This document shows, piece after piece, positions 1 to 64,000 of a stretch of 64,000 nucleotides of DNA. The translations under genes were made by a program, and so were the position numbers. The notes under the pieces are model-generated. The model was not told the origin of the DNA, made no database searches, and worked only from the letters and a program-made list of their open reading frames with translations. How positions within the stretch are numbered: position 1 is the first letter of the stretch; each line of letters begins with the position of its first letter. The stretch comes from Escherichia coli (GTDB lineage: Bacteria; Pseudomonadota; Gammaproteobacteria; Enterobacterales; Enterobacteriaceae): assembly GCF_003334815.1 (NCBI RefSeq), contig NZ_QOWO01000024.1; one strand, 5' to 3'.

Positions 1-693
1 ATTGCCAATATTGCCGACTGGCTGGAGCTGCATCCGGCAGAAAAACGCCAGCCCTGGTGCGTTGAAATCCCGCGCCTGGCGGAACAGGCAATGCAGGCGG
101 TTATTGCCCGCCGTGATGCGTTTGGCGAAGCGCAACTGGCGCATCGCATCTGCGACTATCTGCCTGAACAGGGGCAATTGTTTGTTGGTAACAGCCTGGT
201 GGTACGTCTGATTGATGCGCTTTCGCAACTTCCGGCAGGTTACCCGGTGTACAGCAACCGTGGGGCCAGCGGTATCGACGGGCTGCTTTCGACCGCCGCC
301 GGCGTTCAGCGGGCAAGCGGCAAACCGACGCTGGCGATTGTGGGCGATCTCTCCGCACTTTACGATCTCAACGCGCTGGCGTTATTGCGTCAGGTTTCTG
401 CGCCGCTGGTATTAATTGTGGTGAACAACAACGGCGGGCAAATTTTCTCGCTGTTGCCAACGCCGCAAAGCGAGCGTGAGCGTTTCTATCTGATGCCGCA
501 AAACGTCCATTTTGAGCACGCCGCCGCGATGTTCGAGCTGAAATATCATCGTCCGCAAAACTGGCAGGAACTTGAAACGGCATTTGCCGACGCCTGGCGC
601 ACGCCAACCACCACGGTGATTGAAATGGTGGTTAACGACACCGATGGTGCGCAAACGCTCCAGCAACTTCTGGCGCAGGTAAGCCATTTATGA
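1..693 (+). CDS. menD: SEPHCHC synthase MenD, C-terminal part (5' end lies outside window)
   Basis: Frame 1 is open from base 1 to the stop at 691-693; translation matches the MenD C-terminus (thiamine-diphosphate enzyme, GDLS...NNNGGQIF motif); overlaps the menH start by ATGA; first gene of the men cluster. Confidence 0.9.
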
Positions 694-1448
694 TCCTGCA
701 CGCGCAGGCAAAACACGGAAAACCAGGTTTACCCTGGCTGGTGTTTTTGCACGGTTTTTCCGGCGATTGCCACGAATGGCAAGAAGTGGGCGAGGCGTTT
801 GCCGACTACTCACGGTTGTATGTTGATCTCCCAGGTCACGGTGGTTCGGCGGCGATTAGCGTCGATGGATTTGATGATGTCACCGACTTACTGCGTAAAA
901 CCTTGGTTAGTTACAACATCCTTGACTTCTGGCTGGTGGGGTACTCGCTTGGTGGACGGGTGGCGATGATGGCGGCTTGCCAGGGGCTGGCGGGGCTTTG
1001 TGGGGTTATTGTCGAAGGCGGGCATCCGGGGCTGCAAAATGCTGAACAACGTGCGGAACGTCAGCGTTCCGATCGCCAATGGGTGCAGCGTTTTCTCACA
1101 GAACCGTTAACGGCGGTATTTGCCGACTGGTATCAACAGCCTGTTTTTGCCTCACTCAATGACGATCAACGCCGGGAGCTGGTGGCGCTGCGCAGCAACA
1201 ATAATGGCGCAACGCTTGCCGCCATGCTGGAGGCGACTTCTCTCGCCGTCCAGCCTGATTTACGTGCTAACCTTAGCGCCCGCACATTTGCGTTTTATTA
1301 TTTATGTGGTGAACGTGACAGCAAATTCCGCGCCCTGGCGGCGGAACTGGCTGCCGACTGCCATGTCATTCCTCGCGCCGGACATAACGCGCATCGGGAA
1401 AATCCCGCTGGCGTAATCGCAAGTCTGGCGCAGATCTTGCGTTTCTGA
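690..1448 (+). CDS. menH: 2-succinyl-6-hydroxy-2,4-cyclohexadiene-1-carboxylate synthase (alpha/beta hydrolase)
   Basis: 252-aa ORF with alpha/beta-hydrolase nucleophile motif GYSLGG; sits between menD and menB as in the men operon. Confidence 0.92.
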
Positions 1449-1462
1449 CTAAAGGACACAAT

Positions 1463-2320
1463 ATGATTTATCCTGATGAAGCAATGCTTTACGCACCGGT
1501 TGAATGGCACGACTGCTCCGAAGGTTTCGAGGACATTCGTTATGAAAAATCCACCGACGGTATCGCAAAAATCACCATTAATCGTCCGCAGGTGCGCAAT
1601 GCCTTCCGTCCTCTGACGGTAAAAGAGATGATCCAGGCGCTGGCAGATGCGCGTTATGACGACAACATCGGCGTGATCATTCTGACTGGTGCAGGCGATA
1701 AAGCGTTCTGCTCCGGTGGTGACCAGAAAGTGCGTGGTGATTACGGCGGCTATAAAGATGATTCCGGCGTACATCACCTGAATGTGCTGGACTTCCAGCG
1801 TCAGATCCGTACCTGTCCGAAACCGGTTGTCGCGATGGTGGCTGGCTACTCCATCGGCGGCGGTCACGTTCTGCACATGATGTGCGACCTGACTATCGCG
1901 GCAGATAATGCCATCTTCGGTCAGACTGGCCCGAAAGTCGGTTCCTTCGACGGCGGCTGGGGCGCTTCCTACATGGCTCGCATCGTCGGGCAGAAAAAAG
2001 CGCGTGAAATCTGGTTCCTGTGCCGTCAGTACGACGCAAAACAGGCGCTGGATATGGGCCTTGTGAACACCGTGGTACCGCTGGCGGATCTGGAAAAAGA
2101 AACCGTCCGTTGGTGCCGCGAAATGCTGCAAAACAGCCCGATGGCGCTGCGCTGCCTGAAAGCTGCACTGAACGCCGACTGTGACGGGCAGGCGGGGCTG
2201 CAGGAGCTGGCGGGCAACGCCACCATGCTGTTCTACATGACGGAAGAAGGTCAGGAAGGTCGCAACGCCTTCAACCAGAAACGTCAGCCTGACTTCAGCA
2301 AATTCAAACGGAATCCGTAA
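1463..2320 (+). CDS. menB: 1,4-dihydroxy-2-naphthoyl-CoA synthase (crotonase fold)
   Basis: 285-aa ORF, crotonase/enoyl-CoA hydratase family; length and sequence fit MenB. Confidence 0.95.
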
Positions 2321-3282
2321 TGCGTAGCGCGCAGGTATACCGCTGGCAGATCCCCATGGACGCGGGGGTGGTTCTGCGCGACAGGCGGTTAAAAACCCGC
2401 GACGGGCTGTATGTTTGCCTGCGTGAAGGCGAGCGCGAAGGGTGGGGGGAGATCTCCCCACTGCCGGGCTTCAGTCAGGAAACCTGGGAAGAGGCGCAAA
2501 GTGTGCTGCTTGCCTGGGTAAATAACTGGCTGGCAGGCGATTGCGAGCTACCGCAGATGCCTTCCGTGGCCTTTGGCGTAAGCTGTGCATTGGCAGAACT
2601 GACAGATACGTTGCCGCAAGCAGCCAACTACCGTGCGGCACCGCTGTGTAATGGCGATCCGGACGATCTGATCCTCAAACTTGCAGATATGCCAGGCGAG
2701 AAAGTGGCGAAGGTCAAAGTGGGATTGTACGAAGCGGTGCGCGACGGCATGGTGGTGAATCTGTTGCTGGAGGCAATTCCGGATCTGCATTTGCGTCTTG
2801 ACGCAAATCGCGCCTGGACACCGCTGAAAGGTCAGCAGTTTGCCAAATACGTTAACCCGGATTATCGCGACCGCATCGCGTTTCTCGAAGAGCCGTGCAA
2901 AACCCGCGATGATTCGCGAGCGTTTGCCCGTGAAACCGGCATTGCCATTGCCTGGGATGAAAGCCTGCGCGAGCCGGATTTTGCCTTTGTGGCTGAAGAG
3001 GGCGTGCGCGCGGTAGTTATCAAACCCACGCTCACGGGCAGTCTGGAAAAAGTACGCGAGCAGGTACAGGCGGCGCACGCGCTGGGGCTGACGGCGGTGA
3101 TCAGTTCTTCCATTGAATCGAGCTTAGGCTTAACGCAACTGGCGCGGATTGCCGCCTGGTTAACGCCGGACACCATTCCAGGGCTGGACACGCTGGATCT
3201 GATGCAGGCGCAGCAGGTACGTCGCTGGCCGGGTAGCACGCTGCCTGTCGTGGAAGTTGATGCACTGGAGCGGTTGTTATGA
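2320..3282 (+). CDS. menC: o-succinylbenzoate synthase (enolase superfamily)
   Basis: 320-aa ORF; 1-nt start/stop overlap with menB (TAATG); position in men cluster. Confidence 0.93.
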
Positions 3283-4634
3283 TCTTCTCTGACTGGCCGT
3301 GGCGTCACTGGCGGCAAGTGCGGGGAGAAACCATCGCCTTACGTCTTAATGACGAGCAACTCAACTGGCGCGAGCTTTGTGCTCGCGTCGATGAATTAGC
3401 CTCCGGATTTGCGGTGCAGGGGGTGGTTGAGGGCAGCGGCGTGATGTTGCGGGCGTGGAATACGCCGCAAACGCTGCTCGCCTGGCTGGCGTTACTGCAA
3501 TGCGGGGCGCGGGTGTTGCCCGTGAACCCTCAGCTGCCGCAACCGTTGCTTGAAGAATTGCTGCCCAATCTGACGCTGCAATTTGCTCTGGTGCCGGATG
3601 GGGAAAACACGTTTCCGGCATTAACGTCGCTGCACATTCAGCTGGTTGAAGGCGCACATGCCGCTACGTGGCAGCCGACGCGTCTGTGCTCAATGACGTT
3701 GACCTCGGGTTCTACCGGTTTGCCGAAAGCCGCTGTCCATACTTATCAGGCCCATCTTGCCAGTGCGCAAGGTGTGTTATCGCTGATTCCGTTTGGCGAT
3801 CACGATGATTGGTTGCTCTCTTTACCGCTGTTTCACGTCTCCGGTCAGGGAATTATGTGGCGCTGGTTATACGCTGGTGCGCGGATGACGGTACGTGATA
3901 AACAGCCATTGGAGCAAATGCTGGCAGGCTGTACTCACGCTTCACTGGTGCCAACACAACTCTGGCGTTTGCTGGTTAACCGTAGTTCCGTTTCCCTGAA
4001 AGCGGTGTTACTTGGCGGCGCGGCTATCCCGGTCGAGTTGACGGAACAGGCGCGCGAGCAGGGGATTCGTTGCTTTTGCGGCTATGGTCTGACCGAGTTT
4101 GCCTCCACGGTGTGTGCGAAAGAAGCCGACGGCCTGGCAGACGTTGGTTCGCCGCTGCCGGGTCGGGAAGTGAAAATCGTTAATAATGAAGTGTGGCTGC
4201 GGGCTGCCAGTATGGCAGAAGGTTACTGGCGTAACGGGCAACTGGTTTCACTGGTTAATGACGAAGGCTGGTACGCTACGCGCGATCGCGGTGAGATGCA
4301 TAATGGCAAGCTGACCATTGTCGGACGTTTAGACAATCTATTCTTCAGTGGCGGAGAGGGTATTCAGCCGGAAGAAGTCGAGCGCGTAATTGCTGCACAT
4401 CCTGCGGTTTTGCAGGTGTTTATCGTCCCCGTTGCCGACAAGGAGTTTGGTCATCGACCGGTGGCGGTGATGGAGTATGACCACGAGAGCGTTGATCTTA
4501 GTGAATGGGTGAAAGATAAGCTGGCCCGTTTTCAACAACCGGTGCGCTGGCTAACTCTGCCGCCGGAGCTGAAAAACGGCGGTATTAAAATTTCACGTCA
4601 GGCGCTAAAAGAGTGGGTGCAACGTCAGCAATAA
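3279..4634 (+). CDS. menE: o-succinylbenzoate-CoA ligase (adenylate-forming enzyme)
   Basis: 451-aa ORF with AMP-binding motif TSGSTGLPK; ATGA overlap with menC. Confidence 0.93.
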
Positions 4635-4743
4635 TTAACCCTCCGTTTCACTTCTCATTTCTGCCATTCCATTGCCGTTGATAAAGAGTTTATCTGTTAA
4701 TCTGTAAATTGATGTGAAAACTCTTAGCAAACAGGATAATGCA

Positions 4744-5010
4744 ATGGAATGGCTGGTCAAAAAATCGTGCTGCAATAAACAAGATAACAGACATGTACTT
4801 ATGCTCTGCGATGCTGGCGGCGCGATAAAAATGATCGCCGAAGTGAAGAGTGACTTCGCCGTGAAAGTGGGGGATTTACTCTCGCCTTTGCAGAATGCGC
4901 TTTATTGTATTAATCGTGAAAAGCTGCATACGGTGAAAGTCCTCTCGGCAAGCAGTTATAGCCCCGATGAGTGGGAACGGCAGTGTAAAGTGGCAGGGAA
5001 AACTCAGTAA
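4744..5010 (+). CDS. pmrD: Signal transduction connector protein PmrD
   Basis: The ORF track gives 4714-5010 (98 aa); the internal ATG at 4744 yields the 88-aa protein beginning [15 protein letters not shown], which I recognise as PmrD; located between menE and the arn operon. Confidence 0.88.
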
Positions 5011-5390
5011 CGTTGTTTTGTCGTGGGCAGGAAAATCAGCATCAACCCGCTCATAATACAGGCTACTCCCAGTAGTGCTTTCAGCGAAAAAGTCCCTTCC
5101 CAGCCGGGAAGTACCATTGAAGCAATCCATACCAGCACATAACTCATACTGAGCAAGGCATAGGCTTTGCTTAGCGCAAGTTTATGAAGCGTTTTATACC
5201 AACAAAAAACGGAAAGCAGATAACCCAGCAGCCCGAGTAACAGTATCCGGGCATCCAGGCCAAAAGCTAACAGAGCCGCGATAAAATCCCATAAGTGCGT
5301 CATCGGCGGCAGATGACTCGCCGCAAAACCCAGGCTTAATTGCGCAACTGAGGCAATAATGACGCTGAATAATCCCCACATCAGGCCCAT
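5004..5390 (-). CDS. arnF: Undecaprenyl-phosphate-aminoarabinose flippase subunit ArnF
   Basis: 128-aa small multi-TM protein (start [10 protein letters not shown]) taken from an internal start of the 222-aa track ORF; last gene of the arn operon; start codon overlaps the arnE stop by 1 nt. Confidence 0.85.
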
Positions 5391-5725
5391 TACACCGTAC
5401 TCCCGAGGATCACAATGCCGCCAATAATGAACGCCACCCCACACCAGTGACGCGGCGATACCGGTTCGTGCCACAGTTTTACTGCAGCCAGCGTCACCCA
5501 GACAAAATTCAGACTTAACATCGGGTAAGCAATGCCTACCGGTACGTTCTGCAAGACCAGCAGCCAGAGCACCATGGCAAGACCAAGACAAGCCAGCGCC
5601 AGTCCCAGCCACAGCACGATATGTTTGCGCCGTTTGTTTATCGCCACAAAGCAGGTTGCCTGTTTCTGACACAACTGCCCGGCAACGCTAAGCAAGCTGG
5701 CAAAGACTAATGTTAGCCAGATCAT
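5390..5725 (-). CDS. arnE: Undecaprenyl-phosphate-aminoarabinose flippase subunit ArnE
   Basis: 111-aa EamA/SMR-like membrane protein; ATGA overlap with the arnT stop. Confidence 0.88.
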
Positions 5726-7374
5726 TTGGGACGATACTGAATCAGCACCAGACGCTCCTGACGATCGATGGCATCTGCGGGCGGAATGGCGAGACTGTTG
5801 ATATCTTCATCGCGGTCAACCGAAAGCACGAGAGTAATAATCCCCTCCTGACGATGTTGATTAAGCCAGTTTGCGAACTCATCACCGCTGACAAATCTCC
5901 CTTTCGCATCCGGATAATTAAGGCCGTATTTCAACTCACCTGTCTGGCGATACATGATGATGTCATCGCGTTGCAGGCTCCATGCCAGACCTGCGGCAAC
6001 ACCGACGCTATCAGTAAGAATATAGCGGCTTGGCTGAAGTGATTCTTGTGTCATCTCGACAAAAAATTGCGGATGTTTTCCTTCCATAACTCTGTCAGGA
6101 ATTGAAAATCCTACCAGCAACGCCAGCCCCAGCGGGCAAAGCGCGGCAAAAGGCCAGGTCTTTTCGACGTTTGTTAAGGTGTACCAGCCGAAAAATGCCC
6201 ATAGCGAAAAAATCGACCAGGCACAAAAGACTTTATAGCTCTCGAAGGTTTGCCACACCGGCGTGTTCATTGGTCCCCACGGGGAGACCACAAATGTGGC
6301 AATAATGCCAGTGACGCCAAAAGCGATGTTAATCCAGCCATTAATCCGCAGCGCCAGAGGATTATTTTTTGCTGCCAGCAAAGCGTAATGCGCCATCAGC
6401 ATTGCCAGAGATGCAAAGCAGGAAAGAATATAGGTGGGCAATTTACCTTTAGCGACGGAGAAAAACAGCAGCGGCATTATCGTCCAGCTCAACAAATAGA
6501 CGGTTGCGGAATGCTTGCGGTTTTTCCAGCCTGTGTACAGTGCACCGGGGAGTAATCCCAGCCACGGCAGGCTACCGGCAATGATGACCGGCACGTAGTA
6601 CCAGAACGGAGCTCTATGTTGGGCATCATCCAGTGCAAAGCGTTGAATATGCTCAACCCAGAAAAAATAGTGCCAGAAGTTAGGCTCCCGCTGCGCTATC
6701 GCCAGTCCCCAAGGGAGAACCGTCAGTACGCAACTGATAACCGCCAGCCAGCCGTAAATAAAGAGATCTTTCCAGCGTTTTTGCGTCGCTACCCATGGCA
6801 GCACGCTTAATACCGGCACGGCAAGGGCGAGAAAACCTTTGGTCATCACCCCCATGCCGCAGGTGATTCCCAGCAGTAAAAATCCTGCGCTTTTGCCTTT
6901 CCACGTCTGTGCCTGCATTGCCAGCCAGAAGCTGCACATTCCCGCCACCAGCCAGAATGCAATAAACGGATCGAGCACGGCATAAGTGCCGATGGCATAG
7001 ACAATAAACAATGAGAGATAAATTACTGTGGCGAGTAGAGCCAGACGTTTATCGCGCCATAAGCGCAGAGTAAACCAGGTCACCAGCGCGGCAGTTAACA
7101 GGGTCGCAAAGATAACGCCTGCCCGCACACCAAAGTTATTCGCGCCAAATAGCCATTGCCCAATGCTGTTAATCCAGTATCCGGCAATGGGTTTTTCGAA
7201 ATAACGTAGCCCTAACAGATGGGGCACAATCCAGTCGCCGGATGCCAGCATTTCTCGACTGATTTCCGCATAACGCGTTTCATCGGGTTGCCAGAGCAGA
7301 CGCGTGCTGATCGGTAACAGGTAATAGCAGGCAATAAACGCGAAGAGGCCGATAAGGTAACGTACCGATTTCAT
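5722..7374 (-). CDS. arnT: Undecaprenyl phosphate-alpha-L-Ara4N : lipid A transferase
   Basis: 550-aa polytopic glycosyltransferase (family 83-like) in arn operon position. Confidence 0.93.
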
Positions 7375-8264
7375 CAGCGACTACCCGCAATTTGTTGGCA
7401 ACCCAGCCAGCCTTCACGTCCGGCAATATTTCCGCGAACAACTTGTCCGAGCGGCAACGTCTCTGATAACAGTTCGCTTAAAGGGCAAAATGTCACGCCT
7501 TCCTGAGCTGCGCGTTTGAGGAGATCCACAAAATTATGCTGATAAGCGCAGCCTTCAACTTCTGCATGAATGGTATAAACCGGCGTGCCTTTATCTCGCA
7601 GGATGCGGTTGAGTAACCAACCGTTAAAATCTTCTGCTTTCACATCCCGACCAATCACTTCATCCCAGGTGGGTAAGGTCACCGGAATTTGCGCAGTGCC
7701 AGGGTTTCCTGATTCGAGCAATGGACGGAACGGCATGGCCCCACGACAATCGCTGTTGTAGCGCAAATGGAACGCTTCTTTTGCTTCGATCACCTTCTGG
7801 TCGGCACGCCAGCCCGCAGCGGCAGAACAGGTTACCGGTTGACCGATAATCTCTTCCAGAGTGCGAAGACCGCGTGCAATATCGTCGATCATTGTTTGCC
7901 GATCCCAGTTACCGCTACGGGCTTGCCAGGCATGGTGATCCCAGGCGTGCAGGCCGACTTCGTGATGTTTAGCCGCTTCACGAATGATATCGGCATTGGC
8001 ATGACCAATCTCTTTACCTGGCCAGGCCGTACCTGCCAGTAAAATATCCCAGCCATAAAGCGATGCCGCGTTTGAGCGCAGCATCTTCCACAAAAACTGT
8101 GGCTTCACCAGTCGCCAGAGATGGCGGCCCATATTGTCCGGGCCGACGCTGAAAAAAATGCTGGCCTGAATATTATGCTTACTCAAGATTTCCAGCAGAC
8201 GCGGCACGCCTTCACGGGTGCCACGAAAGGTATCGACATCAATGCGTAAGCCTACTTTGGTCAT
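7374..8264 (-). CDS. arnD: 4-deoxy-4-formamido-L-arabinose-phosphoundecaprenol deformylase
   Basis: 296-aa polysaccharide-deacetylase-fold protein; start overlaps the arnA stop. Confidence 0.92.
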
Positions 8265-10242
8265 GATGGTTTATCCGTAAGATCAACGGTGCGCAGGAAG
8301 AAATCCAGCGTTTCGTCGATGGTTTCCTGCATATCAATTTTCGGCTCCCAGTCCAGGCAGCGGTGGGCATTGCGGATGCTCGGTTTACGATGCTCTACGT
8401 CCTGATATCCTTTGCCGTAGTAGCTGCTACTTTCGACAACGCGAAAGCCCGCAAACGGTGGGAAATGATGGCGCAGCGGATGTTTTTCGAAGCTCGCCAG
8501 CAGCATCTCGCCCAGTTCCTCAATGCTCGCTTCGTTCTCAGGATTGCCAATGTTGATAATTTCACCGTCGCAGCGATTTCCCGCATTTTCGATAATGCGG
8601 TATAACGCCTCGATACCATCGCGAATATCAGTAAAGCAGCGTTTTTGTTTTCCGCCATCAATCAGCTTAATCGGTGAACCTTCTACCAGATTGAGAATGA
8701 GTTGCGTAATAGCGCGGGAGCTGCCAATTCGCGCTGCATTAAGGTTATCCAGTCGTGGTCCCATCCAGTTAAACGGGCGGAAGAGGGTGAACTGTAAACC
8801 CTCTTTTTCGCCATAGGCCCAGATCACCCGATCAAGTAATTGTTTTGATACCGAATAAATCCAGCGTGGTTTATTCACCGGGCCGACGATTAAATTAGAA
8901 TGGTCCTCATCGAAGTATTTATCGCTACACATCCCATAAACTTCTGAAGTTGACGGGAAGATGATTCGCTTACGGTACTTCACGCAGTAGCGGATAATGC
9001 GCAGATTCTCTTCAAAATCGAGTTCAAATACGCGCAGCGGGTTGCGGGTATATTCAATCGGCGTGGCTATCGCCACCAGCGGCAAGACGACATCACATTT
9101 TTTGACATGATACTCAATCCATTCGGAATGAATACTGATATCGCCTTCAACAAAGTGAAAATGCGGATGATTCAGAAAACGGCTTATCGCATCGCTGCCA
9201 ATATCCAGACCGTAAACTTCATAATGATCTTCGCGCAGCAGGCGTTCTGTCAGATGGTTGCCAATAAAGCCATTCACCCCGAGGATGAGTACCCGGGTAC
9301 GGCGTCGGGCGGTGCAGGCAGGCTGGCTATTCAAGCGTGAACCTTGCACCAGGCCCAGCGTCTGCGCTAATTGCGAGCCCTGCATAGTAATGCCGTCGCC
9401 CGCCTGTCCGGTGACGATTTCCAGCGCGCCATCGCCACAGGCAATCAGCAGTGGCGCAACAGAAATCACGCTCCCCGGCTGTGCTTTGCTGGCACGAGGA
9501 TGAACACGCGACGACCAGACGGTGAATTTCTGATTGCCAACATAGCTGAAGGCACCCGGCCACGGATCGGCAACGGCACGTACCATGTTGTGCAGTACGG
9601 ATGCCGGTTTATGCCATTCAAGGAAACTGTCATCCGGCGTTCTGCGACCAAAACAGGTGGCTTCGTTTTCGCGCTGGGCGATTTCCAGAATATTACCGTG
9701 TTTAATGGCGGGTAATGTCTGTTCCAGTAGCTGGCGCGCGGCATGGCACAATTTATGATGCAGCGTAATAGCGATATCGTCTGGCGCAATGGCAATGCGC
9801 AGTTGCGCCACAATGGCCCCGGCATCGGCACGTTTCACCATTCGGTGCAATGTAACGCCAGTTTCCGTTTCACCGTTGACCAGCACCCAGTTCAGCGGCG
9901 CGCGACCACGATATTTTGGTAACAGCGAACCATGCAGATTAAATGCACCTGCGGGAGCGAGCTGCAAAATTTCGTCGTAAATAAGATGGCGATAATAAAA
10001 AGAGAAAATCACATCTGGCGACAGTTGGGCAATGCGTTCCACCCACAGCGGATGATTAACGTTATCCGGCGCATAAACCGGAATGCCTCTTTCCGCCGCC
10101 AGACGAGCCACCGAACCATAAAAGGCTTTTTCACCGGGATTATCAGTATGGGTAAAAATGGCGCTAATTTCGTAACCGGCAGCCAGCAGGGCTTCAATAC
10201 CGAGGCATCCCATATCGTGGTAGGCAAAAACGACGGTTTTCA

Positions 10243-10243
<1 letters not shown>
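8261..10243 (-). CDS. arnA: Bifunctional UDP-glucuronic acid decarboxylase / UDP-Ara4N formyltransferase
   Basis: 660 aa; N-terminal formyltransferase domain ([12 protein letters not shown]...) and C-terminal NAD-binding [10 protein letters not shown] Rossmann motif. Confidence 0.95.
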
Positions 10244-11214
<971 letters not shown>

Positions 11215-12354
11215 TTATTGTCCTGCGAGTTGCTGAAGGGCTGTGATGACATGGTCGGCATCGGCGGTAGTCATATCCGGGAACAGCGGCAAAGAACAGA
11301 TGCGTTCGCTATTCCATTCGGTATTCGGTAACGACAGCGTGGGAAAACGCTCGCGATAATATTTTTGTGTGTGAGCGGCGCGGAAATGTAACCCGGTACC
11401 AATGCCTCTTTCTTTTAACGCTTCCATCAACGCATCGCGACTGATACCACAACGTTGTTCATCGACACGAATAATAAACAGATGCCAGGCGTGAACGTGC
11501 GGCCAGGCGGGAAGGCTTAATGGCTGAAAGGGGAGAGCTGCCAGTGCTTGCTGATATTGCTGGGCAATTTCGCGCCGACGGGTGTTGAGGTGCTCTAATT
11601 TGACTAACTGTGTCAGGGCAATCGCGGCGTTAATATCGGTCAGATTGTACTTATAGCCCGGTGTTAAGACTTCAGCCTGCGGTGCACGGCCCCAGGTTTG
11701 TCTGTCATAGGCATCGACACCCAGACCGTGAAATTTCAGCATCCGTAGCTGGCGGGCAAGGTTTTCATTATCAGTTACAATCAGGCCACCTTCAGCACAG
11801 GTAATATTTTTAATGGCATGAAATGAAAAAATAGCGGTACCTTTTGCGCCAATATGTCGCCCTTTGTAATACGTACCGACGGCATGGGCAGCATCTTCGA
11901 TAACTGCGATGCCGTAACGTTCGCCAATGGCGCGAATGGCGTCAATATCTGCTGGCGCACCGGCATAATGCACCGGAATGATGGCTTTAGTGCGTGGCGT
12001 AATGGCTGACTCGATAGCTTCAGGCGTGACCATCAGCGTATCGCGGTCGACATCCACCATTACCGGCGTTGCACCCAACAAGGAAATCATATTGAGGGTT
12101 GAAACCCAGGTCAGGGAAGGCGTAATCACTTCATCGCCCTTGCCAATTTTCAACGCCATTAGCGTGATATGCATTCCGGCGGTGGCTGAACTGACCGCGA
12201 TGGCATGCTGATTTCCCGTCAACTGGCAAAAAGCTTGCTCAAGCGCCTGATTCTTCGGACCGGTTGTGATCCAACCGGATTCGAGAACCTCTTTAACTGC
12301 AGCGAGTTCCTCCACGCCCATTGCTGGTCGCGAAAAAGGCAAAAATTCTGACAT
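11215..12354 (-). CDS. arnB: UDP-4-amino-4-deoxy-L-arabinose--oxoglutarate aminotransferase (PLP-dependent, DegT family)
   Basis: Track ORF 11215-12387 (390 aa); start set at the ATG giving [13 protein letters not shown] (379 aa), which matches the ArnB N-terminus as I recall it; two alternative in-frame ATGs lie upstream. Confidence 0.9.
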
Positions 12355-12452
12355 TGCTTTTCCTTCCGCCATTGAATACCTGTCCACTTATATTTGCTAT
12401 AAAGAGTGTTGTGTATATTTTGCCATTTGGAGCGAAATTTTAAGGATAGAAT

Positions 12453-12469
12453 ATTAACTTAACCTTAAG
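12453..12469 (-). promoter_or_regulatory. PmrA/BasR box in the arnB promoter
   Basis: Minus strand reads CTTAAG-gttaa-GTTAAT (YTTAAK-N5-YTTAAK direct repeat), about 100 bp upstream of the arnB start, in the arnB/ais divergent intergenic region. Confidence 0.7.
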
Positions 12470-12661
12470 AAACTAATATTAGACGTAAATATTGAAATTT
12501 TTATATTTTTTCTTATTTAGGCTTTGCATTTGGCAAAATTTTGAGGCATTTTGCCGACATCGTAGGATTTTTAATATTACACCAACTGCGAATTATCGCC
12601 AGAAATGTAGCTCAATTTCACGGTAATTGTCTGGTTGCGCTTGTCTATAGGTGGAGTTTAC

Positions 12662-13264
12662 GTGTTAGCTTTTTGCCGCTCTTCGTTGAAGTCAAAAAAA
12701 TATATCATCATTTTACTGGCGCTCGCTGCAATTGCCGGACTGGGTACTCATGCCGCCTGGAGTAGCAATGGTTTGCCACGTATCGACAATAAAACACTGG
12801 CCAGACTGGCACAGCAGCACCCGGTTGTCGTTTTGTTTCGTCATGCTGAACGTTGCGACCGTTCAACCAATCAATGCTTGTCAGATAAAACAGGTATTAC
12901 GGTTAAAGGTACCCAGGATGCCCGTGAACTGGGCAACGCTTTTAGTGCTGATATCCCTGATTTCGATCTTTATTCCAGTAATACCGTCCGGACCATTCAG
13001 TCGGCTACCTGGTTTTCAGCGGGTAAAAAATTGACGGTAGATAAACGACTTCTTCAGTGCGGTAATGAGATTTATAGTGCAATTAAGGACTTACAAAGCA
13101 AAGCGCCTGATAAAAATATCGTTATTTTCACCCATAATCATTGCCTGACATATATTGCTAAAGATAAGCGTGACGCGACATTTAAACCTGATTATCTGGA
13201 TGGTTTAGTCATGCATGTGGAAAAAGGCAAAGTTTATCTGGATGGGGAATTCGTTAACCACTAA
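12662..13264 (+). CDS. ais: Lipopolysaccharide core heptose(II)-phosphate phosphatase Ais (histidine phosphatase family)
   Basis: RHAER histidine-phosphatase motif and signal peptide; start set at in-frame GTG 12662 to give the 200-aa MLAFCRSS... form (track ORF begins at ATG 12635); divergent from arnB. Confidence 0.85.
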
Positions 13265-13302
13265 ATTTTCAATCTGACAGCCAGTAATGGCTGTCATCAT
13301 TG

Positions 13303-13728
13303 TTACAGAAGACCTTTCAAACGTAACGTTTTTCGGGTGGCGACATTCAAATCATAATGCACCAGATCTTCAGGTTTTACCCACGCGTAGTCCTGAAACT
13401 CTTCGTTTATTTTCACTTCTCGGTTGGCAGAAACGCAGTCAAAAATCAGGTAAATCATATAAATCTCTTCCTTGCGACCATCTGCATACGTCTTGGTGCG
13501 AATATCATCGCTGAAGGTCCACGGCGTGATTTCTGTCAAAAGCAGCTGTTCTCCCAGTTCTTCGCGAATTTCGCGGCGTAGTGCCTCTTCAATTCGTTCG
13601 CCAGGCTCCACGCCGCCACCCGAAATCGCCCATTGACCGGGGAAAACGCCGCGATCGTCGGCCATTTTACACAGCAAATAAGCACCATCATTTTGAATCA
13701 AAGGGCATACAATAGTCCGTTGTCGCAC
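13303..13728 (-). CDS. nudI: Nudix hydrolase (pyrimidine deoxynucleoside triphosphate diphosphatase)
   Basis: 141 aa with Nudix box [24 protein letters not shown]. Confidence 0.9.
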
Positions 13729-14006
13729 AGGGATATTCCTTATAAATAAAAAGAAACCATGAGAATACGGTAACTCACAAATATGTGAAAGTGACAGTAA
13801 TCTCTTTTGCGATGATAACTGTACTTATTATTATTTTTGTGTGTATCGATAAAGTGTGTTTATTTTTTCGGCATTTAATTATTTAAGAAGTATTTAGTTA
13901 CAATAAGTGACTAGATCCTTTTTTTCGCTCATTGAATCCTCTGTGCCAGGCAGTACAATCCCGCAGCTTTGGGAATTTTGATTAATTGCTTGTGGGAAAG
14001 GGGATA

Positions 14007-14549
14007 ATGAAAAAAATTGCGCTAGCAGGTCTGGCCGGAATGCTGTTGGTTTCTGCATCGGTCAATGCAATGAGCATCAGCGGTCAGGCGGGTAAAGAAT
14101 ACACCAATATTGGTGTCGGTTTTGGGACTGAAACGACGGGCCTGGCGTTAAGCGGTAACTGGACACATAACGACGACGACGGTGATGTCGCTGGCGTGGG
14201 GCTGGGGTTGAATCTGCCTCTCGGGCCGTTAATGGCGACCGTTGGCGGAAAAGGCGTTTACACCAACCCGAATTACGGCGATGAAGGTTATGCCGCAGCG
14301 GTAGGAGGTGGTTTGCAGTGGAAAATTGGCAACAGCTTCCGTTTGTTTGGCGAGTATTACTACTCTCCGGATTCGCTCTCCAGCGGTATTCAAAGTTATG
14401 AAGAAGCGAATGCTGGCGCGCGTTACACCATTATGCGTCCAGTCAGTATTGAGGCGGGTTATCGCTACCTGAATCTGTCGGGTAAAGACGGTAACCGCGA
14501 CAACGCCGTGGCTGACGGCCCGTATGTTGGGGTTAACGCCAGTTTCTGA
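14007..14549 (+). CDS. yfaZ: Putative outer-membrane protein YfaZ
   Basis: Start set at MKKIALAGLAGMLLVSASVNA (signal peptide) giving 180 aa; Gly/aromatic-rich beta-strand pattern ending ...GVNASF. Confidence 0.85.
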   Translation: MKKIALAGLAGMLLVSASVNAMSISGQAGKEYTNIGVGFGTETTGLALSGNWTHNDDDGDVAGVGLGLNLPLGPLMATVGGKGVYTNPNYGDEGYAAAVGGGLQWKIGNSFRLFGEYYYSPDSLSSGIQSYEEANAGARYTIMRPVSIEAGYRYLNLSGKDGNRDNAVADGPYVGVNASF

Positions 14550-14648
14550 TCCCTTCCGGCGCGGCATTCTGTCGCGCCATTCAGTTTCTTACTACGCCTT
14601 ATCTCCCTTTGCGTTATAGTGATTCGATAACAAAAGCAGGAGATAACC

Positions 14649-15851
14649 ATGTTAAAAGTGGAAATGTTATCCACCGGGGATGAAGTGTTACACGGGCAAA
14701 TCGTTGACACTAACGCTGCCTGGCTGGCCGATTTTTTCTTTCATCAGGGGTTGCCATTATCTCGCCGCAATACGGTGGGGGATAACCTTGATGACTTAGT
14801 CACCATTCTTCGCGAACGTAGTCAGCACGCCGATGTGCTGATCGTTAACGGCGGGCTGGGACCGACCAGCGATGATTTAAGCGCACTCGCCGCTGCGACA
14901 GCAAAAGGTGAAGGCCTGGTGCTGCATGAAGCCTGGCTCAAAGAGATGGAACGCTATTTCCACGAACGTGGACGAGTAATGGCACCGAGCAACCGTAAAC
15001 AAGCGGAGCTGCCTGCCAGTGCTGAATTTATCAATAACCCGGTAGGCACCGCCTGTGGTTTTGCCGTGCAGCTTAATCGTTGCCTGATGTTCTTTACTCC
15101 CGGCGTACCGTCAGAATTTAAGGTGATGGTCGAGCACGAAATCCTGCCGCGCCTGCGCGAGCGTTTTTCTTTACCGCAGCCGCCGGTTTGTCTGCGTTTG
15201 ACTACTTTTGGTCGTTCGGAAAGCGATCTGGCACAAAGCCTGGACACTCTACAACTGCCGCCGGGCGTAACAATGGGCTATCGCTCCTCAATGCCTATCA
15301 TCGAACTGAAACTCACCGGACCGGCAAGCGAGCAACAGGCGATGGAAAAACTGTGGCTGGATGTTAAACGTGTTGCCGGACAGAGCGTGATTTTCGAAGG
15401 CACTGAAGGACTGCCCGCGCAGATCAGTCGCGAATTGCAAAACCGCCAGTTCAGCCTGACGTTGAGCGAGCAATTCACCGGTGGTTTATTGGCTTTGCAA
15501 CTTTCTCGCGCAGGTGCTCCATTGCTGGCGTGTGAAGTGGTTCCTTCACAGGAGGAAACCCTGGCGCAAACTGCGCACTGGATTACAGAACGGCGGGCCA
15601 ACCATTTTGCCGGGCTGGCACTGGCTGTTTCGGGTTTCGAGAACGAGCATCTCAACTTTGCGCTAGCCACGCCAGACGGCACTTTCGCTCTGCGTGTGCG
15701 TTTCAGCACTACGCGCTACAGCCTGGCTATCCGTCAGGAAGTGTGCGCAATGATGGCACTGAATATGCTGCGCCGTTGGTTAAACGGCCAGGATATCGCC
15801 AGTGAGCATGGCTGGATTGAGGTTGTTGAGTCCATGACCTTATCTGTCTGA
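14649..15851 (+). CDS. yfaY: CinA-like (MoCF-binding domain) protein YfaY
   Basis: 400-aa ORF with CinA N-terminal domain features; position between yfaZ and rhmR. Confidence 0.85.
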   Translation: MLKVEMLSTGDEVLHGQIVDTNAAWLADFFFHQGLPLSRRNTVGDNLDDLVTILRERSQHADVLIVNGGLGPTSDDLSALAAATAKGEGLVLHEAWLKEMERYFHERGRVMAPSNRKQAELPASAEFINNPVGTACGFAVQLNRCLMFFTPGVPSEFKVMVEHEILPRLRERFSLPQPPVCLRLTTFGRSESDLAQSLDTLQLPPGVTMGYRSSMPIIELKLTGPASEQQAMEKLWLDVKRVAGQSVIFEGTEGLPAQISRELQNRQFSLTLSEQFTGGLLALQLSRAGAPLLACEVVPSQEETLAQTAHWITERRANHFAGLALAVSGFENEHLNFALATPDGTFALRVRFSTTRYSLAIRQEVCAMMALNMLRRWLNGQDIASEHGWIEVVESMTLSV

Positions 15852-16070
15852 TTCCGCCACTCTGTGCCGGTTTACTGCACCGGCACATTCCCCCTCCGGC
15901 AAAATTTGTCCAACCTGTTGTACTCAATAAGAAAAAATCCGTGCGCTGATTCACAAATTTGTGCGTAATTTCTCCAGTCTGCTGGACGAGGAGCGGGATT
16001 TGATGCGCTTCACAATTTTACTCCCCCTGAGCAACGAGACTGATTCCAGTATCTAAGACTGGAGTCCAGT

Positions 16071-16853
16071 ATGTTGGAATCAAGCAAAGTTCCCGCCCTG
16101 ACACGGGCTATTGATATTCTCAATTTGATTGCCCGCATTGGCCCCTGTAGTGCTGCGACGATCATTGACACATTGGGAATCCCTAAAAGCACGGCCTATT
16201 TGCTGCTTAATGAACTCAGGCGTCAGCGTTTTCTTAGCCTTGATCACCAGGAAAATTTTTGTTTGTGGACCAGGCTGGTGGAGCTTTCCGGTCATGCGTT
16301 AAGCAAGATGGATCTCCGGGAACTGGCTCGACCGCGTTTGACGCAACTGATGGATACCACCGGGCTGTTATGTCACCTGGGGATTATTGATAACGGCAGC
16401 GCTTATTACATTTTGAAAGTGGAGTCATCAGCCACTATCAGCGTGCGTTCCCATGAAGGAAAAAGCCTTTCGCTTTATCGCTCCGGAATAGGTAAATGCC
16501 TGCTTGCCTGGCAACCTGCAGCGGTACAGCAAAGTATTATCGAAGGGCTGGTCTGGGAGCAGGCGACACCCACAACGATTACTCATCCACAGCAACTTCA
16601 CGAAGAACTGGCGCGTATTCGCCGTCAGGGCTGGAGCTATGACAACGGCGAAGATTACGCCGATGTCCGTTGTGTCGCTGCGCCGGTGTTTAACGCCAAT
16701 AACGAGCTTACCGCTGCGATCTCGGTGGTCGGTACCCGCTTACAAATCAATGAAGAATACCGTGATTATCTGGCGGGCAAGGCCATTGCCTGCGCCAGGG
16801 ATATTTCACGTCTGTTGGGATGGAAAAGTCCCTTTGACTTACAAGCCTCATAA
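16071..16853 (+). CDS. rhmR: IclR-family transcriptional regulator of the L-rhamnonate operon
   Basis: 260 aa; N-terminal HTH plus IclR effector domain; immediately upstream of rhmDTA. Confidence 0.9.
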
Positions 16854-16855
16854 CA

Positions 16856-18073
16856 ATGGAGAACATCATGACCCTACCAAAAATTAAACAGGTTCGCGCC
16901 TGGTTTACTGGCGGTGCGACAGCAGAAAAAGGCGCTGGCGGCGGTGATTATCACGACCAGGGGGCGAATCACTGGATAGACGATCATATTGCCACCCCGA
17001 TGAGTAAATACCGCGATTACGAGCAGTCACGCCAGTCATTTGGCATTAACGTTCTTGGCACGTTGGTTGTTGAAGTCGAAGCAGAAAACGGCCAGACCGG
17101 ATTCGCCGTTTCGACAGCCGGTGAAATGGGCTGTTTTATTGTCGAAAAACATCTTAACCGTTTCATTGAGGGTAAATGTGTCAGTGATATCAAACTGATC
17201 CACGATCAAATGCTCAGTGCCACCCTGTATTACTCCGGCTCTGGTGGCCTGGTGATGAATACGGTTTCTTGTGTCGATCTGGCTCTGTGGGATCTGTTCG
17301 GCAAAGTGGTCGGGCTTCCGGTTTATAAACTTTTAGGCGGCGCTGTTCGTGATGAGATTCAGTTCTACGCCACAGGTGCGCGTCCGGATCTGGCAAAAGA
17401 GATGGGCTTTATCGGTGGCAAAATGCCGACGCACTGGGGGCCACATGATGGCGATGCGGGGATCCGCAAAGATGCCGCTATGGTCGCGGATATGCGTGAA
17501 AAATGCGGTGAGGATTTCTGGTTAATGCTCGACTGCTGGATGAGTCAGGACGTGAACTATGCGACCAAACTGGCCCACGCTTGCGCGCCCTATAACCTGA
17601 AATGGATCGAAGAGTGCCTGCCGCCACAGCAGTATGAAAGTTATCGCGAACTGAAACGCAACGCGCCAGTCGGAATGATGGTCACCAGCGGTGAGCACCA
17701 CGGCACACTGCAATCTTTTCGTACGCTTTCAGAAACCGGTATCGACATTATGCAGCCGGATGTTGGCTGGTGCGGTGGTTTAACCACGCTGGTGGAAATT
17801 GCCGCAATCGCCAAATCCAGGGGGCAACTGGTGGTGCCGCACGGTTCGTCTGTTTACTCTCACCATGCGGTGATCACCTTCACCAATACGCCATTCAGCG
17901 AATTCCTGATGACCAGCCCGGATTGTTCAACGATGCGTCCGCAGTTTGACCCGATTCTGCTCAATGAGCCGGTTCCGGTGAATGGTCGTATTCATAAATC
18001 AGTGCTTGATAAACCCGGTTTTGGCGTCGAACTCAATCGTGACTGCAATTTGAAACGCCCCTACAGCCACTAA
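16856..18073 (+). CDS. rhmD: L-rhamnonate dehydratase (enolase superfamily)
   Basis: 405-aa ORF of the mandelate racemase/muconate lactonizing enzyme family; an alternative start 4 codons in (MTLPKIK, 16868) is possible. Confidence 0.9.
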
Positions 18074-18129
18074 TCACTCCGGGCGTTGCTGTGACAACGG
18101 TAACGCCCACATATTCTAAGGAGCTTTTT

Positions 18130-19419
18130 ATGAGCACCGCTTTGCTTGACGCCGTGGTGAAGAAAAACCGTGTGCGTTTAATTCCGTTTATGTTGGCGCT
18201 GTATGTGCTGGCGTTTCTCGACCGTTCGAATATCGGTTTTGCCAAACAGACCTACCAGATTGATACCGGGTTGAGTAATGAAGCTTATGCGCTGGGAGCA
18301 GGCATTTTCTTTGTGGTATATGCGTTTCTGGGTGTTCCGGCGAATCTTTTGATGCGCAAACTGGGGGCCAGAACCTGGATTGGTACGACAACACTGCTGT
18401 GGGGATTTCTTTCGGCAGCCATGGCATGGGCCGATACTGAAGCGAAATTTCTGATAGTTCGCACTCTGCTTGGTGCTGCGGAGGCCGGATTTTTCCCTGG
18501 TATGATTTATCTCACCTCGCAATGGTTTCCGCAGCGTAATCGCGCCAGCATTATGGGGCTGTTCTATATGGGCGCACCGCTGGCGTTAACACTGGGATCA
18601 CCGCTTTCCGGCGCGCTGTTGGAGATGCATGGATTTATGGGGCATCCCGGCTGGTTCTGGATGTTTGTGATTGAAGGATTGTTGGCAGTCGGTGCTGGGG
18701 TATTCACATTCTTTTGGCTTGATGACACACCGGAGCAGGCACGTTTTCTGAGTAAACAAGAAAAAACGTTGCTTATCAATCAACTGGCAAGTGAAGAACA
18801 ACAGAAAGTGACTTCTCGGCTGAGCGATGCGCTGCGTAATGGCCGAGTCTGGCAACTAGCGATTATCTACCTGACCATTCAGGTGGCGGTTTACGGATTA
18901 ATTTTCTTCCTGCCGACCCAGGTTGCGGCATTGCTGGGAACAAAAGTGGGCTTTACAGCGTCGGTGGTCACCGCCATTCCGTGGGTTGCGGCCTTGTTTG
19001 GGACCTGGCTTATTCCGCGCTATTCCGATAAAACCGGCGAACGGCGTAATGTCGCAGCGCTGACATTACTGGCGGCGGGCATTGGTATTGGTCTGTCCGG
19101 GCTGCTTTCTCCAGTAATGGCGATCGTAGCGCTGTGTGTTGCAGCTATCGGGTTTATTGCCGTGCAGCCAGTGTTCTGGACGATGCCGACACAACTGCTT
19201 TCCGGTACGGCGCTGGCTGCGGGAATTGGTTTTGTAAACCTGTTTGGTGCAGTGGGCGGGTTTATTGCCCCGATCCTGCGCGTGAAAGCAGAAACGTTAT
19301 TTGCCAGCGATGCGGCGGGATTACTGACGCTGGCAGCGGTGGCGGTCATCGGTTCGCTGATTATTTTCACTCTGCGTGTAAATCGCACTGTTGCGCAGAC
19401 CGACGTGGCACATCATTAA
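18130..19419 (+). CDS. rhmT: MFS transporter (L-rhamnonate)
   Basis: Multi-TM MFS protein; start set at [15 protein letters not shown] (429 aa) within the 442-aa track ORF. Confidence 0.88.
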
Positions 19420-19436
19420 ATAGGTTAAGGAACACG

Positions 19437-20240
19437 ATGAACGCATTATTAAGCAATCCCTTTAAAGAACGTTTACGCAAGGGCGAAGTGCAAATTGGTC
19501 TGTGGTTAAGCTCAACGACTGCCTATATGGCAGAAATTGCCGCCACTTCTGGTTATGACTGGTTGCTGATTGACGGGGAGCACGCGCCAAACACCATTCA
19601 GGATCTTTATCATCAGCTACAGGCGGTAGCGCCCTATGCCAGCCAACCCGTGATCCGTCCGGTGGAAGGCAGTAAACCGCTGATTAAACAAGTCCTGGAT
19701 ATTGGCGCGCAAACTCTACTGATCCCGATGGTCGATACTGCCGAACAGGCACGTCAGGTGGTGTCTGCCACGCGCTATCCTCCCTACGGTGAGCGTGGTG
19801 TCGGGGCCAGTGTGGCACGGGCTGCGCGCTGGGGACGCATTGAGAATTACATGGCGCAAGTTAACGATTCGCTTTGTCTGTTGGTGCAGGTGGAAAGTAA
19901 AACGGCACTGGATAACCTGGACGAAATCCTCGACGTCGAAGGGATTGATGGCGTGTTTATTGGACCTGCGGATCTTTCTGCGTCGTTGGGCTACCCGGAT
20001 AACGCCGGGCACCCGGAAGTGCAGCGAATTATTGAAACCAGTATTCGGCGGATCCGTGCTGCGGGTAAAGCGGCTGGTTTTCTGGCTGTGGCTCCTGATA
20101 TGGCGCAGCAATGCCTGGCGTGGGGAGCGAACTTTGTCGCTGTTGGCGTTGACACGATGCTCTACAGCGATGCCCTGGATCAACGACTGGCGATGTTTAA
20201 ATCAGGCAAAAATGGGCCACGCATAAAAGGTAGTTATTGA
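19437..20240 (+). CDS. rhmA: 2-keto-3-deoxy-L-rhamnonate aldolase (HpcH/HpaI family)
   Basis: Start at ATG 19437 ([13 protein letters not shown]) gives 267 aa; the longer track ORF 19134-20240 runs back into the rhmT coding region in another frame. Confidence 0.9.
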
Positions 20241-20246
20241 TATCAA

Positions 20247-20271
20247 AGGCCCATGGGGATCGGCTGTGGGC
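20247..20271. terminator. Stem-loop between the convergent rhmA and ypaA (possible bidirectional terminator)
   Basis: GGCCCA-tggggatcggctg-TGGGCC, perfect 6-bp GC-rich stem; flanking T content is modest. Confidence 0.35.
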
Positions 20272-20280
20272 CTGTGTTAA

Positions 20281-20466
20281 TTAGTGGTTATTCGCTGCCA
20301 GATCGGCTTCGCTTAGCTGGGTGGCCGCGAGCACCTGGTCACGATCAAAGCCCTGTTCCAGCATGCGCAAAGCAATTTTAATGGCTTGTTCATGCAAACC
20401 TTCTAATTTACCTTCCTGCCAGCCAATTTGATGTCCTTCCTGCCGCAGCCGTTCAGCAATAGTCAT
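20281..20466 (-). CDS. ypaA: YpaA, 61-aa paralog of the RpnE C-terminal domain
   Basis: 61-aa ORF ([19 protein letters not shown]...) nearly identical to the last ~60 residues of the adjacent rpnE; product of a local tandem duplication. Confidence 0.75.
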   Translation of the reverse strand: MTIAERLRQEGHQIGWQEGKLEGLHEQAIKIALRMLEQGFDRDQVLAATQLSEADLAANNH

Positions 20467-20665
20467 TAATCTCTCCTTTTAATGACAGTTCGGAATATCA
20501 GCATCAGTGAGTTGGGTTGTCGCCAGCACAATCTCACGTTCAAAGCCCTGCTCCAGCATGCGCAAAGCAATTTTAATGGCTTGTTCATGCATACCTTCCT
20601 GCCAGCCAATTTGATGCCCTTCCTGCCGTAGCCGTTCAGCAATAGTCATTAATCTCTCCTTTTGT
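20400..20665. repeat. Tandem direct duplication (~190-bp unit) covering the rpnE 3' end and ypaA
   Basis: CATGCGCAAAGCAATTTTAATGGCTTGTTCATGCA and CCGTTCAGCAATAGTCATTAATCTCTCCTTTT each occur twice about 190 bp apart. Confidence 0.8.
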
Positions 20666-21378
20666 AGTGGTGAACGTTCGGCAATCTCCTCAATAAAACG
20701 GGTGAAACGGGAGGTATCGCCGCATTGCAGCAGATAATTAAACAGTGTTTGTAGCTGGCTGTCATTAGTGAAGCCTCTAACCAAAAGCGTGGTGATCCTG
20801 TCGACCATGCCGATTAAATCGCGGTCGCGAATATGCTTTTGAATCAGTTCCAGCAGAGCTATACGCCGATGTTGCATGATCTCATCGTCAGGTACGATGG
20901 TGATATCCACCAACGGAAAAGCTTCGGTGTACAACTGCCGGGCAAGTTGCGGATCGTCAAACTCATCCAGCCAGTTGAGTGAGTACGGGTAAGGCGAGGT
21001 TTCGCCATGATAAAACAGCAACGGCACCACCAGCGGGACTCTGTCATAGCCTTTGTCCAGGTGACGCTGCATGGCGGCAGTGGCATAGCGCATTAGCCGA
21101 AAAGCCATATTCTTTTCTGCAGAGCTTTGATGTTCAATCACGCAGTAGATATAGCCGTCACCGTCGCTGGTTTCCACGGACCACAAAACATCCGAGTAGT
21201 AAGCGCGTAAACTTTTTTCAATAAAACTAGTGGGTTCCAGGCGTAAGGTTTGCAGGTTGCAAAGCTTGCGCAGTGGTTCTGGTAAATGTATTTCGAGAAA
21301 ATCCCGTGCGGTTTCGGGTGTGAACATAAAGGTTTTAAATACCGCATCATGCGGGGAGGAGGTTGTTGATTCGGTCAT
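20479..21378 (-). CDS. rpnE: Rpn-family recombination-promoting nuclease / transposase-like (PD-(D/E)XK) protein RpnE (YfaD)
   Basis: 299-aa ORF; Rpn/YhgA-like family by sequence recollection; located between rhmA and glpC. Confidence 0.8.
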
Positions 21379-21570
21379 GGTTGTCCGTCACCTGATATTT
21401 ATGATGACGCGACATTACGGTTATCCCAGGCCTTTGACATCTGCCAGTTTCAGCCTTTGCGAGACGTTTTCAGAGGAATTTTCACTGCGTTGCAACGCAT
21501 ACATTGGGCACGGAATCGTGTACGCAAAAATGCCCGGTAACCACATGCTTACCGGGCATCAGAAAGGAGT

Positions 21571-25635
<4,065 letters not shown>

Positions 25636-25781
25636 TGTTATCCCTCTGAAGTTCGTTTTTTACCATTTAGCCATAGTAAAAACATGAATTGTTTGATTTC
25701 GCGCATATTCGCTCATAATTCGAAAGTGAAACGTGATTTCATGCGTCATTTTGAACATTTTGTAAATCTTATTTAATAATG

Positions 25782-25797
25782 TGTGCGGCAATTCACA
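25782..25797. promoter_or_regulatory. CRP-binding site in the glpTQ / glpACB divergent control region
   Basis: TGTGC-ggcaat-TCACA matches the CRP consensus TGTGA-N6-TCACA with one mismatch, inside the 272-bp AT-rich region between glpA and glpT. Confidence 0.6.
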
Positions 25798-25907
25798 TTT
25801 AATTTATGAATGTTTTCTTAACATCGCGGCAACTCAAGAAACGGCAGGTTCTCTCACTGAATCAGGCTGTTAATCATAAATAAGACCACGGGCCACGGAG
25901 GCTATCA

Positions 25908-27266
25908 ATGTTGAGTATTTTTAAACCAGCGCCACACAAAGCGCGCTTACCTGCCGCGGAGATCGATCCGACTTATCGTCGATTGCGCTGGCAAATTTTC
26001 CTGGGGATATTCTTTGGCTATGCGGCTTACTATTTGGTTCGTAAGAACTTTGCGCTTGCTATGCCTTATCTGGTTGAGCAGGGATTCTCACGCGGTGATT
26101 TAGGTTTTGCCCTTTCGGGGATCTCGATTGCTTATGGATTTTCGAAATTCATCATGGGTTCGGTATCGGATCGCTCGAATCCGCGCGTTTTCCTGCCCGC
26201 AGGTTTGATTCTGGCGGCGGCAGTGATGTTGTTTATGGGCTTTGTGCCATGGGCGACGTCGAGCATTGCGGTGATGTTTGTACTGTTGTTCCTCTGCGGT
26301 TGGTTCCAGGGGATGGGGTGGCCGCCGTGTGGTCGTACTATGGTGCACTGGTGGTCGCAGAAAGAACGTGGCGGCATTGTGTCAGTGTGGAACTGTGCGC
26401 ACAACGTCGGTGGTGGTATTCCGCCGCTGCTGTTCCTGCTGGGGATGGCCTGGTTCAATGACTGGCATGCGGCGCTCTATATGCCTGCTTTCTGCGCCAT
26501 TCTGGTGGCATTATTCGCCTTTGCGATGATGCGCGATACCCCGCAATCCTGTGGCTTGCCGCCGATCGAAGAGTACAAAAATGATTATCCGGACGACTAT
26601 AACGAAAAAGCGGAACAGGAGCTGACGGCGAAGCAAATCTTCATGCAGTACGTACTGCCGAACAAACTGCTGTGGTATATCGCCATCGCCAACGTGTTCG
26701 TTTATCTGCTGCGTTACGGCATCCTCGACTGGTCACCGACTTATCTGAAAGAGGTTAAGCATTTCGCGCTAGATAAATCCTCCTGGGCCTACTTCCTTTA
26801 TGAATATGCAGGTATTCCGGGCACTCTGCTGTGCGGCTGGATGTCGGATAAAGTCTTCCGTGGCAACCGTGGGGCAACCGGCGTTTTCTTTATGACACTG
26901 GTGACCATCGCGACTATCGTTTACTGGATGAACCCGGCAGGTAACCCAACCGTCGATATGATTTGTATGATTGTTATCGGCTTCCTGATCTACGGTCCTG
27001 TGATGCTGATCGGTCTGCATGCGCTGGAACTGGCACCGAAAAAAGCGGCAGGTACGGCAGCGGGCTTTACCGGGCTGTTTGGTTACCTGGGCGGTTCGGT
27101 GGCGGCGAGCGCGATTGTTGGCTACACCGTGGACTTCTTCGGCTGGGATGGCGGCTTTATGGTAATGATTGGCGGCAGCATTCTGGCGGTTATCTTGTTG
27201 ATTGTTGTGATGATTGGCGAAAAACGTCGCCATGAACAATTACTGCAAGAACGCAACGGAGGCTAA
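25908..27266 (+). CDS. glpT: Glycerol-3-phosphate:phosphate antiporter (MFS)
   Basis: 452-aa 12-TM MFS protein; divergent from glpACB. Confidence 0.95.
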
Positions 27267-27270
27267 TGGC

Positions 27271-28347
27271 ATGAAATTGACGCTGAAAAACCTTAGCATG
27301 GCGATCATGATGAGCACTATAGTCATGGGAAGCAGTGCAATGGCGGCGGACAGCAACGAAAAAATAGTCATCGCCCATCGCGGTGCCAGTGGATATTTGC
27401 CGGAGCATACGCTGCCAGCAAAAGCGATGGCGTATGCGCAGGGAGCGGATTATCTGGAACAGGATTTGGTGATGACCAAAGACGACAATCTGGTTGTTCT
27501 GCATGACCATTACCTCGATCGTGTTACTGATGTTGCCGATCGTTTCCCGGATCGGGCGCGCAAAGACGGTCGTTACTACGCGATAGATTTCACGCTGGAT
27601 GAAATTAAGTCGTTGAAATTTACCGAAGGTTTCGATATTGAAAACGGTAAAAAAGTGCAGACTTATCCGGGGCGTTTCCCAATGGGTAAGTCCGACTTCC
27701 GGGTGCACACCTTTGAAGAAGAGATTGAATTTGTTCAGGGGTTAAATCACTCTACCGGGAAAAATATCGGTATTTATCCAGAAATCAAAGCGCCGTGGTT
27801 CCATCATCAGGAAGGGAAGGATATTGCGGCAAAAACGCTGGAAGTGCTGAAGAAATATGGTTACACCGGTAAAGACGATAAAGTTTATTTGCAATGTTTT
27901 GATGCTGATGAGCTGAAGCGTATTAAGAATGAGCTGGAACCCAAAATGGGCATGGAGCTCAATCTGGTACAGCTGATTGCCTATACCGACTGGAATGAAA
28001 CGCAGCAGAAACAGCCGGATGGAAGCTGGGTTAATTACAACTACGACTGGATGTTTAAGCCGGGTGCCATGAAACAGGTGGCGGAATATGCAGATGGTAT
28101 TGGTCCGGATTACCATATGTTGATTGAGGAGACATCGCAGCCGGGTAATATCAAACTCACTGGCATGGTGCAAGATGCTCAGCAGAATAAACTGGTAGTG
28201 CATCCTTATACCGTGCGGTCAGATAAACTGCCTGAATACACTCCTGATGTGAATCAGTTATATGATGCTCTGTATAACAAAGCGGGTGTAAATGGGCTGT
28301 TTACTGATTTCCCTGATAAGGCAGTAAAATTTCTTAATAAAGAGTAA
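27271..28347 (+). CDS. glpQ: Periplasmic glycerophosphodiester phosphodiesterase
   Basis: Start set at MKLTLKNLSMAIMM (signal peptide) giving 358 aa; HRGASGYLPEHT active-site region. Confidence 0.93.
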   Translation: MKLTLKNLSMAIMMSTIVMGSSAMAADSNEKIVIAHRGASGYLPEHTLPAKAMAYAQGADYLEQDLVMTKDDNLVVLHDHYLDRVTDVADRFPDRARKDGRYYAIDFTLDEIKSLKFTEGFDIENGKKVQTYPGRFPMGKSDFRVHTFEEEIEFVQGLNHSTGKNIGIYPEIKAPWFHHQEGKDIAAKTLEVLKKYGYTGKDDKVYLQCFDADELKRIKNELEPKMGMELNLVQLIAYTDWNETQQKQPDGSWVNYNYDWMFKPGAMKQVAEYADGIGPDYHMLIEETSQPGNIKLTGMVQDAQQNKLVVHPYTVRSDKLPEYTPDVNQLYDALYNKAGVNGLFTDFPDKAVKFLNKE

Positions 28348-28388
28348 TGTTACTGCAGGATGGCGTTCATGCGCCATCCTGTCTCATA

Positions 28389-28595
28389 TCAAATTTTTCC
28401 AATCGCCACTAATTGTTCCATGCACATTTGTAGTAAAAACAGTGGACTGCCTTCTACCGGCTTTTCTTTAGCCAGCAACGAAATCTGTCGATAGAAAGTT
28501 GGTTCGAGAGGAACGGAACACAATTCACCTGCAATGCTTTTCAGCGTTAACTCTGGTTGTAAGGCGATGCCTAATCCCTGTCGAATAAAATTCAT
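28389..28595 (-). pseudogene. yfaH: YfaH, 68-aa remnant resembling the C-terminal part of a LysR-type regulator
   Basis: Short ORF with no HTH domain; the gene-remnant interpretation comes from my recollection of K-12 annotation. Confidence 0.6.
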
Positions 28596-28809
28596 CGCTG
28601 TATCCGCCTGATTAAATTCACATTTTATCTGCTGGGCGCACTATTAGTGGTAGTGGCTGGTGGAATCTATGCGCTGCAAATGAAGGGTAAAAGCGGTGTC
28701 AAGCTAGTAGTGGCAAAAGAAATTCATTAATACGACACGTTTCATTAAGATTTTCCTCAGGTAACCACCTATAGTCATTGTCGTTAATAAAAATGACAGG
28801 CGATAGGGT

Positions 28810-29460
28810 ATGGCAGTTTCAGCAAAGTACGACGAATTTAATCACTGGTGGGCAACAGAGGGCGACTGGGTTGAAGAGCCTAACTATCGCCGTAATGGTA
28901 TGAGCGGGGTGCAATGCGTCGAGCGCAACGGCAAAAAGCTGTATGTAAAGCGCATGACGCATCATCTGTTTCATTCCGTACGTTATCCGTTCGGCCGACC
29001 AACGATTGTCCGTGAGGTTGCGGTAATTAAAGAACTGGAACGGGCCGGTGTCATCGTGCCGAAGATCGTTTTTGGTGAAGCGGTGAAAATTGAGGGTGAA
29101 TGGCGAGCGTTGCTGGTGACTGAAGATATGGCGGGGTTCATCAGCATTGCTGACTGGTATGCCCAGCATGCAGTATCGCCTTATTCTGACGAAGTACGGC
29201 AAGCCATGTTGAAAGCAGTGGCGCTGGCGTTTAAGAAAATGCATAGCATTAATCGTCAGCATGGCTGTTGTTATGTTCGCCATATCTATGTGAAAACAGA
29301 AGGTAATGCAGAAGCTGGTTTTCTTGACCTGGAGAAAAGTCGTCGCCGCTTGCGTCGCGATAAAGCGATTAATCATGACTTCCGCCAGCTGGAAAAATAT
29401 CTGGAGCCAATCCCCAAAGCGGACTGGGAGCAGGTGAAAGCGTATTACTACGCCATGTAA
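28810..29460 (+). CDS. inaA: Acid-inducible Kdo/WaaP-family putative lipid kinase InaA
   Basis: 216-aa ORF; sequence fits the InaA family; position between yfaH and yfaE. Confidence 0.88.
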   Translation: MAVSAKYDEFNHWWATEGDWVEEPNYRRNGMSGVQCVERNGKKLYVKRMTHHLFHSVRYPFGRPTIVREVAVIKELERAGVIVPKIVFGEAVKIEGEWRALLVTEDMAGFISIADWYAQHAVSPYSDEVRQAMLKAVALAFKKMHSINRQHGCCYVRHIYVKTEGNAEAGFLDLEKSRRRLRRDKAINHDFRQLEKYLEPIPKADWEQVKAYYYAM

Positions 29461-29462
29461 TC

Positions 29463-29507
29463 GTTGTAGGCCAGATAAGACGCATAAGCGTTGTATCTGG
29501 CACTACA
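29463..29507. repeat. Single REP-like palindrome between inaA and yfaE
   Basis: GTAGGCCAGATAAGACGCATAAGCGTTGTATCTGGCAC, an imperfect palindrome related to REP units. Confidence 0.55.
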
Positions 29508-29513
29508 ACCAAT

Positions 29514-29768
29514 TCACATCTCGATTTCAATATCGCCTTTTGCCCGGCAACAACAGGGCAAAATTTCCCCCGGCTGAATAAAGGCTAACGGTTCGGCAAT
29601 CCAGTCAACTTGACCTGCAACCAGGCGTGTGCGACAGGAGCCGCAGTAACCTTCGCGACACTGGTACTCAACCGCCACATTGTGGGATTCCAGCGCCGCC
29701 AGAAGGGAAGGGTGTTCATCCTGGCACAGCAGTTGTGTGCCAGTGATGCGCAGGGTAACGCGGGCCAT
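29514..29768 (-). CDS. yfaE: 2Fe-2S ferredoxin YfaE (maintenance of the NrdB diferric-tyrosyl cofactor)
   Basis: 84 aa with the Cys pattern CREGYCGSCRTRL ... PCCC; immediately downstream of nrdB with a 1-nt stop/start overlap. Confidence 0.9.
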   Translation of the reverse strand: MARVTLRITGTQLLCQDEHPSLLAALESHNVAVEYQCREGYCGSCRTRLVAGQVDWIAEPLAFIQPGEILPCCCRAKGDIEIEM

Positions 29769-30898
29769 CAGAGCTGGAAGTTACTCAAATCGTCGGTGTC
29801 CACTTCCGAGTCAATCTGCCCGACCAGATAAGAACTGACTTCCACTTCCTGCGGAGCAACCTGCACGTTATCAGACACCAGCCAAGTGTTGATCCACGGG
29901 ATCGGGTTGGAGCGCGTCTGGAACGGCAGATCCAAACCGACTGCCTGCATACGGATATTGGTGATGTATTCAACGTACTGGCAGAGAATGTCTTTATTCA
30001 GACCAATCATCGAACCGTCGCGGAACAGATAATCCGCCCAGTCTTTCTCCTGTTGAGCTGCCTGAACAAACAGGTCATAGCACTCCTGCTTACACTCTTC
30101 GGCAATTTCCGCCATCTCAGGATCGTCCGCGCCGCTGCGCAGCAGATTCAGCATATGCTGGGTGCCGGTCAGGTGCAGGGCTTCGTCGCGGGCAATCAGG
30201 CGAATAATTTTGGCGTTGCCTTCCATCAATTCGCGTTCTGCAAATGCGAAGGAACAAGCAAAGCTGACGTAGAAACGAATCGCTTCCAGCGCGTTAACGC
30301 TCATCAGGCAGAGATACAGTTTTTTCTTCAGCTCGCGCAGGCTAACGGTCACAGTTTTACCGTTAACGGTGTGGGTACCTTCGCCCAGCAGATGCCAGTA
30401 GCTGGTCATTTCGATCAGCTCATCGTAATAGCTGGAGATCCCTTCCGCACGTTTCTGGATCTGCTCGTTGGTGACGATATCGTCAAACACAACAGACGGA
30501 TCGTTAACGATATTACGAATGATATGAGTATAGGAACGGGAATGAATCGTTTCTGAGAACGCCCAGGTTTCGACCCAGGTTTCCAGTTCCGGAATAGAAA
30601 TAAGCGGCAATAGCGCCACGTTCGGGCTACGACCCTGAATGGAATCCAGCAGCGTCTGATATTTCAGGTTGCTGATAAAGATGTGTTTTTCGTGCTCCGG
30701 CAGCGCCTGGTAATCTATACGGTCGCGGGAGACGTCAACTTCTTCCGGACGCCAGAAGAAAGAGAGCTGCTTTTCGATCAGCTTTTCGAAGATGTCATAT
30801 TTTTGCTGATCGTAGCGAGCCACGTTGACCGGCTGACCAAAGAACATCGGTTCTTTGAGCTGATCATTTTTCGTCTGTGAAAAGGTGGTATATGCCAT
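29768..30898 (-). CDS. nrdB: Class Ia ribonucleotide reductase beta subunit (R2)
   Basis: Start set at [14 protein letters not shown] (376 aa); the 453-aa track ORF is artificially extended upstream through REP elements. Confidence 0.95.
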
Positions 30899-30919
30899 GA
30901 GTGTGTCCTGTTGGGAGTT

Positions 30920-31128
<209 letters not shown>

Positions 31129-31131
31129 ATA

Positions 31132-33417
31132 TCAGATCTTACATGCGCCGCTTTCGCAGCCATCGTCCTGGATTGACGGCACCAGATCGTCTTGTGCGTC
31201 TTCAGCGCCGTCACGGGTGTTCTGATAATACAGTGTTTTGACCCCGAATTTGTAGGCGGTGAGCAGGTCTTTCAGCAACTGCTGCATCGGCACTTTTCCT
31301 GACGGGAAGCGTGACGGATCGTAGTTGGTGTTGGCAGAGATCGACTGATCGATAAATTTCTGCATGATACCCACCAGTTGCAGATAACCATCGTTACCCG
31401 GCATTTCCCACAGCAGCTCATAGGCGTCGTGCAGGTGCTCGTAGTCCGGCACCACCTGGCGCAAAATACCGTCTTTCGACGCTTTGATGCTGACGTAACC
31501 GCGCGGCGGTTCAATACCGTTAGTGGCGTTAGAGATCTGCGAAGAAGTCTCGGACGGCATCAGAGCAGAAAGCGTGGAGTTACGCAGACCGTGCGTTTTG
31601 ATTGACTCACGCAGAGCTTCCCAGTCGTAATGCAGCGGCTCATTAGCGATGGTATCCAGATCTTTCTTATAGGTATCGATCGGCAGGATCCCTTTCGCGT
31701 AAGTGGTTTCGTTAAACCACGGGCACGCGCCTTGCTCTTTCGCCAGCTCATTAGAGGCTTTCAGCAGGTAATACTGAATGGCTTCGAAGGTTTTATGCGT
31801 CAGGTTGTTGGCGCTGCCGTCGGAGTAGCGTTTACCGTGCTTCGCCAGGTAGTAAGCGAAGTTGATCACACCAATACCCAGCGTACGACGACCCATCGCT
31901 CCACGTTTGGCGGCCGGGATCGGGTAATCCTGATAATCCAGCAGCGCGTCAAGTGCACGAACCGCCAGAATTGCCAGCTCTTCCAGTTCATCCAGGTTAT
32001 TAATTGCGCCCAGGTTGAAAGCAGACAGCGTACACAGCGCGATTTCACCGTTCTCGTCGTTGACGTCGTTCAGCGGTTTGGTCGGCAGGGCTATCTCCAG
32101 GCACAGGTTAGACTGACGCACTGGCGCGATGGCCGGATCAAACGGGCTATGGGTATTGCAGTGGTCAACGTTCTGAATATAGATACGACCGGTAGACGCA
32201 CGTTCCTGCATCATCAGCGAGAACAGCTCAACGGCTTTCACACGCTGCTTGCGGATGCTGTCGTCTTTCTCATATTTGGTATACAGACGTTCAAACTCTT
32301 CCTGATCGGCGAAGAACGCGTCGTACAGCCCCGGTACGTCGGACGGGCTGAACAGGGTGATATCTTCACCTTTCAGCAGACGGGTATACATCAGTTTGTT
32401 GATTTGTACCCCGTAGTCCATATGACGCACGCGGTTGCCTTCCACACCACGGTTGTTTTTCAACACCAGCAGGCTTTCCACTTCCAGATGCCACATCGGG
32501 TAGAACAGCGTTGCCGCACCGCCGCGCACACCGCCCTGAGAGCAGGATTTCACCGCTGTCTGGAAATGTTTGTAGAACGGAATGCAGCCGGTATGGAACG
32601 CTTCACCACCGCGAATCGGGCTACCCAGCGCACGAATACGCCCGGCGTTGATGCCGATCCCGGCACGCTGGGAAACGTATTTAACAATCGCGCTGGAGGT
32701 GGCGTTGATGGAATCCAGGCTGTCACCGCACTCGATCAGTACGCAGGAGCTGAACTGACGAGTCGGGGTACGCACGCCGGACATGATTGGCGTCGGCAGC
32801 GAAATTTTAAATGTGGAAACCGCGTCGTAAAAACGCTTCACATATTGCAGGCGCGTTTCACGCGGGTAGTTCGAGAACAAGCACGCGGCAACTAGAATAT
32901 AAAGGAACTGGGCGCTCTCATAGATTTCGCCGGTCACGCGGTTCTGTACCAGATATTTGCCTTCCAGCTGCTTAACGGCAGCATAAGAGAAGGTCATATC
33001 ACGGTCGTGATCGATAAAGGTGTCCATCTGCTTGAACTCTTCTTCCGTGTAGTCTTCCAGCAGATGATTATCGTATTTGCCCATCTCGACCATTTTCACC
33101 ACGTGGTCGTACAGCGCAGGCGGCTCAAACTGGCCGTAGGCTTTTTTACGCAGGTGGAAGATCGCTAGGCGCGCGGCGAGATACTGATAATCCGGCGCAT
33201 CACGGGAGATCAGGTCTGCGGCAGCCTTGATAATGGTTTCGTGGATGTCAGAGGTCTTGATACCGTCATAAAACTGAATGTGGGAGCGCAGCTCGACCTG
33301 GGAAATCGAAACGTTATGCAGTCCTTCTGCCGCCCAATCCAGAACGCGATGGATTTTGTCGAGATTGATGCGCTCTGTGCTACCGTCGCGCTTTGTCACC
33401 AGCAGATTCTGATTCAT
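31132..33417 (-). CDS. nrdA: Class Ia ribonucleotide reductase alpha subunit (R1)
   Basis: 761 aa; N-terminal ATP-cone ([26 protein letters not shown]), C-terminal catalytic domain. Confidence 0.97.
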
Positions 33418-33492
33418 GTATGTCGTACCTGTTTTTGGAATTCTTTCCGCAATAGTTTCATGCAGACTACCTGTAGTACGGGAAGCTGCTTA

Positions 33493-33541
33493 GAACACTA
33501 TATATAGGGGGTATGTTTGGGATTCACTGCAAGATAGTGTG
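33493..33541. promoter_or_regulatory. Two NrdR boxes in the nrdAB promoter region
   Basis: AACACTATATATAGGG (33493-33509) and CACTGCAAGATAGTGTG (33525-33541), both close to the palindromic NrdR consensus acacTATATATAgtgt, with centres about 32 bp apart. Confidence 0.7.
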
Positions 33542-33570
33542 AAAATGACCCTCTTGCAAGTGCATAACTT

Positions 33571-33579
33571 TGTGGATAA
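33571..33579 (-). promoter_or_regulatory. DnaA box upstream of nrdAB
   Basis: Plus strand TGTGGATAA is the reverse complement of the DnaA box consensus TTATCCACA. Confidence 0.65.
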
Positions 33580-34112
33580 CTCAGGAAGGAAAAAGTGGCT
33601 TTCGCGCACCTTAGGTCAGACAAGGTGTCCGGGAAAGTCAATGGGAAGAGAAAAATTTGTTAAAAATAACTGTTCGGCGATTTCTTGAACGGCATAATAG
33701 GTTAGATAAATTGATATAGATGGTTTATTAATCTTTTTGCTAATGATTGCAAAAATTGATCTAAGCACGAGTCATCACATAATCTGATGTATCAGTTGTG
33801 GTCAATATATAAGCGAATGTAAGAGATTGTTGATGGCGAAATGGTTGTTTTCTATTCGGTTATTGTTAAATGCTAAGCCATTTTGTTAATTTACCTTATA
33901 TTATAAGAAAATTATTCATGACTTTAATTTAGTTTAAATATAACTGATATCCCTGAAGGTTATTAACTTGAATTATGACGCACTGATATTATTCATCAAA
34001 TAATAACAAAATAGCCATTGCACCGGGTTGAACAATTTACAAAAGAAAGATATTCCATATCGTATAATGCGATTAAATACGCCGTCTTATAGAAAATGAT
34101 GGTTAGATTAAT

Positions 34113-37100
34113 ATGCGGATTATCTTTCTACGCAAGGAGTATTTATCTTTACTCCCGTCAATGATTGCATCTCTTTTCTCTGCTAACGGTGTCGCGGCGG
34201 TCACTGATTCATGCCAGGGATATGATGTCAAAGCGAGTTGTCAGGCCAGCAGGCAAAGCCTTTCAGGCATTACGCAGGACTGGAGTATCGCTGATGGGCA
34301 ATGGCTGGTTTTTTCGGATATGACCAATAACGCCAGCGGTGGGGCCGTATTTTTGCAACAAGGAGCGGAATTTTCACTATTACCAGAAAATGAAACTGGA
34401 ATGACTCTGTTTGCCAATAACACCGTTACAGGAGAATATAATAACGGCGGGGCCATATTTGCTAAAGAAAACTCAACGCTGAATCTTACTGATGTTATTT
34501 TTTCCGGTAACGTCGCAGGCGGCTATGGTGGCGCAATCTATTCTTCTGGTACTAACGATACTGGTGCCGTCGATTTACGTGTCACTAACGCCATGTTTCG
34601 CAATAACATCGCTAATGATGGCAAAGGTGGCGCAATTTATACCATTAATAATGACGTTTATTTAAGTGATGTTATTTTTGATAACAACCAGGCATATACA
34701 TCAACAAGTTACAGTGATGGCGATGGCGGGGCAATCGATGTTACCGATAATAATAGCGACAGCAAGCATCCTTCAGGTTATACGATAGTAAATAACACTG
34801 CCTTTACAAATAACACTGCCGAAGGTTATGGCGGGGCGATATATACCAATAGCGTGACGGCTCCCTATCTTATTGATATTTCTGTTGATGACAGCTACAG
34901 CCAGAACGGAGGCGTGTTAGTCGATGAGAACAATAGCGCAGCAGGCTATGGAGATGGTCCTTCCTCTGCGGCGGGTGGCTTTATGTATCTCGGCTTAAGT
35001 GAAGTTACCTTTGATATTGCCGACGGAAAAACGCTGGTTATTGGCAATACAGAGAATGACGGAGCTGTTGACTCTATTGCTGGTACCGGGTTAATCACCA
35101 AAACAGGTTCCGGCGATCTGGTACTTAATGCAGATAACAATGACTTTACTGGTGAGATGCAGATTGAAAACGGTGAAGTTACCCTGGGCCGCAGCAACTC
35201 CCTGATGAATGTCGGCGATACGCATTGCCAGGACGATCCGCAAGACTGCTACGGTCTGACGATAGGGAGTATTGATCAGTATCAGAATCAGGCTGAGCTA
35301 AACGTTGGCTCGACCCAACAAACTTTTGTGCACGCATTGACGGGCTTTCAGAATGGCACTTTAAATATCGATGCTGGTGGCAACGTTACTGTTAATCAGG
35401 GCAGTTTTGCTGGCATCATCGAAGGTGCTGGTCAGCTCACCATTGCGCAAAACGGCAGCTACGTGCTGGCAGGGGCGCAGTCGATGGCGCTAACCGGCGA
35501 TATAGTCGTTGATGATGGTGCGGTGCTTTCGCTGGAAGGCGACGCGGCAGATCTTACCGCTCTCCAGGACGATCCGCAGTCGATCGTGTTAAACGGCGGT
35601 GTGCTCGATCTCTCTGATTTCTCCACCTGGCAGAGCGGCACATCATACAACGATGGCCTTGAAGTCAGTGGCAGCAGCGGAACGGTTATCGGCAGTCAGG
35701 ATGTGGTAGATCTTGCAGGTGGCGACAATTTGCATATCGGCGGCGACGGGAAAGATGGCGTCTACGTGGTGGTCGATGCGAGCGACGGGCAGGTAAGTCT
35801 GGCAAACAATAATAGTTATTTGGGCACAACACAAATCGCCTCCGGTACGCTGATGGTGAGCGACAACTCGCAGCTTGGAGATACCCACTATAACCGCCAG
35901 GTTATCTTTACCGATAAGCAACAAGAAAGCGTGATGGAGATTACCTCCGACGTTGACACGCGTTCAGATGCGGCAGGCCACGGACGTGATATTGAAATGC
36001 GCGCCGACGGTGAAGTGGCAGTTGATGCGGGGGTAGACACGCAGTGGGGCGCACTGATGGCTGACAGCAGCGGGCAGCATCAGGATGAGGGTAGCACATT
36101 GACTAAAACGGGGGCTGGTACACTGGAGCTGACCGCCAGCGGTACAACGCAGTCGGCGGTACGTGTCGAAGAAGGCACCCTGAAAGGTGATGTTGCTGAT
36201 ATCCTTCCTTATGCTTCGTCACTGTGGGTTGGTGATGGGGCAACGTTCGTTACTGGCGCGGATCAGGATATTCAGTCAATTGATGCTATTTCCAGCGGCA
36301 CTATCGACATCAGCGATGGTACGGTTTTGCGCCTGACCGGGCAGGATACTTCCGTCGCCCTTAATGCCTCACTATTTAACGGCGATGGGACGCTGGTGAA
36401 TGCCACCGATGGTGTGACGTTGACAGGTGAGCTTAATACCAACCTTGAAACTGACAGCCTGACTTATCTTTCCAACGTGACGGTTAATGGCAATCTGACC
36501 AATACGTCCGGTGCGGTTAGCCTGCAAAATGGCGTCGCTGGCGATACGCTGACGGTAAACGGTGATTATACCGGCGGCGGTACGCTACTGCTCGATAGCG
36601 AATTAAACGGCGATGACTCGGTAAGCGATCAATTGGTGATGAACGGTAATACTGCTGGCAACACAACTGTGGTGGTTAACTCCATTACAGGGATTGGTGA
36701 GCCGACATCGACAGGCATTAAAGTGGTTGATTTCGCAGCTGATCCCACGCAGTTTCAAAACAATGCGCAGTTCAGTCTGGCAGGCAGCGGCTACGTCAAT
36801 ATGGGAGCGTATGACTACACGCTGGTGGAAGATAACAACGACTGGTATCTGCGATCGCAAGAAGTAACGCCGCCATCGCCACCTGATCCAGACCCGACTC
36901 CCGATCCTGATCCCACGCCGGATCCTGATCCAACACCCGACCCGGAACCTACGCCTGCTTACCAGCCGGTGTTGAATGCCAAAGTTGGCGGTTATCTCAA
37001 TAACCTGCGGGCGGCAAATCAGGCGTTTATGATGGAGCGACGCGATCACGCAGGTGGCGATGGTCAGACGCTGAATTTACGTGTTATCGGCGGAGATTAT

Positions 37101-37865
37101 CATTACACAGCAGCGGGGCAACTGGCTCAACATGAAGACACTTCTACGGTGCAACTTAGCGGCGATCTGTTTAGCGGGCGCTGGGGCACGGATGGCGAGT
37201 GGATGCTTGGGATTGTTGGTGGCTACAGCGATAACCAGGGCGACAGCCGCTCGAATATGACCGGAACTCGCGCCGATAACCAGAACCACGGTTATGCCGT
37301 TGGGCTGACATCAAGCTGGTTTCAGCACGGTAATCAGAAGCAAGGGGCCTGGCTGGATAGCTGGCTGCAATACGCGTGGTTTAGCAATGATGTTTCCGAA
37401 CAAGAAGATGGCACAGATCATTACCACTCGTCGGGGATTATCGCCTCGCTGGAGGCGGGGTATCAGTGGTTACCGGGGCGTGGTGTGGTGATTGAACCGC
37501 AGGCGCAGGTGATTTATCAGGGCGTGCAGCAGGATGATTTTACCGCCGCTAACCGTGCGCGCGTGTCACAATCGCAGGGTGATGATATTCAGACGCGGCT
37601 GGGTTTACACAGCGAATGGCGTACCGCTGTTCATGTCATACCAACATTAGATCTGAATTATTATCACGATCCCCATTCGACGGAAATTGAAGAGGATGGC
37701 AGCACTATCAGTGACGATGCGGTGAAGCAACGGGGTGAAATAAAAGTGGGAGTCACGGGCAATATCAGTCAGCGAGTGTCCCTGCGCGGCAGCGTGGCGT
37801 GGCAGAAAGGGAGTGATGATTTTGCCCAGACGGCAGGGTTTTTGTCGATGACGGTGAAATGGTAA
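34113..37865 (+). CDS. yfaL: Autotransporter adhesin YfaL (EhaC-like): repeat-rich passenger, Pro-rich linker, C-terminal beta-barrel
   Basis: 1250 aa; repeated GGAIY motifs in the passenger, a (PDPDPT)n linker, and a C-terminal translocator ending in an aromatic residue (VKW). Confidence 0.9.
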   Translation: MRIIFLRKEYLSLLPSMIASLFSANGVAAVTDSCQGYDVKASCQASRQSLSGITQDWSIADGQWLVFSDMTNNASGGAVFLQQGAEFSLLPENETGMTLFANNTVTGEYNNGGAIFAKENSTLNLTDVIFSGNVAGGYGGAIYSSGTNDTGAVDLRVTNAMFRNNIANDGKGGAIYTINNDVYLSDVIFDNNQAYTSTSYSDGDGGAIDVTDNNSDSKHPSGYTIVNNTAFTNNTAEGYGGAIYTNSVTAPYLIDISVDDSYSQNGGVLVDENNSAAGYGDGPSSAAGGFMYLGLSEVTFDIADGKTLVIGNTENDGAVDSIAGTGLITKTGSGDLVLNADNNDFTGEMQIENGEVTLGRSNSLMNVGDTHCQDDPQDCYGLTIGSIDQYQNQAELNVGSTQQTFVHALTGFQNGTLNIDAGGNVTVNQGSFAGIIEGAGQLTIAQNGSYVLAGAQSMALTGDIVVDDGAVLSLEGDAADLTALQDDPQSIVLNGGVLDLSDFSTWQSGTSYNDGLEVSGSSGTVIGSQDVVDLAGGDNLHIGGDGKDGVYVVVDASDGQVSLANNNSYLGTTQIASGTLMVSDNSQLGDTHYNRQVIFTDKQQESVMEITSDVDTRSDAAGHGRDIEMRADGEVAVDAGVDTQWGALMADSSGQHQDEGSTLTKTGAGTLELTASGTTQSAVRVEEGTLKGDVADILPYASSLWVGDGATFVTGADQDIQSIDAISSGTIDISDGTVLRLTGQDTSVALNASLFNGDGTLVNATDGVTLTGELNTNLETDSLTYLSNVTVNGNLTNTSGAVSLQNGVAGDTLTVNGDYTGGGTLLLDSELNGDDSVSDQLVMNGNTAGNTTVVVNSITGIGEPTSTGIKVVDFAADPTQFQNNAQFSLAGSGYVNMGAYDYTLVEDNNDWYLRSQEVTPPSPPDPDPTPDPDPTPDPDPTPDPEPTPAYQPVLNAKVGGYLNNLRAANQAFMMERRDHAGGDGQTLNLRVIGGDYHYTAAGQLAQHEDTSTVQLSGDLFSGRWGTDGEWMLGIVGGYSDNQGDSRSNMTGTRADNQNHGYAVGLTSSWFQHGNQKQGAWLDSWLQYAWFSNDVSEQEDGTDHYHSSGIIASLEAGYQWLPGRGVVIEPQAQVIYQGVQQDDFTAANRARVSQSQGDDIQTRLGLHSEWRTAVHVIPTLDLNYYHDPHSTEIEEDGSTISDDAVKQRGEIKVGVTGNISQRVSLRGSVAWQKGSDDFAQTAGFLSMTVKW
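36868..36960 (+). repeat. In-frame tandem 18-bp repeats encoding the (PDPDPT)n linker within yfaL
   Basis: ccgactcccgatcctgat / cccacgccggatcctgat / ccaacacccgacccggaa, translating to PPSPPDPDPTPDPDPTPDPDPTPDPEPTPA. Confidence 0.85.
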
Positions 37866-37879
37866 TCACTGTCTAGTCG

Positions 37880-37980
<101 letters not shown>

Positions 37981-37992
37981 CAAACATCAACC

Positions 37993-38715
37993 TCACTTAT
38001 TCTGCGTGTGCAGCATATAGTTCACATCCACGCCGGGGCCGAGTTTAAAAGTATTAGTGATCGGGTTGTAATGCAGCCCAGTGATATGCCGCTCTTTTAA
38101 ACTGGTCTGATCCACCCAGCCCAGCAATTCTGCCGGTTTAATAAACTTCTTCACATCATGCGTGCCTTTGGGCACCATGCGCAAAATATATTCCGCACCA
38201 ACCACCGCCATCAGCCATGACTTGCCGTTGCGGTTAAGTGTCGAGAAAAAGACATCGCCGCCTGGTTTCACCAGTTGCGCACAGGCTCTGACCACTGACT
38301 GCGGATCGGGGACGTGCTCCAGCATCTCCATGCAGGTCACCACATCATACTGCCCGGCATGTTTTGCCGCGTGCTCTTCCACGGTTTCCTGCACGTAATC
38401 CACCTGAATGCCGCTTTCCAGTGCGTGCAGTTTTGCCACCTGCAATGGCTCAAAGCCCATATCCAGACCGGTCACCGTCGCGCCTTCGCGCGCCATACTC
38501 TCGGCCAGAATGCCGCCGCCACAACCGACATCGAGCACCTTTTTGCCAAATAAACCGCCAGCACGCTCGGCAATATAGCCCAGACGCAGCGGGTTAATGC
38601 GGTGCAGCGGTTTGAACTCACCTTCCAGATCCCACCAGCGGGAGGCGACGGCTTCAAATTTAGCGATCTCTTCGTGGTCTACGTTATGGTTTACCGGCGA
38701 TTTTTCGGCATTCAT
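37993..38715 (-). CDS. ubiG: Ubiquinone biosynthesis O-methyltransferase
   Basis: Start set at [10 protein letters not shown] (240 aa); SAM-binding motif [12 protein letters not shown]. Confidence 0.93.
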
Positions 38716-38861
38716 TGGCACTTCTACTCCGTAATTGGCAAGACAAACGAGTATATCAGGCATTGGATGTGAATAAAGCGTATAGGTTTACCTCAAACTG
38801 CGCGGCTGTGTTATAATTTGCGACCTTTGAATCCGGGATACAGTAGAGGGATAGCGGTTAG

Positions 38862-41489
38862 ATGAGCGACCTTGCGAGAGAAATTACACCGGTCAACATT
38901 GAGGAAGAGCTGAAGAGCTCCTATCTGGATTATGCGATGTCGGTCATTGTTGGCCGTGCGCTGCCAGATGTCCGAGATGGCCTGAAGCCGGTACACCGTC
39001 GCGTACTTTACGCCATGAACGTACTAGGCAATGACTGGAACAAAGCCTATAAAAAATCTGCCCGTGTCGTTGGTGACGTAATCGGTAAATACCATCCCCA
39101 TGGTGACTCGGCGGTCTATGACACGATCGTCCGCATGGCGCAGCCATTCTCGCTGCGTTATATGCTGGTAGACGGTCAGGGTAACTTCGGTTCTATCGAC
39201 GGCGACTCTGCGGCGGCAATGCGTTATACGGAAATCCGTCTGGCGAAAATTGCCCATGAACTGATGGCCGATCTCGAAAAAGAGACGGTCGATTTCGTTG
39301 ATAACTATGACGGCACGGAAAAAATTCCGGACGTCATGCCAACCAAAATTCCTAACCTGCTGGTGAACGGTTCTTCCGGTATCGCCGTAGGTATGGCAAC
39401 CAACATCCCGCCGCACAACCTGACGGAAGTCATCAACGGTTGTCTGGCGTATATTGATGATGAAGACATCAGCATTGAAGGGCTGATGGAACACATCCCG
39501 GGGCCGGACTTCCCGACGGCGGCAATCATTAACGGTCGTCGCGGTATTGAAGAAGCTTACCGTACCGGTCGCGGCAAGGTGTATATCCGCGCTCGCGCAG
39601 AAGTGGAAGTTGACGCCAAAACCGGTCGTGAAACCATTATCGTCCACGAAATTCCGTATCAGGTAAACAAAGCGCGCCTGATCGAGAAGATTGCGGAACT
39701 GGTAAAAGAAAAACGCGTGGAAGGCATCAGCGCGCTGCGTGACGAGTCTGACAAAGACGGTATGCGCATCGTGATTGAAGTGAAACGCGATGCGGTCGGT
39801 GAAGTTGTGCTCAACAACCTCTACTCCCAGACCCAGTTGCAGGTTTCTTTCGGTATCAACATGGTGGCATTGCACCATGGTCAGCCGAAGATCATGAACC
39901 TGAAAGACATCATCGCGGCGTTTGTTCGTCACCGCCGTGAAGTGGTGACCCGTCGTACTATTTTCGAACTGCGTAAAGCTCGCGATCGTGCTCATATCCT
40001 TGAAGCATTAGCCGTGGCGCTGGCGAACATCGACCCGATCATCGAACTGATCCGTCATGCGCCGACGCCTGCAGAAGCGAAAACTGCGCTGGTTGCTAAT
40101 CCGTGGCAGCTGGGCAACGTTGCCGCGATGCTCGAACGTGCTGGCGACGATGCTGCGCGTCCGGAATGGCTGGAGCCAGAGTTCGGCGTGCGTGATGGTC
40201 TGTACTACCTGACCGAACAGCAAGCTCAGGCGATTCTGGATCTGCGTTTGCAGAAACTGACCGGTCTTGAGCACGAAAAACTGCTCGACGAATACAAAGA
40301 GCTGCTGGATCAGATCGCGGAACTGTTGCGTATTCTTGGTAGCGCCGATCGTCTGATGGAAGTGATCCGTGAAGAGCTGGAGCTGGTTCGTGAACAGTTC
40401 GGTGACAAACGTCGTACTGAAATCACCGCCAACAGCGCAGACATCAACCTGGAAGATCTGATCACCCAGGAAGATGTGGTCTTGACGCTCTCTCACCAGG
40501 GCTACGTTAAGTATCAGCCGCTTTCTGAATACGAAGCGCAGCGTCGTGGCGGGAAAGGTAAATCTGCCGCACGTATTAAAGAAGAAGACTTTATCGACCG
40601 ACTGCTGGTGGCGAACACTCACGACCATATTCTGTGCTTCTCCAGCCGTGGTCGCGTCTATTCGATGAAAGTTTATCAGTTGCCGGAAGCCACTCGTGGC
40701 GCGCGCGGTCGTCCGATCGTCAACCTGCTGCCGCTGGAGCAGGACGAACGTATCACTGCGATCCTGCCAGTGACCGAGTTTGAAGAAGGCGTGAAAGTCT
40801 TCATGGCGACCGCTAACGGTACCGTGAAGAAAACTGTCCTCACCGAGTTCAACCGTCTGCGTACCGCCGGTAAAGTGGCGATCAAACTGGTTGACGGCGA
40901 TGAGCTGATCGGCGTTGACCTGACCAGCGGCGAAGACGAAGTAATGCTGTTCTCCGCTGAAGGTAAAGTGGTGCGCTTTAAAGAGTCTTCTGTCCGTGCG
41001 ATGGGCTGCAACACCACCGGTGTTCGCGGTATTCGCTTAGGTGAAGGCGATAAAGTCGTCTCTCTGATCGTGCCTCGTGGCGATGGCGCAATCCTCACCG
41101 CAACGCAAAACGGTTACGGTAAACGTACCGCAGTGGCGGAATACCCAACCAAGTCGCGTGCGACGAAAGGGGTTATCTCCATCAAGGTTACCGAACGTAA
41201 CGGTTTAGTTGTTGGCGCGGTACAGGTAGATGACTGCGACCAGATCATGATGATCACCGATGCCGGTACGCTGGTACGTACTCGCGTTTCGGAAATCAGC
41301 ATCGTGGGCCGTAACACCCAGGGCGTGATCCTCATCCGTACTGCGGAAGATGAAAACGTAGTGGGTCTGCAACGTGTTGCTGAACCGGTTGACGAGGAAG
41401 ATCTGGATACCATCGACGGCAGTGCCGCGGAAGGGGACGATGAAATCGCTCCGGAAGTGGACGTTGACGACGAGCCAGAAGAAGAATAA
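38862..41489 (+). CDS. gyrA: DNA gyrase subunit A
   Basis: 875 aa; active-site Tyr region AAMRYTE; quinolone-resistance-determining region reads [11 protein letters not shown]; acidic C-terminal tail. Confidence 0.98.
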
Positions 41490-41506
41490 TTTTACTTCTT
41501 CATGCC

Positions 41507-41530
41507 AAAAGGGAGCTATCTCCCTTGTTT
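41507..41530 (+). terminator. Rho-independent terminator downstream of gyrA
   Basis: AAAAGGGAG-ctat-CTCCCTTGTTT: GC stem plus T-tract 18 bp after the gyrA stop; a second weaker hairpin with T-run follows at about 41543-41568. Confidence 0.65.
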
Positions 41531-41637
41531 GAATTGAAAAGTCCAGGCTGCAAAGTCTGGGCTTTTGTCGTATTAGGGCACGGTAAAGTTTGGCTGTGCC
41601 CGTAAAAAATGGCTGGCTATACACAAGGAATGTGGCA

Positions 41638-48484
<6,847 letters not shown>

Positions 48485-50134
48485 GTGAACTGGCGCAGAA
48501 TCGTCTGGCTATTGGCGTTGGTTACTCTGCCAACACTTGCGGAGGAGACGCCGTTACAACTGGTGCTGCGCGGTGCGCAGCACGATCAACTGTATCAGCT
48601 GTCGTCATCAGGCGTGACCAAAGTCTCAGCATTACCTGACTCGCTCACCACGCCGTTAGGGAGTTTGTGGAAACTGTATGTTTACGCCTGGCTGGAGGAT
48701 ACCCATCAACCGGAGCAGCCCTACCAGTGTCGCGGAAACTCCCCGGAAGAGGTTTATTGTTGTCAGGCTGGGGAGAGCATAACGCGCGATACCGCGCTGG
48801 TACGTTCCTGTGGGCTCTATTTTGCGCCGCAGCGGTTGCATATTGGCGCAGATGTGTGGGGGCAATACTGGCAACAGCGTCAGGCACCTGCGTGGTTAGC
48901 GTCTCTGACTACGCTGAAGCCAGAAACCTCGGTAACGGTTAAATCGCTGCTTGATTCATTAGCGACGTTACCCGCGCAAAACAAAGCTCAGGAAGTCTTA
49001 CTGGATGTGGTGCTGGACGAGGCGAAAATCGGTGTCGCATCCATGCTCGGTAGTCGGGTACGGGTGAAAACCTGGAGCTGGTTTGCCGATGATAAACAGG
49101 AAATCCGTCAGGGTGGTTTTGCTGGCTGGTTAACCGATGGTACACCGCTGTGGGTTACTGGCAGTGGCACCAGCAAAACGGTACTAACCCGTTATGCGAC
49201 GGTGCTTAATCGGGTTTTGCCAGTGCCGACGCAGGTTGCCAGTGGGCAATGTGTAGAGGTGGAGCTGTTTGCCCGCTATCCGCTGAAGAAAATCACAGCG
49301 GAAAAGAGTACGACGGCAGTAAATCCCGGCGTACTTAATGGGCGCTATCGTGTGACGTTTACTAATGGTAACCACATTACGTTTGTCAGCCACGGTGAGA
49401 CGACCTTACTGAGCGAAAAGGGCAAACTGAAATTGCAGTCGCATCTCGATCGTGAAGAGTACGTTGCCAGAGTTCTGGATCGCGAGGCGAAAAGTACGCC
49501 CCCTGAGGCAGCGAAAGCCATGACCGTGGCGATTCGCACTTTTTTACAGCAAAACGCCAATCGGGAAGGCGATTGCCTGACCATCCCCGACAGCAGCGCC
49601 ACGCAGCGTGTTTCTGCTTCGCCAGCGACCACGGGGGCGCGAACGATGACCGCCTGGACGCAGGATCTCATCTATGCAGGCGATCCGGTTCATTATCATG
49701 GCAGTCGCGCTACCGAAGGGACACTTTTCTGGCGGCAAGCCACGGCCCAGGCGGGGCAGGGAGAGCGTTACGATCAGATACTCGCGTTTGCTTATCCCGA
49801 CAACAGTCTTAGCCGCTGGGGAGCGCCACGCTCAACCTGCCAGTTATTACCCAAAGCGAAAGCCTGGCTGGCGAAAAAAATGCCGCAGTGGCGGCGTATA
49901 TTACAAGCTGAGACGGGGTACAACGAACCAGACGTGTTTGCGGTTTGCCGTTTAGTCTCAGGTTTCCCCTATACCGATCGGCAGCAGAAACGGCTGTTTA
50001 TTCGTAACTTCTTTACGCTTCAGGATCGGCTGGATTTAACCCATGAGTATCTGCACCTGGCCTTTGATGGTTATCCCACCGGGCTTGATGAGAACTATAT
50101 CGAAACGCTGACCCGACAATTATTAATGGACTAA
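48485..50134 (+). CDS. yfaQ: Uncharacterized secreted protein YfaQ (DUF2300-like)
   Basis: 549 aa; GTG start directly after the yfaS stop codon; signal peptide MNWRRIVWLLALVTLPTLA. Confidence 0.82.
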   Translation: MNWRRIVWLLALVTLPTLAEETPLQLVLRGAQHDQLYQLSSSGVTKVSALPDSLTTPLGSLWKLYVYAWLEDTHQPEQPYQCRGNSPEEVYCCQAGESITRDTALVRSCGLYFAPQRLHIGADVWGQYWQQRQAPAWLASLTTLKPETSVTVKSLLDSLATLPAQNKAQEVLLDVVLDEAKIGVASMLGSRVRVKTWSWFADDKQEIRQGGFAGWLTDGTPLWVTGSGTSKTVLTRYATVLNRVLPVPTQVASGQCVEVELFARYPLKKITAEKSTTAVNPGVLNGRYRVTFTNGNHITFVSHGETTLLSEKGKLKLQSHLDREEYVARVLDREAKSTPPEAAKAMTVAIRTFLQQNANREGDCLTIPDSSATQRVSASPATTGARTMTAWTQDLIYAGDPVHYHGSRATEGTLFWRQATAQAGQGERYDQILAFAYPDNSLSRWGAPRSTCQLLPKAKAWLAKKMPQWRRILQAETGYNEPDVFAVCRLVSGFPYTDRQQKRLFIRNFFTLQDRLDLTHEYLHLAFDGYPTGLDENYIETLTRQLLMD

Positions 50135-50138
50135 TGCT

Positions 50139-50915
50139 ATGCGAAAGATTTTTCTTCCGTTGTTACTGGTGGCGCTTTCGCCTGTCGCTCACAGTGAAGG
50201 TGTGCAGGAAGTCGAGATTGATGCACCGCTCTCAGGCTGGCATCCGGCAGAGGGCGAAGATGCCAGTTTTTCACAATCGATCAATTACCCGGCGTCGTCC
50301 GTCAACATGGCAGATGATCAAAATATCTCAGCGCAGATCCGCGGCAAAATAAAGAATTATGCTGCGGCGGGTAAAGTTCAGCAGGGCCGGCTGGTGGTCA
50401 ACGGTGCCAGTATGCCGCAGAGAATTGAATCCGATGGTTCATTTGCACGCCCTTATATTTTCACTGAAGGCAGCAACAGCGTGCAGGTCATCAGCCCGGA
50501 TGGGCAAAGCCGACAAAAAATGCAGTTTTACTCAACGCCGGGTACAGGAACGATTCGTGCACGTTTACGGCTGGTTCTCTCGTGGGATACGGACAATACC
50601 GACCTCGACCTTCACGTTGTTACGCCCGATGGCGAACACGCCTGGTACGGTAACACCGTGCTGAAAAACAGTGGTGCACTGGATATGGATGTCACGACGG
50701 GGTACGGACCCGAGATTTTCGCCATGCCCGCGCCAATTCACGGGCGCTATCAGGTGTATATCAACTACTATGGTGGGCGCAGCGAAACGGAATTAACCAC
50801 CGCCCAACTGACGCTGATCACCGATGAAGGATCGGTCAATGAGAAACAGGAAACATTTATTGTACCGATGCGTAATGCTGGCGAGCTGACGCTGGTGAAA
50901 AGTTTTGACTGGTGA
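50139..50915 (+). CDS. yfaP: Uncharacterized secreted protein YfaP (DUF2135-like)
   Basis: 258 aa with signal peptide MRKIFLPLLLVALSPVAHS; 4 bp downstream of yfaQ. Confidence 0.82.
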   Translation: MRKIFLPLLLVALSPVAHSEGVQEVEIDAPLSGWHPAEGEDASFSQSINYPASSVNMADDQNISAQIRGKIKNYAAAGKVQQGRLVVNGASMPQRIESDGSFARPYIFTEGSNSVQVISPDGQSRQKMQFYSTPGTGTIRARLRLVLSWDTDNTDLDLHVVTPDGEHAWYGNTVLKNSGALDMDVTTGYGPEIFAMPAPIHGRYQVYINYYGGRSETELTTAQLTLITDEGSVNEKQETFIVPMRNAGELTLVKSFDW

Positions 50916-50988
50916 TTAATGGGGTTACCTTCGCCGTCGATGTTCAAGAAAACACCCGATAACTTTCGCTATCGGGTGTTTTTATTGA

Positions 50989-52173
50989 TTAATTCAACCG
51001 TTCAATCACCATCGCAATTCCCTGACCGCCGCCAATGCACAGTGTTGCCAGCCCCAGCGTTTTATCGCGTGCCTGCATGGCATGTAATAGTGTGACCAGA
51101 ATACGAGCACCACTGGCACCGATAGGATGCCCGAGCGCGATGGCCCCGCCGTTGACATTCACTTTCTCAGAATCAAAGCCCAGGTTTTTCCCAACGGCAA
51201 GGAACTGTGCAGCAAATGCTTCATTAGCCTCAATGAGATCAATATCCGCCAGTTGCAGCCCCGCCAGTTGTAACGCTTTTTGCGTGGCAGGTACTGGCCC
51301 CATACCCATCAATGCGGGGGGCACGCCACCGCTGGCATAACTTTTAATGCGAGCCAGGGGGGTAAGGCCTGCTGCCAGCGCCGCAGATTCTTCCATAATC
51401 ACCAGAGCGGCAGCACCGTCGTTAATACCAGACGCGTTCCCAGCGGTGACTGTTCCTGCTTTATCGAAGGCCGGGCGCAATGCACCTAACGCTTCAGCCG
51501 TTGAATTCGCTTTCGGGAATTCGTCTTGACTGAAGACGAAGGTTTTCTTTCGAGTGACAACATTTACCGGGACGATTTCGGCTGTAAAAGCACCGGACTC
51601 AATTGCGGCTGCCGCTTTACGCTGTGAATGTAGCGCCAGTTCATCCTGCATTTCACGGGTAATTCCGTACTCTTTAGCCACGTTTTCGGCGGTAATCCCC
51701 ATATGATAACCATGGGTGGCGCACATCAGGCCATCGCGCAGGATTACGTCATAAACCTGTCCGTCTCCAAGACGATAACCAGAGCGTGCTTTTGCATCGA
51801 GTAAGTAGGGGGCTAAACTCATATTTTCCATACCCCCCGCCACAATGCTCTGCGCCTGACCTGCCTGAATGGCCTGGGCGGCAAGCGCCACACTTTTAAG
51901 ACCCGAACCACATACTTTATTGACCGTGAATCCGCACACCGTTTCTGCCAGCCCGCTTTTTAACAGTGCCTGACGCGCCGGATTTTGCCCCAGCCCGGCT
52001 TGTAACACGTTACCCATAATCACTTCATCAACGTGTTGTGAATCGATTTTTGCACGTTCAATGGCGGCTTTAATTACTGTCGCCCCCAGGTCGATGGCGC
52101 TGGTGGAAGCGAGTGAACCGTTAAAACTACCGATAGCAGTACGTACCGCACTGACGATGACACAATTTTTCAT
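50989..52173 (-). CDS. atoB: Acetyl-CoA acetyltransferase (thiolase II)
   Basis: 394-aa thiolase with active-site Cys region [11 protein letters not shown] and C-terminal GGGQG. Confidence 0.95.
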
Positions 52174-52203
52174 TTTATATTCCTTCTGTTTGTAGGGGTG
52201 CCG

Positions 52204-53526
52204 TCAGAACAGCGTTAAACCAATGACGAAAATGACACCGGAGAAGAGCAGGGCAGTGATGCAGTAGCCCATGATGTCGCGGACACCGAGTCCGGCGATT
52301 GCCAGTGCTGGCAGCGCCCAGAATGGTTGTGCCATGTTCATCCATTGCTCGCCGTAGGCGATCGCCATTACCGATTTACCGAGATCAGCGCCCAGCGCCT
52401 GGGCTGCGGGTATCACGAAAGGTCCCTGAATAACCCAGTGACCGCCGCCAGACGGAACGGCGAAGTTAATCAGTGCAGAACTAAAAAAGGTCATTACCGG
52501 GAAGGTGTCTTTGTTCGCAACATTGATGAAGAATTCGGTAATGAGTCCGCCCAGACCGGAATGCTCCATCATCAGTTGGATCCCAGCGTAGAAGGGGAAT
52601 TGCACCAGAATACCGGCAGTACTGCGTGCTGCCGCGCTGATAGCACGCATATAAGCCATTGGCGTTTTATGTAGCAGCAGACCCGCAATCATAAACATCA
52701 GGTTGACGGTATTGATGGTGATGTTGAAGCCATGTTCGCTGAAGTACATCGCAAGGTAAGCGATACCGAGTGCGCCGATGATCAACGTCAGAATGCGGCT
52801 TTCTTCCAGTCGCTCGGATGGTGGGGCATCTTTCGGTAGCTGCTTTTGAAAATCAGCCTCTTCCATGAGTAGTTTTGGATCGATACTCACCACGTCAGAC
52901 GGTTTTGGCATCATCATGCGGGTGATAAATGGCATCACCACAATCAACGCCACAGTGATGAAAATGTTAAAACCACTGAACAGAGTATCGCCCACCGGGA
53001 TCAGCCCGGCGATATGCTCAACCGGGTTGCCCGGTGTTGCAGCCAACAGAGGCATTGATCCAGAGAAGCCGCCACCCCAGGTGAGAAAACCAATGTAGGC
53101 GCAGGCAATGAGCAACGGATAATCAGAACCGGGGACTCGCCGGGCGACTTCACGGGCAAACATTGCGCCGACAACCAAACCAAATCCCCAGTTGATGACA
53201 CAAGCGACTGAACCGAAGAAAGTGACCAGCATGACGCCCTGTACGGGCGTCTTTGCGGCGGAGGCGGCAGTACGCAGCAAACTTTTCACCGGAGCAGAGC
53301 TGGCAAGGGCATGACCGGTAACGATGATAAGCGCCATCTGCATACCAAACGCCAGCAAGTTCCAGAAACCGTCACCCCACATTTTCACCATGCTGATCGG
53401 CGTTTGTGGTGTTAACCAAAGCGCGATCACGAATGTTAGCAATGTCAGCAACATGGCAAAGATCAGTGGATCGGGAAGCCACCGGCTGACAAAACGCGTC
53501 ATAAAACGCGATATGCGACCAATCAT
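52204..53526 (-). CDS. atoE: Short-chain fatty acid transporter
   Basis: 440-aa polytopic membrane protein in ato operon position. Confidence 0.92.
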   Translation of the reverse strand: MIGRISRFMTRFVSRWLPDPLIFAMLLTLLTFVIALWLTPQTPISMVKMWGDGFWNLLAFGMQMALIIVTGHALASSAPVKSLLRTAASAAKTPVQGVMLVTFFGSVACVINWGFGLVVGAMFAREVARRVPGSDYPLLIACAYIGFLTWGGGFSGSMPLLAATPGNPVEHIAGLIPVGDTLFSGFNIFITVALIVVMPFITRMMMPKPSDVVSIDPKLLMEEADFQKQLPKDAPPSERLEESRILTLIIGALGIAYLAMYFSEHGFNITINTVNLMFMIAGLLLHKTPMAYMRAISAAARSTAGILVQFPFYAGIQLMMEHSGLGGLITEFFINVANKDTFPVMTFFSSALINFAVPSGGGHWVIQGPFVIPAAQALGADLGKSVMAIAYGEQWMNMAQPFWALPALAIAGLGVRDIMGYCITALLFSGVIFVIGLTLF

Positions 53527-54173
53527 AAATCACCCCGTTGCGTATTCAGATCGGCGGCGACTTCAAACCGAGCTTCTGTTTTGGCACGCACGGTGGCTAA
53601 ATCACACCCGTCGGCAATTTCGGTGAGCCACATTTTGCCGTCAATAAAACGAAAGACAGCCAGTTCAGTAACCAGCATATGCACCGCATGTTGCGCAGTG
53701 AGTGGCATGGTGCAGCGGCGCAAAATTTTTGCTGAACCATCTTTGGCGCAATGTTCCATGGCGATGATCACTTTGCGCGACCCGGTCACCAGATCCATCG
53801 CGCCACCCATACCGGGCACCATTTTCCCAGGCACTACCCAGTTCGCGAGGTTTGCTTCTTCGTCTACTTGCAAACCGCCGAGCACGCAGGCATCAATATG
53901 ACCGCCACGGATTAGCGCAAATGACATGGCGCTATCAAACATGGCTGCACCGGGTAAAACACCGCACGGTTGCCCGCCAGCGTTCACCAGATCTGGATGC
54001 GCTGTCGTGACCGGGCCTAAACCGAGGAAGCCGTTTTCCGATTGCAGAGTGATATGAATACCCTCCGGTAAATAATTGGCGACCATTGTGGGTAAACCGA
54101 TCCCTAAGTTAACGATGTCACCATCACGAAGCTCTTGCGCCACACGGCGCGCAATACGTTGTTTCGCATCCAT
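53523..54173 (-). CDS. atoA: Acetate CoA-transferase beta subunit
   Basis: 216 aa, 3-oxoacid CoA-transferase B subunit family; ATGA overlap with atoE. Confidence 0.93.
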   Translation of the reverse strand: MDAKQRIARRVAQELRDGDIVNLGIGLPTMVANYLPEGIHITLQSENGFLGLGPVTTAHPDLVNAGGQPCGVLPGAAMFDSAMSFALIRGGHIDACVLGGLQVDEEANLANWVVPGKMVPGMGGAMDLVTGSRKVIIAMEHCAKDGSAKILRRCTMPLTAQHAVHMLVTELAVFRFIDGKMWLTEIADGCDLATVRAKTEARFEVAADLNTQRGDL

Positions 54174-54835
54174 TATTTGCTCTCCTGTGAAACGATGATG
54201 TGGTCGATAACGGCACCAGGGGTGACAATATGGTCAGGTTGCAGCTCGCCGGTTTCGACCAGTTCATCTGGCTCTACCAGCGTGATATCAGCCGCAAGGG
54301 CTATCAGGGGGTTAAAGTTGCGGGCGCTAAGTTGATAGGTCAGGTTGCCAAGTGTGTCGCAACGATGAGCGCGAATTAGCGCCAGGTCGGCGCGCAGTGG
54401 GCGTTCGAGCAGCCAGGTTTTACCGTCGAGTGTCAGTGTCTGTTTGCCTTCCTCTACGACGGTGCCGACACCCGTTGGGGTGAGAAAACCACCAAGTCCA
54501 GCTCCACCACAGCGAATTTGCTCGATTAGCGTACCTTGCGGCACCAGAACGACGTCCATCTCACCAGATATCATGCGCCGACCTGTTTCCGGGTTGGTGC
54601 CGATATGTGAAGCAATCACTTTGCGGACTCGACCATTGACGATGAGCGGACCGATGCCGGTATCAACAAACGCGGTATCATTGGCTATCAATGTCAGGTC
54701 GCGAACACCAGATTCCAGTAATGCTTCAACCAGGCGGGATGGAGTGCCAATCCCCATAAATCCGCCCACCATGATGGTCATGCCGTCACGAAAGAAGCCG
54801 GTGGCGTCTTGTAATGTCATCAATTTTGTTTTCAT
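54173..54835 (-). CDS. atoD: Acetate CoA-transferase alpha subunit
   Basis: 220 aa, CoA-transferase A subunit family; 1-nt overlap with atoA. Confidence 0.93.
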
Positions 54836-54880
54836 TTTTTATCCCTCTTGCATACACCGTTGTGGGTACAGTCAGGCAAT

Positions 54881-54896
54881 AGCAAGGGGAGTGCCA
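54881..54896 (-). promoter_or_regulatory. Sigma-54 (-24/-12) promoter of atoDAEB
   Basis: Minus strand reads TGGCAC-tcccc-TTGCT (GG and GC elements 5 nt apart), about 45 bp upstream of the atoD ATG; matches the AtoC sigma-54 activator encoded nearby. Confidence 0.8.
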
Positions 54897-54978
54897 GAAT
54901 GAGATTATTGGATTTAGTTATTTAACTAATTGAATATGAAGGGATAAATTGGATGGGGATTTATAAGGAGAATGAGCG

Positions 54979-55019
54979 GCTATGCAGAAAATTGCGCACT
55001 GTGCAAATTTCTGCATAGC
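54979..55019. promoter_or_regulatory. AtoC enhancer: 20-bp inverted repeat upstream of the ato sigma-54 promoter
   Basis: GCTATGCAGAAAATTGCGCA-c-TGTGCAAATTTCTGCATAGC, a near-perfect palindrome about 100 bp upstream of the -24/-12 element. Confidence 0.75.
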
Positions 55020-55030
55020 AAGTTTTGGTG

Positions 55031-56416
55031 TTATACATCCGCCGGATCGATACCGTATTCCTGGAGTTTATACATCAATGCACGGCGACTGATGCCCAGC
55101 ATTAAAGCAGTGCGGGTTCGGTTTCCTTCTTGTTGTTCCAGCACTTCCATAATGATGCGTTTTTCGACGCGTTTAATTTCCTCTTTTAAATTACGCTCAC
55201 CGACAGGGGCTGTTTTTACCTCGCCAGCATTACAGACTGGCTGACGAATCTGTGGCGGAAGATCCTCAGAAAAAATGATCGGGCCTGAATTCATCACGAC
55301 GGCGCGTTCAATAACGTTGGAAAGCTCTCGAATATTTCCCGGCCATGACCAGGCGGTAAGCAGTGACATTGCCATCGGATCGATGTCGATAATATCGCGC
55401 TGATTCTCACTACTGAATTTTTGCAAAAAGTGATTAGCTAACAGGGAAATATCTTCCCGGCGATCGCGCAGAGGCGGCAGTATTAAATGAATAACGTTAA
55501 GGCGATAAAAGAGATCTTCACGGAAGGTGCCTTCTTTTACCATTGCCTGCAAGTCGCGGTTGGTGGCAGCAATGATGCGGATATCAACTTTTATGGTCTG
55601 ATGGCCGCCAATCCGTTCAAATTCCCGTTCCTGTAGAATGCGTAGTAATTTGGCTTGTAGTACCAGCGGCATTTCGCCAATTTCGTCGAGGAGCAGAGTA
55701 CCTTCGTTGGCTCGTTCAAATAATCCCTGACGCAAGGTTTGTGCACCAGTAAATGCACCTTTTTCATGACCAAACAGTTCACTTTCGAGCAACGATTCCG
55801 GCAGCGCCGCGCAGTTGACTTTAATGAACGGCCCCTTTGCCCGCCGCGAATTGTAGTGAATCGCTCTGGCAATCAACTCTTTCCCGGTGCCGCTTTCACC
55901 GCTAATCAAGACGCTGGCCTGAGAAAGGGCAATTTTGGCGGTGTCTTTGCAGATGTCCATCATCGCCGGGCTGTTGGTGAGAATGTGCCCCCATTGCCAG
56001 CTGGTGCTCAGTGCCTGGTGCAGATGACGGATCTCTTTTTTCATTGACTGGAGTTGTAAAGCGCGCTGAACGATTAAATTCAACTCATCGAGATCAAACG
56101 GTTTAATAACATAGTCGAAGGCTCCGCAGCGTAGCGCTTCGACGGCGGTTTCCACTTCCGCATAGGCCGTCATCAGAATAACGGGTGTCCGGGTCTCATG
56201 GCTGCGCATCTCCTTTAGTGCCTTGATGCCGTCCATCTCTGGCATGCGGATATCCATCAACACCACATCAGGGTGAATATCGGCAAACAGGTGTAATGCT
56301 GTGCGTCCGTTGTTCGCACAATGTGTTTCGAATCCTTGTAGTGCAAAAGCGGTGCTCAGCATACGGCGAACATTATCTTCATCATCCACAATAAGGATGC
56401 GATTAATAGCAGTCAT
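55031..56416 (-). CDS. atoC: Sigma-54-dependent response regulator AtoC
   Basis: 461 aa: receiver domain, AAA+ domain with GAFTGA motif (ESELFGHEKGAFTGA), C-terminal HTH. Confidence 0.95.
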   Translation of the reverse strand: MTAINRILIVDDEDNVRRMLSTAFALQGFETHCANNGRTALHLFADIHPDVVLMDIRMPEMDGIKALKEMRSHETRTPVILMTAYAEVETAVEALRCGAFDYVIKPFDLDELNLIVQRALQLQSMKKEIRHLHQALSTSWQWGHILTNSPAMMDICKDTAKIALSQASVLISGESGTGKELIARAIHYNSRRAKGPFIKVNCAALPESLLESELFGHEKGAFTGAQTLRQGLFERANEGTLLLDEIGEMPLVLQAKLLRILQEREFERIGGHQTIKVDIRIIAATNRDLQAMVKEGTFREDLFYRLNVIHLILPPLRDRREDISLLANHFLQKFSSENQRDIIDIDPMAMSLLTAWSWPGNIRELSNVIERAVVMNSGPIIFSEDLPPQIRQPVCNAGEVKTAPVGERNLKEEIKRVEKRIIMEVLEQQEGNRTRTALMLGISRRALMYKLQEYGIDPADV

Positions 56417-58239
56417 ACAGTCTGATTTCCCTGCGGGTTGATCGGTAAAATAAGCGTGAAGGTTGCGCCGTAGCCCGGCAAACTGGCGACGCGAATATCA
56501 CCCTGATGGGCATTAATGATGCGTTGACTTAACGCCAGACCAAGCCCGGTTCCTGAGGCTTTGGTGGTGAAAAAGGGATCGAAGATCTTTTTTTGCAGCG
56601 AGAGATCAATGCCACAGCCGTTGTCCTCTATCGAAATGGCCTGTTGTGAGTCGCTGTATTGCCAGGTTTGAATGCGAATTTTCCCTCGTGCGCTGATAGC
56701 CTGGACGGCATTGATCAGGATATTCAGTAGTACCTGTTTGAGCAGTTCACGATCGGCGTTAATCGGGCTTAATTCATTATCCAGTTCGCTTATGAAGTCG
56801 ACCCGCGCTTGTACGCCGGCGGTTTGTACCAGTACCAGAGTTTCTTCAACCAATGCATTGAGGCTGACTTGTTGCCATTGACTGTGGCGTGGACGTGAAA
56901 ATTCGAGCAATTGCTGAATAACTTTGTTAATTGAATCGATTTCTTTGAGTACTACGGACAGATATTCCTGATGTATTGGGTCACTGGTTTGTTGGCGCAA
57001 GATCTGTACATAACCACGAATAGCCGTTAACGGATTACGTACTTCATGCGCGACGCCAGCCATCAGCTCACCCAGTGTGGCGAGGCGTTCTGCTTGCGCC
57101 ATGCGGCGCTGGGTTTCTTTGCGGGCAGTTAAATCAGAGAAAATCACCAAAGCACCTATCATTTCACCGTGCGTGTTATGAATACGACTGGTAGTGACAC
57201 TGAGTTCAATGGTGCGGTCACGACCTGGAAAACTGATCTCCAGCGCCACATGTTCGGTGCCATGTTCCAGCGTATCCAGTACTGGACTGTAGAACTGAGT
57301 ATTGTCGAACAACATGGAGTAAGGCTGCCCTACCAGTTCATGGCGTTGATAGCCAGTGATAACTTCTGCTGCTGGGTTCATGGTGGTTACATCACCCTGG
57401 CGGTCAATGGCAATGACGCCATCGGCAGCGTTTTCAATAATCAGATCGTTAAGTGTCCGCGTTTCACGCAGTGCCTGGGCGAGGTTATTAACACTCTGAC
57501 TGATTTGCCCCATTTCACCGGGCAATTGTGGTAATCGAGTGGGAATATTTTGTGCCAGAGTCGAGAGGCCATCGGTGATGATATCAATATTGGCGCTCAG
57601 GCGACGGGAGAAAAGGACAATCAACAGCAGGCTTATCAGCAAACCAGCGGTGAGCACAATGATAATCCTCACATCCATTTTCCAGGCCTGGCGGCGAATA
57701 TCTTCGGTTAATTCATTGGCCCAGATATAGCCGAGGATTTCACCATTACGCTCAATGGGGAGCATTGAATTCAAAATATCGCCGCGCACCTGCCTGCCTG
57801 AATAAACTAAAGGGGTATTTGTACGCATCACTTCGCGACCAGGGTGATCTGCGGCAATGGTAACGCCGACATTATTCTGATATAGCGCTGAAGGCGCGTA
57901 GGTGATTATCGCATCCAGCATTTTGTTGTAATAACCAGCACCGATGCCAGGGAAGGCGTGAGTGATATTTTCGGTAATGGGGGCAAGTTCTGCATTTAAT
58001 GCGCGGATACGCTCCTCACGTGGTAAGTCGATGTAGAGATCATAGCGATCGCCTAGTGCCTGATTAAGCAGGTTGACCACGGCAGAAAGTTTTTTCTCTT
58101 TTTCAGATAAGACTGCTGAACGTCCTTCCGTTTCTACGATATAACCAATAGTAAGCGTTGGGACAATGACCATCAGGATTGCCATCAGGATCATTTGATT
58201 GCGTAAGCGGCGTGGATAAATCCACTTCATATAATGCAT
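56413..58239 (-). CDS. atoS: Sensor histidine kinase AtoS
   Basis: Start set at MHYMKWIYPRRL (608 aa); TM, PAS and HisKA (H-box AHEVRNPL) plus HATPase domains; ATGA overlap with atoC. Confidence 0.93.
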   Translation of the reverse strand: MHYMKWIYPRRLRNQMILMAILMVIVPTLTIGYIVETEGRSAVLSEKEKKLSAVVNLLNQALGDRYDLYIDLPREERIRALNAELAPITENITHAFPGIGAGYYNKMLDAIITYAPSALYQNNVGVTIAADHPGREVMRTNTPLVYSGRQVRGDILNSMLPIERNGEILGYIWANELTEDIRRQAWKMDVRIIIVLTAGLLISLLLIVLFSRRLSANIDIITDGLSTLAQNIPTRLPQLPGEMGQISQSVNNLAQALRETRTLNDLIIENAADGVIAIDRQGDVTTMNPAAEVITGYQRHELVGQPYSMLFDNTQFYSPVLDTLEHGTEHVALEISFPGRDRTIELSVTTSRIHNTHGEMIGALVIFSDLTARKETQRRMAQAERLATLGELMAGVAHEVRNPLTAIRGYVQILRQQTSDPIHQEYLSVVLKEIDSINKVIQQLLEFSRPRHSQWQQVSLNALVEETLVLVQTAGVQARVDFISELDNELSPINADRELLKQVLLNILINAVQAISARGKIRIQTWQYSDSQQAISIEDNGCGIDLSLQKKIFDPFFTTKASGTGLGLALSQRIINAHQGDIRVASLPGYGATFTLILPINPQGNQTV

Positions 58240-58405
58240 GCTGAAATCCACTAGTCTTGTCCGGTATATGACGATTATCAGAGGTTAAGGTGATGATTTC
58301 TCGGCGGTGTATCATATTCCAGAGAAGAGAGAACATTGCGGTAACACGCTTTTACCGCTACCTTAACCACACTCCATCGGTCACCTGAGGCGGAGCTTCG
58401 CCCCT

Positions 58406-61255
58406 TTGAAATACCTTGCTTCTTTTCGTACAACCCTGAAAGCCTCGCGCTACATGTTCAGAGCATTGGCGTTAGTGCTCTGGCTGTTGATTGCTTTTTC
58501 ATCCGTTTTTTACATCGTTAATGCGTTACATCAGCGAGAATCGGAAATTCGTCAGGAATTTAATCTGAGTTCCGATCAGGCTCAGCGCTTTATTCAACGC
58601 ACCTCTGATGTGATGAAAGAGCTGAAGTACATCGCCGAAAATCGCTTATCGGCAGAAAACGGTGTGCTTTCCCCGCGTGGACGAGAAACGCAGGCGGATG
58701 TGCCTGCGTTTGAACCGCTGTTTGCCGACTCCGATTGTTCCGCAATGAGTAACACCTGGCGAGGTTCTCTGGAGTCATTGGCGTGGTTTATGCGCTACTG
58801 GCGCGATAATTTTTCTGCGGCTTACGATCTAAACCGGGTATTTTTAATCGGCAGCGATAACCTCTGCATGGCCAATTTCGGTCTGCGTGATATGCCAGTG
58901 GAACGCGATACCGCGTTGAAAGCTTTGCATGAACGCATCAATAAATATCGAAATGCACCACAAGATGATAGCGGCAGTAACCTCTACTGGATCAGCGAAG
59001 GTCCGCGCCCTGGCGTCGGGTATTTTTACGCGTTGACGCCAGTTTATCTGGCGAACCGGTTGCAGGCGCTTTTGGGTGTCGAGCAGACCATCCGGATGGA
59101 GAACTTTTTCTTACCGGGTACGTTGCCGATGGGGGTTACCATTCTTGATGAAAATGGTCATACCCTGATTTCGCTTACCGGACCAGAAAGTAAAATTAAG
59201 GGCGATCCTCGCTGGATGCAGGAACGCTCCTGGTTTGGCTATACGGAAGGGTTCCGGGAGCTGGTGCTGAAGAAAAATCTGCCACCCTCATCGCTAAGCA
59301 TCGTGTATTCGGTGCCGGTTGATAAGGTGCTGGAACTCATTCGCATGTTGATCCTTAACGCAATTTTGCTGAATGTGCTTGCCGGAGCTGCATTGTTTAC
59401 TCTCGCACGGATGTACGAGCGACGTATTTTCATTCCGGCGGAAAGCGACGCCCTGCGACTGGAAGAACATGAGCAGTTCAATCGCAAGATTGTCGCCTCC
59501 GCGCCAGTGGGTATCTGCATTTTGCGTACCGCTGATGGCGTCAATATTTTAAGTAACGAACTGGCGCATACCTATCTCAATATGCTTACGCATGAGGACC
59601 GCCAACGACTGACGCAAATTATCTGTGGGCAGCAGGTCAATTTTGTTGATGTCCTGACCAGCAACAATACCAATCTGCAAATCAGCTTCGTCCATTCGCG
59701 CTATCGTAATGAAAACGTGGCCATTTGTGTGCTGGTGGATGTTTCTTCGCGCGTGAAGGTGGAAGAGTCGTTGCAGGAGATGGCACAAGCAGCGGAACAG
59801 GCGAGCCAGTCAAAATCGATGTTCCTTGCCACCGTCAGTCATGAGCTGCGAACGCCGCTGTATGGCATTATCGGTAACCTGGATCTGTTGCAAACCAAAG
59901 AGTTACCGAAAGGCGTCGATCGGCTGGTGACGGCAATGAACAACTCTTCCAGCCTGTTGTTGAAAATTATCAGCGATATTCTCGATTTCTCGAAGATTGA
60001 ATCGGAACAGTTGAAGATCGAACCGCGTGAGTTTTCACCGCGTGAAGTGATGAACCACATCACCGCCAACTATTTACCGCTGGTGGTACGCAAGCAGTTA
60101 GGCTTGTACTGCTTTATTGAACCGGATGTGCCAGTGGCCTTAAATGGCGACCCGATGCGTTTACAGCAGGTCATCTCCAACCTGTTGAGTAACGCCATAA
60201 AATTCACCGATACCGGCTGTATAGTTTTGCATGTTCGCGCGGATGGCGATTATCTCTCTATCCGTGTTCGCGATACCGGCGTGGGGATACCGGCGAAAGA
60301 AGTGGTGCGCTTGTTTGATCCCTTCTTCCAGGTCGGAACGGGCGTACAGCGTAATTTCCAGGGGACCGGTCTGGGTCTGGCGATTTGTGAAAAACTGATC
60401 AGCATGATGGACGGCGATATCTCGGTAGATTCAGAACCGGGAATGGGCAGCCAGTTTACCGTGCGTATTCCGTTGTACGGCGCTCAGTACCCGCAGAAAA
60501 AAGGCGTGGAAGGGTTGAGTGGTAAACGCTGCTGGCTGGCGGTCCGCAATGCGTCGCTCTGTCAGTTCCTGGAAACCAGTTTGCAGCGCAGCGGCATCGT
60601 CGTTACAACATACGAAGGGCAGGAACCGACTCCCGAAGATGTGTTGATCACTGACGAGGTAGTGAGTAAAAAATGGCAGGGCAGAGCGGTAGTGACCTTC
60701 TGTCGTCGCCATATTGGTATTCCGCTGGAGAAAGCGCCAGGGGAGTGGGTACACAGTGTGGCTGCTCCGCATGAGCTACCGGCATTGTTGGCGCGTATTT
60801 ATTTGATCGAGATGGAGAGCGACGATCCTGCTAACGCTCTGCCGTCAACGGACAAAGCGGTCAGCGATAATGACGATATGATGATTCTGGTCGTGGATGA
60901 TCATCCGATTAACCGGCGTTTGCTGGCAGATCAGTTGGGATCGTTGGGCTATCAATGTAAAACCGCGAATGATGGCGTCGATGCGCTTAATGTACTTAGC
61001 AAGAATCATATTGATATCGTGCTTAGCGACGTCAACATGCCAAATATGGATGGTTACCGCTTGACGCAACGCATTCGTCAGTTGGGACTGACGTTGCCGG
61101 TAATCGGAGTAACTGCTAATGCGTTGGCTGAAGAGAAGCAGCGGTGTCTGGAGTCCGGTATGGACAGCTGCCTGTCGAAGCCGGTAACGCTGGATGTGAT
61201 AAAACAGACGCTGACGTTATATGCCGAGAGGGTCAGGAAATCGCGGGATTCGTAG
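58406..61255 (+). CDS. rcsC: Hybrid sensor histidine kinase RcsC
   Basis: 949 aa; H-box SHELRTPL, HATPase domain, C-terminal receiver (VVDDHPINRRLL ... DVNMPNMDG). Confidence 0.97.
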   Translation: MKYLASFRTTLKASRYMFRALALVLWLLIAFSSVFYIVNALHQRESEIRQEFNLSSDQAQRFIQRTSDVMKELKYIAENRLSAENGVLSPRGRETQADVPAFEPLFADSDCSAMSNTWRGSLESLAWFMRYWRDNFSAAYDLNRVFLIGSDNLCMANFGLRDMPVERDTALKALHERINKYRNAPQDDSGSNLYWISEGPRPGVGYFYALTPVYLANRLQALLGVEQTIRMENFFLPGTLPMGVTILDENGHTLISLTGPESKIKGDPRWMQERSWFGYTEGFRELVLKKNLPPSSLSIVYSVPVDKVLELIRMLILNAILLNVLAGAALFTLARMYERRIFIPAESDALRLEEHEQFNRKIVASAPVGICILRTADGVNILSNELAHTYLNMLTHEDRQRLTQIICGQQVNFVDVLTSNNTNLQISFVHSRYRNENVAICVLVDVSSRVKVEESLQEMAQAAEQASQSKSMFLATVSHELRTPLYGIIGNLDLLQTKELPKGVDRLVTAMNNSSSLLLKIISDILDFSKIESEQLKIEPREFSPREVMNHITANYLPLVVRKQLGLYCFIEPDVPVALNGDPMRLQQVISNLLSNAIKFTDTGCIVLHVRADGDYLSIRVRDTGVGIPAKEVVRLFDPFFQVGTGVQRNFQGTGLGLAICEKLISMMDGDISVDSEPGMGSQFTVRIPLYGAQYPQKKGVEGLSGKRCWLAVRNASLCQFLETSLQRSGIVVTTYEGQEPTPEDVLITDEVVSKKWQGRAVVTFCRRHIGIPLEKAPGEWVHSVAAPHELPALLARIYLIEMESDDPANALPSTDKAVSDNDDMMILVVDDHPINRRLLADQLGSLGYQCKTANDGVDALNVLSKNHIDIVLSDVNMPNMDGYRLTQRIRQLGLTLPVIGVTANALAEEKQRCLESGMDSCLSKPVTLDVIKQTLTLYAERVRKSRDS

Positions 61256-61452
<197 letters not shown>

Positions 61453-61454
61453 GA

Positions 61455-62105
61455 TTAGTCTTTATCTGCCGGACTTAAGGTCACTGAAGAGAGATAATTC
61501 AGCAGGGCGATATCGTTCTCGACACCCAGCTTCATCATCGCAGATTTCTTCTGGCTACTGATGGTTTTAATACTGCGGTTCAGCTTTTTAGCGATCTCGG
61601 TCACCAGGAAGCCTTCCGCAAACAGGCGCAGAACTTCACTCTCTTTTGGCGAGAGACGCTTGTCACCGTAACCACCAGCACTGATTTTTTCCAACAGGCG
61701 AGAAACGCTTTCCGGGGTAAATTTCTTCCCTTTCTGCAGCGCGGCGAGAGCTTTCGGCAGATCGGTCGGTGCACCTTGTTTCAGCACGATCCCTTCGATA
61801 TCCAGATCCAATACCGCACTAAGAATCGCCGGGTTGTTGTTCATAGTCAGAACAATGATCGACAGGCTTGGGAAATGGCGCTTGATGTACTTGATTAAGG
61901 TAATGCCATCGCCGTACTTATCGCCAGGCATGGAGAGATCGGTAATCAACACATGCGCATCCAGTTTCGGCAGGTTGTTGATCAGTGCTGTAGAGTCTTC
62001 AAATTCGCCGACAACATTCACCCACTCAATTTGCTCAAGTGATTTGCGAATACCGAACAAGACTATCGGATGGTCATCGGCAATAATTACGTTCATATTG
62101 TTCAT
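61455..62105 (-). CDS. rcsB: Response regulator RcsB (LuxR/FixJ family)
   Basis: Start set at MNNMNVIIADDHPIV (216 aa); C-terminal LuxR-type HTH. Confidence 0.95.
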   Translation of the reverse strand: MNNMNVIIADDHPIVLFGIRKSLEQIEWVNVVGEFEDSTALINNLPKLDAHVLITDLSMPGDKYGDGITLIKYIKRHFPSLSIIVLTMNNNPAILSAVLDLDIEGIVLKQGAPTDLPKALAALQKGKKFTPESVSRLLEKISAGGYGDKRLSPKESEVLRLFAEGFLVTEIAKKLNRSIKTISSQKKSAMMKLGVENDIALLNYLSSVTLSPADKD

Positions 62106-62121
62106 GTAATAGGCTACCTTG

Positions 62122-63924
62122 CTACAGCAAGCTCTTGACATAACTGTCAATGTCGCTGATGTATTTTTCTATTCCTGGAACATCCTTCTCACGAATCAGA
62201 TGTTCCAGCGTTTCACATAACTGCTTGCCGGGTACCAGATTTAGCATGGCAAATACGCCTTTAAGACGATGAGCCGTTTGGGCTAACGCAGCAAAGTCAC
62301 TGGTTGCTGCTTCAGTATACAGCCTCTTAACATCATCCGGTACTGTGTCTACAAAGAGCGCATAATAGCCGCTGGCATGGAGTTGCGCATTTTCATCTCC
62401 GCCCAGAGGCGATTCTGTCACCTCTTCCTGCGCCAGTTGCACTTCAATTAATTGTAAGACCGCTTCCTGCATAGCGTTGCTCATATTGAAGTTGACGCAC
62501 AATTGACCAGGCCCAATTTCCCGTACGCCAGACTCATCATCGCTTAAAAGCAAGCCAGAGGCAGTAAGATTAGACGGATTATCCGTTAAAAAGATATCAT
62601 AATCTTGACTAATTAATCTTTCATCGGGTGTGATACAGGTTGCACCCCAATTTTCTAACTGGCGAGTGACAATATTCCGAATTTCTGCCGAAGTAACATC
62701 CACCATTACGCAGACATCATCCAGTAAACGCTCTTCTTCCTCTTCAACTTCCGGGTCAGCTGCGAGCATTTTGATATGCACAGAGTAGCGTGTACCAAGC
62801 CCATCCCGCGTTTTGATGTTTAAATGACCGCCCAGTTTACGTGCCAGTTGATCGCTCAGCCAGAATGCCAGCGGGTCCGCCTTGCCATAGCGATCGTTTT
62901 GGGTCTGGTTGATAAACGGGAAGTGCAAATTATCCATTTCATGAATACTTACGCCTTCTCCCGTGTCCAGAATGCGGAACGTCAGGCGGTCTTCGGAGGA
63001 CTCATCCTGATCAACCTCAAGGGTGATTTTTCCCAATTGCGTTGAGGTCACGGCATATTGCATCAGTAGCAGCAAAATACGTCGTAAGGCATCGCGATCG
63101 CCGCGGCGCATATCGTGTGCTTTCAGATGATTGTTAATCAGCAGTTGCAGACCTTTACGCTTGATGGCAGGCAACACTGAAGGCACAACTTCATCAATTA
63201 AATCCTGCACGGAGAACAGCACCGTCTCACTTTTCCAGCTATCATCCGCAAGCATGTTCGCTAACTGTATTTCATCAACCAGCCGCACCAGCACATCTGC
63301 CTGATTCGCCAGTTGTTTGCTTTCCGGGGCGTTGAGTTTAGCCGCGCTCTCCGCCAGGGACTGTGCGGGTTCTTTCAGCGCATCGCCAATGTTTTTCATA
63401 AAGATCATCCGCCCCTGCTGGTTTTTCTCATACAGACGCTGCGCCTGCTTGAGTTTCTTGTTTACCAGCACTTCGCGATCCTGATCGCGAATAATGAAAA
63501 TTTGTGTGCGCGGCGCGACCTGGCTGCGGAACATGCGGATCTCATACAGCTCGTTATTGATCGTCGCCTGAATAATCCCCTGATGCTGTTCCGCCATGGT
63601 GGTGATGTTTTGCAGATTCAAATGCGGCAGCAAATGATCGGCAATTTTGTTACTTATGACAGTGCGGTTCGATTCCTGATCGTGAACCAGCAGGCCGAGC
63701 GGCAGCAGTGAGACTATCTCTTCATTGATTGCCCGTAAAATGCGCAATTCGTTATTGACCGCCGTGCTGGGGACGTTTTCTGTACTGCGGCTGGAGAAAT
63801 GGCGGAATGTGGTATAGCCAAATAACGCCAGCGCCAGCAAACCGATGTTCAGCAGCAGTGGCAGCAGAATGTTTTGCAACGTATCCAGCAATAAGGTGCC
63901 ATAAGGAACCTGCCAGACCAGGCG
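62122..63924 (-). CDS. rcsD: Phosphotransfer intermediate RcsD, 3' ~600 codons only; upstream part separated by an IS10 insertion at 63924/63925
   Basis: Frame is continuous from the rcsB-proximal stop up to the IS10 junction, then terminates at a stop inside the IS sequence (63937-63939); the retained part holds a TM helix (ILLPLLLNIGLLALALFGY), a kinase-like domain and the C-terminal HPt domain. Confidence 0.85.
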   Translation of the reverse strand, partial: RLVWQVPYGTLLLDTLQNILLPLLLNIGLLALALFGYTTFRHFSSRSTENVPSTAVNNELRILRAINEEIVSLLPLGLLVHDQESNRTVISNKIADHLLPHLNLQNITTMAEQHQGIIQATINNELYEIRMFRSQVAPRTQIFIIRDQDREVLVNKKLKQAQRLYEKNQQGRMIFMKNIGDALKEPAQSLAESAAKLNAPESKQLANQADVLVRLVDEIQLANMLADDSWKSETVLFSVQDLIDEVVPSVLPAIKRKGLQLLINNHLKAHDMRRGDRDALRRILLLLMQYAVTSTQLGKITLEVDQDESSEDRLTFRILDTGEGVSIHEMDNLHFPFINQTQNDRYGKADPLAFWLSDQLARKLGGHLNIKTRDGLGTRYSVHIKMLAADPEVEEEEERLLDDVCVMVDVTSAEIRNIVTRQLENWGATCITPDERLISQDYDIFLTDNPSNLTASGLLLSDDESGVREIGPGQLCVNFNMSNAMQEAVLQLIEVQLAQEEVTESPLGGDENAQLHASGYYALFVDTVPDDVKRLYTEAATSDFAALAQTAHRLKGVFAMLNLVPGKQLCETLEHLIREKDVPGIEKYISDIDSYVKSLL

Positions 63925-64000
63925 CTGATGAATCCCCTAATGATTTTGGTAAAAATCATTAAGTTAAGGTGGATACACATCTTGTCATATGATCAAATGG
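63925..64000. mobile_element. IS10 (Tn10) outside terminal sequence, first 76 bp; rest of element beyond the window edge
   Basis: 63925-64000 reads CTGATGAATCCCCTAATGATTTTGGTAAAAATCATTAAGTTAAGGTGGATACACATCTTGTCATATGATCAAATGG, which I recognise from memory as the IS10 outside end, including the palindromic AATGATTTTGGTAAAAATCATT segment. Confidence 0.85.

Follow-up and report, generated by a model that had tools for sequence, protein, structure and literature searches.

The ato locus and its gene context

The DNA analysed here, called the window throughout, is a stretch of 64,000 nucleotides from Escherichia coli in which the atoSC regulatory genes are directly followed by the atoDAEB operon. 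The corresponding, identical stretch of E. coli K-12 MG1655 is annotated in RefSeq with the gene order rcsC, atoS, atoC, atoD, atoA, atoE, atoB, yfaP and yfaQ, and the limits of the operon and of its regulators were taken from the open reading frames together with that annotation:

50989 to 54835, minus strand: regulated operon atoDAEB
54173-54835, minus strand: atoD, frame intact
53523-54173, minus strand: atoA, frame intact
52204-53526, minus strand: atoE, frame intact
50989-52173, minus strand: atoB, frame intact
55031 to 58239, minus strand: regulators atoSC
55031-56416, minus strand: atoC, a 461-aa response regulator and sigma-54 enhancer-binding protein
56413-58239, minus strand: atoS, a 608-aa sensor kinase

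All six ato reading frames are intact and free of internal stops. The interval of interest, 54836-55030, is exactly the spacer between atoC and atoD, bounded by the atoC stop codon (55031-55033) on one side and the atoD ATG (54835) on the other. A domain search of AtoC returned a receiver (Response_reg), an AAA+ domain (Sigma54_activat, 2.4e-75) and a Fis-type HTH (HTH_8), with the GAFTGA motif at residue 220. The cognate enhancer-binding protein, carrying both the AAA+ domain and GAFTGA, is encoded directly upstream of the promoter that it would serve.

Around the spacer, 451 bp match E. coli K-12 MG1655 with 100% identity, and the same 451 bp are present in 3925 of the 5426 complete genomes of E. 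coli. Over the 10,451 bp compared, atoSC-atoDAEB shows zero differences from MG1655 from atoS through atoB, and the three mismatches to the MG1655-derived record NZ_CP032679.1 fall in rcsC (59759 and 59337) and yfaQ (49728). These three differences may be variants of either the window's strain or the laboratory isolate behind NZ_CP032679.1.

The atoC-atoD junction is absent from 1501 of the 5426 complete E. coli genomes and the ato locus is thus accessory. In strain KH_005 (L082), an IS1 element truncates atoC, and the promoter, atoDAEB and yfaP-yfaT have been replaced by it, up to yfaA.

A sigma-54 promoter upstream of atoD

Within and beside the spacer we recognise the following elements:

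55000-55019, minus strand: promoter-distal AtoC arm, 20 bp; sense strand GCTATGCAGAAATTTGCACA, plus strand TGTGCAAATTTCTGCATAGC
54979-54998, minus strand: promoter-proximal AtoC arm, 20 bp; sense strand TGCGCAATTTTCTGCATAGC, plus strand GCTATGCAGAAAATTGCGCA
54923 to 54935, minus strand: IHF-like site ATTCAATTAGTTA, matching WATCAANNNNTTR with one mismatch, at about -53 to -65 relative to the predicted start
54881 to 54897, minus strand: sigma-54 -24/-12 promoter CTGGCACTCCCCTTGCT, with GG at 54895/54894 and GC at 54883/54882
54870 to 54872, minus strand: predicted atoDAEB transcription start
54836 to 54869, minus strand: 5' untranslated leader of atoD; its Shine-Dalgarno sequence, AGAGGGA, lies at 54848-54842

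The sigma-54 promoter that the preliminary description had read from the minus strand, TGGCAC-N5-TTGCT, is present, laid out as TGGCAC (54896-54891), TCCCC (54890-54886) and TTGCT (54885-54881), with the GG and GC dinucleotides exactly one helical turn apart within TGGCAC-N5-TTGCW. When the window was searched with this pattern (TGGCACNNNNNTTGCW), the atoD site was the sole match with 0 mismatches; once one mismatch was allowed, 7 matches appeared where 4.2 were expected. The atoD motif, in the orientation of that gene, stops 45 bp short of the ATG, and the predicted leader is about 35 nt.

Scoring with a weight matrix had been proposed as a check on this assignment. With atoD excluded, 41 intergenic sigma-54 sites on the sense strand remain among those mapped by ChIP-seq in Table 1 of Bonocora et al. 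2015, and from these we built a matrix of 17 columns. The atoD site scores 14.3 bits and ranks 24 of the 42 ChIP-defined intergenic sites in a leave-one-out comparison; it is mid-range among real sites and not below threshold. Under the exact score distribution, a score at least this high has P=6.3e-6 per position, equivalent to 0.8 expected chance matches in the window on both strands and to 0.001 within the spacer in the right orientation.

The identical 17-mer is the published sigma-54 ChIP-seq site OS21 upstream of atoD, listed at a distance of 35 nt from that gene and carrying the EcoCyc flag for experimental confirmation (Bonocora et al. 2015). OS21 is a site of middling strength, with a ChIP fold-above-threshold of 5 and a PSSM score of 9.39, where the sites flagged 'C' in Table 1 of the same study range from 8.7 to 14.1. 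Binding in vivo is matched in vitro, as the spacer between atoC and atoD is also a gSELEX target of the RpoN holoenzyme, with peaks of 48% and 77%.

Further sigma-54 motifs occur elsewhere in the window. The motif CTGGCATGGAGCCTGCA (5972-5988, minus strand; 15.2 bits), in arnT, is the published high-stringency intragenic ChIP-seq site IS28, and ATGGCACTGAATATGCT (15753-15769, plus strand; 12.7 bits), in yfaY upstream of rhmR, is the published high-stringency intragenic ChIP-seq site IS27; the latter probably corresponds as well to the RpoN+NtrC peak that gSELEX lists at 2,360,468. The window's best sigma-54 motif, CTGGCAAAAAGCTTGCT (12223-12239, plus strand; 15.5 bits), lies antisense inside arnB and appears in neither the high-stringency nor the low-stringency ChIP list of Bonocora et al. 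Motifs in menH (1425-1441, plus strand), arnA (9743-9759, plus strand) and nrdA (31720-31736, plus strand) coincide with low-stringency ChIP-seq peaks (Bonocora S2 Table), and weak ChIP-seq peaks near the ato locus are recorded in rcsC, atoB and yfaP (Bonocora S2 Table).

The AtoC palindrome and an IHF-like site

Upstream of the promoter, a repeat finder returned two arms, 54979-54998 and 55000-55019, that are 90% complementary (18/20) and separated by 1 nt; these are the same arms as in the preliminary description, whose inverted-repeat strings and coordinates are correct. Its account of a 20-bp AtoC palindrome was right in naming an AtoC site and wrong in the size, since the two 20-bp arms and the central G at 54999 together form a palindrome of 41 bp (55019-54979), GCTATGCAGAAATTTGCACA-G-TGCGCAATTTTCTGCATAGC. 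By our arithmetic, chance would produce an 18/20 inverted repeat at a fixed gap of 1 nt with a probability of about 1.5e-9 per position. The palindrome begins 11 bp past the atoC stop codon; counted from a start predicted at 54870, it covers about -109 to -149. From its edge (54979) to the -24 element (54896) there are 82 bp, and from centre to centre (54999 to 54889) 110 bp, so that its placement at about 100 bp upstream of the promoter had been a fair one.

The distal arm can be parsed as a quasi-dyad, TATGCA-N6-TGCACA (TATGCA-GAAATT-TGCACA), and the whole palindrome has the layout hexamer-N6-hexamer-N1-hexamer-N6-hexamer. Hexamer-N6-hexamer is the usual format of an NtrC-family dimer site. 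As each arm takes this form, a two-dimer model is the simplest, and the palindrome most likely accommodates two AtoC dimers side by side, one per 20-bp arm. Matta et al. 2007 reportedly described an upstream activating palindrome for AtoC at the K-12 atoDAEB promoter.

Comparison with published AtoC coordinates, also proposed as a check, gave full agreement. The ChIP-positive AtoC sites of atoD are GCTATGCAGAAATTTGCACA at -184 to -165 and, on the other strand, GCTATGCAGAAAATTGCGCA at -163 to -144 (Pilalis et al. 2011, BMC Genomics 12:238, PMC3118216, Table 5); both arms in the window match these 20-mers exactly and lie at the same offsets from the atoD start at 54835. The same study gives the AtoC site as an experimentally verified 40-bp palindrome, composed of two 20-bp sites, that governs acetoacetate inducibility, and reports acetoacetate-inducible occupancy of this sequence by AtoC in vivo by ChIP (Pilalis et al. 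2011, PMC3118216).

Midway between enhancer and promoter lies the IHF-like site, which had been omitted from the module as first described. The pattern itself is unenriched in the window (59 matches against 53 expected), and in an alignment of 18 orthologous sequences the site falls within a conserved A/T-rich block, ATTCAAT.A..TTAA. The site probably belongs to the atoDAEB control module and may have a functional role there. Matta et al. 2007 reportedly found IHF to be a critical component of induction.

Conservation in orthologous loci

An AtoD probe against one genome per species gave 80 loci, or 81 with the MG1655 locus, and in 49 of the 81 an AtoC homolog is encoded directly upstream of the AtoD homolog. 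Every one of these atoC-atoD loci has a strong sigma-54 motif, scoring 11.3-22.2 bits and 12.7 bits or more in all but one, and in the enterobacterial loci the motif ends 40-48 bp before the ATG. The promoter, the palindrome core and the IHF-like block hold fixed positions in about 45 atoC-atoD species. In 18 aligned spacers, TGGCA..TTGC and TTGC.CA.T..GCAA are invariant, the latter as a palindrome core that reads TTGCRCA-N-TGYGCAA. In the 21-genus table of Bonocora et al. 2015, the motif upstream of atoD scores well in some genera only; the low scores in the others probably arise because the atoD homologs there are not linked to atoC.

Absence of the palindrome from orthologous ato promoters had been put forward as grounds for doubt, and it is not missing from them. 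The long palindrome is found in Escherichia, Citrobacter, Edwardsiella piscicida, Atlantibacter, Raoultella, Entomohabitans, Symbiopectobacterium, Serratia and Buttiauxella. Measured back from the ATG, the palindrome, or at least its core TGYRCA-N1-2-TGYRCA, is 136-159 bp away in Escherichia, Citrobacter, Edwardsiella, Atlantibacter, Raoultella, Symbiopectobacterium, Serratia and Buttiauxella; in Entomohabitans the distance is about 169 bp. The four-hexamer layout persists in Morganella psychrotolerans, Leminorella and Enterobacillus, where the long palindrome is lacking; the four-hexamer pattern was not detected in the atoC-atoD spacers of M. morganii or Yersinia.

In the more distant loci the AtoC-type site takes the form hexamer-N6-hexamer-N1/2-hexamer-N6-hexamer without a long overall palindrome. 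A separate hairpin stands between the atoC stop codon and the AtoC-type site in Morganella (L039, L041, L042, L044), Leminorella (L043), Enterobacillus (L037) and Yersinia (L046). In Morganella this post-atoC hairpin is followed by a T-run; no such separate hairpin is present in E. coli or its relatives.

Why the palindrome arms stay symmetric

The outer arms of the palindrome vary between genera yet remain reverse complements of each other, and among loci L003-L052 changes are seen on both sides in 16 of 24 pairs. The arm covariation score is 0.374, compared with 0.174 for shuffled sequences (none of 500 shuffles reaches the observed value) and 0.05-0.12 for slid controls. The outer hexamers and the 6-bp spacers have been replaced several times across the Enterobacterales, as illustrated by GCTATGCAGAAATT, CCAGGCAAAGATT, GCCATGCAATAAAT, TGAGAAGGAATT, GCGGGAAGAAAAT and CCTGACAAAAAT. 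We found no description of this outer-arm covariation in the literature searched. A change in the DNA-binding specificity of AtoC as the source of the variable arms can be ruled out for the recognition helix, since LGISRRALMYKLQEY is invariant across the genera in which the arms differ.

Candidate causes of the symmetry are the symmetric affinity needs of two AtoC dimers, homogenisation by quasipalindrome template switching and a second structural role. It is unlikely, if still worth considering, that the long palindrome is maintained by something other than base-specific recognition by AtoC; such maintenance could come from a second function, whether a hairpin at the end of atoSC or a cruciform aiding the enhancer, or from template-switch homogenisation. 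Quasipalindrome template switching is an established mutational mechanism.

A second job for the palindrome, kept long either to terminate or stabilise the atoSC transcript as an RNA hairpin or to form a DNA cruciform, strikes us as rather improbable. The covariation and the both-sided changes described above speak for such a reading, as does the invariance of the AtoC recognition helix in the same genera, and the region folds as RNA at -31.6 kcal/mol with z = -6.5; moreover, Morganella, Leminorella, Enterobacillus and Yersinia combine a separate post-atoC hairpin with an AtoC-type site that is not a long palindrome. Any palindrome, however, automatically yields a strong fold z-score, and template-switch mutation can maintain the symmetry of the arms without selection. 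The atoC strand has no intrinsic-terminator pattern: no rho-independent terminator was found on the minus strand over 54600-55300, where the hairpin is followed by CGCTCATTCTCC, and in no ortholog is the hairpin followed by a U-run. A helix in the sense RNA should show a wobble bias, and the lack of one speaks against an RNA hairpin: outside the core, the sense-strand positions that are not Watson-Crick pairs comprise about 8 A.C and about 6 G.T. The asymmetry of the core, TGCACA/TGCGCA, also occurs in both orientations. With no hairpin-plus-T-run, no excess of G.U over A.C and an uninformative z-score, we rejected the palindrome as an atoSC terminator or sense-RNA hairpin.

Transcription start, leader and alternative readings of the promoter

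The atoDAEB transcript is predicted to begin at 54870-54872. The start would fall at 54872 if the palindrome occupies -146 to -107, coordinates reportedly given by Matta et al. 2007. The value of 54870 follows from Bonocora's rule, which places the start 19 bp downstream of the motif centre (54889) and here reproduces their listed distance of 35 to atoD.

In the ortholog alignment the leader contains a conserved block, GTACCC..ACGG.GTATGCAA..GGGA. The whole region from the -12 element to the ATG (54836-54880, minus strand) is unusually conserved for a leader, as TTGCTATTCCC...GTACCC.A.AACGG.GTATGCAA.A.GGGAA, and K-12 has ATTGCC in it where most species have ATTCCC. A structured 5' leader was considered and set aside: the consensus fold comprises 4 pairs at -0.6 kcal/mol, too weak to explain the conservation.

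It has been described for sigma-54 promoters, and proposed for glnKp, that an anti-Shine-Dalgarno insulator can silence translation on read-through RNA (bioRxiv 10.1101/086108). The C/T-rich stretch in and after the promoter, CTCCCCTT in K-12 and TTCCC in most orthologs, could in principle silence atoD translation in this way on RNA reading through from atoSC, and we rate this, too, as improbable. In K-12, CCCCTT is the predicted pairing partner of the atoD Shine-Dalgarno sequence, whose predicted unpaired probability drops from 0.82 on the sigma-54-initiated leader to 0.20 on the read-through RNA, and the same direction was seen in all 22 orthologs tested. Shuffled upstream sequences, however, sequester the Shine-Dalgarno nearly equally in K-12 (mean 0.25; 29% of shuffles as low), the values fall below 3% of shuffles in only 4 of 13 orthologs, and atoD goes unmentioned in the main text of bioRxiv 10.1101/086108.

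That the -24/-12 match is an inert sigma-54 site or a chance one, with atoDAEB driven by another promoter or by read-through from atoSC, is scarcely credible: sigma-54 does bind more than 135 sites in E. coli, mostly intragenic and of unknown function (Bonocora et al. 2015), the window has four further sites at 14.3 bits or above, and no terminator pattern lies between atoC and atoD, but position, conservation and published binding rule such a site out, as this one is intergenic, correctly oriented, 35 nt from atoD and flagged as experimentally confirmed, its position and core sequence are invariant across orthologs, just 0.001 chance matches are expected in the spacer, a scan of 54600-55300 found no sigma-70-like promoter, and reporters with this promoter require atoS and atoC and respond to acetoacetate.

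Discussion

Taken together, our results identify the region, with a probability of roughly 0.95, as the native and intact atoDAEB promoter of E. coli K-12, in which a sigma-54 promoter is combined with an AtoC enhancer. It is the same locus as the K-12 atoDAEB promoter and AtoC palindrome already in the literature (Pilalis et al. 2011; OS21 of Bonocora et al. 2015), with no difference between them. The view that the known ato regulatory architecture is intact is thereby upheld, given the 100% identity to MG1655 and the presence of both arms and the 17-mer as published. This control region has already been characterised in full, and that of the window is the same as in the reference strain.

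The signal to which the module responds calls for one correction. In the study of Filippou et al. 2007, putrescine and spermidine activate an atoC-lacZ fusion in a concentration-dependent manner, whereas atoD1-lacZ and atoA-lacZ, with 240 and 460 bp upstream of atoD, show no polyamine activation. The polyamine responsiveness that had been ascribed to this region does not, therefore, hold for the atoD promoter (Filippou et al. 2007). Acetoacetate is another matter, as Pato-GFP responds to it only in atoS+ atoC+ hosts.

The literature establishes that sigma-54 binds here in vivo as well as in vitro, that AtoC binds and that acetoacetate induces the operon, and a mechanism can be proposed in which these findings are joined to the elements described here. 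RNA polymerase carrying sigma-54 would bind 54881-54897 and wait there as a closed complex. Acetoacetate would be sensed by AtoS, which would then phosphorylate AtoC, and phosphorylated AtoC would bind the 41-bp palindrome, whose centre is some 129 bp upstream of the start, and assemble on it into an ATPase oligomer. Looping of the intervening DNA, probably helped by an IHF bend at about -60, would bring AtoC to the polymerase, where its GAFTGA loop would contact sigma-54 and ATP hydrolysis would drive formation of the open complex. From this complex atoD, atoA, atoE and atoB would be transcribed, with a start at about 54870-54872. In this scheme the binding of two dimers, the bending by IHF at atoD and the exact start site are inferred.

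The arrangement has close parallels in the NtrC-dependent promoters glnAp2 and glnHp2. They share with atoDAEB an enhancer-binding activator of the response-regulator kind, built of a receiver, an AAA+ domain with GAFTGA and a Fis-type HTH, as well as TGCAC-type dyad sites lying over 100 bp upstream of a promoter of the form TGGCAC-N5-TTGC. At glnHp2 there is an IHF-type bend between enhancer and promoter, a feature that atoD, with its putative IHF site, may share. The systems differ in that the AtoC dimer sites abut as one 41-bp palindrome, whereas the NtrC sites are two separated 17-bp sites, and in that the ato signal is acetoacetate, received via AtoS, rather than nitrogen status.

A second parallel is provided by PrpR and the prpBCDE operon of propionate catabolism, likewise a sigma-54 promoter for the catabolism of a short-chain acid with a dedicated enhancer-binding protein. 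Both the prpBCDE promoter, GTGGCACACCCCTTGCT, and that of atoD, CTGGCACTCCCCTTGCT, have an unusually C-rich spacer between the -24 and -12 elements (Bonocora et al. 2015). The activator, however, is a different one, PrpR lies outside any two-component system, and the enhancer sequence is another. In the gSELEX study of RpoN, PrpR is placed among the NtrC-family enhancer proteins in the introduction and under the TyrR family in the discussion.

The spacer between atoC and atoD is, in short, a textbook-style module of sigma-54 and an enhancer-binding protein that has been footprinted, mapped by ChIP and reused in acetoacetate biosensors, and the understanding of the ato system is unchanged by the present results. 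The fixed position of the promoter, the invariant TGCRCA-N-TGYGCA core and the co-varying outer arms may be of modest value for the engineering of Pato sensors or for models of enhancer-binding-protein sites. For the genome from which the window derives, the module implies normal AtoSC control of short-chain fatty-acid and acetoacetate catabolism.

Follow-up and report, generated by a model that had tools for sequence, protein, structure and literature searches.

An IS10-Right insertion, most likely a single element accompanied by a 9-bp target duplication, splits rcsD in the window (the whole stretch of 64,000 nucleotides analysed here), in a wild phylogroup-A clone of Escherichia coli for which an rcsD-null-like state is the default expectation. 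We documented the identity, position and orientation of the element, its target duplication, the empty site and the recurrence of the insertion in independent data sets; the far side of the insertion was read in a sister assembly (GCA_965212685.1).

We compared the window base by base with MG1655 (NZ_CP032667.1). Positions 1 to 63924 were colinear with the reference from menD to rcsD, with 15 substitutions and no indels (99.98% identity), and homology ended at 63924/63925, base 63925 being a chance match. The MG1655 rcsD gene has 890 codons, and the break lies 870 nt past its start, after codon 290 (Met290); codons 291–890 (600 codons) are still contiguous with rcsB. The initial annotation had described an rcsD frame that runs uninterrupted to this junction and then meets a stop inside the element, leaving about 600 C-terminal codons with rcsB. 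Translation of the minus strand bore out both points: the frame was open from the stop codon at 62122–62124 up to the junction, and the TAG that follows it within IS10 means that no translational fusion from the element into RcsD is formed. We also found that an intact rcsD continues in frame over the junction site in a near-identical strain with an empty site.

The retained codons were 100% identical to K-12 RcsD. They encode the last 15 periplasmic residues, TM2, the PAS-like, HATPase-like and ABL domains, and the HPt domain with His842. Hydropathy plotting placed the two hydrophobic segments of RcsD at about residues 20–44 (TM1) and 306–330 (TM2), so the break falls in the periplasmic domain, 15 residues ahead of TM2. 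Precomputed Pfam matches on the retained 585-aa called product were HATPase_c, RcsD_ABL and Hpt. The full-length RcsD architecture (TM1, periplasmic domain, TM2, PAS-like, HATPase-like, ABL and HPt) is not encoded in one piece here, as the gene is split; rcsD is thus a disrupted member of the RcsD (YojN) phosphotransfer protein family. The coordinates of all features are given in Table 1.

Table 1. Position of the IS10 end, the rcsD fragment and the neighbouring rcs genes in the window.
Feature	Position	Strand	Basis or comment
rcsC, intact, with R311L (59337) and M452V (59759), both lineage-specific	58406..61255	+	Sequence comparison
rcsB, intact, 16 nt downstream of the rcsD stop	61455..62105	-	MG1655 annotation mapped; identical to MG1655, 0 SNPs
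rcsD 3' fragment, codons 291–890 and stop	62122..63924	-	Identical to MG1655, 0 SNPs
Candidate internal start GTG792 with AGGAAGAG upstream (AGGA motif)	62419..62431	-	Scan for starts and Shine-Dalgarno-like sequences
9-bp target GACCAGGCG, left copy of the target-site duplication	63916..63924	+	Repeated on CBDBYT010000019.1
IS10-Right outside end, nt 1–76	63925..64000	+	0 mismatches to R100/Tn10 IS10R
IS10 terminal inverted repeat, nt 1–23	63925..63947		Direct sequence reading and established IS10 knowledge
TAG stop in the rcsD frame, within IS10 (IS nt 13–15)	63937..63939	-	Minus-strand translation
RNA-OUT 3' half (model positions 40–70), clipped by the window end	63970..64000	-	Rfam RF00240
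Dam site GATC, IS nt 67–70	63991..63994		Direct sequence reading and established IS10 knowledge

IS10 is a common mobile element of about 1.3 kb that belongs to the IS4 family and encodes a DDE-type transposase of 402 codons. The last 76 nt of the window had been ascribed to its outside terminus, and alignment to the IS10-Right reference confirmed the assignment without a mismatch, whereas IS10-Left differed at four positions (IS nt 24, 25, 27 and 47). For this comparison Tn10 was extracted from R100, and its two IS10 copies were told apart by their position relative to tetD, tetC, tetA and tetR. The segment thus has the sequence of an IS10 outside end with its 23-bp inverted repeat. It matched 2715 plasmid records at ≥99% and was 100% identical to IS10 ends including that of R100. 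The IS10-end pattern matched none of 100 shuffled sequences, so that none is expected by chance. Neither a second IS10 end nor tet genes were found in the window, and the transposase gene presumably lies past the window end, on the plus strand. The RefSeq annotation assigns IS10-Right to the "ISVsa5 family".

To follow the lineage through public assemblies, the exact RcsC protein carrying both R311L and M452V was used as a barcode. This rare allele was present on 33 blocks, which fell into three neighbourhood types. The first, represented by GCA_018459725.1 (L008) and 12 similar places, keeps rcsD whole and matches window positions 48406–63925 at 100% identity; it is the empty site in the same lineage. 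The second, GCA_965212685.1 contig 26 with four similar places, agrees with the window at 100% identity over 15,595 nt and ends in the identical junction and 121 nt of IS10R. In the third (GCA_012531265.1 and five similar places) the contig stops 4 nt short of the junction. The identical junction, with about 27 nt of IS10R, was also recovered in Logan assemblies of at least two runs (SRR10357323 and ERR271227).

For the far side of the insertion we predicted the product that the rcsD 5' part would have if it ran into an IS10 inside end, namely RcsD residues 1–293 followed by LRDPLIISPKRNHV. An exact look-up found this sequence on contig 19 of the sister assembly GCA_965212685.1 (CBDBYT010000019.1). 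The end of that contig consists of 202 nt of the IS10R inside end, with no mismatches to IS10R and six to IS10L, followed in colinear order by GACCAGGCG, the rcsD 5' part, ompC, apbE, ada and alkB. The flanks of the sister assembly map to positions 1–15519 and 15511–22850 of L008 and overlap by exactly 9 bp. While the window itself contains one copy of GACCAGGCG, the sister assembly has it at both boundaries, and the plus-strand 9-bp duplication expected in the initial annotation was in this way recovered. The two outside ends around tetR and tetA(B) that define Tn10 were not seen: on its far side, the element in the sister terminates in an IS10R inside end, which settles the question of IS10 or whole Tn10 there in favour of a lone IS10. 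Together, the 9-bp flank overlap and the inside end indicate a simple IS10 transposition, at least in the sister assembly, whose contigs cover IS10 nt 1–121 and 1128–1329.

From these data, one IS10-Right of 1329 bp would have moved by cut-and-paste between rcsD codons 290 and 291, within the part encoding the periplasmic domain, and would have duplicated the 9-bp target GACCAGGCG. Since both junction contigs of GCA_965212685.1 end in the element, IS10 appears to be repeated in that genome, and the host clone would likewise carry more than one copy. A repeated IS10 makes short-read contigs end inside the element, which is most likely the reason that the window takes in no more than its first 76 nt.

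The junction was absent from 5426 complete RefSeq E. coli genomes, where the best coverage was bases 1–326 of the 401-base query. An apparent full-length match in ST18 was rejected: it joins, as a second piece, a separate IS10 L/R hybrid located in ompC. A degenerate pattern for either junction, which does match the window, had no matches in species-representative genomes or in JGI metagenomes.

The closest complete genome was that of 52F4, a calf isolate from Switzerland, with 7 differences in 64 kb. This strain has the same RcsC allele, gyrA V541L and an intact rcsD. At 5 of the 10 checkable SNP sites relative to MG1655, the window carried an allele common to the wild strains LR-29-1 and ML35. 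In yfaS, TGG is found where K-12 has TGA, and the open reading frame is uninterrupted while the K-12 frame is broken. A mutator or mutagenised K-12 as the origin of the 15 SNPs was ruled out, since wild strains have the same allele at half of the checkable sites. The laboratory K-12 lines of PMC4760081, which bear IS insertions in rcs genes and serve as a precedent, were also considered as the origin of the strain and set aside, as nothing connects them with the window. Based on these sequence comparisons, the host is a wild phylogroup-A lineage that is related to K-12 and not derived from it. The strain had earlier been labelled a Tn10/IS10 carrier rather than a plain K-12; the IS10 part of that label stands, but neither a whole Tn10 nor the K-12 framing does, as the host belongs to a wild lineage.

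We weighed three other accounts of the junction and its host against a single IS10-Right insertion in a wild clone. That the host is a laboratory K-12 derivative which once carried Tn10, and the insertion a laboratory IS10 hop, is suggested by the 99.98% identity of the region to MG1655 and by the frequency of such hops in Tn10-bearing laboratory strains (that of ST18 in ompC lies only 2.4 kb off). We give this almost no credence, in view of the 15 SNPs in 64 kb, the wild-strain alleles at 5 of 10 sites (one of them restoring the yfaS frame), a calf isolate as the nearest complete genome at 7 SNPs, the rare RcsC allele on 33 public-assembly blocks, and the absence of the junction from every complete K-12 genome. 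Equally hard to credit is a chimeric join of rcsD and IS10 fragments by the assembler. The element does sit at the extreme edge of the window, and assemblies tend to err near the ends of contigs; however, the junction recurs base for base in one NCBI assembly and in at least two from Logan, its right-hand counterpart exists together with the 9-bp duplication, and the break falls precisely at IS nt 1. IS10 and Tn10 are known to give rise to deletions and inversions next to them, and the window itself has only one junction, so that the end of a composite Tn10 or an IS10-promoted rearrangement, with the rcsD 5' part and ompC no longer adjoining, had to be considered as well. This is very improbable: GCA_965212685.1 shows the inside end, the same 9 bp and a colinear rcsD 5' part, ompC, apbE and ada, and with a composite Tn10 one would expect the outside end of IS10-Left there, whereas the 202 nt have no mismatch to IS10R and six to IS10L. 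For the sister assembly, a non-simple junction is largely refuted.

We then examined the regulatory sequences at the IS10 end. The Rfam model (RF00240) of RNA-OUT, the antisense RNA of IS10 that overlaps the start of the transposase gene, matched the window end with 33.5 bits (E = 6e-4), a 5'-truncated match that lies below the gathering score of 41. The complete 70-nt RNA-OUT matched with 98.8 bits at IS nt 46–115 in R100, on the outward-reading strand, and a full match with the same score was present in the sister contig L014, upstream of the rcsD 3' fragment and on the rcsD strand. RNA-OUT is therefore oriented toward the rcsD 3' fragment and rcsB. The outward promoter pOUT, which we take to lie at about IS nt 116–150, would be just past the window end. 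A simple promoter scan did not recover pIN or pOUT in the IS10 end at its thresholds, and the placement of pOUT here follows from the literature and from the Rfam position of RNA-OUT. The existence of pOUT is reported in Simons et al. 1983, as cited in PMC2744996, and IS10 pOUT has been shown to drive adjacent genes, e.g. in the activation of otsBA (PMC2744996). No terminator-like site was predicted on the minus strand from the junction to rcsB. The initial annotation had anticipated that pOUT, if present, would read into the rcsD fragment and rcsB, and the orientation of the Rfam match agrees with this.

Regarding function, TM1 and most of the periplasmic domain, the part on which IgaA repression is anchored, are cut off from TM2 and from all the cytoplasmic domains (PAS-like, HATPase-like, ABL and HPt). 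Residues 1–383 of RcsD and its periplasmic contact are required for IgaA repression (PMC7418988). Full-length RcsD can therefore not be made, and the RcsC-to-RcsB phosphorelay controlled by RcsF, IgaA and RcsD would be lost. The rcsD 5' part is predicted to yield a 307-residue product (RcsD 1–293 plus 14 residues encoded by the element), while the 3' part has no inherited start codon and the TAG in the element stops any translation reading in. From the missing start and this TAG, an rcsD-null-like state is the default expectation. In a start-codon scan, none of the in-frame ATG, GTG or TTG codons ahead of codon 442 had a Shine-Dalgarno-like sequence. Rcs would be non-inducible by envelope stress, with RcsB still made, and loss of the RcsD/RcsC phosphatase route would lead to a modest rise in basal RcsB activity. 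The 5' deletions rcsD541 and rcsD543 gave such a picture, with a moderate basal rise, abolished induction and RcsB not lowered (PMC7418988), and in experimental evolution, function has repeatedly been lost through IS insertions in rcsC, rcsD and rcsB (PMC4760081). Judging from the gene structure, IgaA-regulated signalling should be lost, and most likely regulated Rcs signalling is abolished and the allele behaves like an rcsD null.

Two points stand against a pure null. C-terminal RcsD fragments are active when expressed, and strong signals were obtained even from plasmid-borne rcsD carrying premature stops (PMC7418988); in addition, pOUT is directed into the fragment, with no predicted terminator-like site down to rcsB. 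The 3' fragment could accordingly be transcribed, from pOUT or from an internal promoter, and internal initiation could produce a truncated RcsD or an HPt-only protein that would still pass phosphate from RcsC to RcsB, leaving Rcs partly or fully constitutive, blind to IgaA and unresponsive to envelope signals. We regard this outcome as unlikely, although published work speaks for it. With the HPt domain retained, N-terminally truncated RcsD proteins are constitutive in their signalling and unresponsive to IgaA; RcsD326-C, 686-C, 792-C and delta45-304 signal in an RcsC-dependent manner and independently of polymyxin B nonapeptide, RcsD792-C being a functional HPt construct; chromosomal rcsD326-C is mucoid, and the strong signals of the plasmid premature-stop alleles fit the same outcome (PMC7418988). 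In Yersinia pestis, an rcsD frameshift led to a dominant RcsD-Hpt made from an internal start, and a short HPt protein at low level has been reported from E. coli rcsD (PMC10191623). Within the fragment itself, GTG792 is preceded by AGGAAGAG and could yield an HPt-only protein of residues 792–890, and TTG302 and TTG306 are other candidate starts that would retain TM2; the RNA-OUT/pOUT direction, the lack of a predicted terminator-like site there and the driving of adjacent genes by IS10 pOUT (PMC2744996) would provide for transcription.

On the other hand, TTG302 and TTG306 have no Shine-Dalgarno-like sequence, and RNA left untranslated for about 1.5 kb ahead of GTG792 would be prone to Rho-dependent termination. 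Under laboratory conditions, strong constitutive activity of Rcs carries a cost and is unstable (PMC4760081, PMC7418988). The presence of the allele in several assemblies and runs suggests that it is tolerated, which fits loss better than a costly constitutive state, and the basal rise of chromosomal rcsD541 and rcsD543 was only moderate. A more far-reaching form of the same idea, that rcsD::IS10 rewires the system in a circulating clone and uncouples RcsC-to-RcsB phosphotransfer from envelope sensing, as a counterpart of the Y. pestis RcsD-Hpt, is in our view quite unlikely; such a rewired allele might possibly have been selected on the RcsC R311L/M452V background. The proposal that RcsC-to-RcsB phosphotransfer is probably disabled, made when the junction was first noticed, is plausible, but it is only one of two live outcomes. 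The longest open reading frame, of 589 aa and starting at TTG302, was also submitted to an exact look-up; its sole match was a Logan contig that starts with a Nextera/Tn5 mosaic end, and it was discarded as an adapter/Tn5 artefact that has nothing to do with IS10.

Compared with known systems, the element has the same nt 1–76, the same place and orientation of RNA-OUT and the same 9-bp duplication as IS10-Right of Tn10, as well as its 202-nt inside end in the sister assembly, but it stands alone and does not belong to a composite Tn10. Of the 6 bases specified in the preferred core, GCTNAGC (consensus as quoted in PMC2744996), the target GACCAGGCG has only 3, so that the insertion site is not a hot spot. 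The alleles rcsD541/543, delta45-304 and rcsD326-C, engineered in E. coli K-12 (Wall et al. 2020, PMC7418988), likewise remove TM1 and the periplasmic domain or uncouple them from the cytoplasmic HPt part, with rcsB intact and expressed. Here, by contrast, an IS produced the allele in nature, no promoter or start was engineered ahead of the 3' part, and a 307-residue N-terminal fragment may form. The Y. pestis rcsD frameshift (Guo et al. 2023, PMC10191623) is, as in the present case, a disruption that arose naturally in a circulating lineage and lies upstream of the HPt-coding part, and the RcsD-Hpt allele indicates that such rcsD alleles need not be null. That allele, however, is a frameshift with internal AUU initiation shown experimentally, in another species and ecology, whereas ours is an IS insertion for which internal initiation is a prediction. 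The IS insertions in rcs genes that revert mucoidy (PMC4760081) belong to the same class of event, in which an IS interrupts an Rcs gene, and the activation of otsBA (PMC2744996) involves the same outward promoter of IS10 acting on a neighbouring gene; both were obtained in laboratory K-12 populations under defined selection, while the present case comes from a wild clone.

Our literature search found no published description of a natural rcsD::IS10 allele. A textbook IS10-Right has interrupted a well-studied gene in an ordinary way, nothing in the event departs from known biology, and the allele is already in public assemblies; its significance extends little past strain annotation. Rcs envelope-stress signalling controls the colanic-acid capsule, motility, biofilm formation, and beta-lactam and polymyxin responses, and in this clone its regulated form is almost certainly broken or uncoupled. 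IS10 is active in the clone. Finally, published truncations have raised the question whether 5' disruptions of rcsD are null or an IgaA-blind gain of function, and the near-isogenic relatives with an intact rcsD, 52F4 and GCA_018459725.1, form with this clone a natural pair for deciding it.

The two substitutions of RcsC in the window lie at distinct positions of the protein: R311L is found where the periplasmic domain meets TM2, and M452V immediately N-terminal to the kinase core. Among the 5422 complete E. coli genomes that gave a match, a single one, that of the calf isolate 52F4, combined the two. Since sister strains whose rcsD is intact carry both substitutions too, these are older than the insertion of IS10. 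R311L and M452V could possibly alter RcsC activity, in which case rcsD::IS10 might act as a suppressor.

The yfaS gene, encoding an alpha-2-macroglobulin, forms an unbroken open reading frame in the window with TGG at codon 1338, whereas in K-12 the same codon is TGA and the gene is a pseudogene; yfaS is one among several markers of the non-K-12 origin of the window. The window also shares gyrA V541L, which sits beyond the quinolone-resistance region, with 52F4, and this substitution was not found in MG1655, ST18, LR-29-1 or ML35.

Features of the window and of the ST18 ompC region
Feature	Coordinates	Strand	Remarks
Short inverted or dispersed repeats	20315-20663, 30946-31123, 37887-37969		secondary BLAST matches inside the region
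gyrA V541L	40482		codon 541
yfaS	43865-48484		SNP at 47983
rcsC	58406-61255	+	substitutions at 59337 and 59759
Two REP/BIME-type repeats	61255-61331, 61369-61445	+	Rfam naRNA4 (CssrE), 77.5 and 80.4 bits
Independent IS10 in ompC, ST18	33309-34637 of L001 (NZ_CP060709.1)		2.4 kb from the rcsD site of the window

A GenBank contig (L010, GCA_012531265.1) and 5 similar ones end 4 nt short of the IS10 junction, within the 9-bp target (window position 63920), which fits the same IS10 insertion with trimmed ends but is not proof of it. A short Logan contig (L017, SRR13207736; positions 1-60) showed a 1-nt deletion within this target (CGCCTGGTC to CGCCTGTC); if true, it would be an rcsD frameshift at the same spot as the IS10 insertion, though it could be an error of the read or of the assembly. 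Another Logan contig (L004, SRR20302337) opens with the Nextera/Tn5 mosaic end AGATGTGTATAAGAGACAG (positions 1-30) fused to rcsD at about codon 300. This start stems either from a leftover adapter or from a junction in a Tn5 library, and the identity of the resulting 589-aa open reading frame to that of the window is a coincidence.

The ompC element of the laboratory strain ST18 is a hybrid of IS10-Left and IS10-Right, with Left-type sequence over nt 24-903 and Right-type sequence over nt 1249-1300, and is flanked by a near-consensus duplication, TGCTCAGTA.

Both naRNA4 matches, which exceeded the Rfam gathering score, are located in the rcsC-rcsB interval, and K-12 has the same two repeats there. 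The inverted or dispersed repeats, which measure 83-166 nt and share 85-93% identity, presumably belong to REP or RIP-type elements found in K-12 as well.
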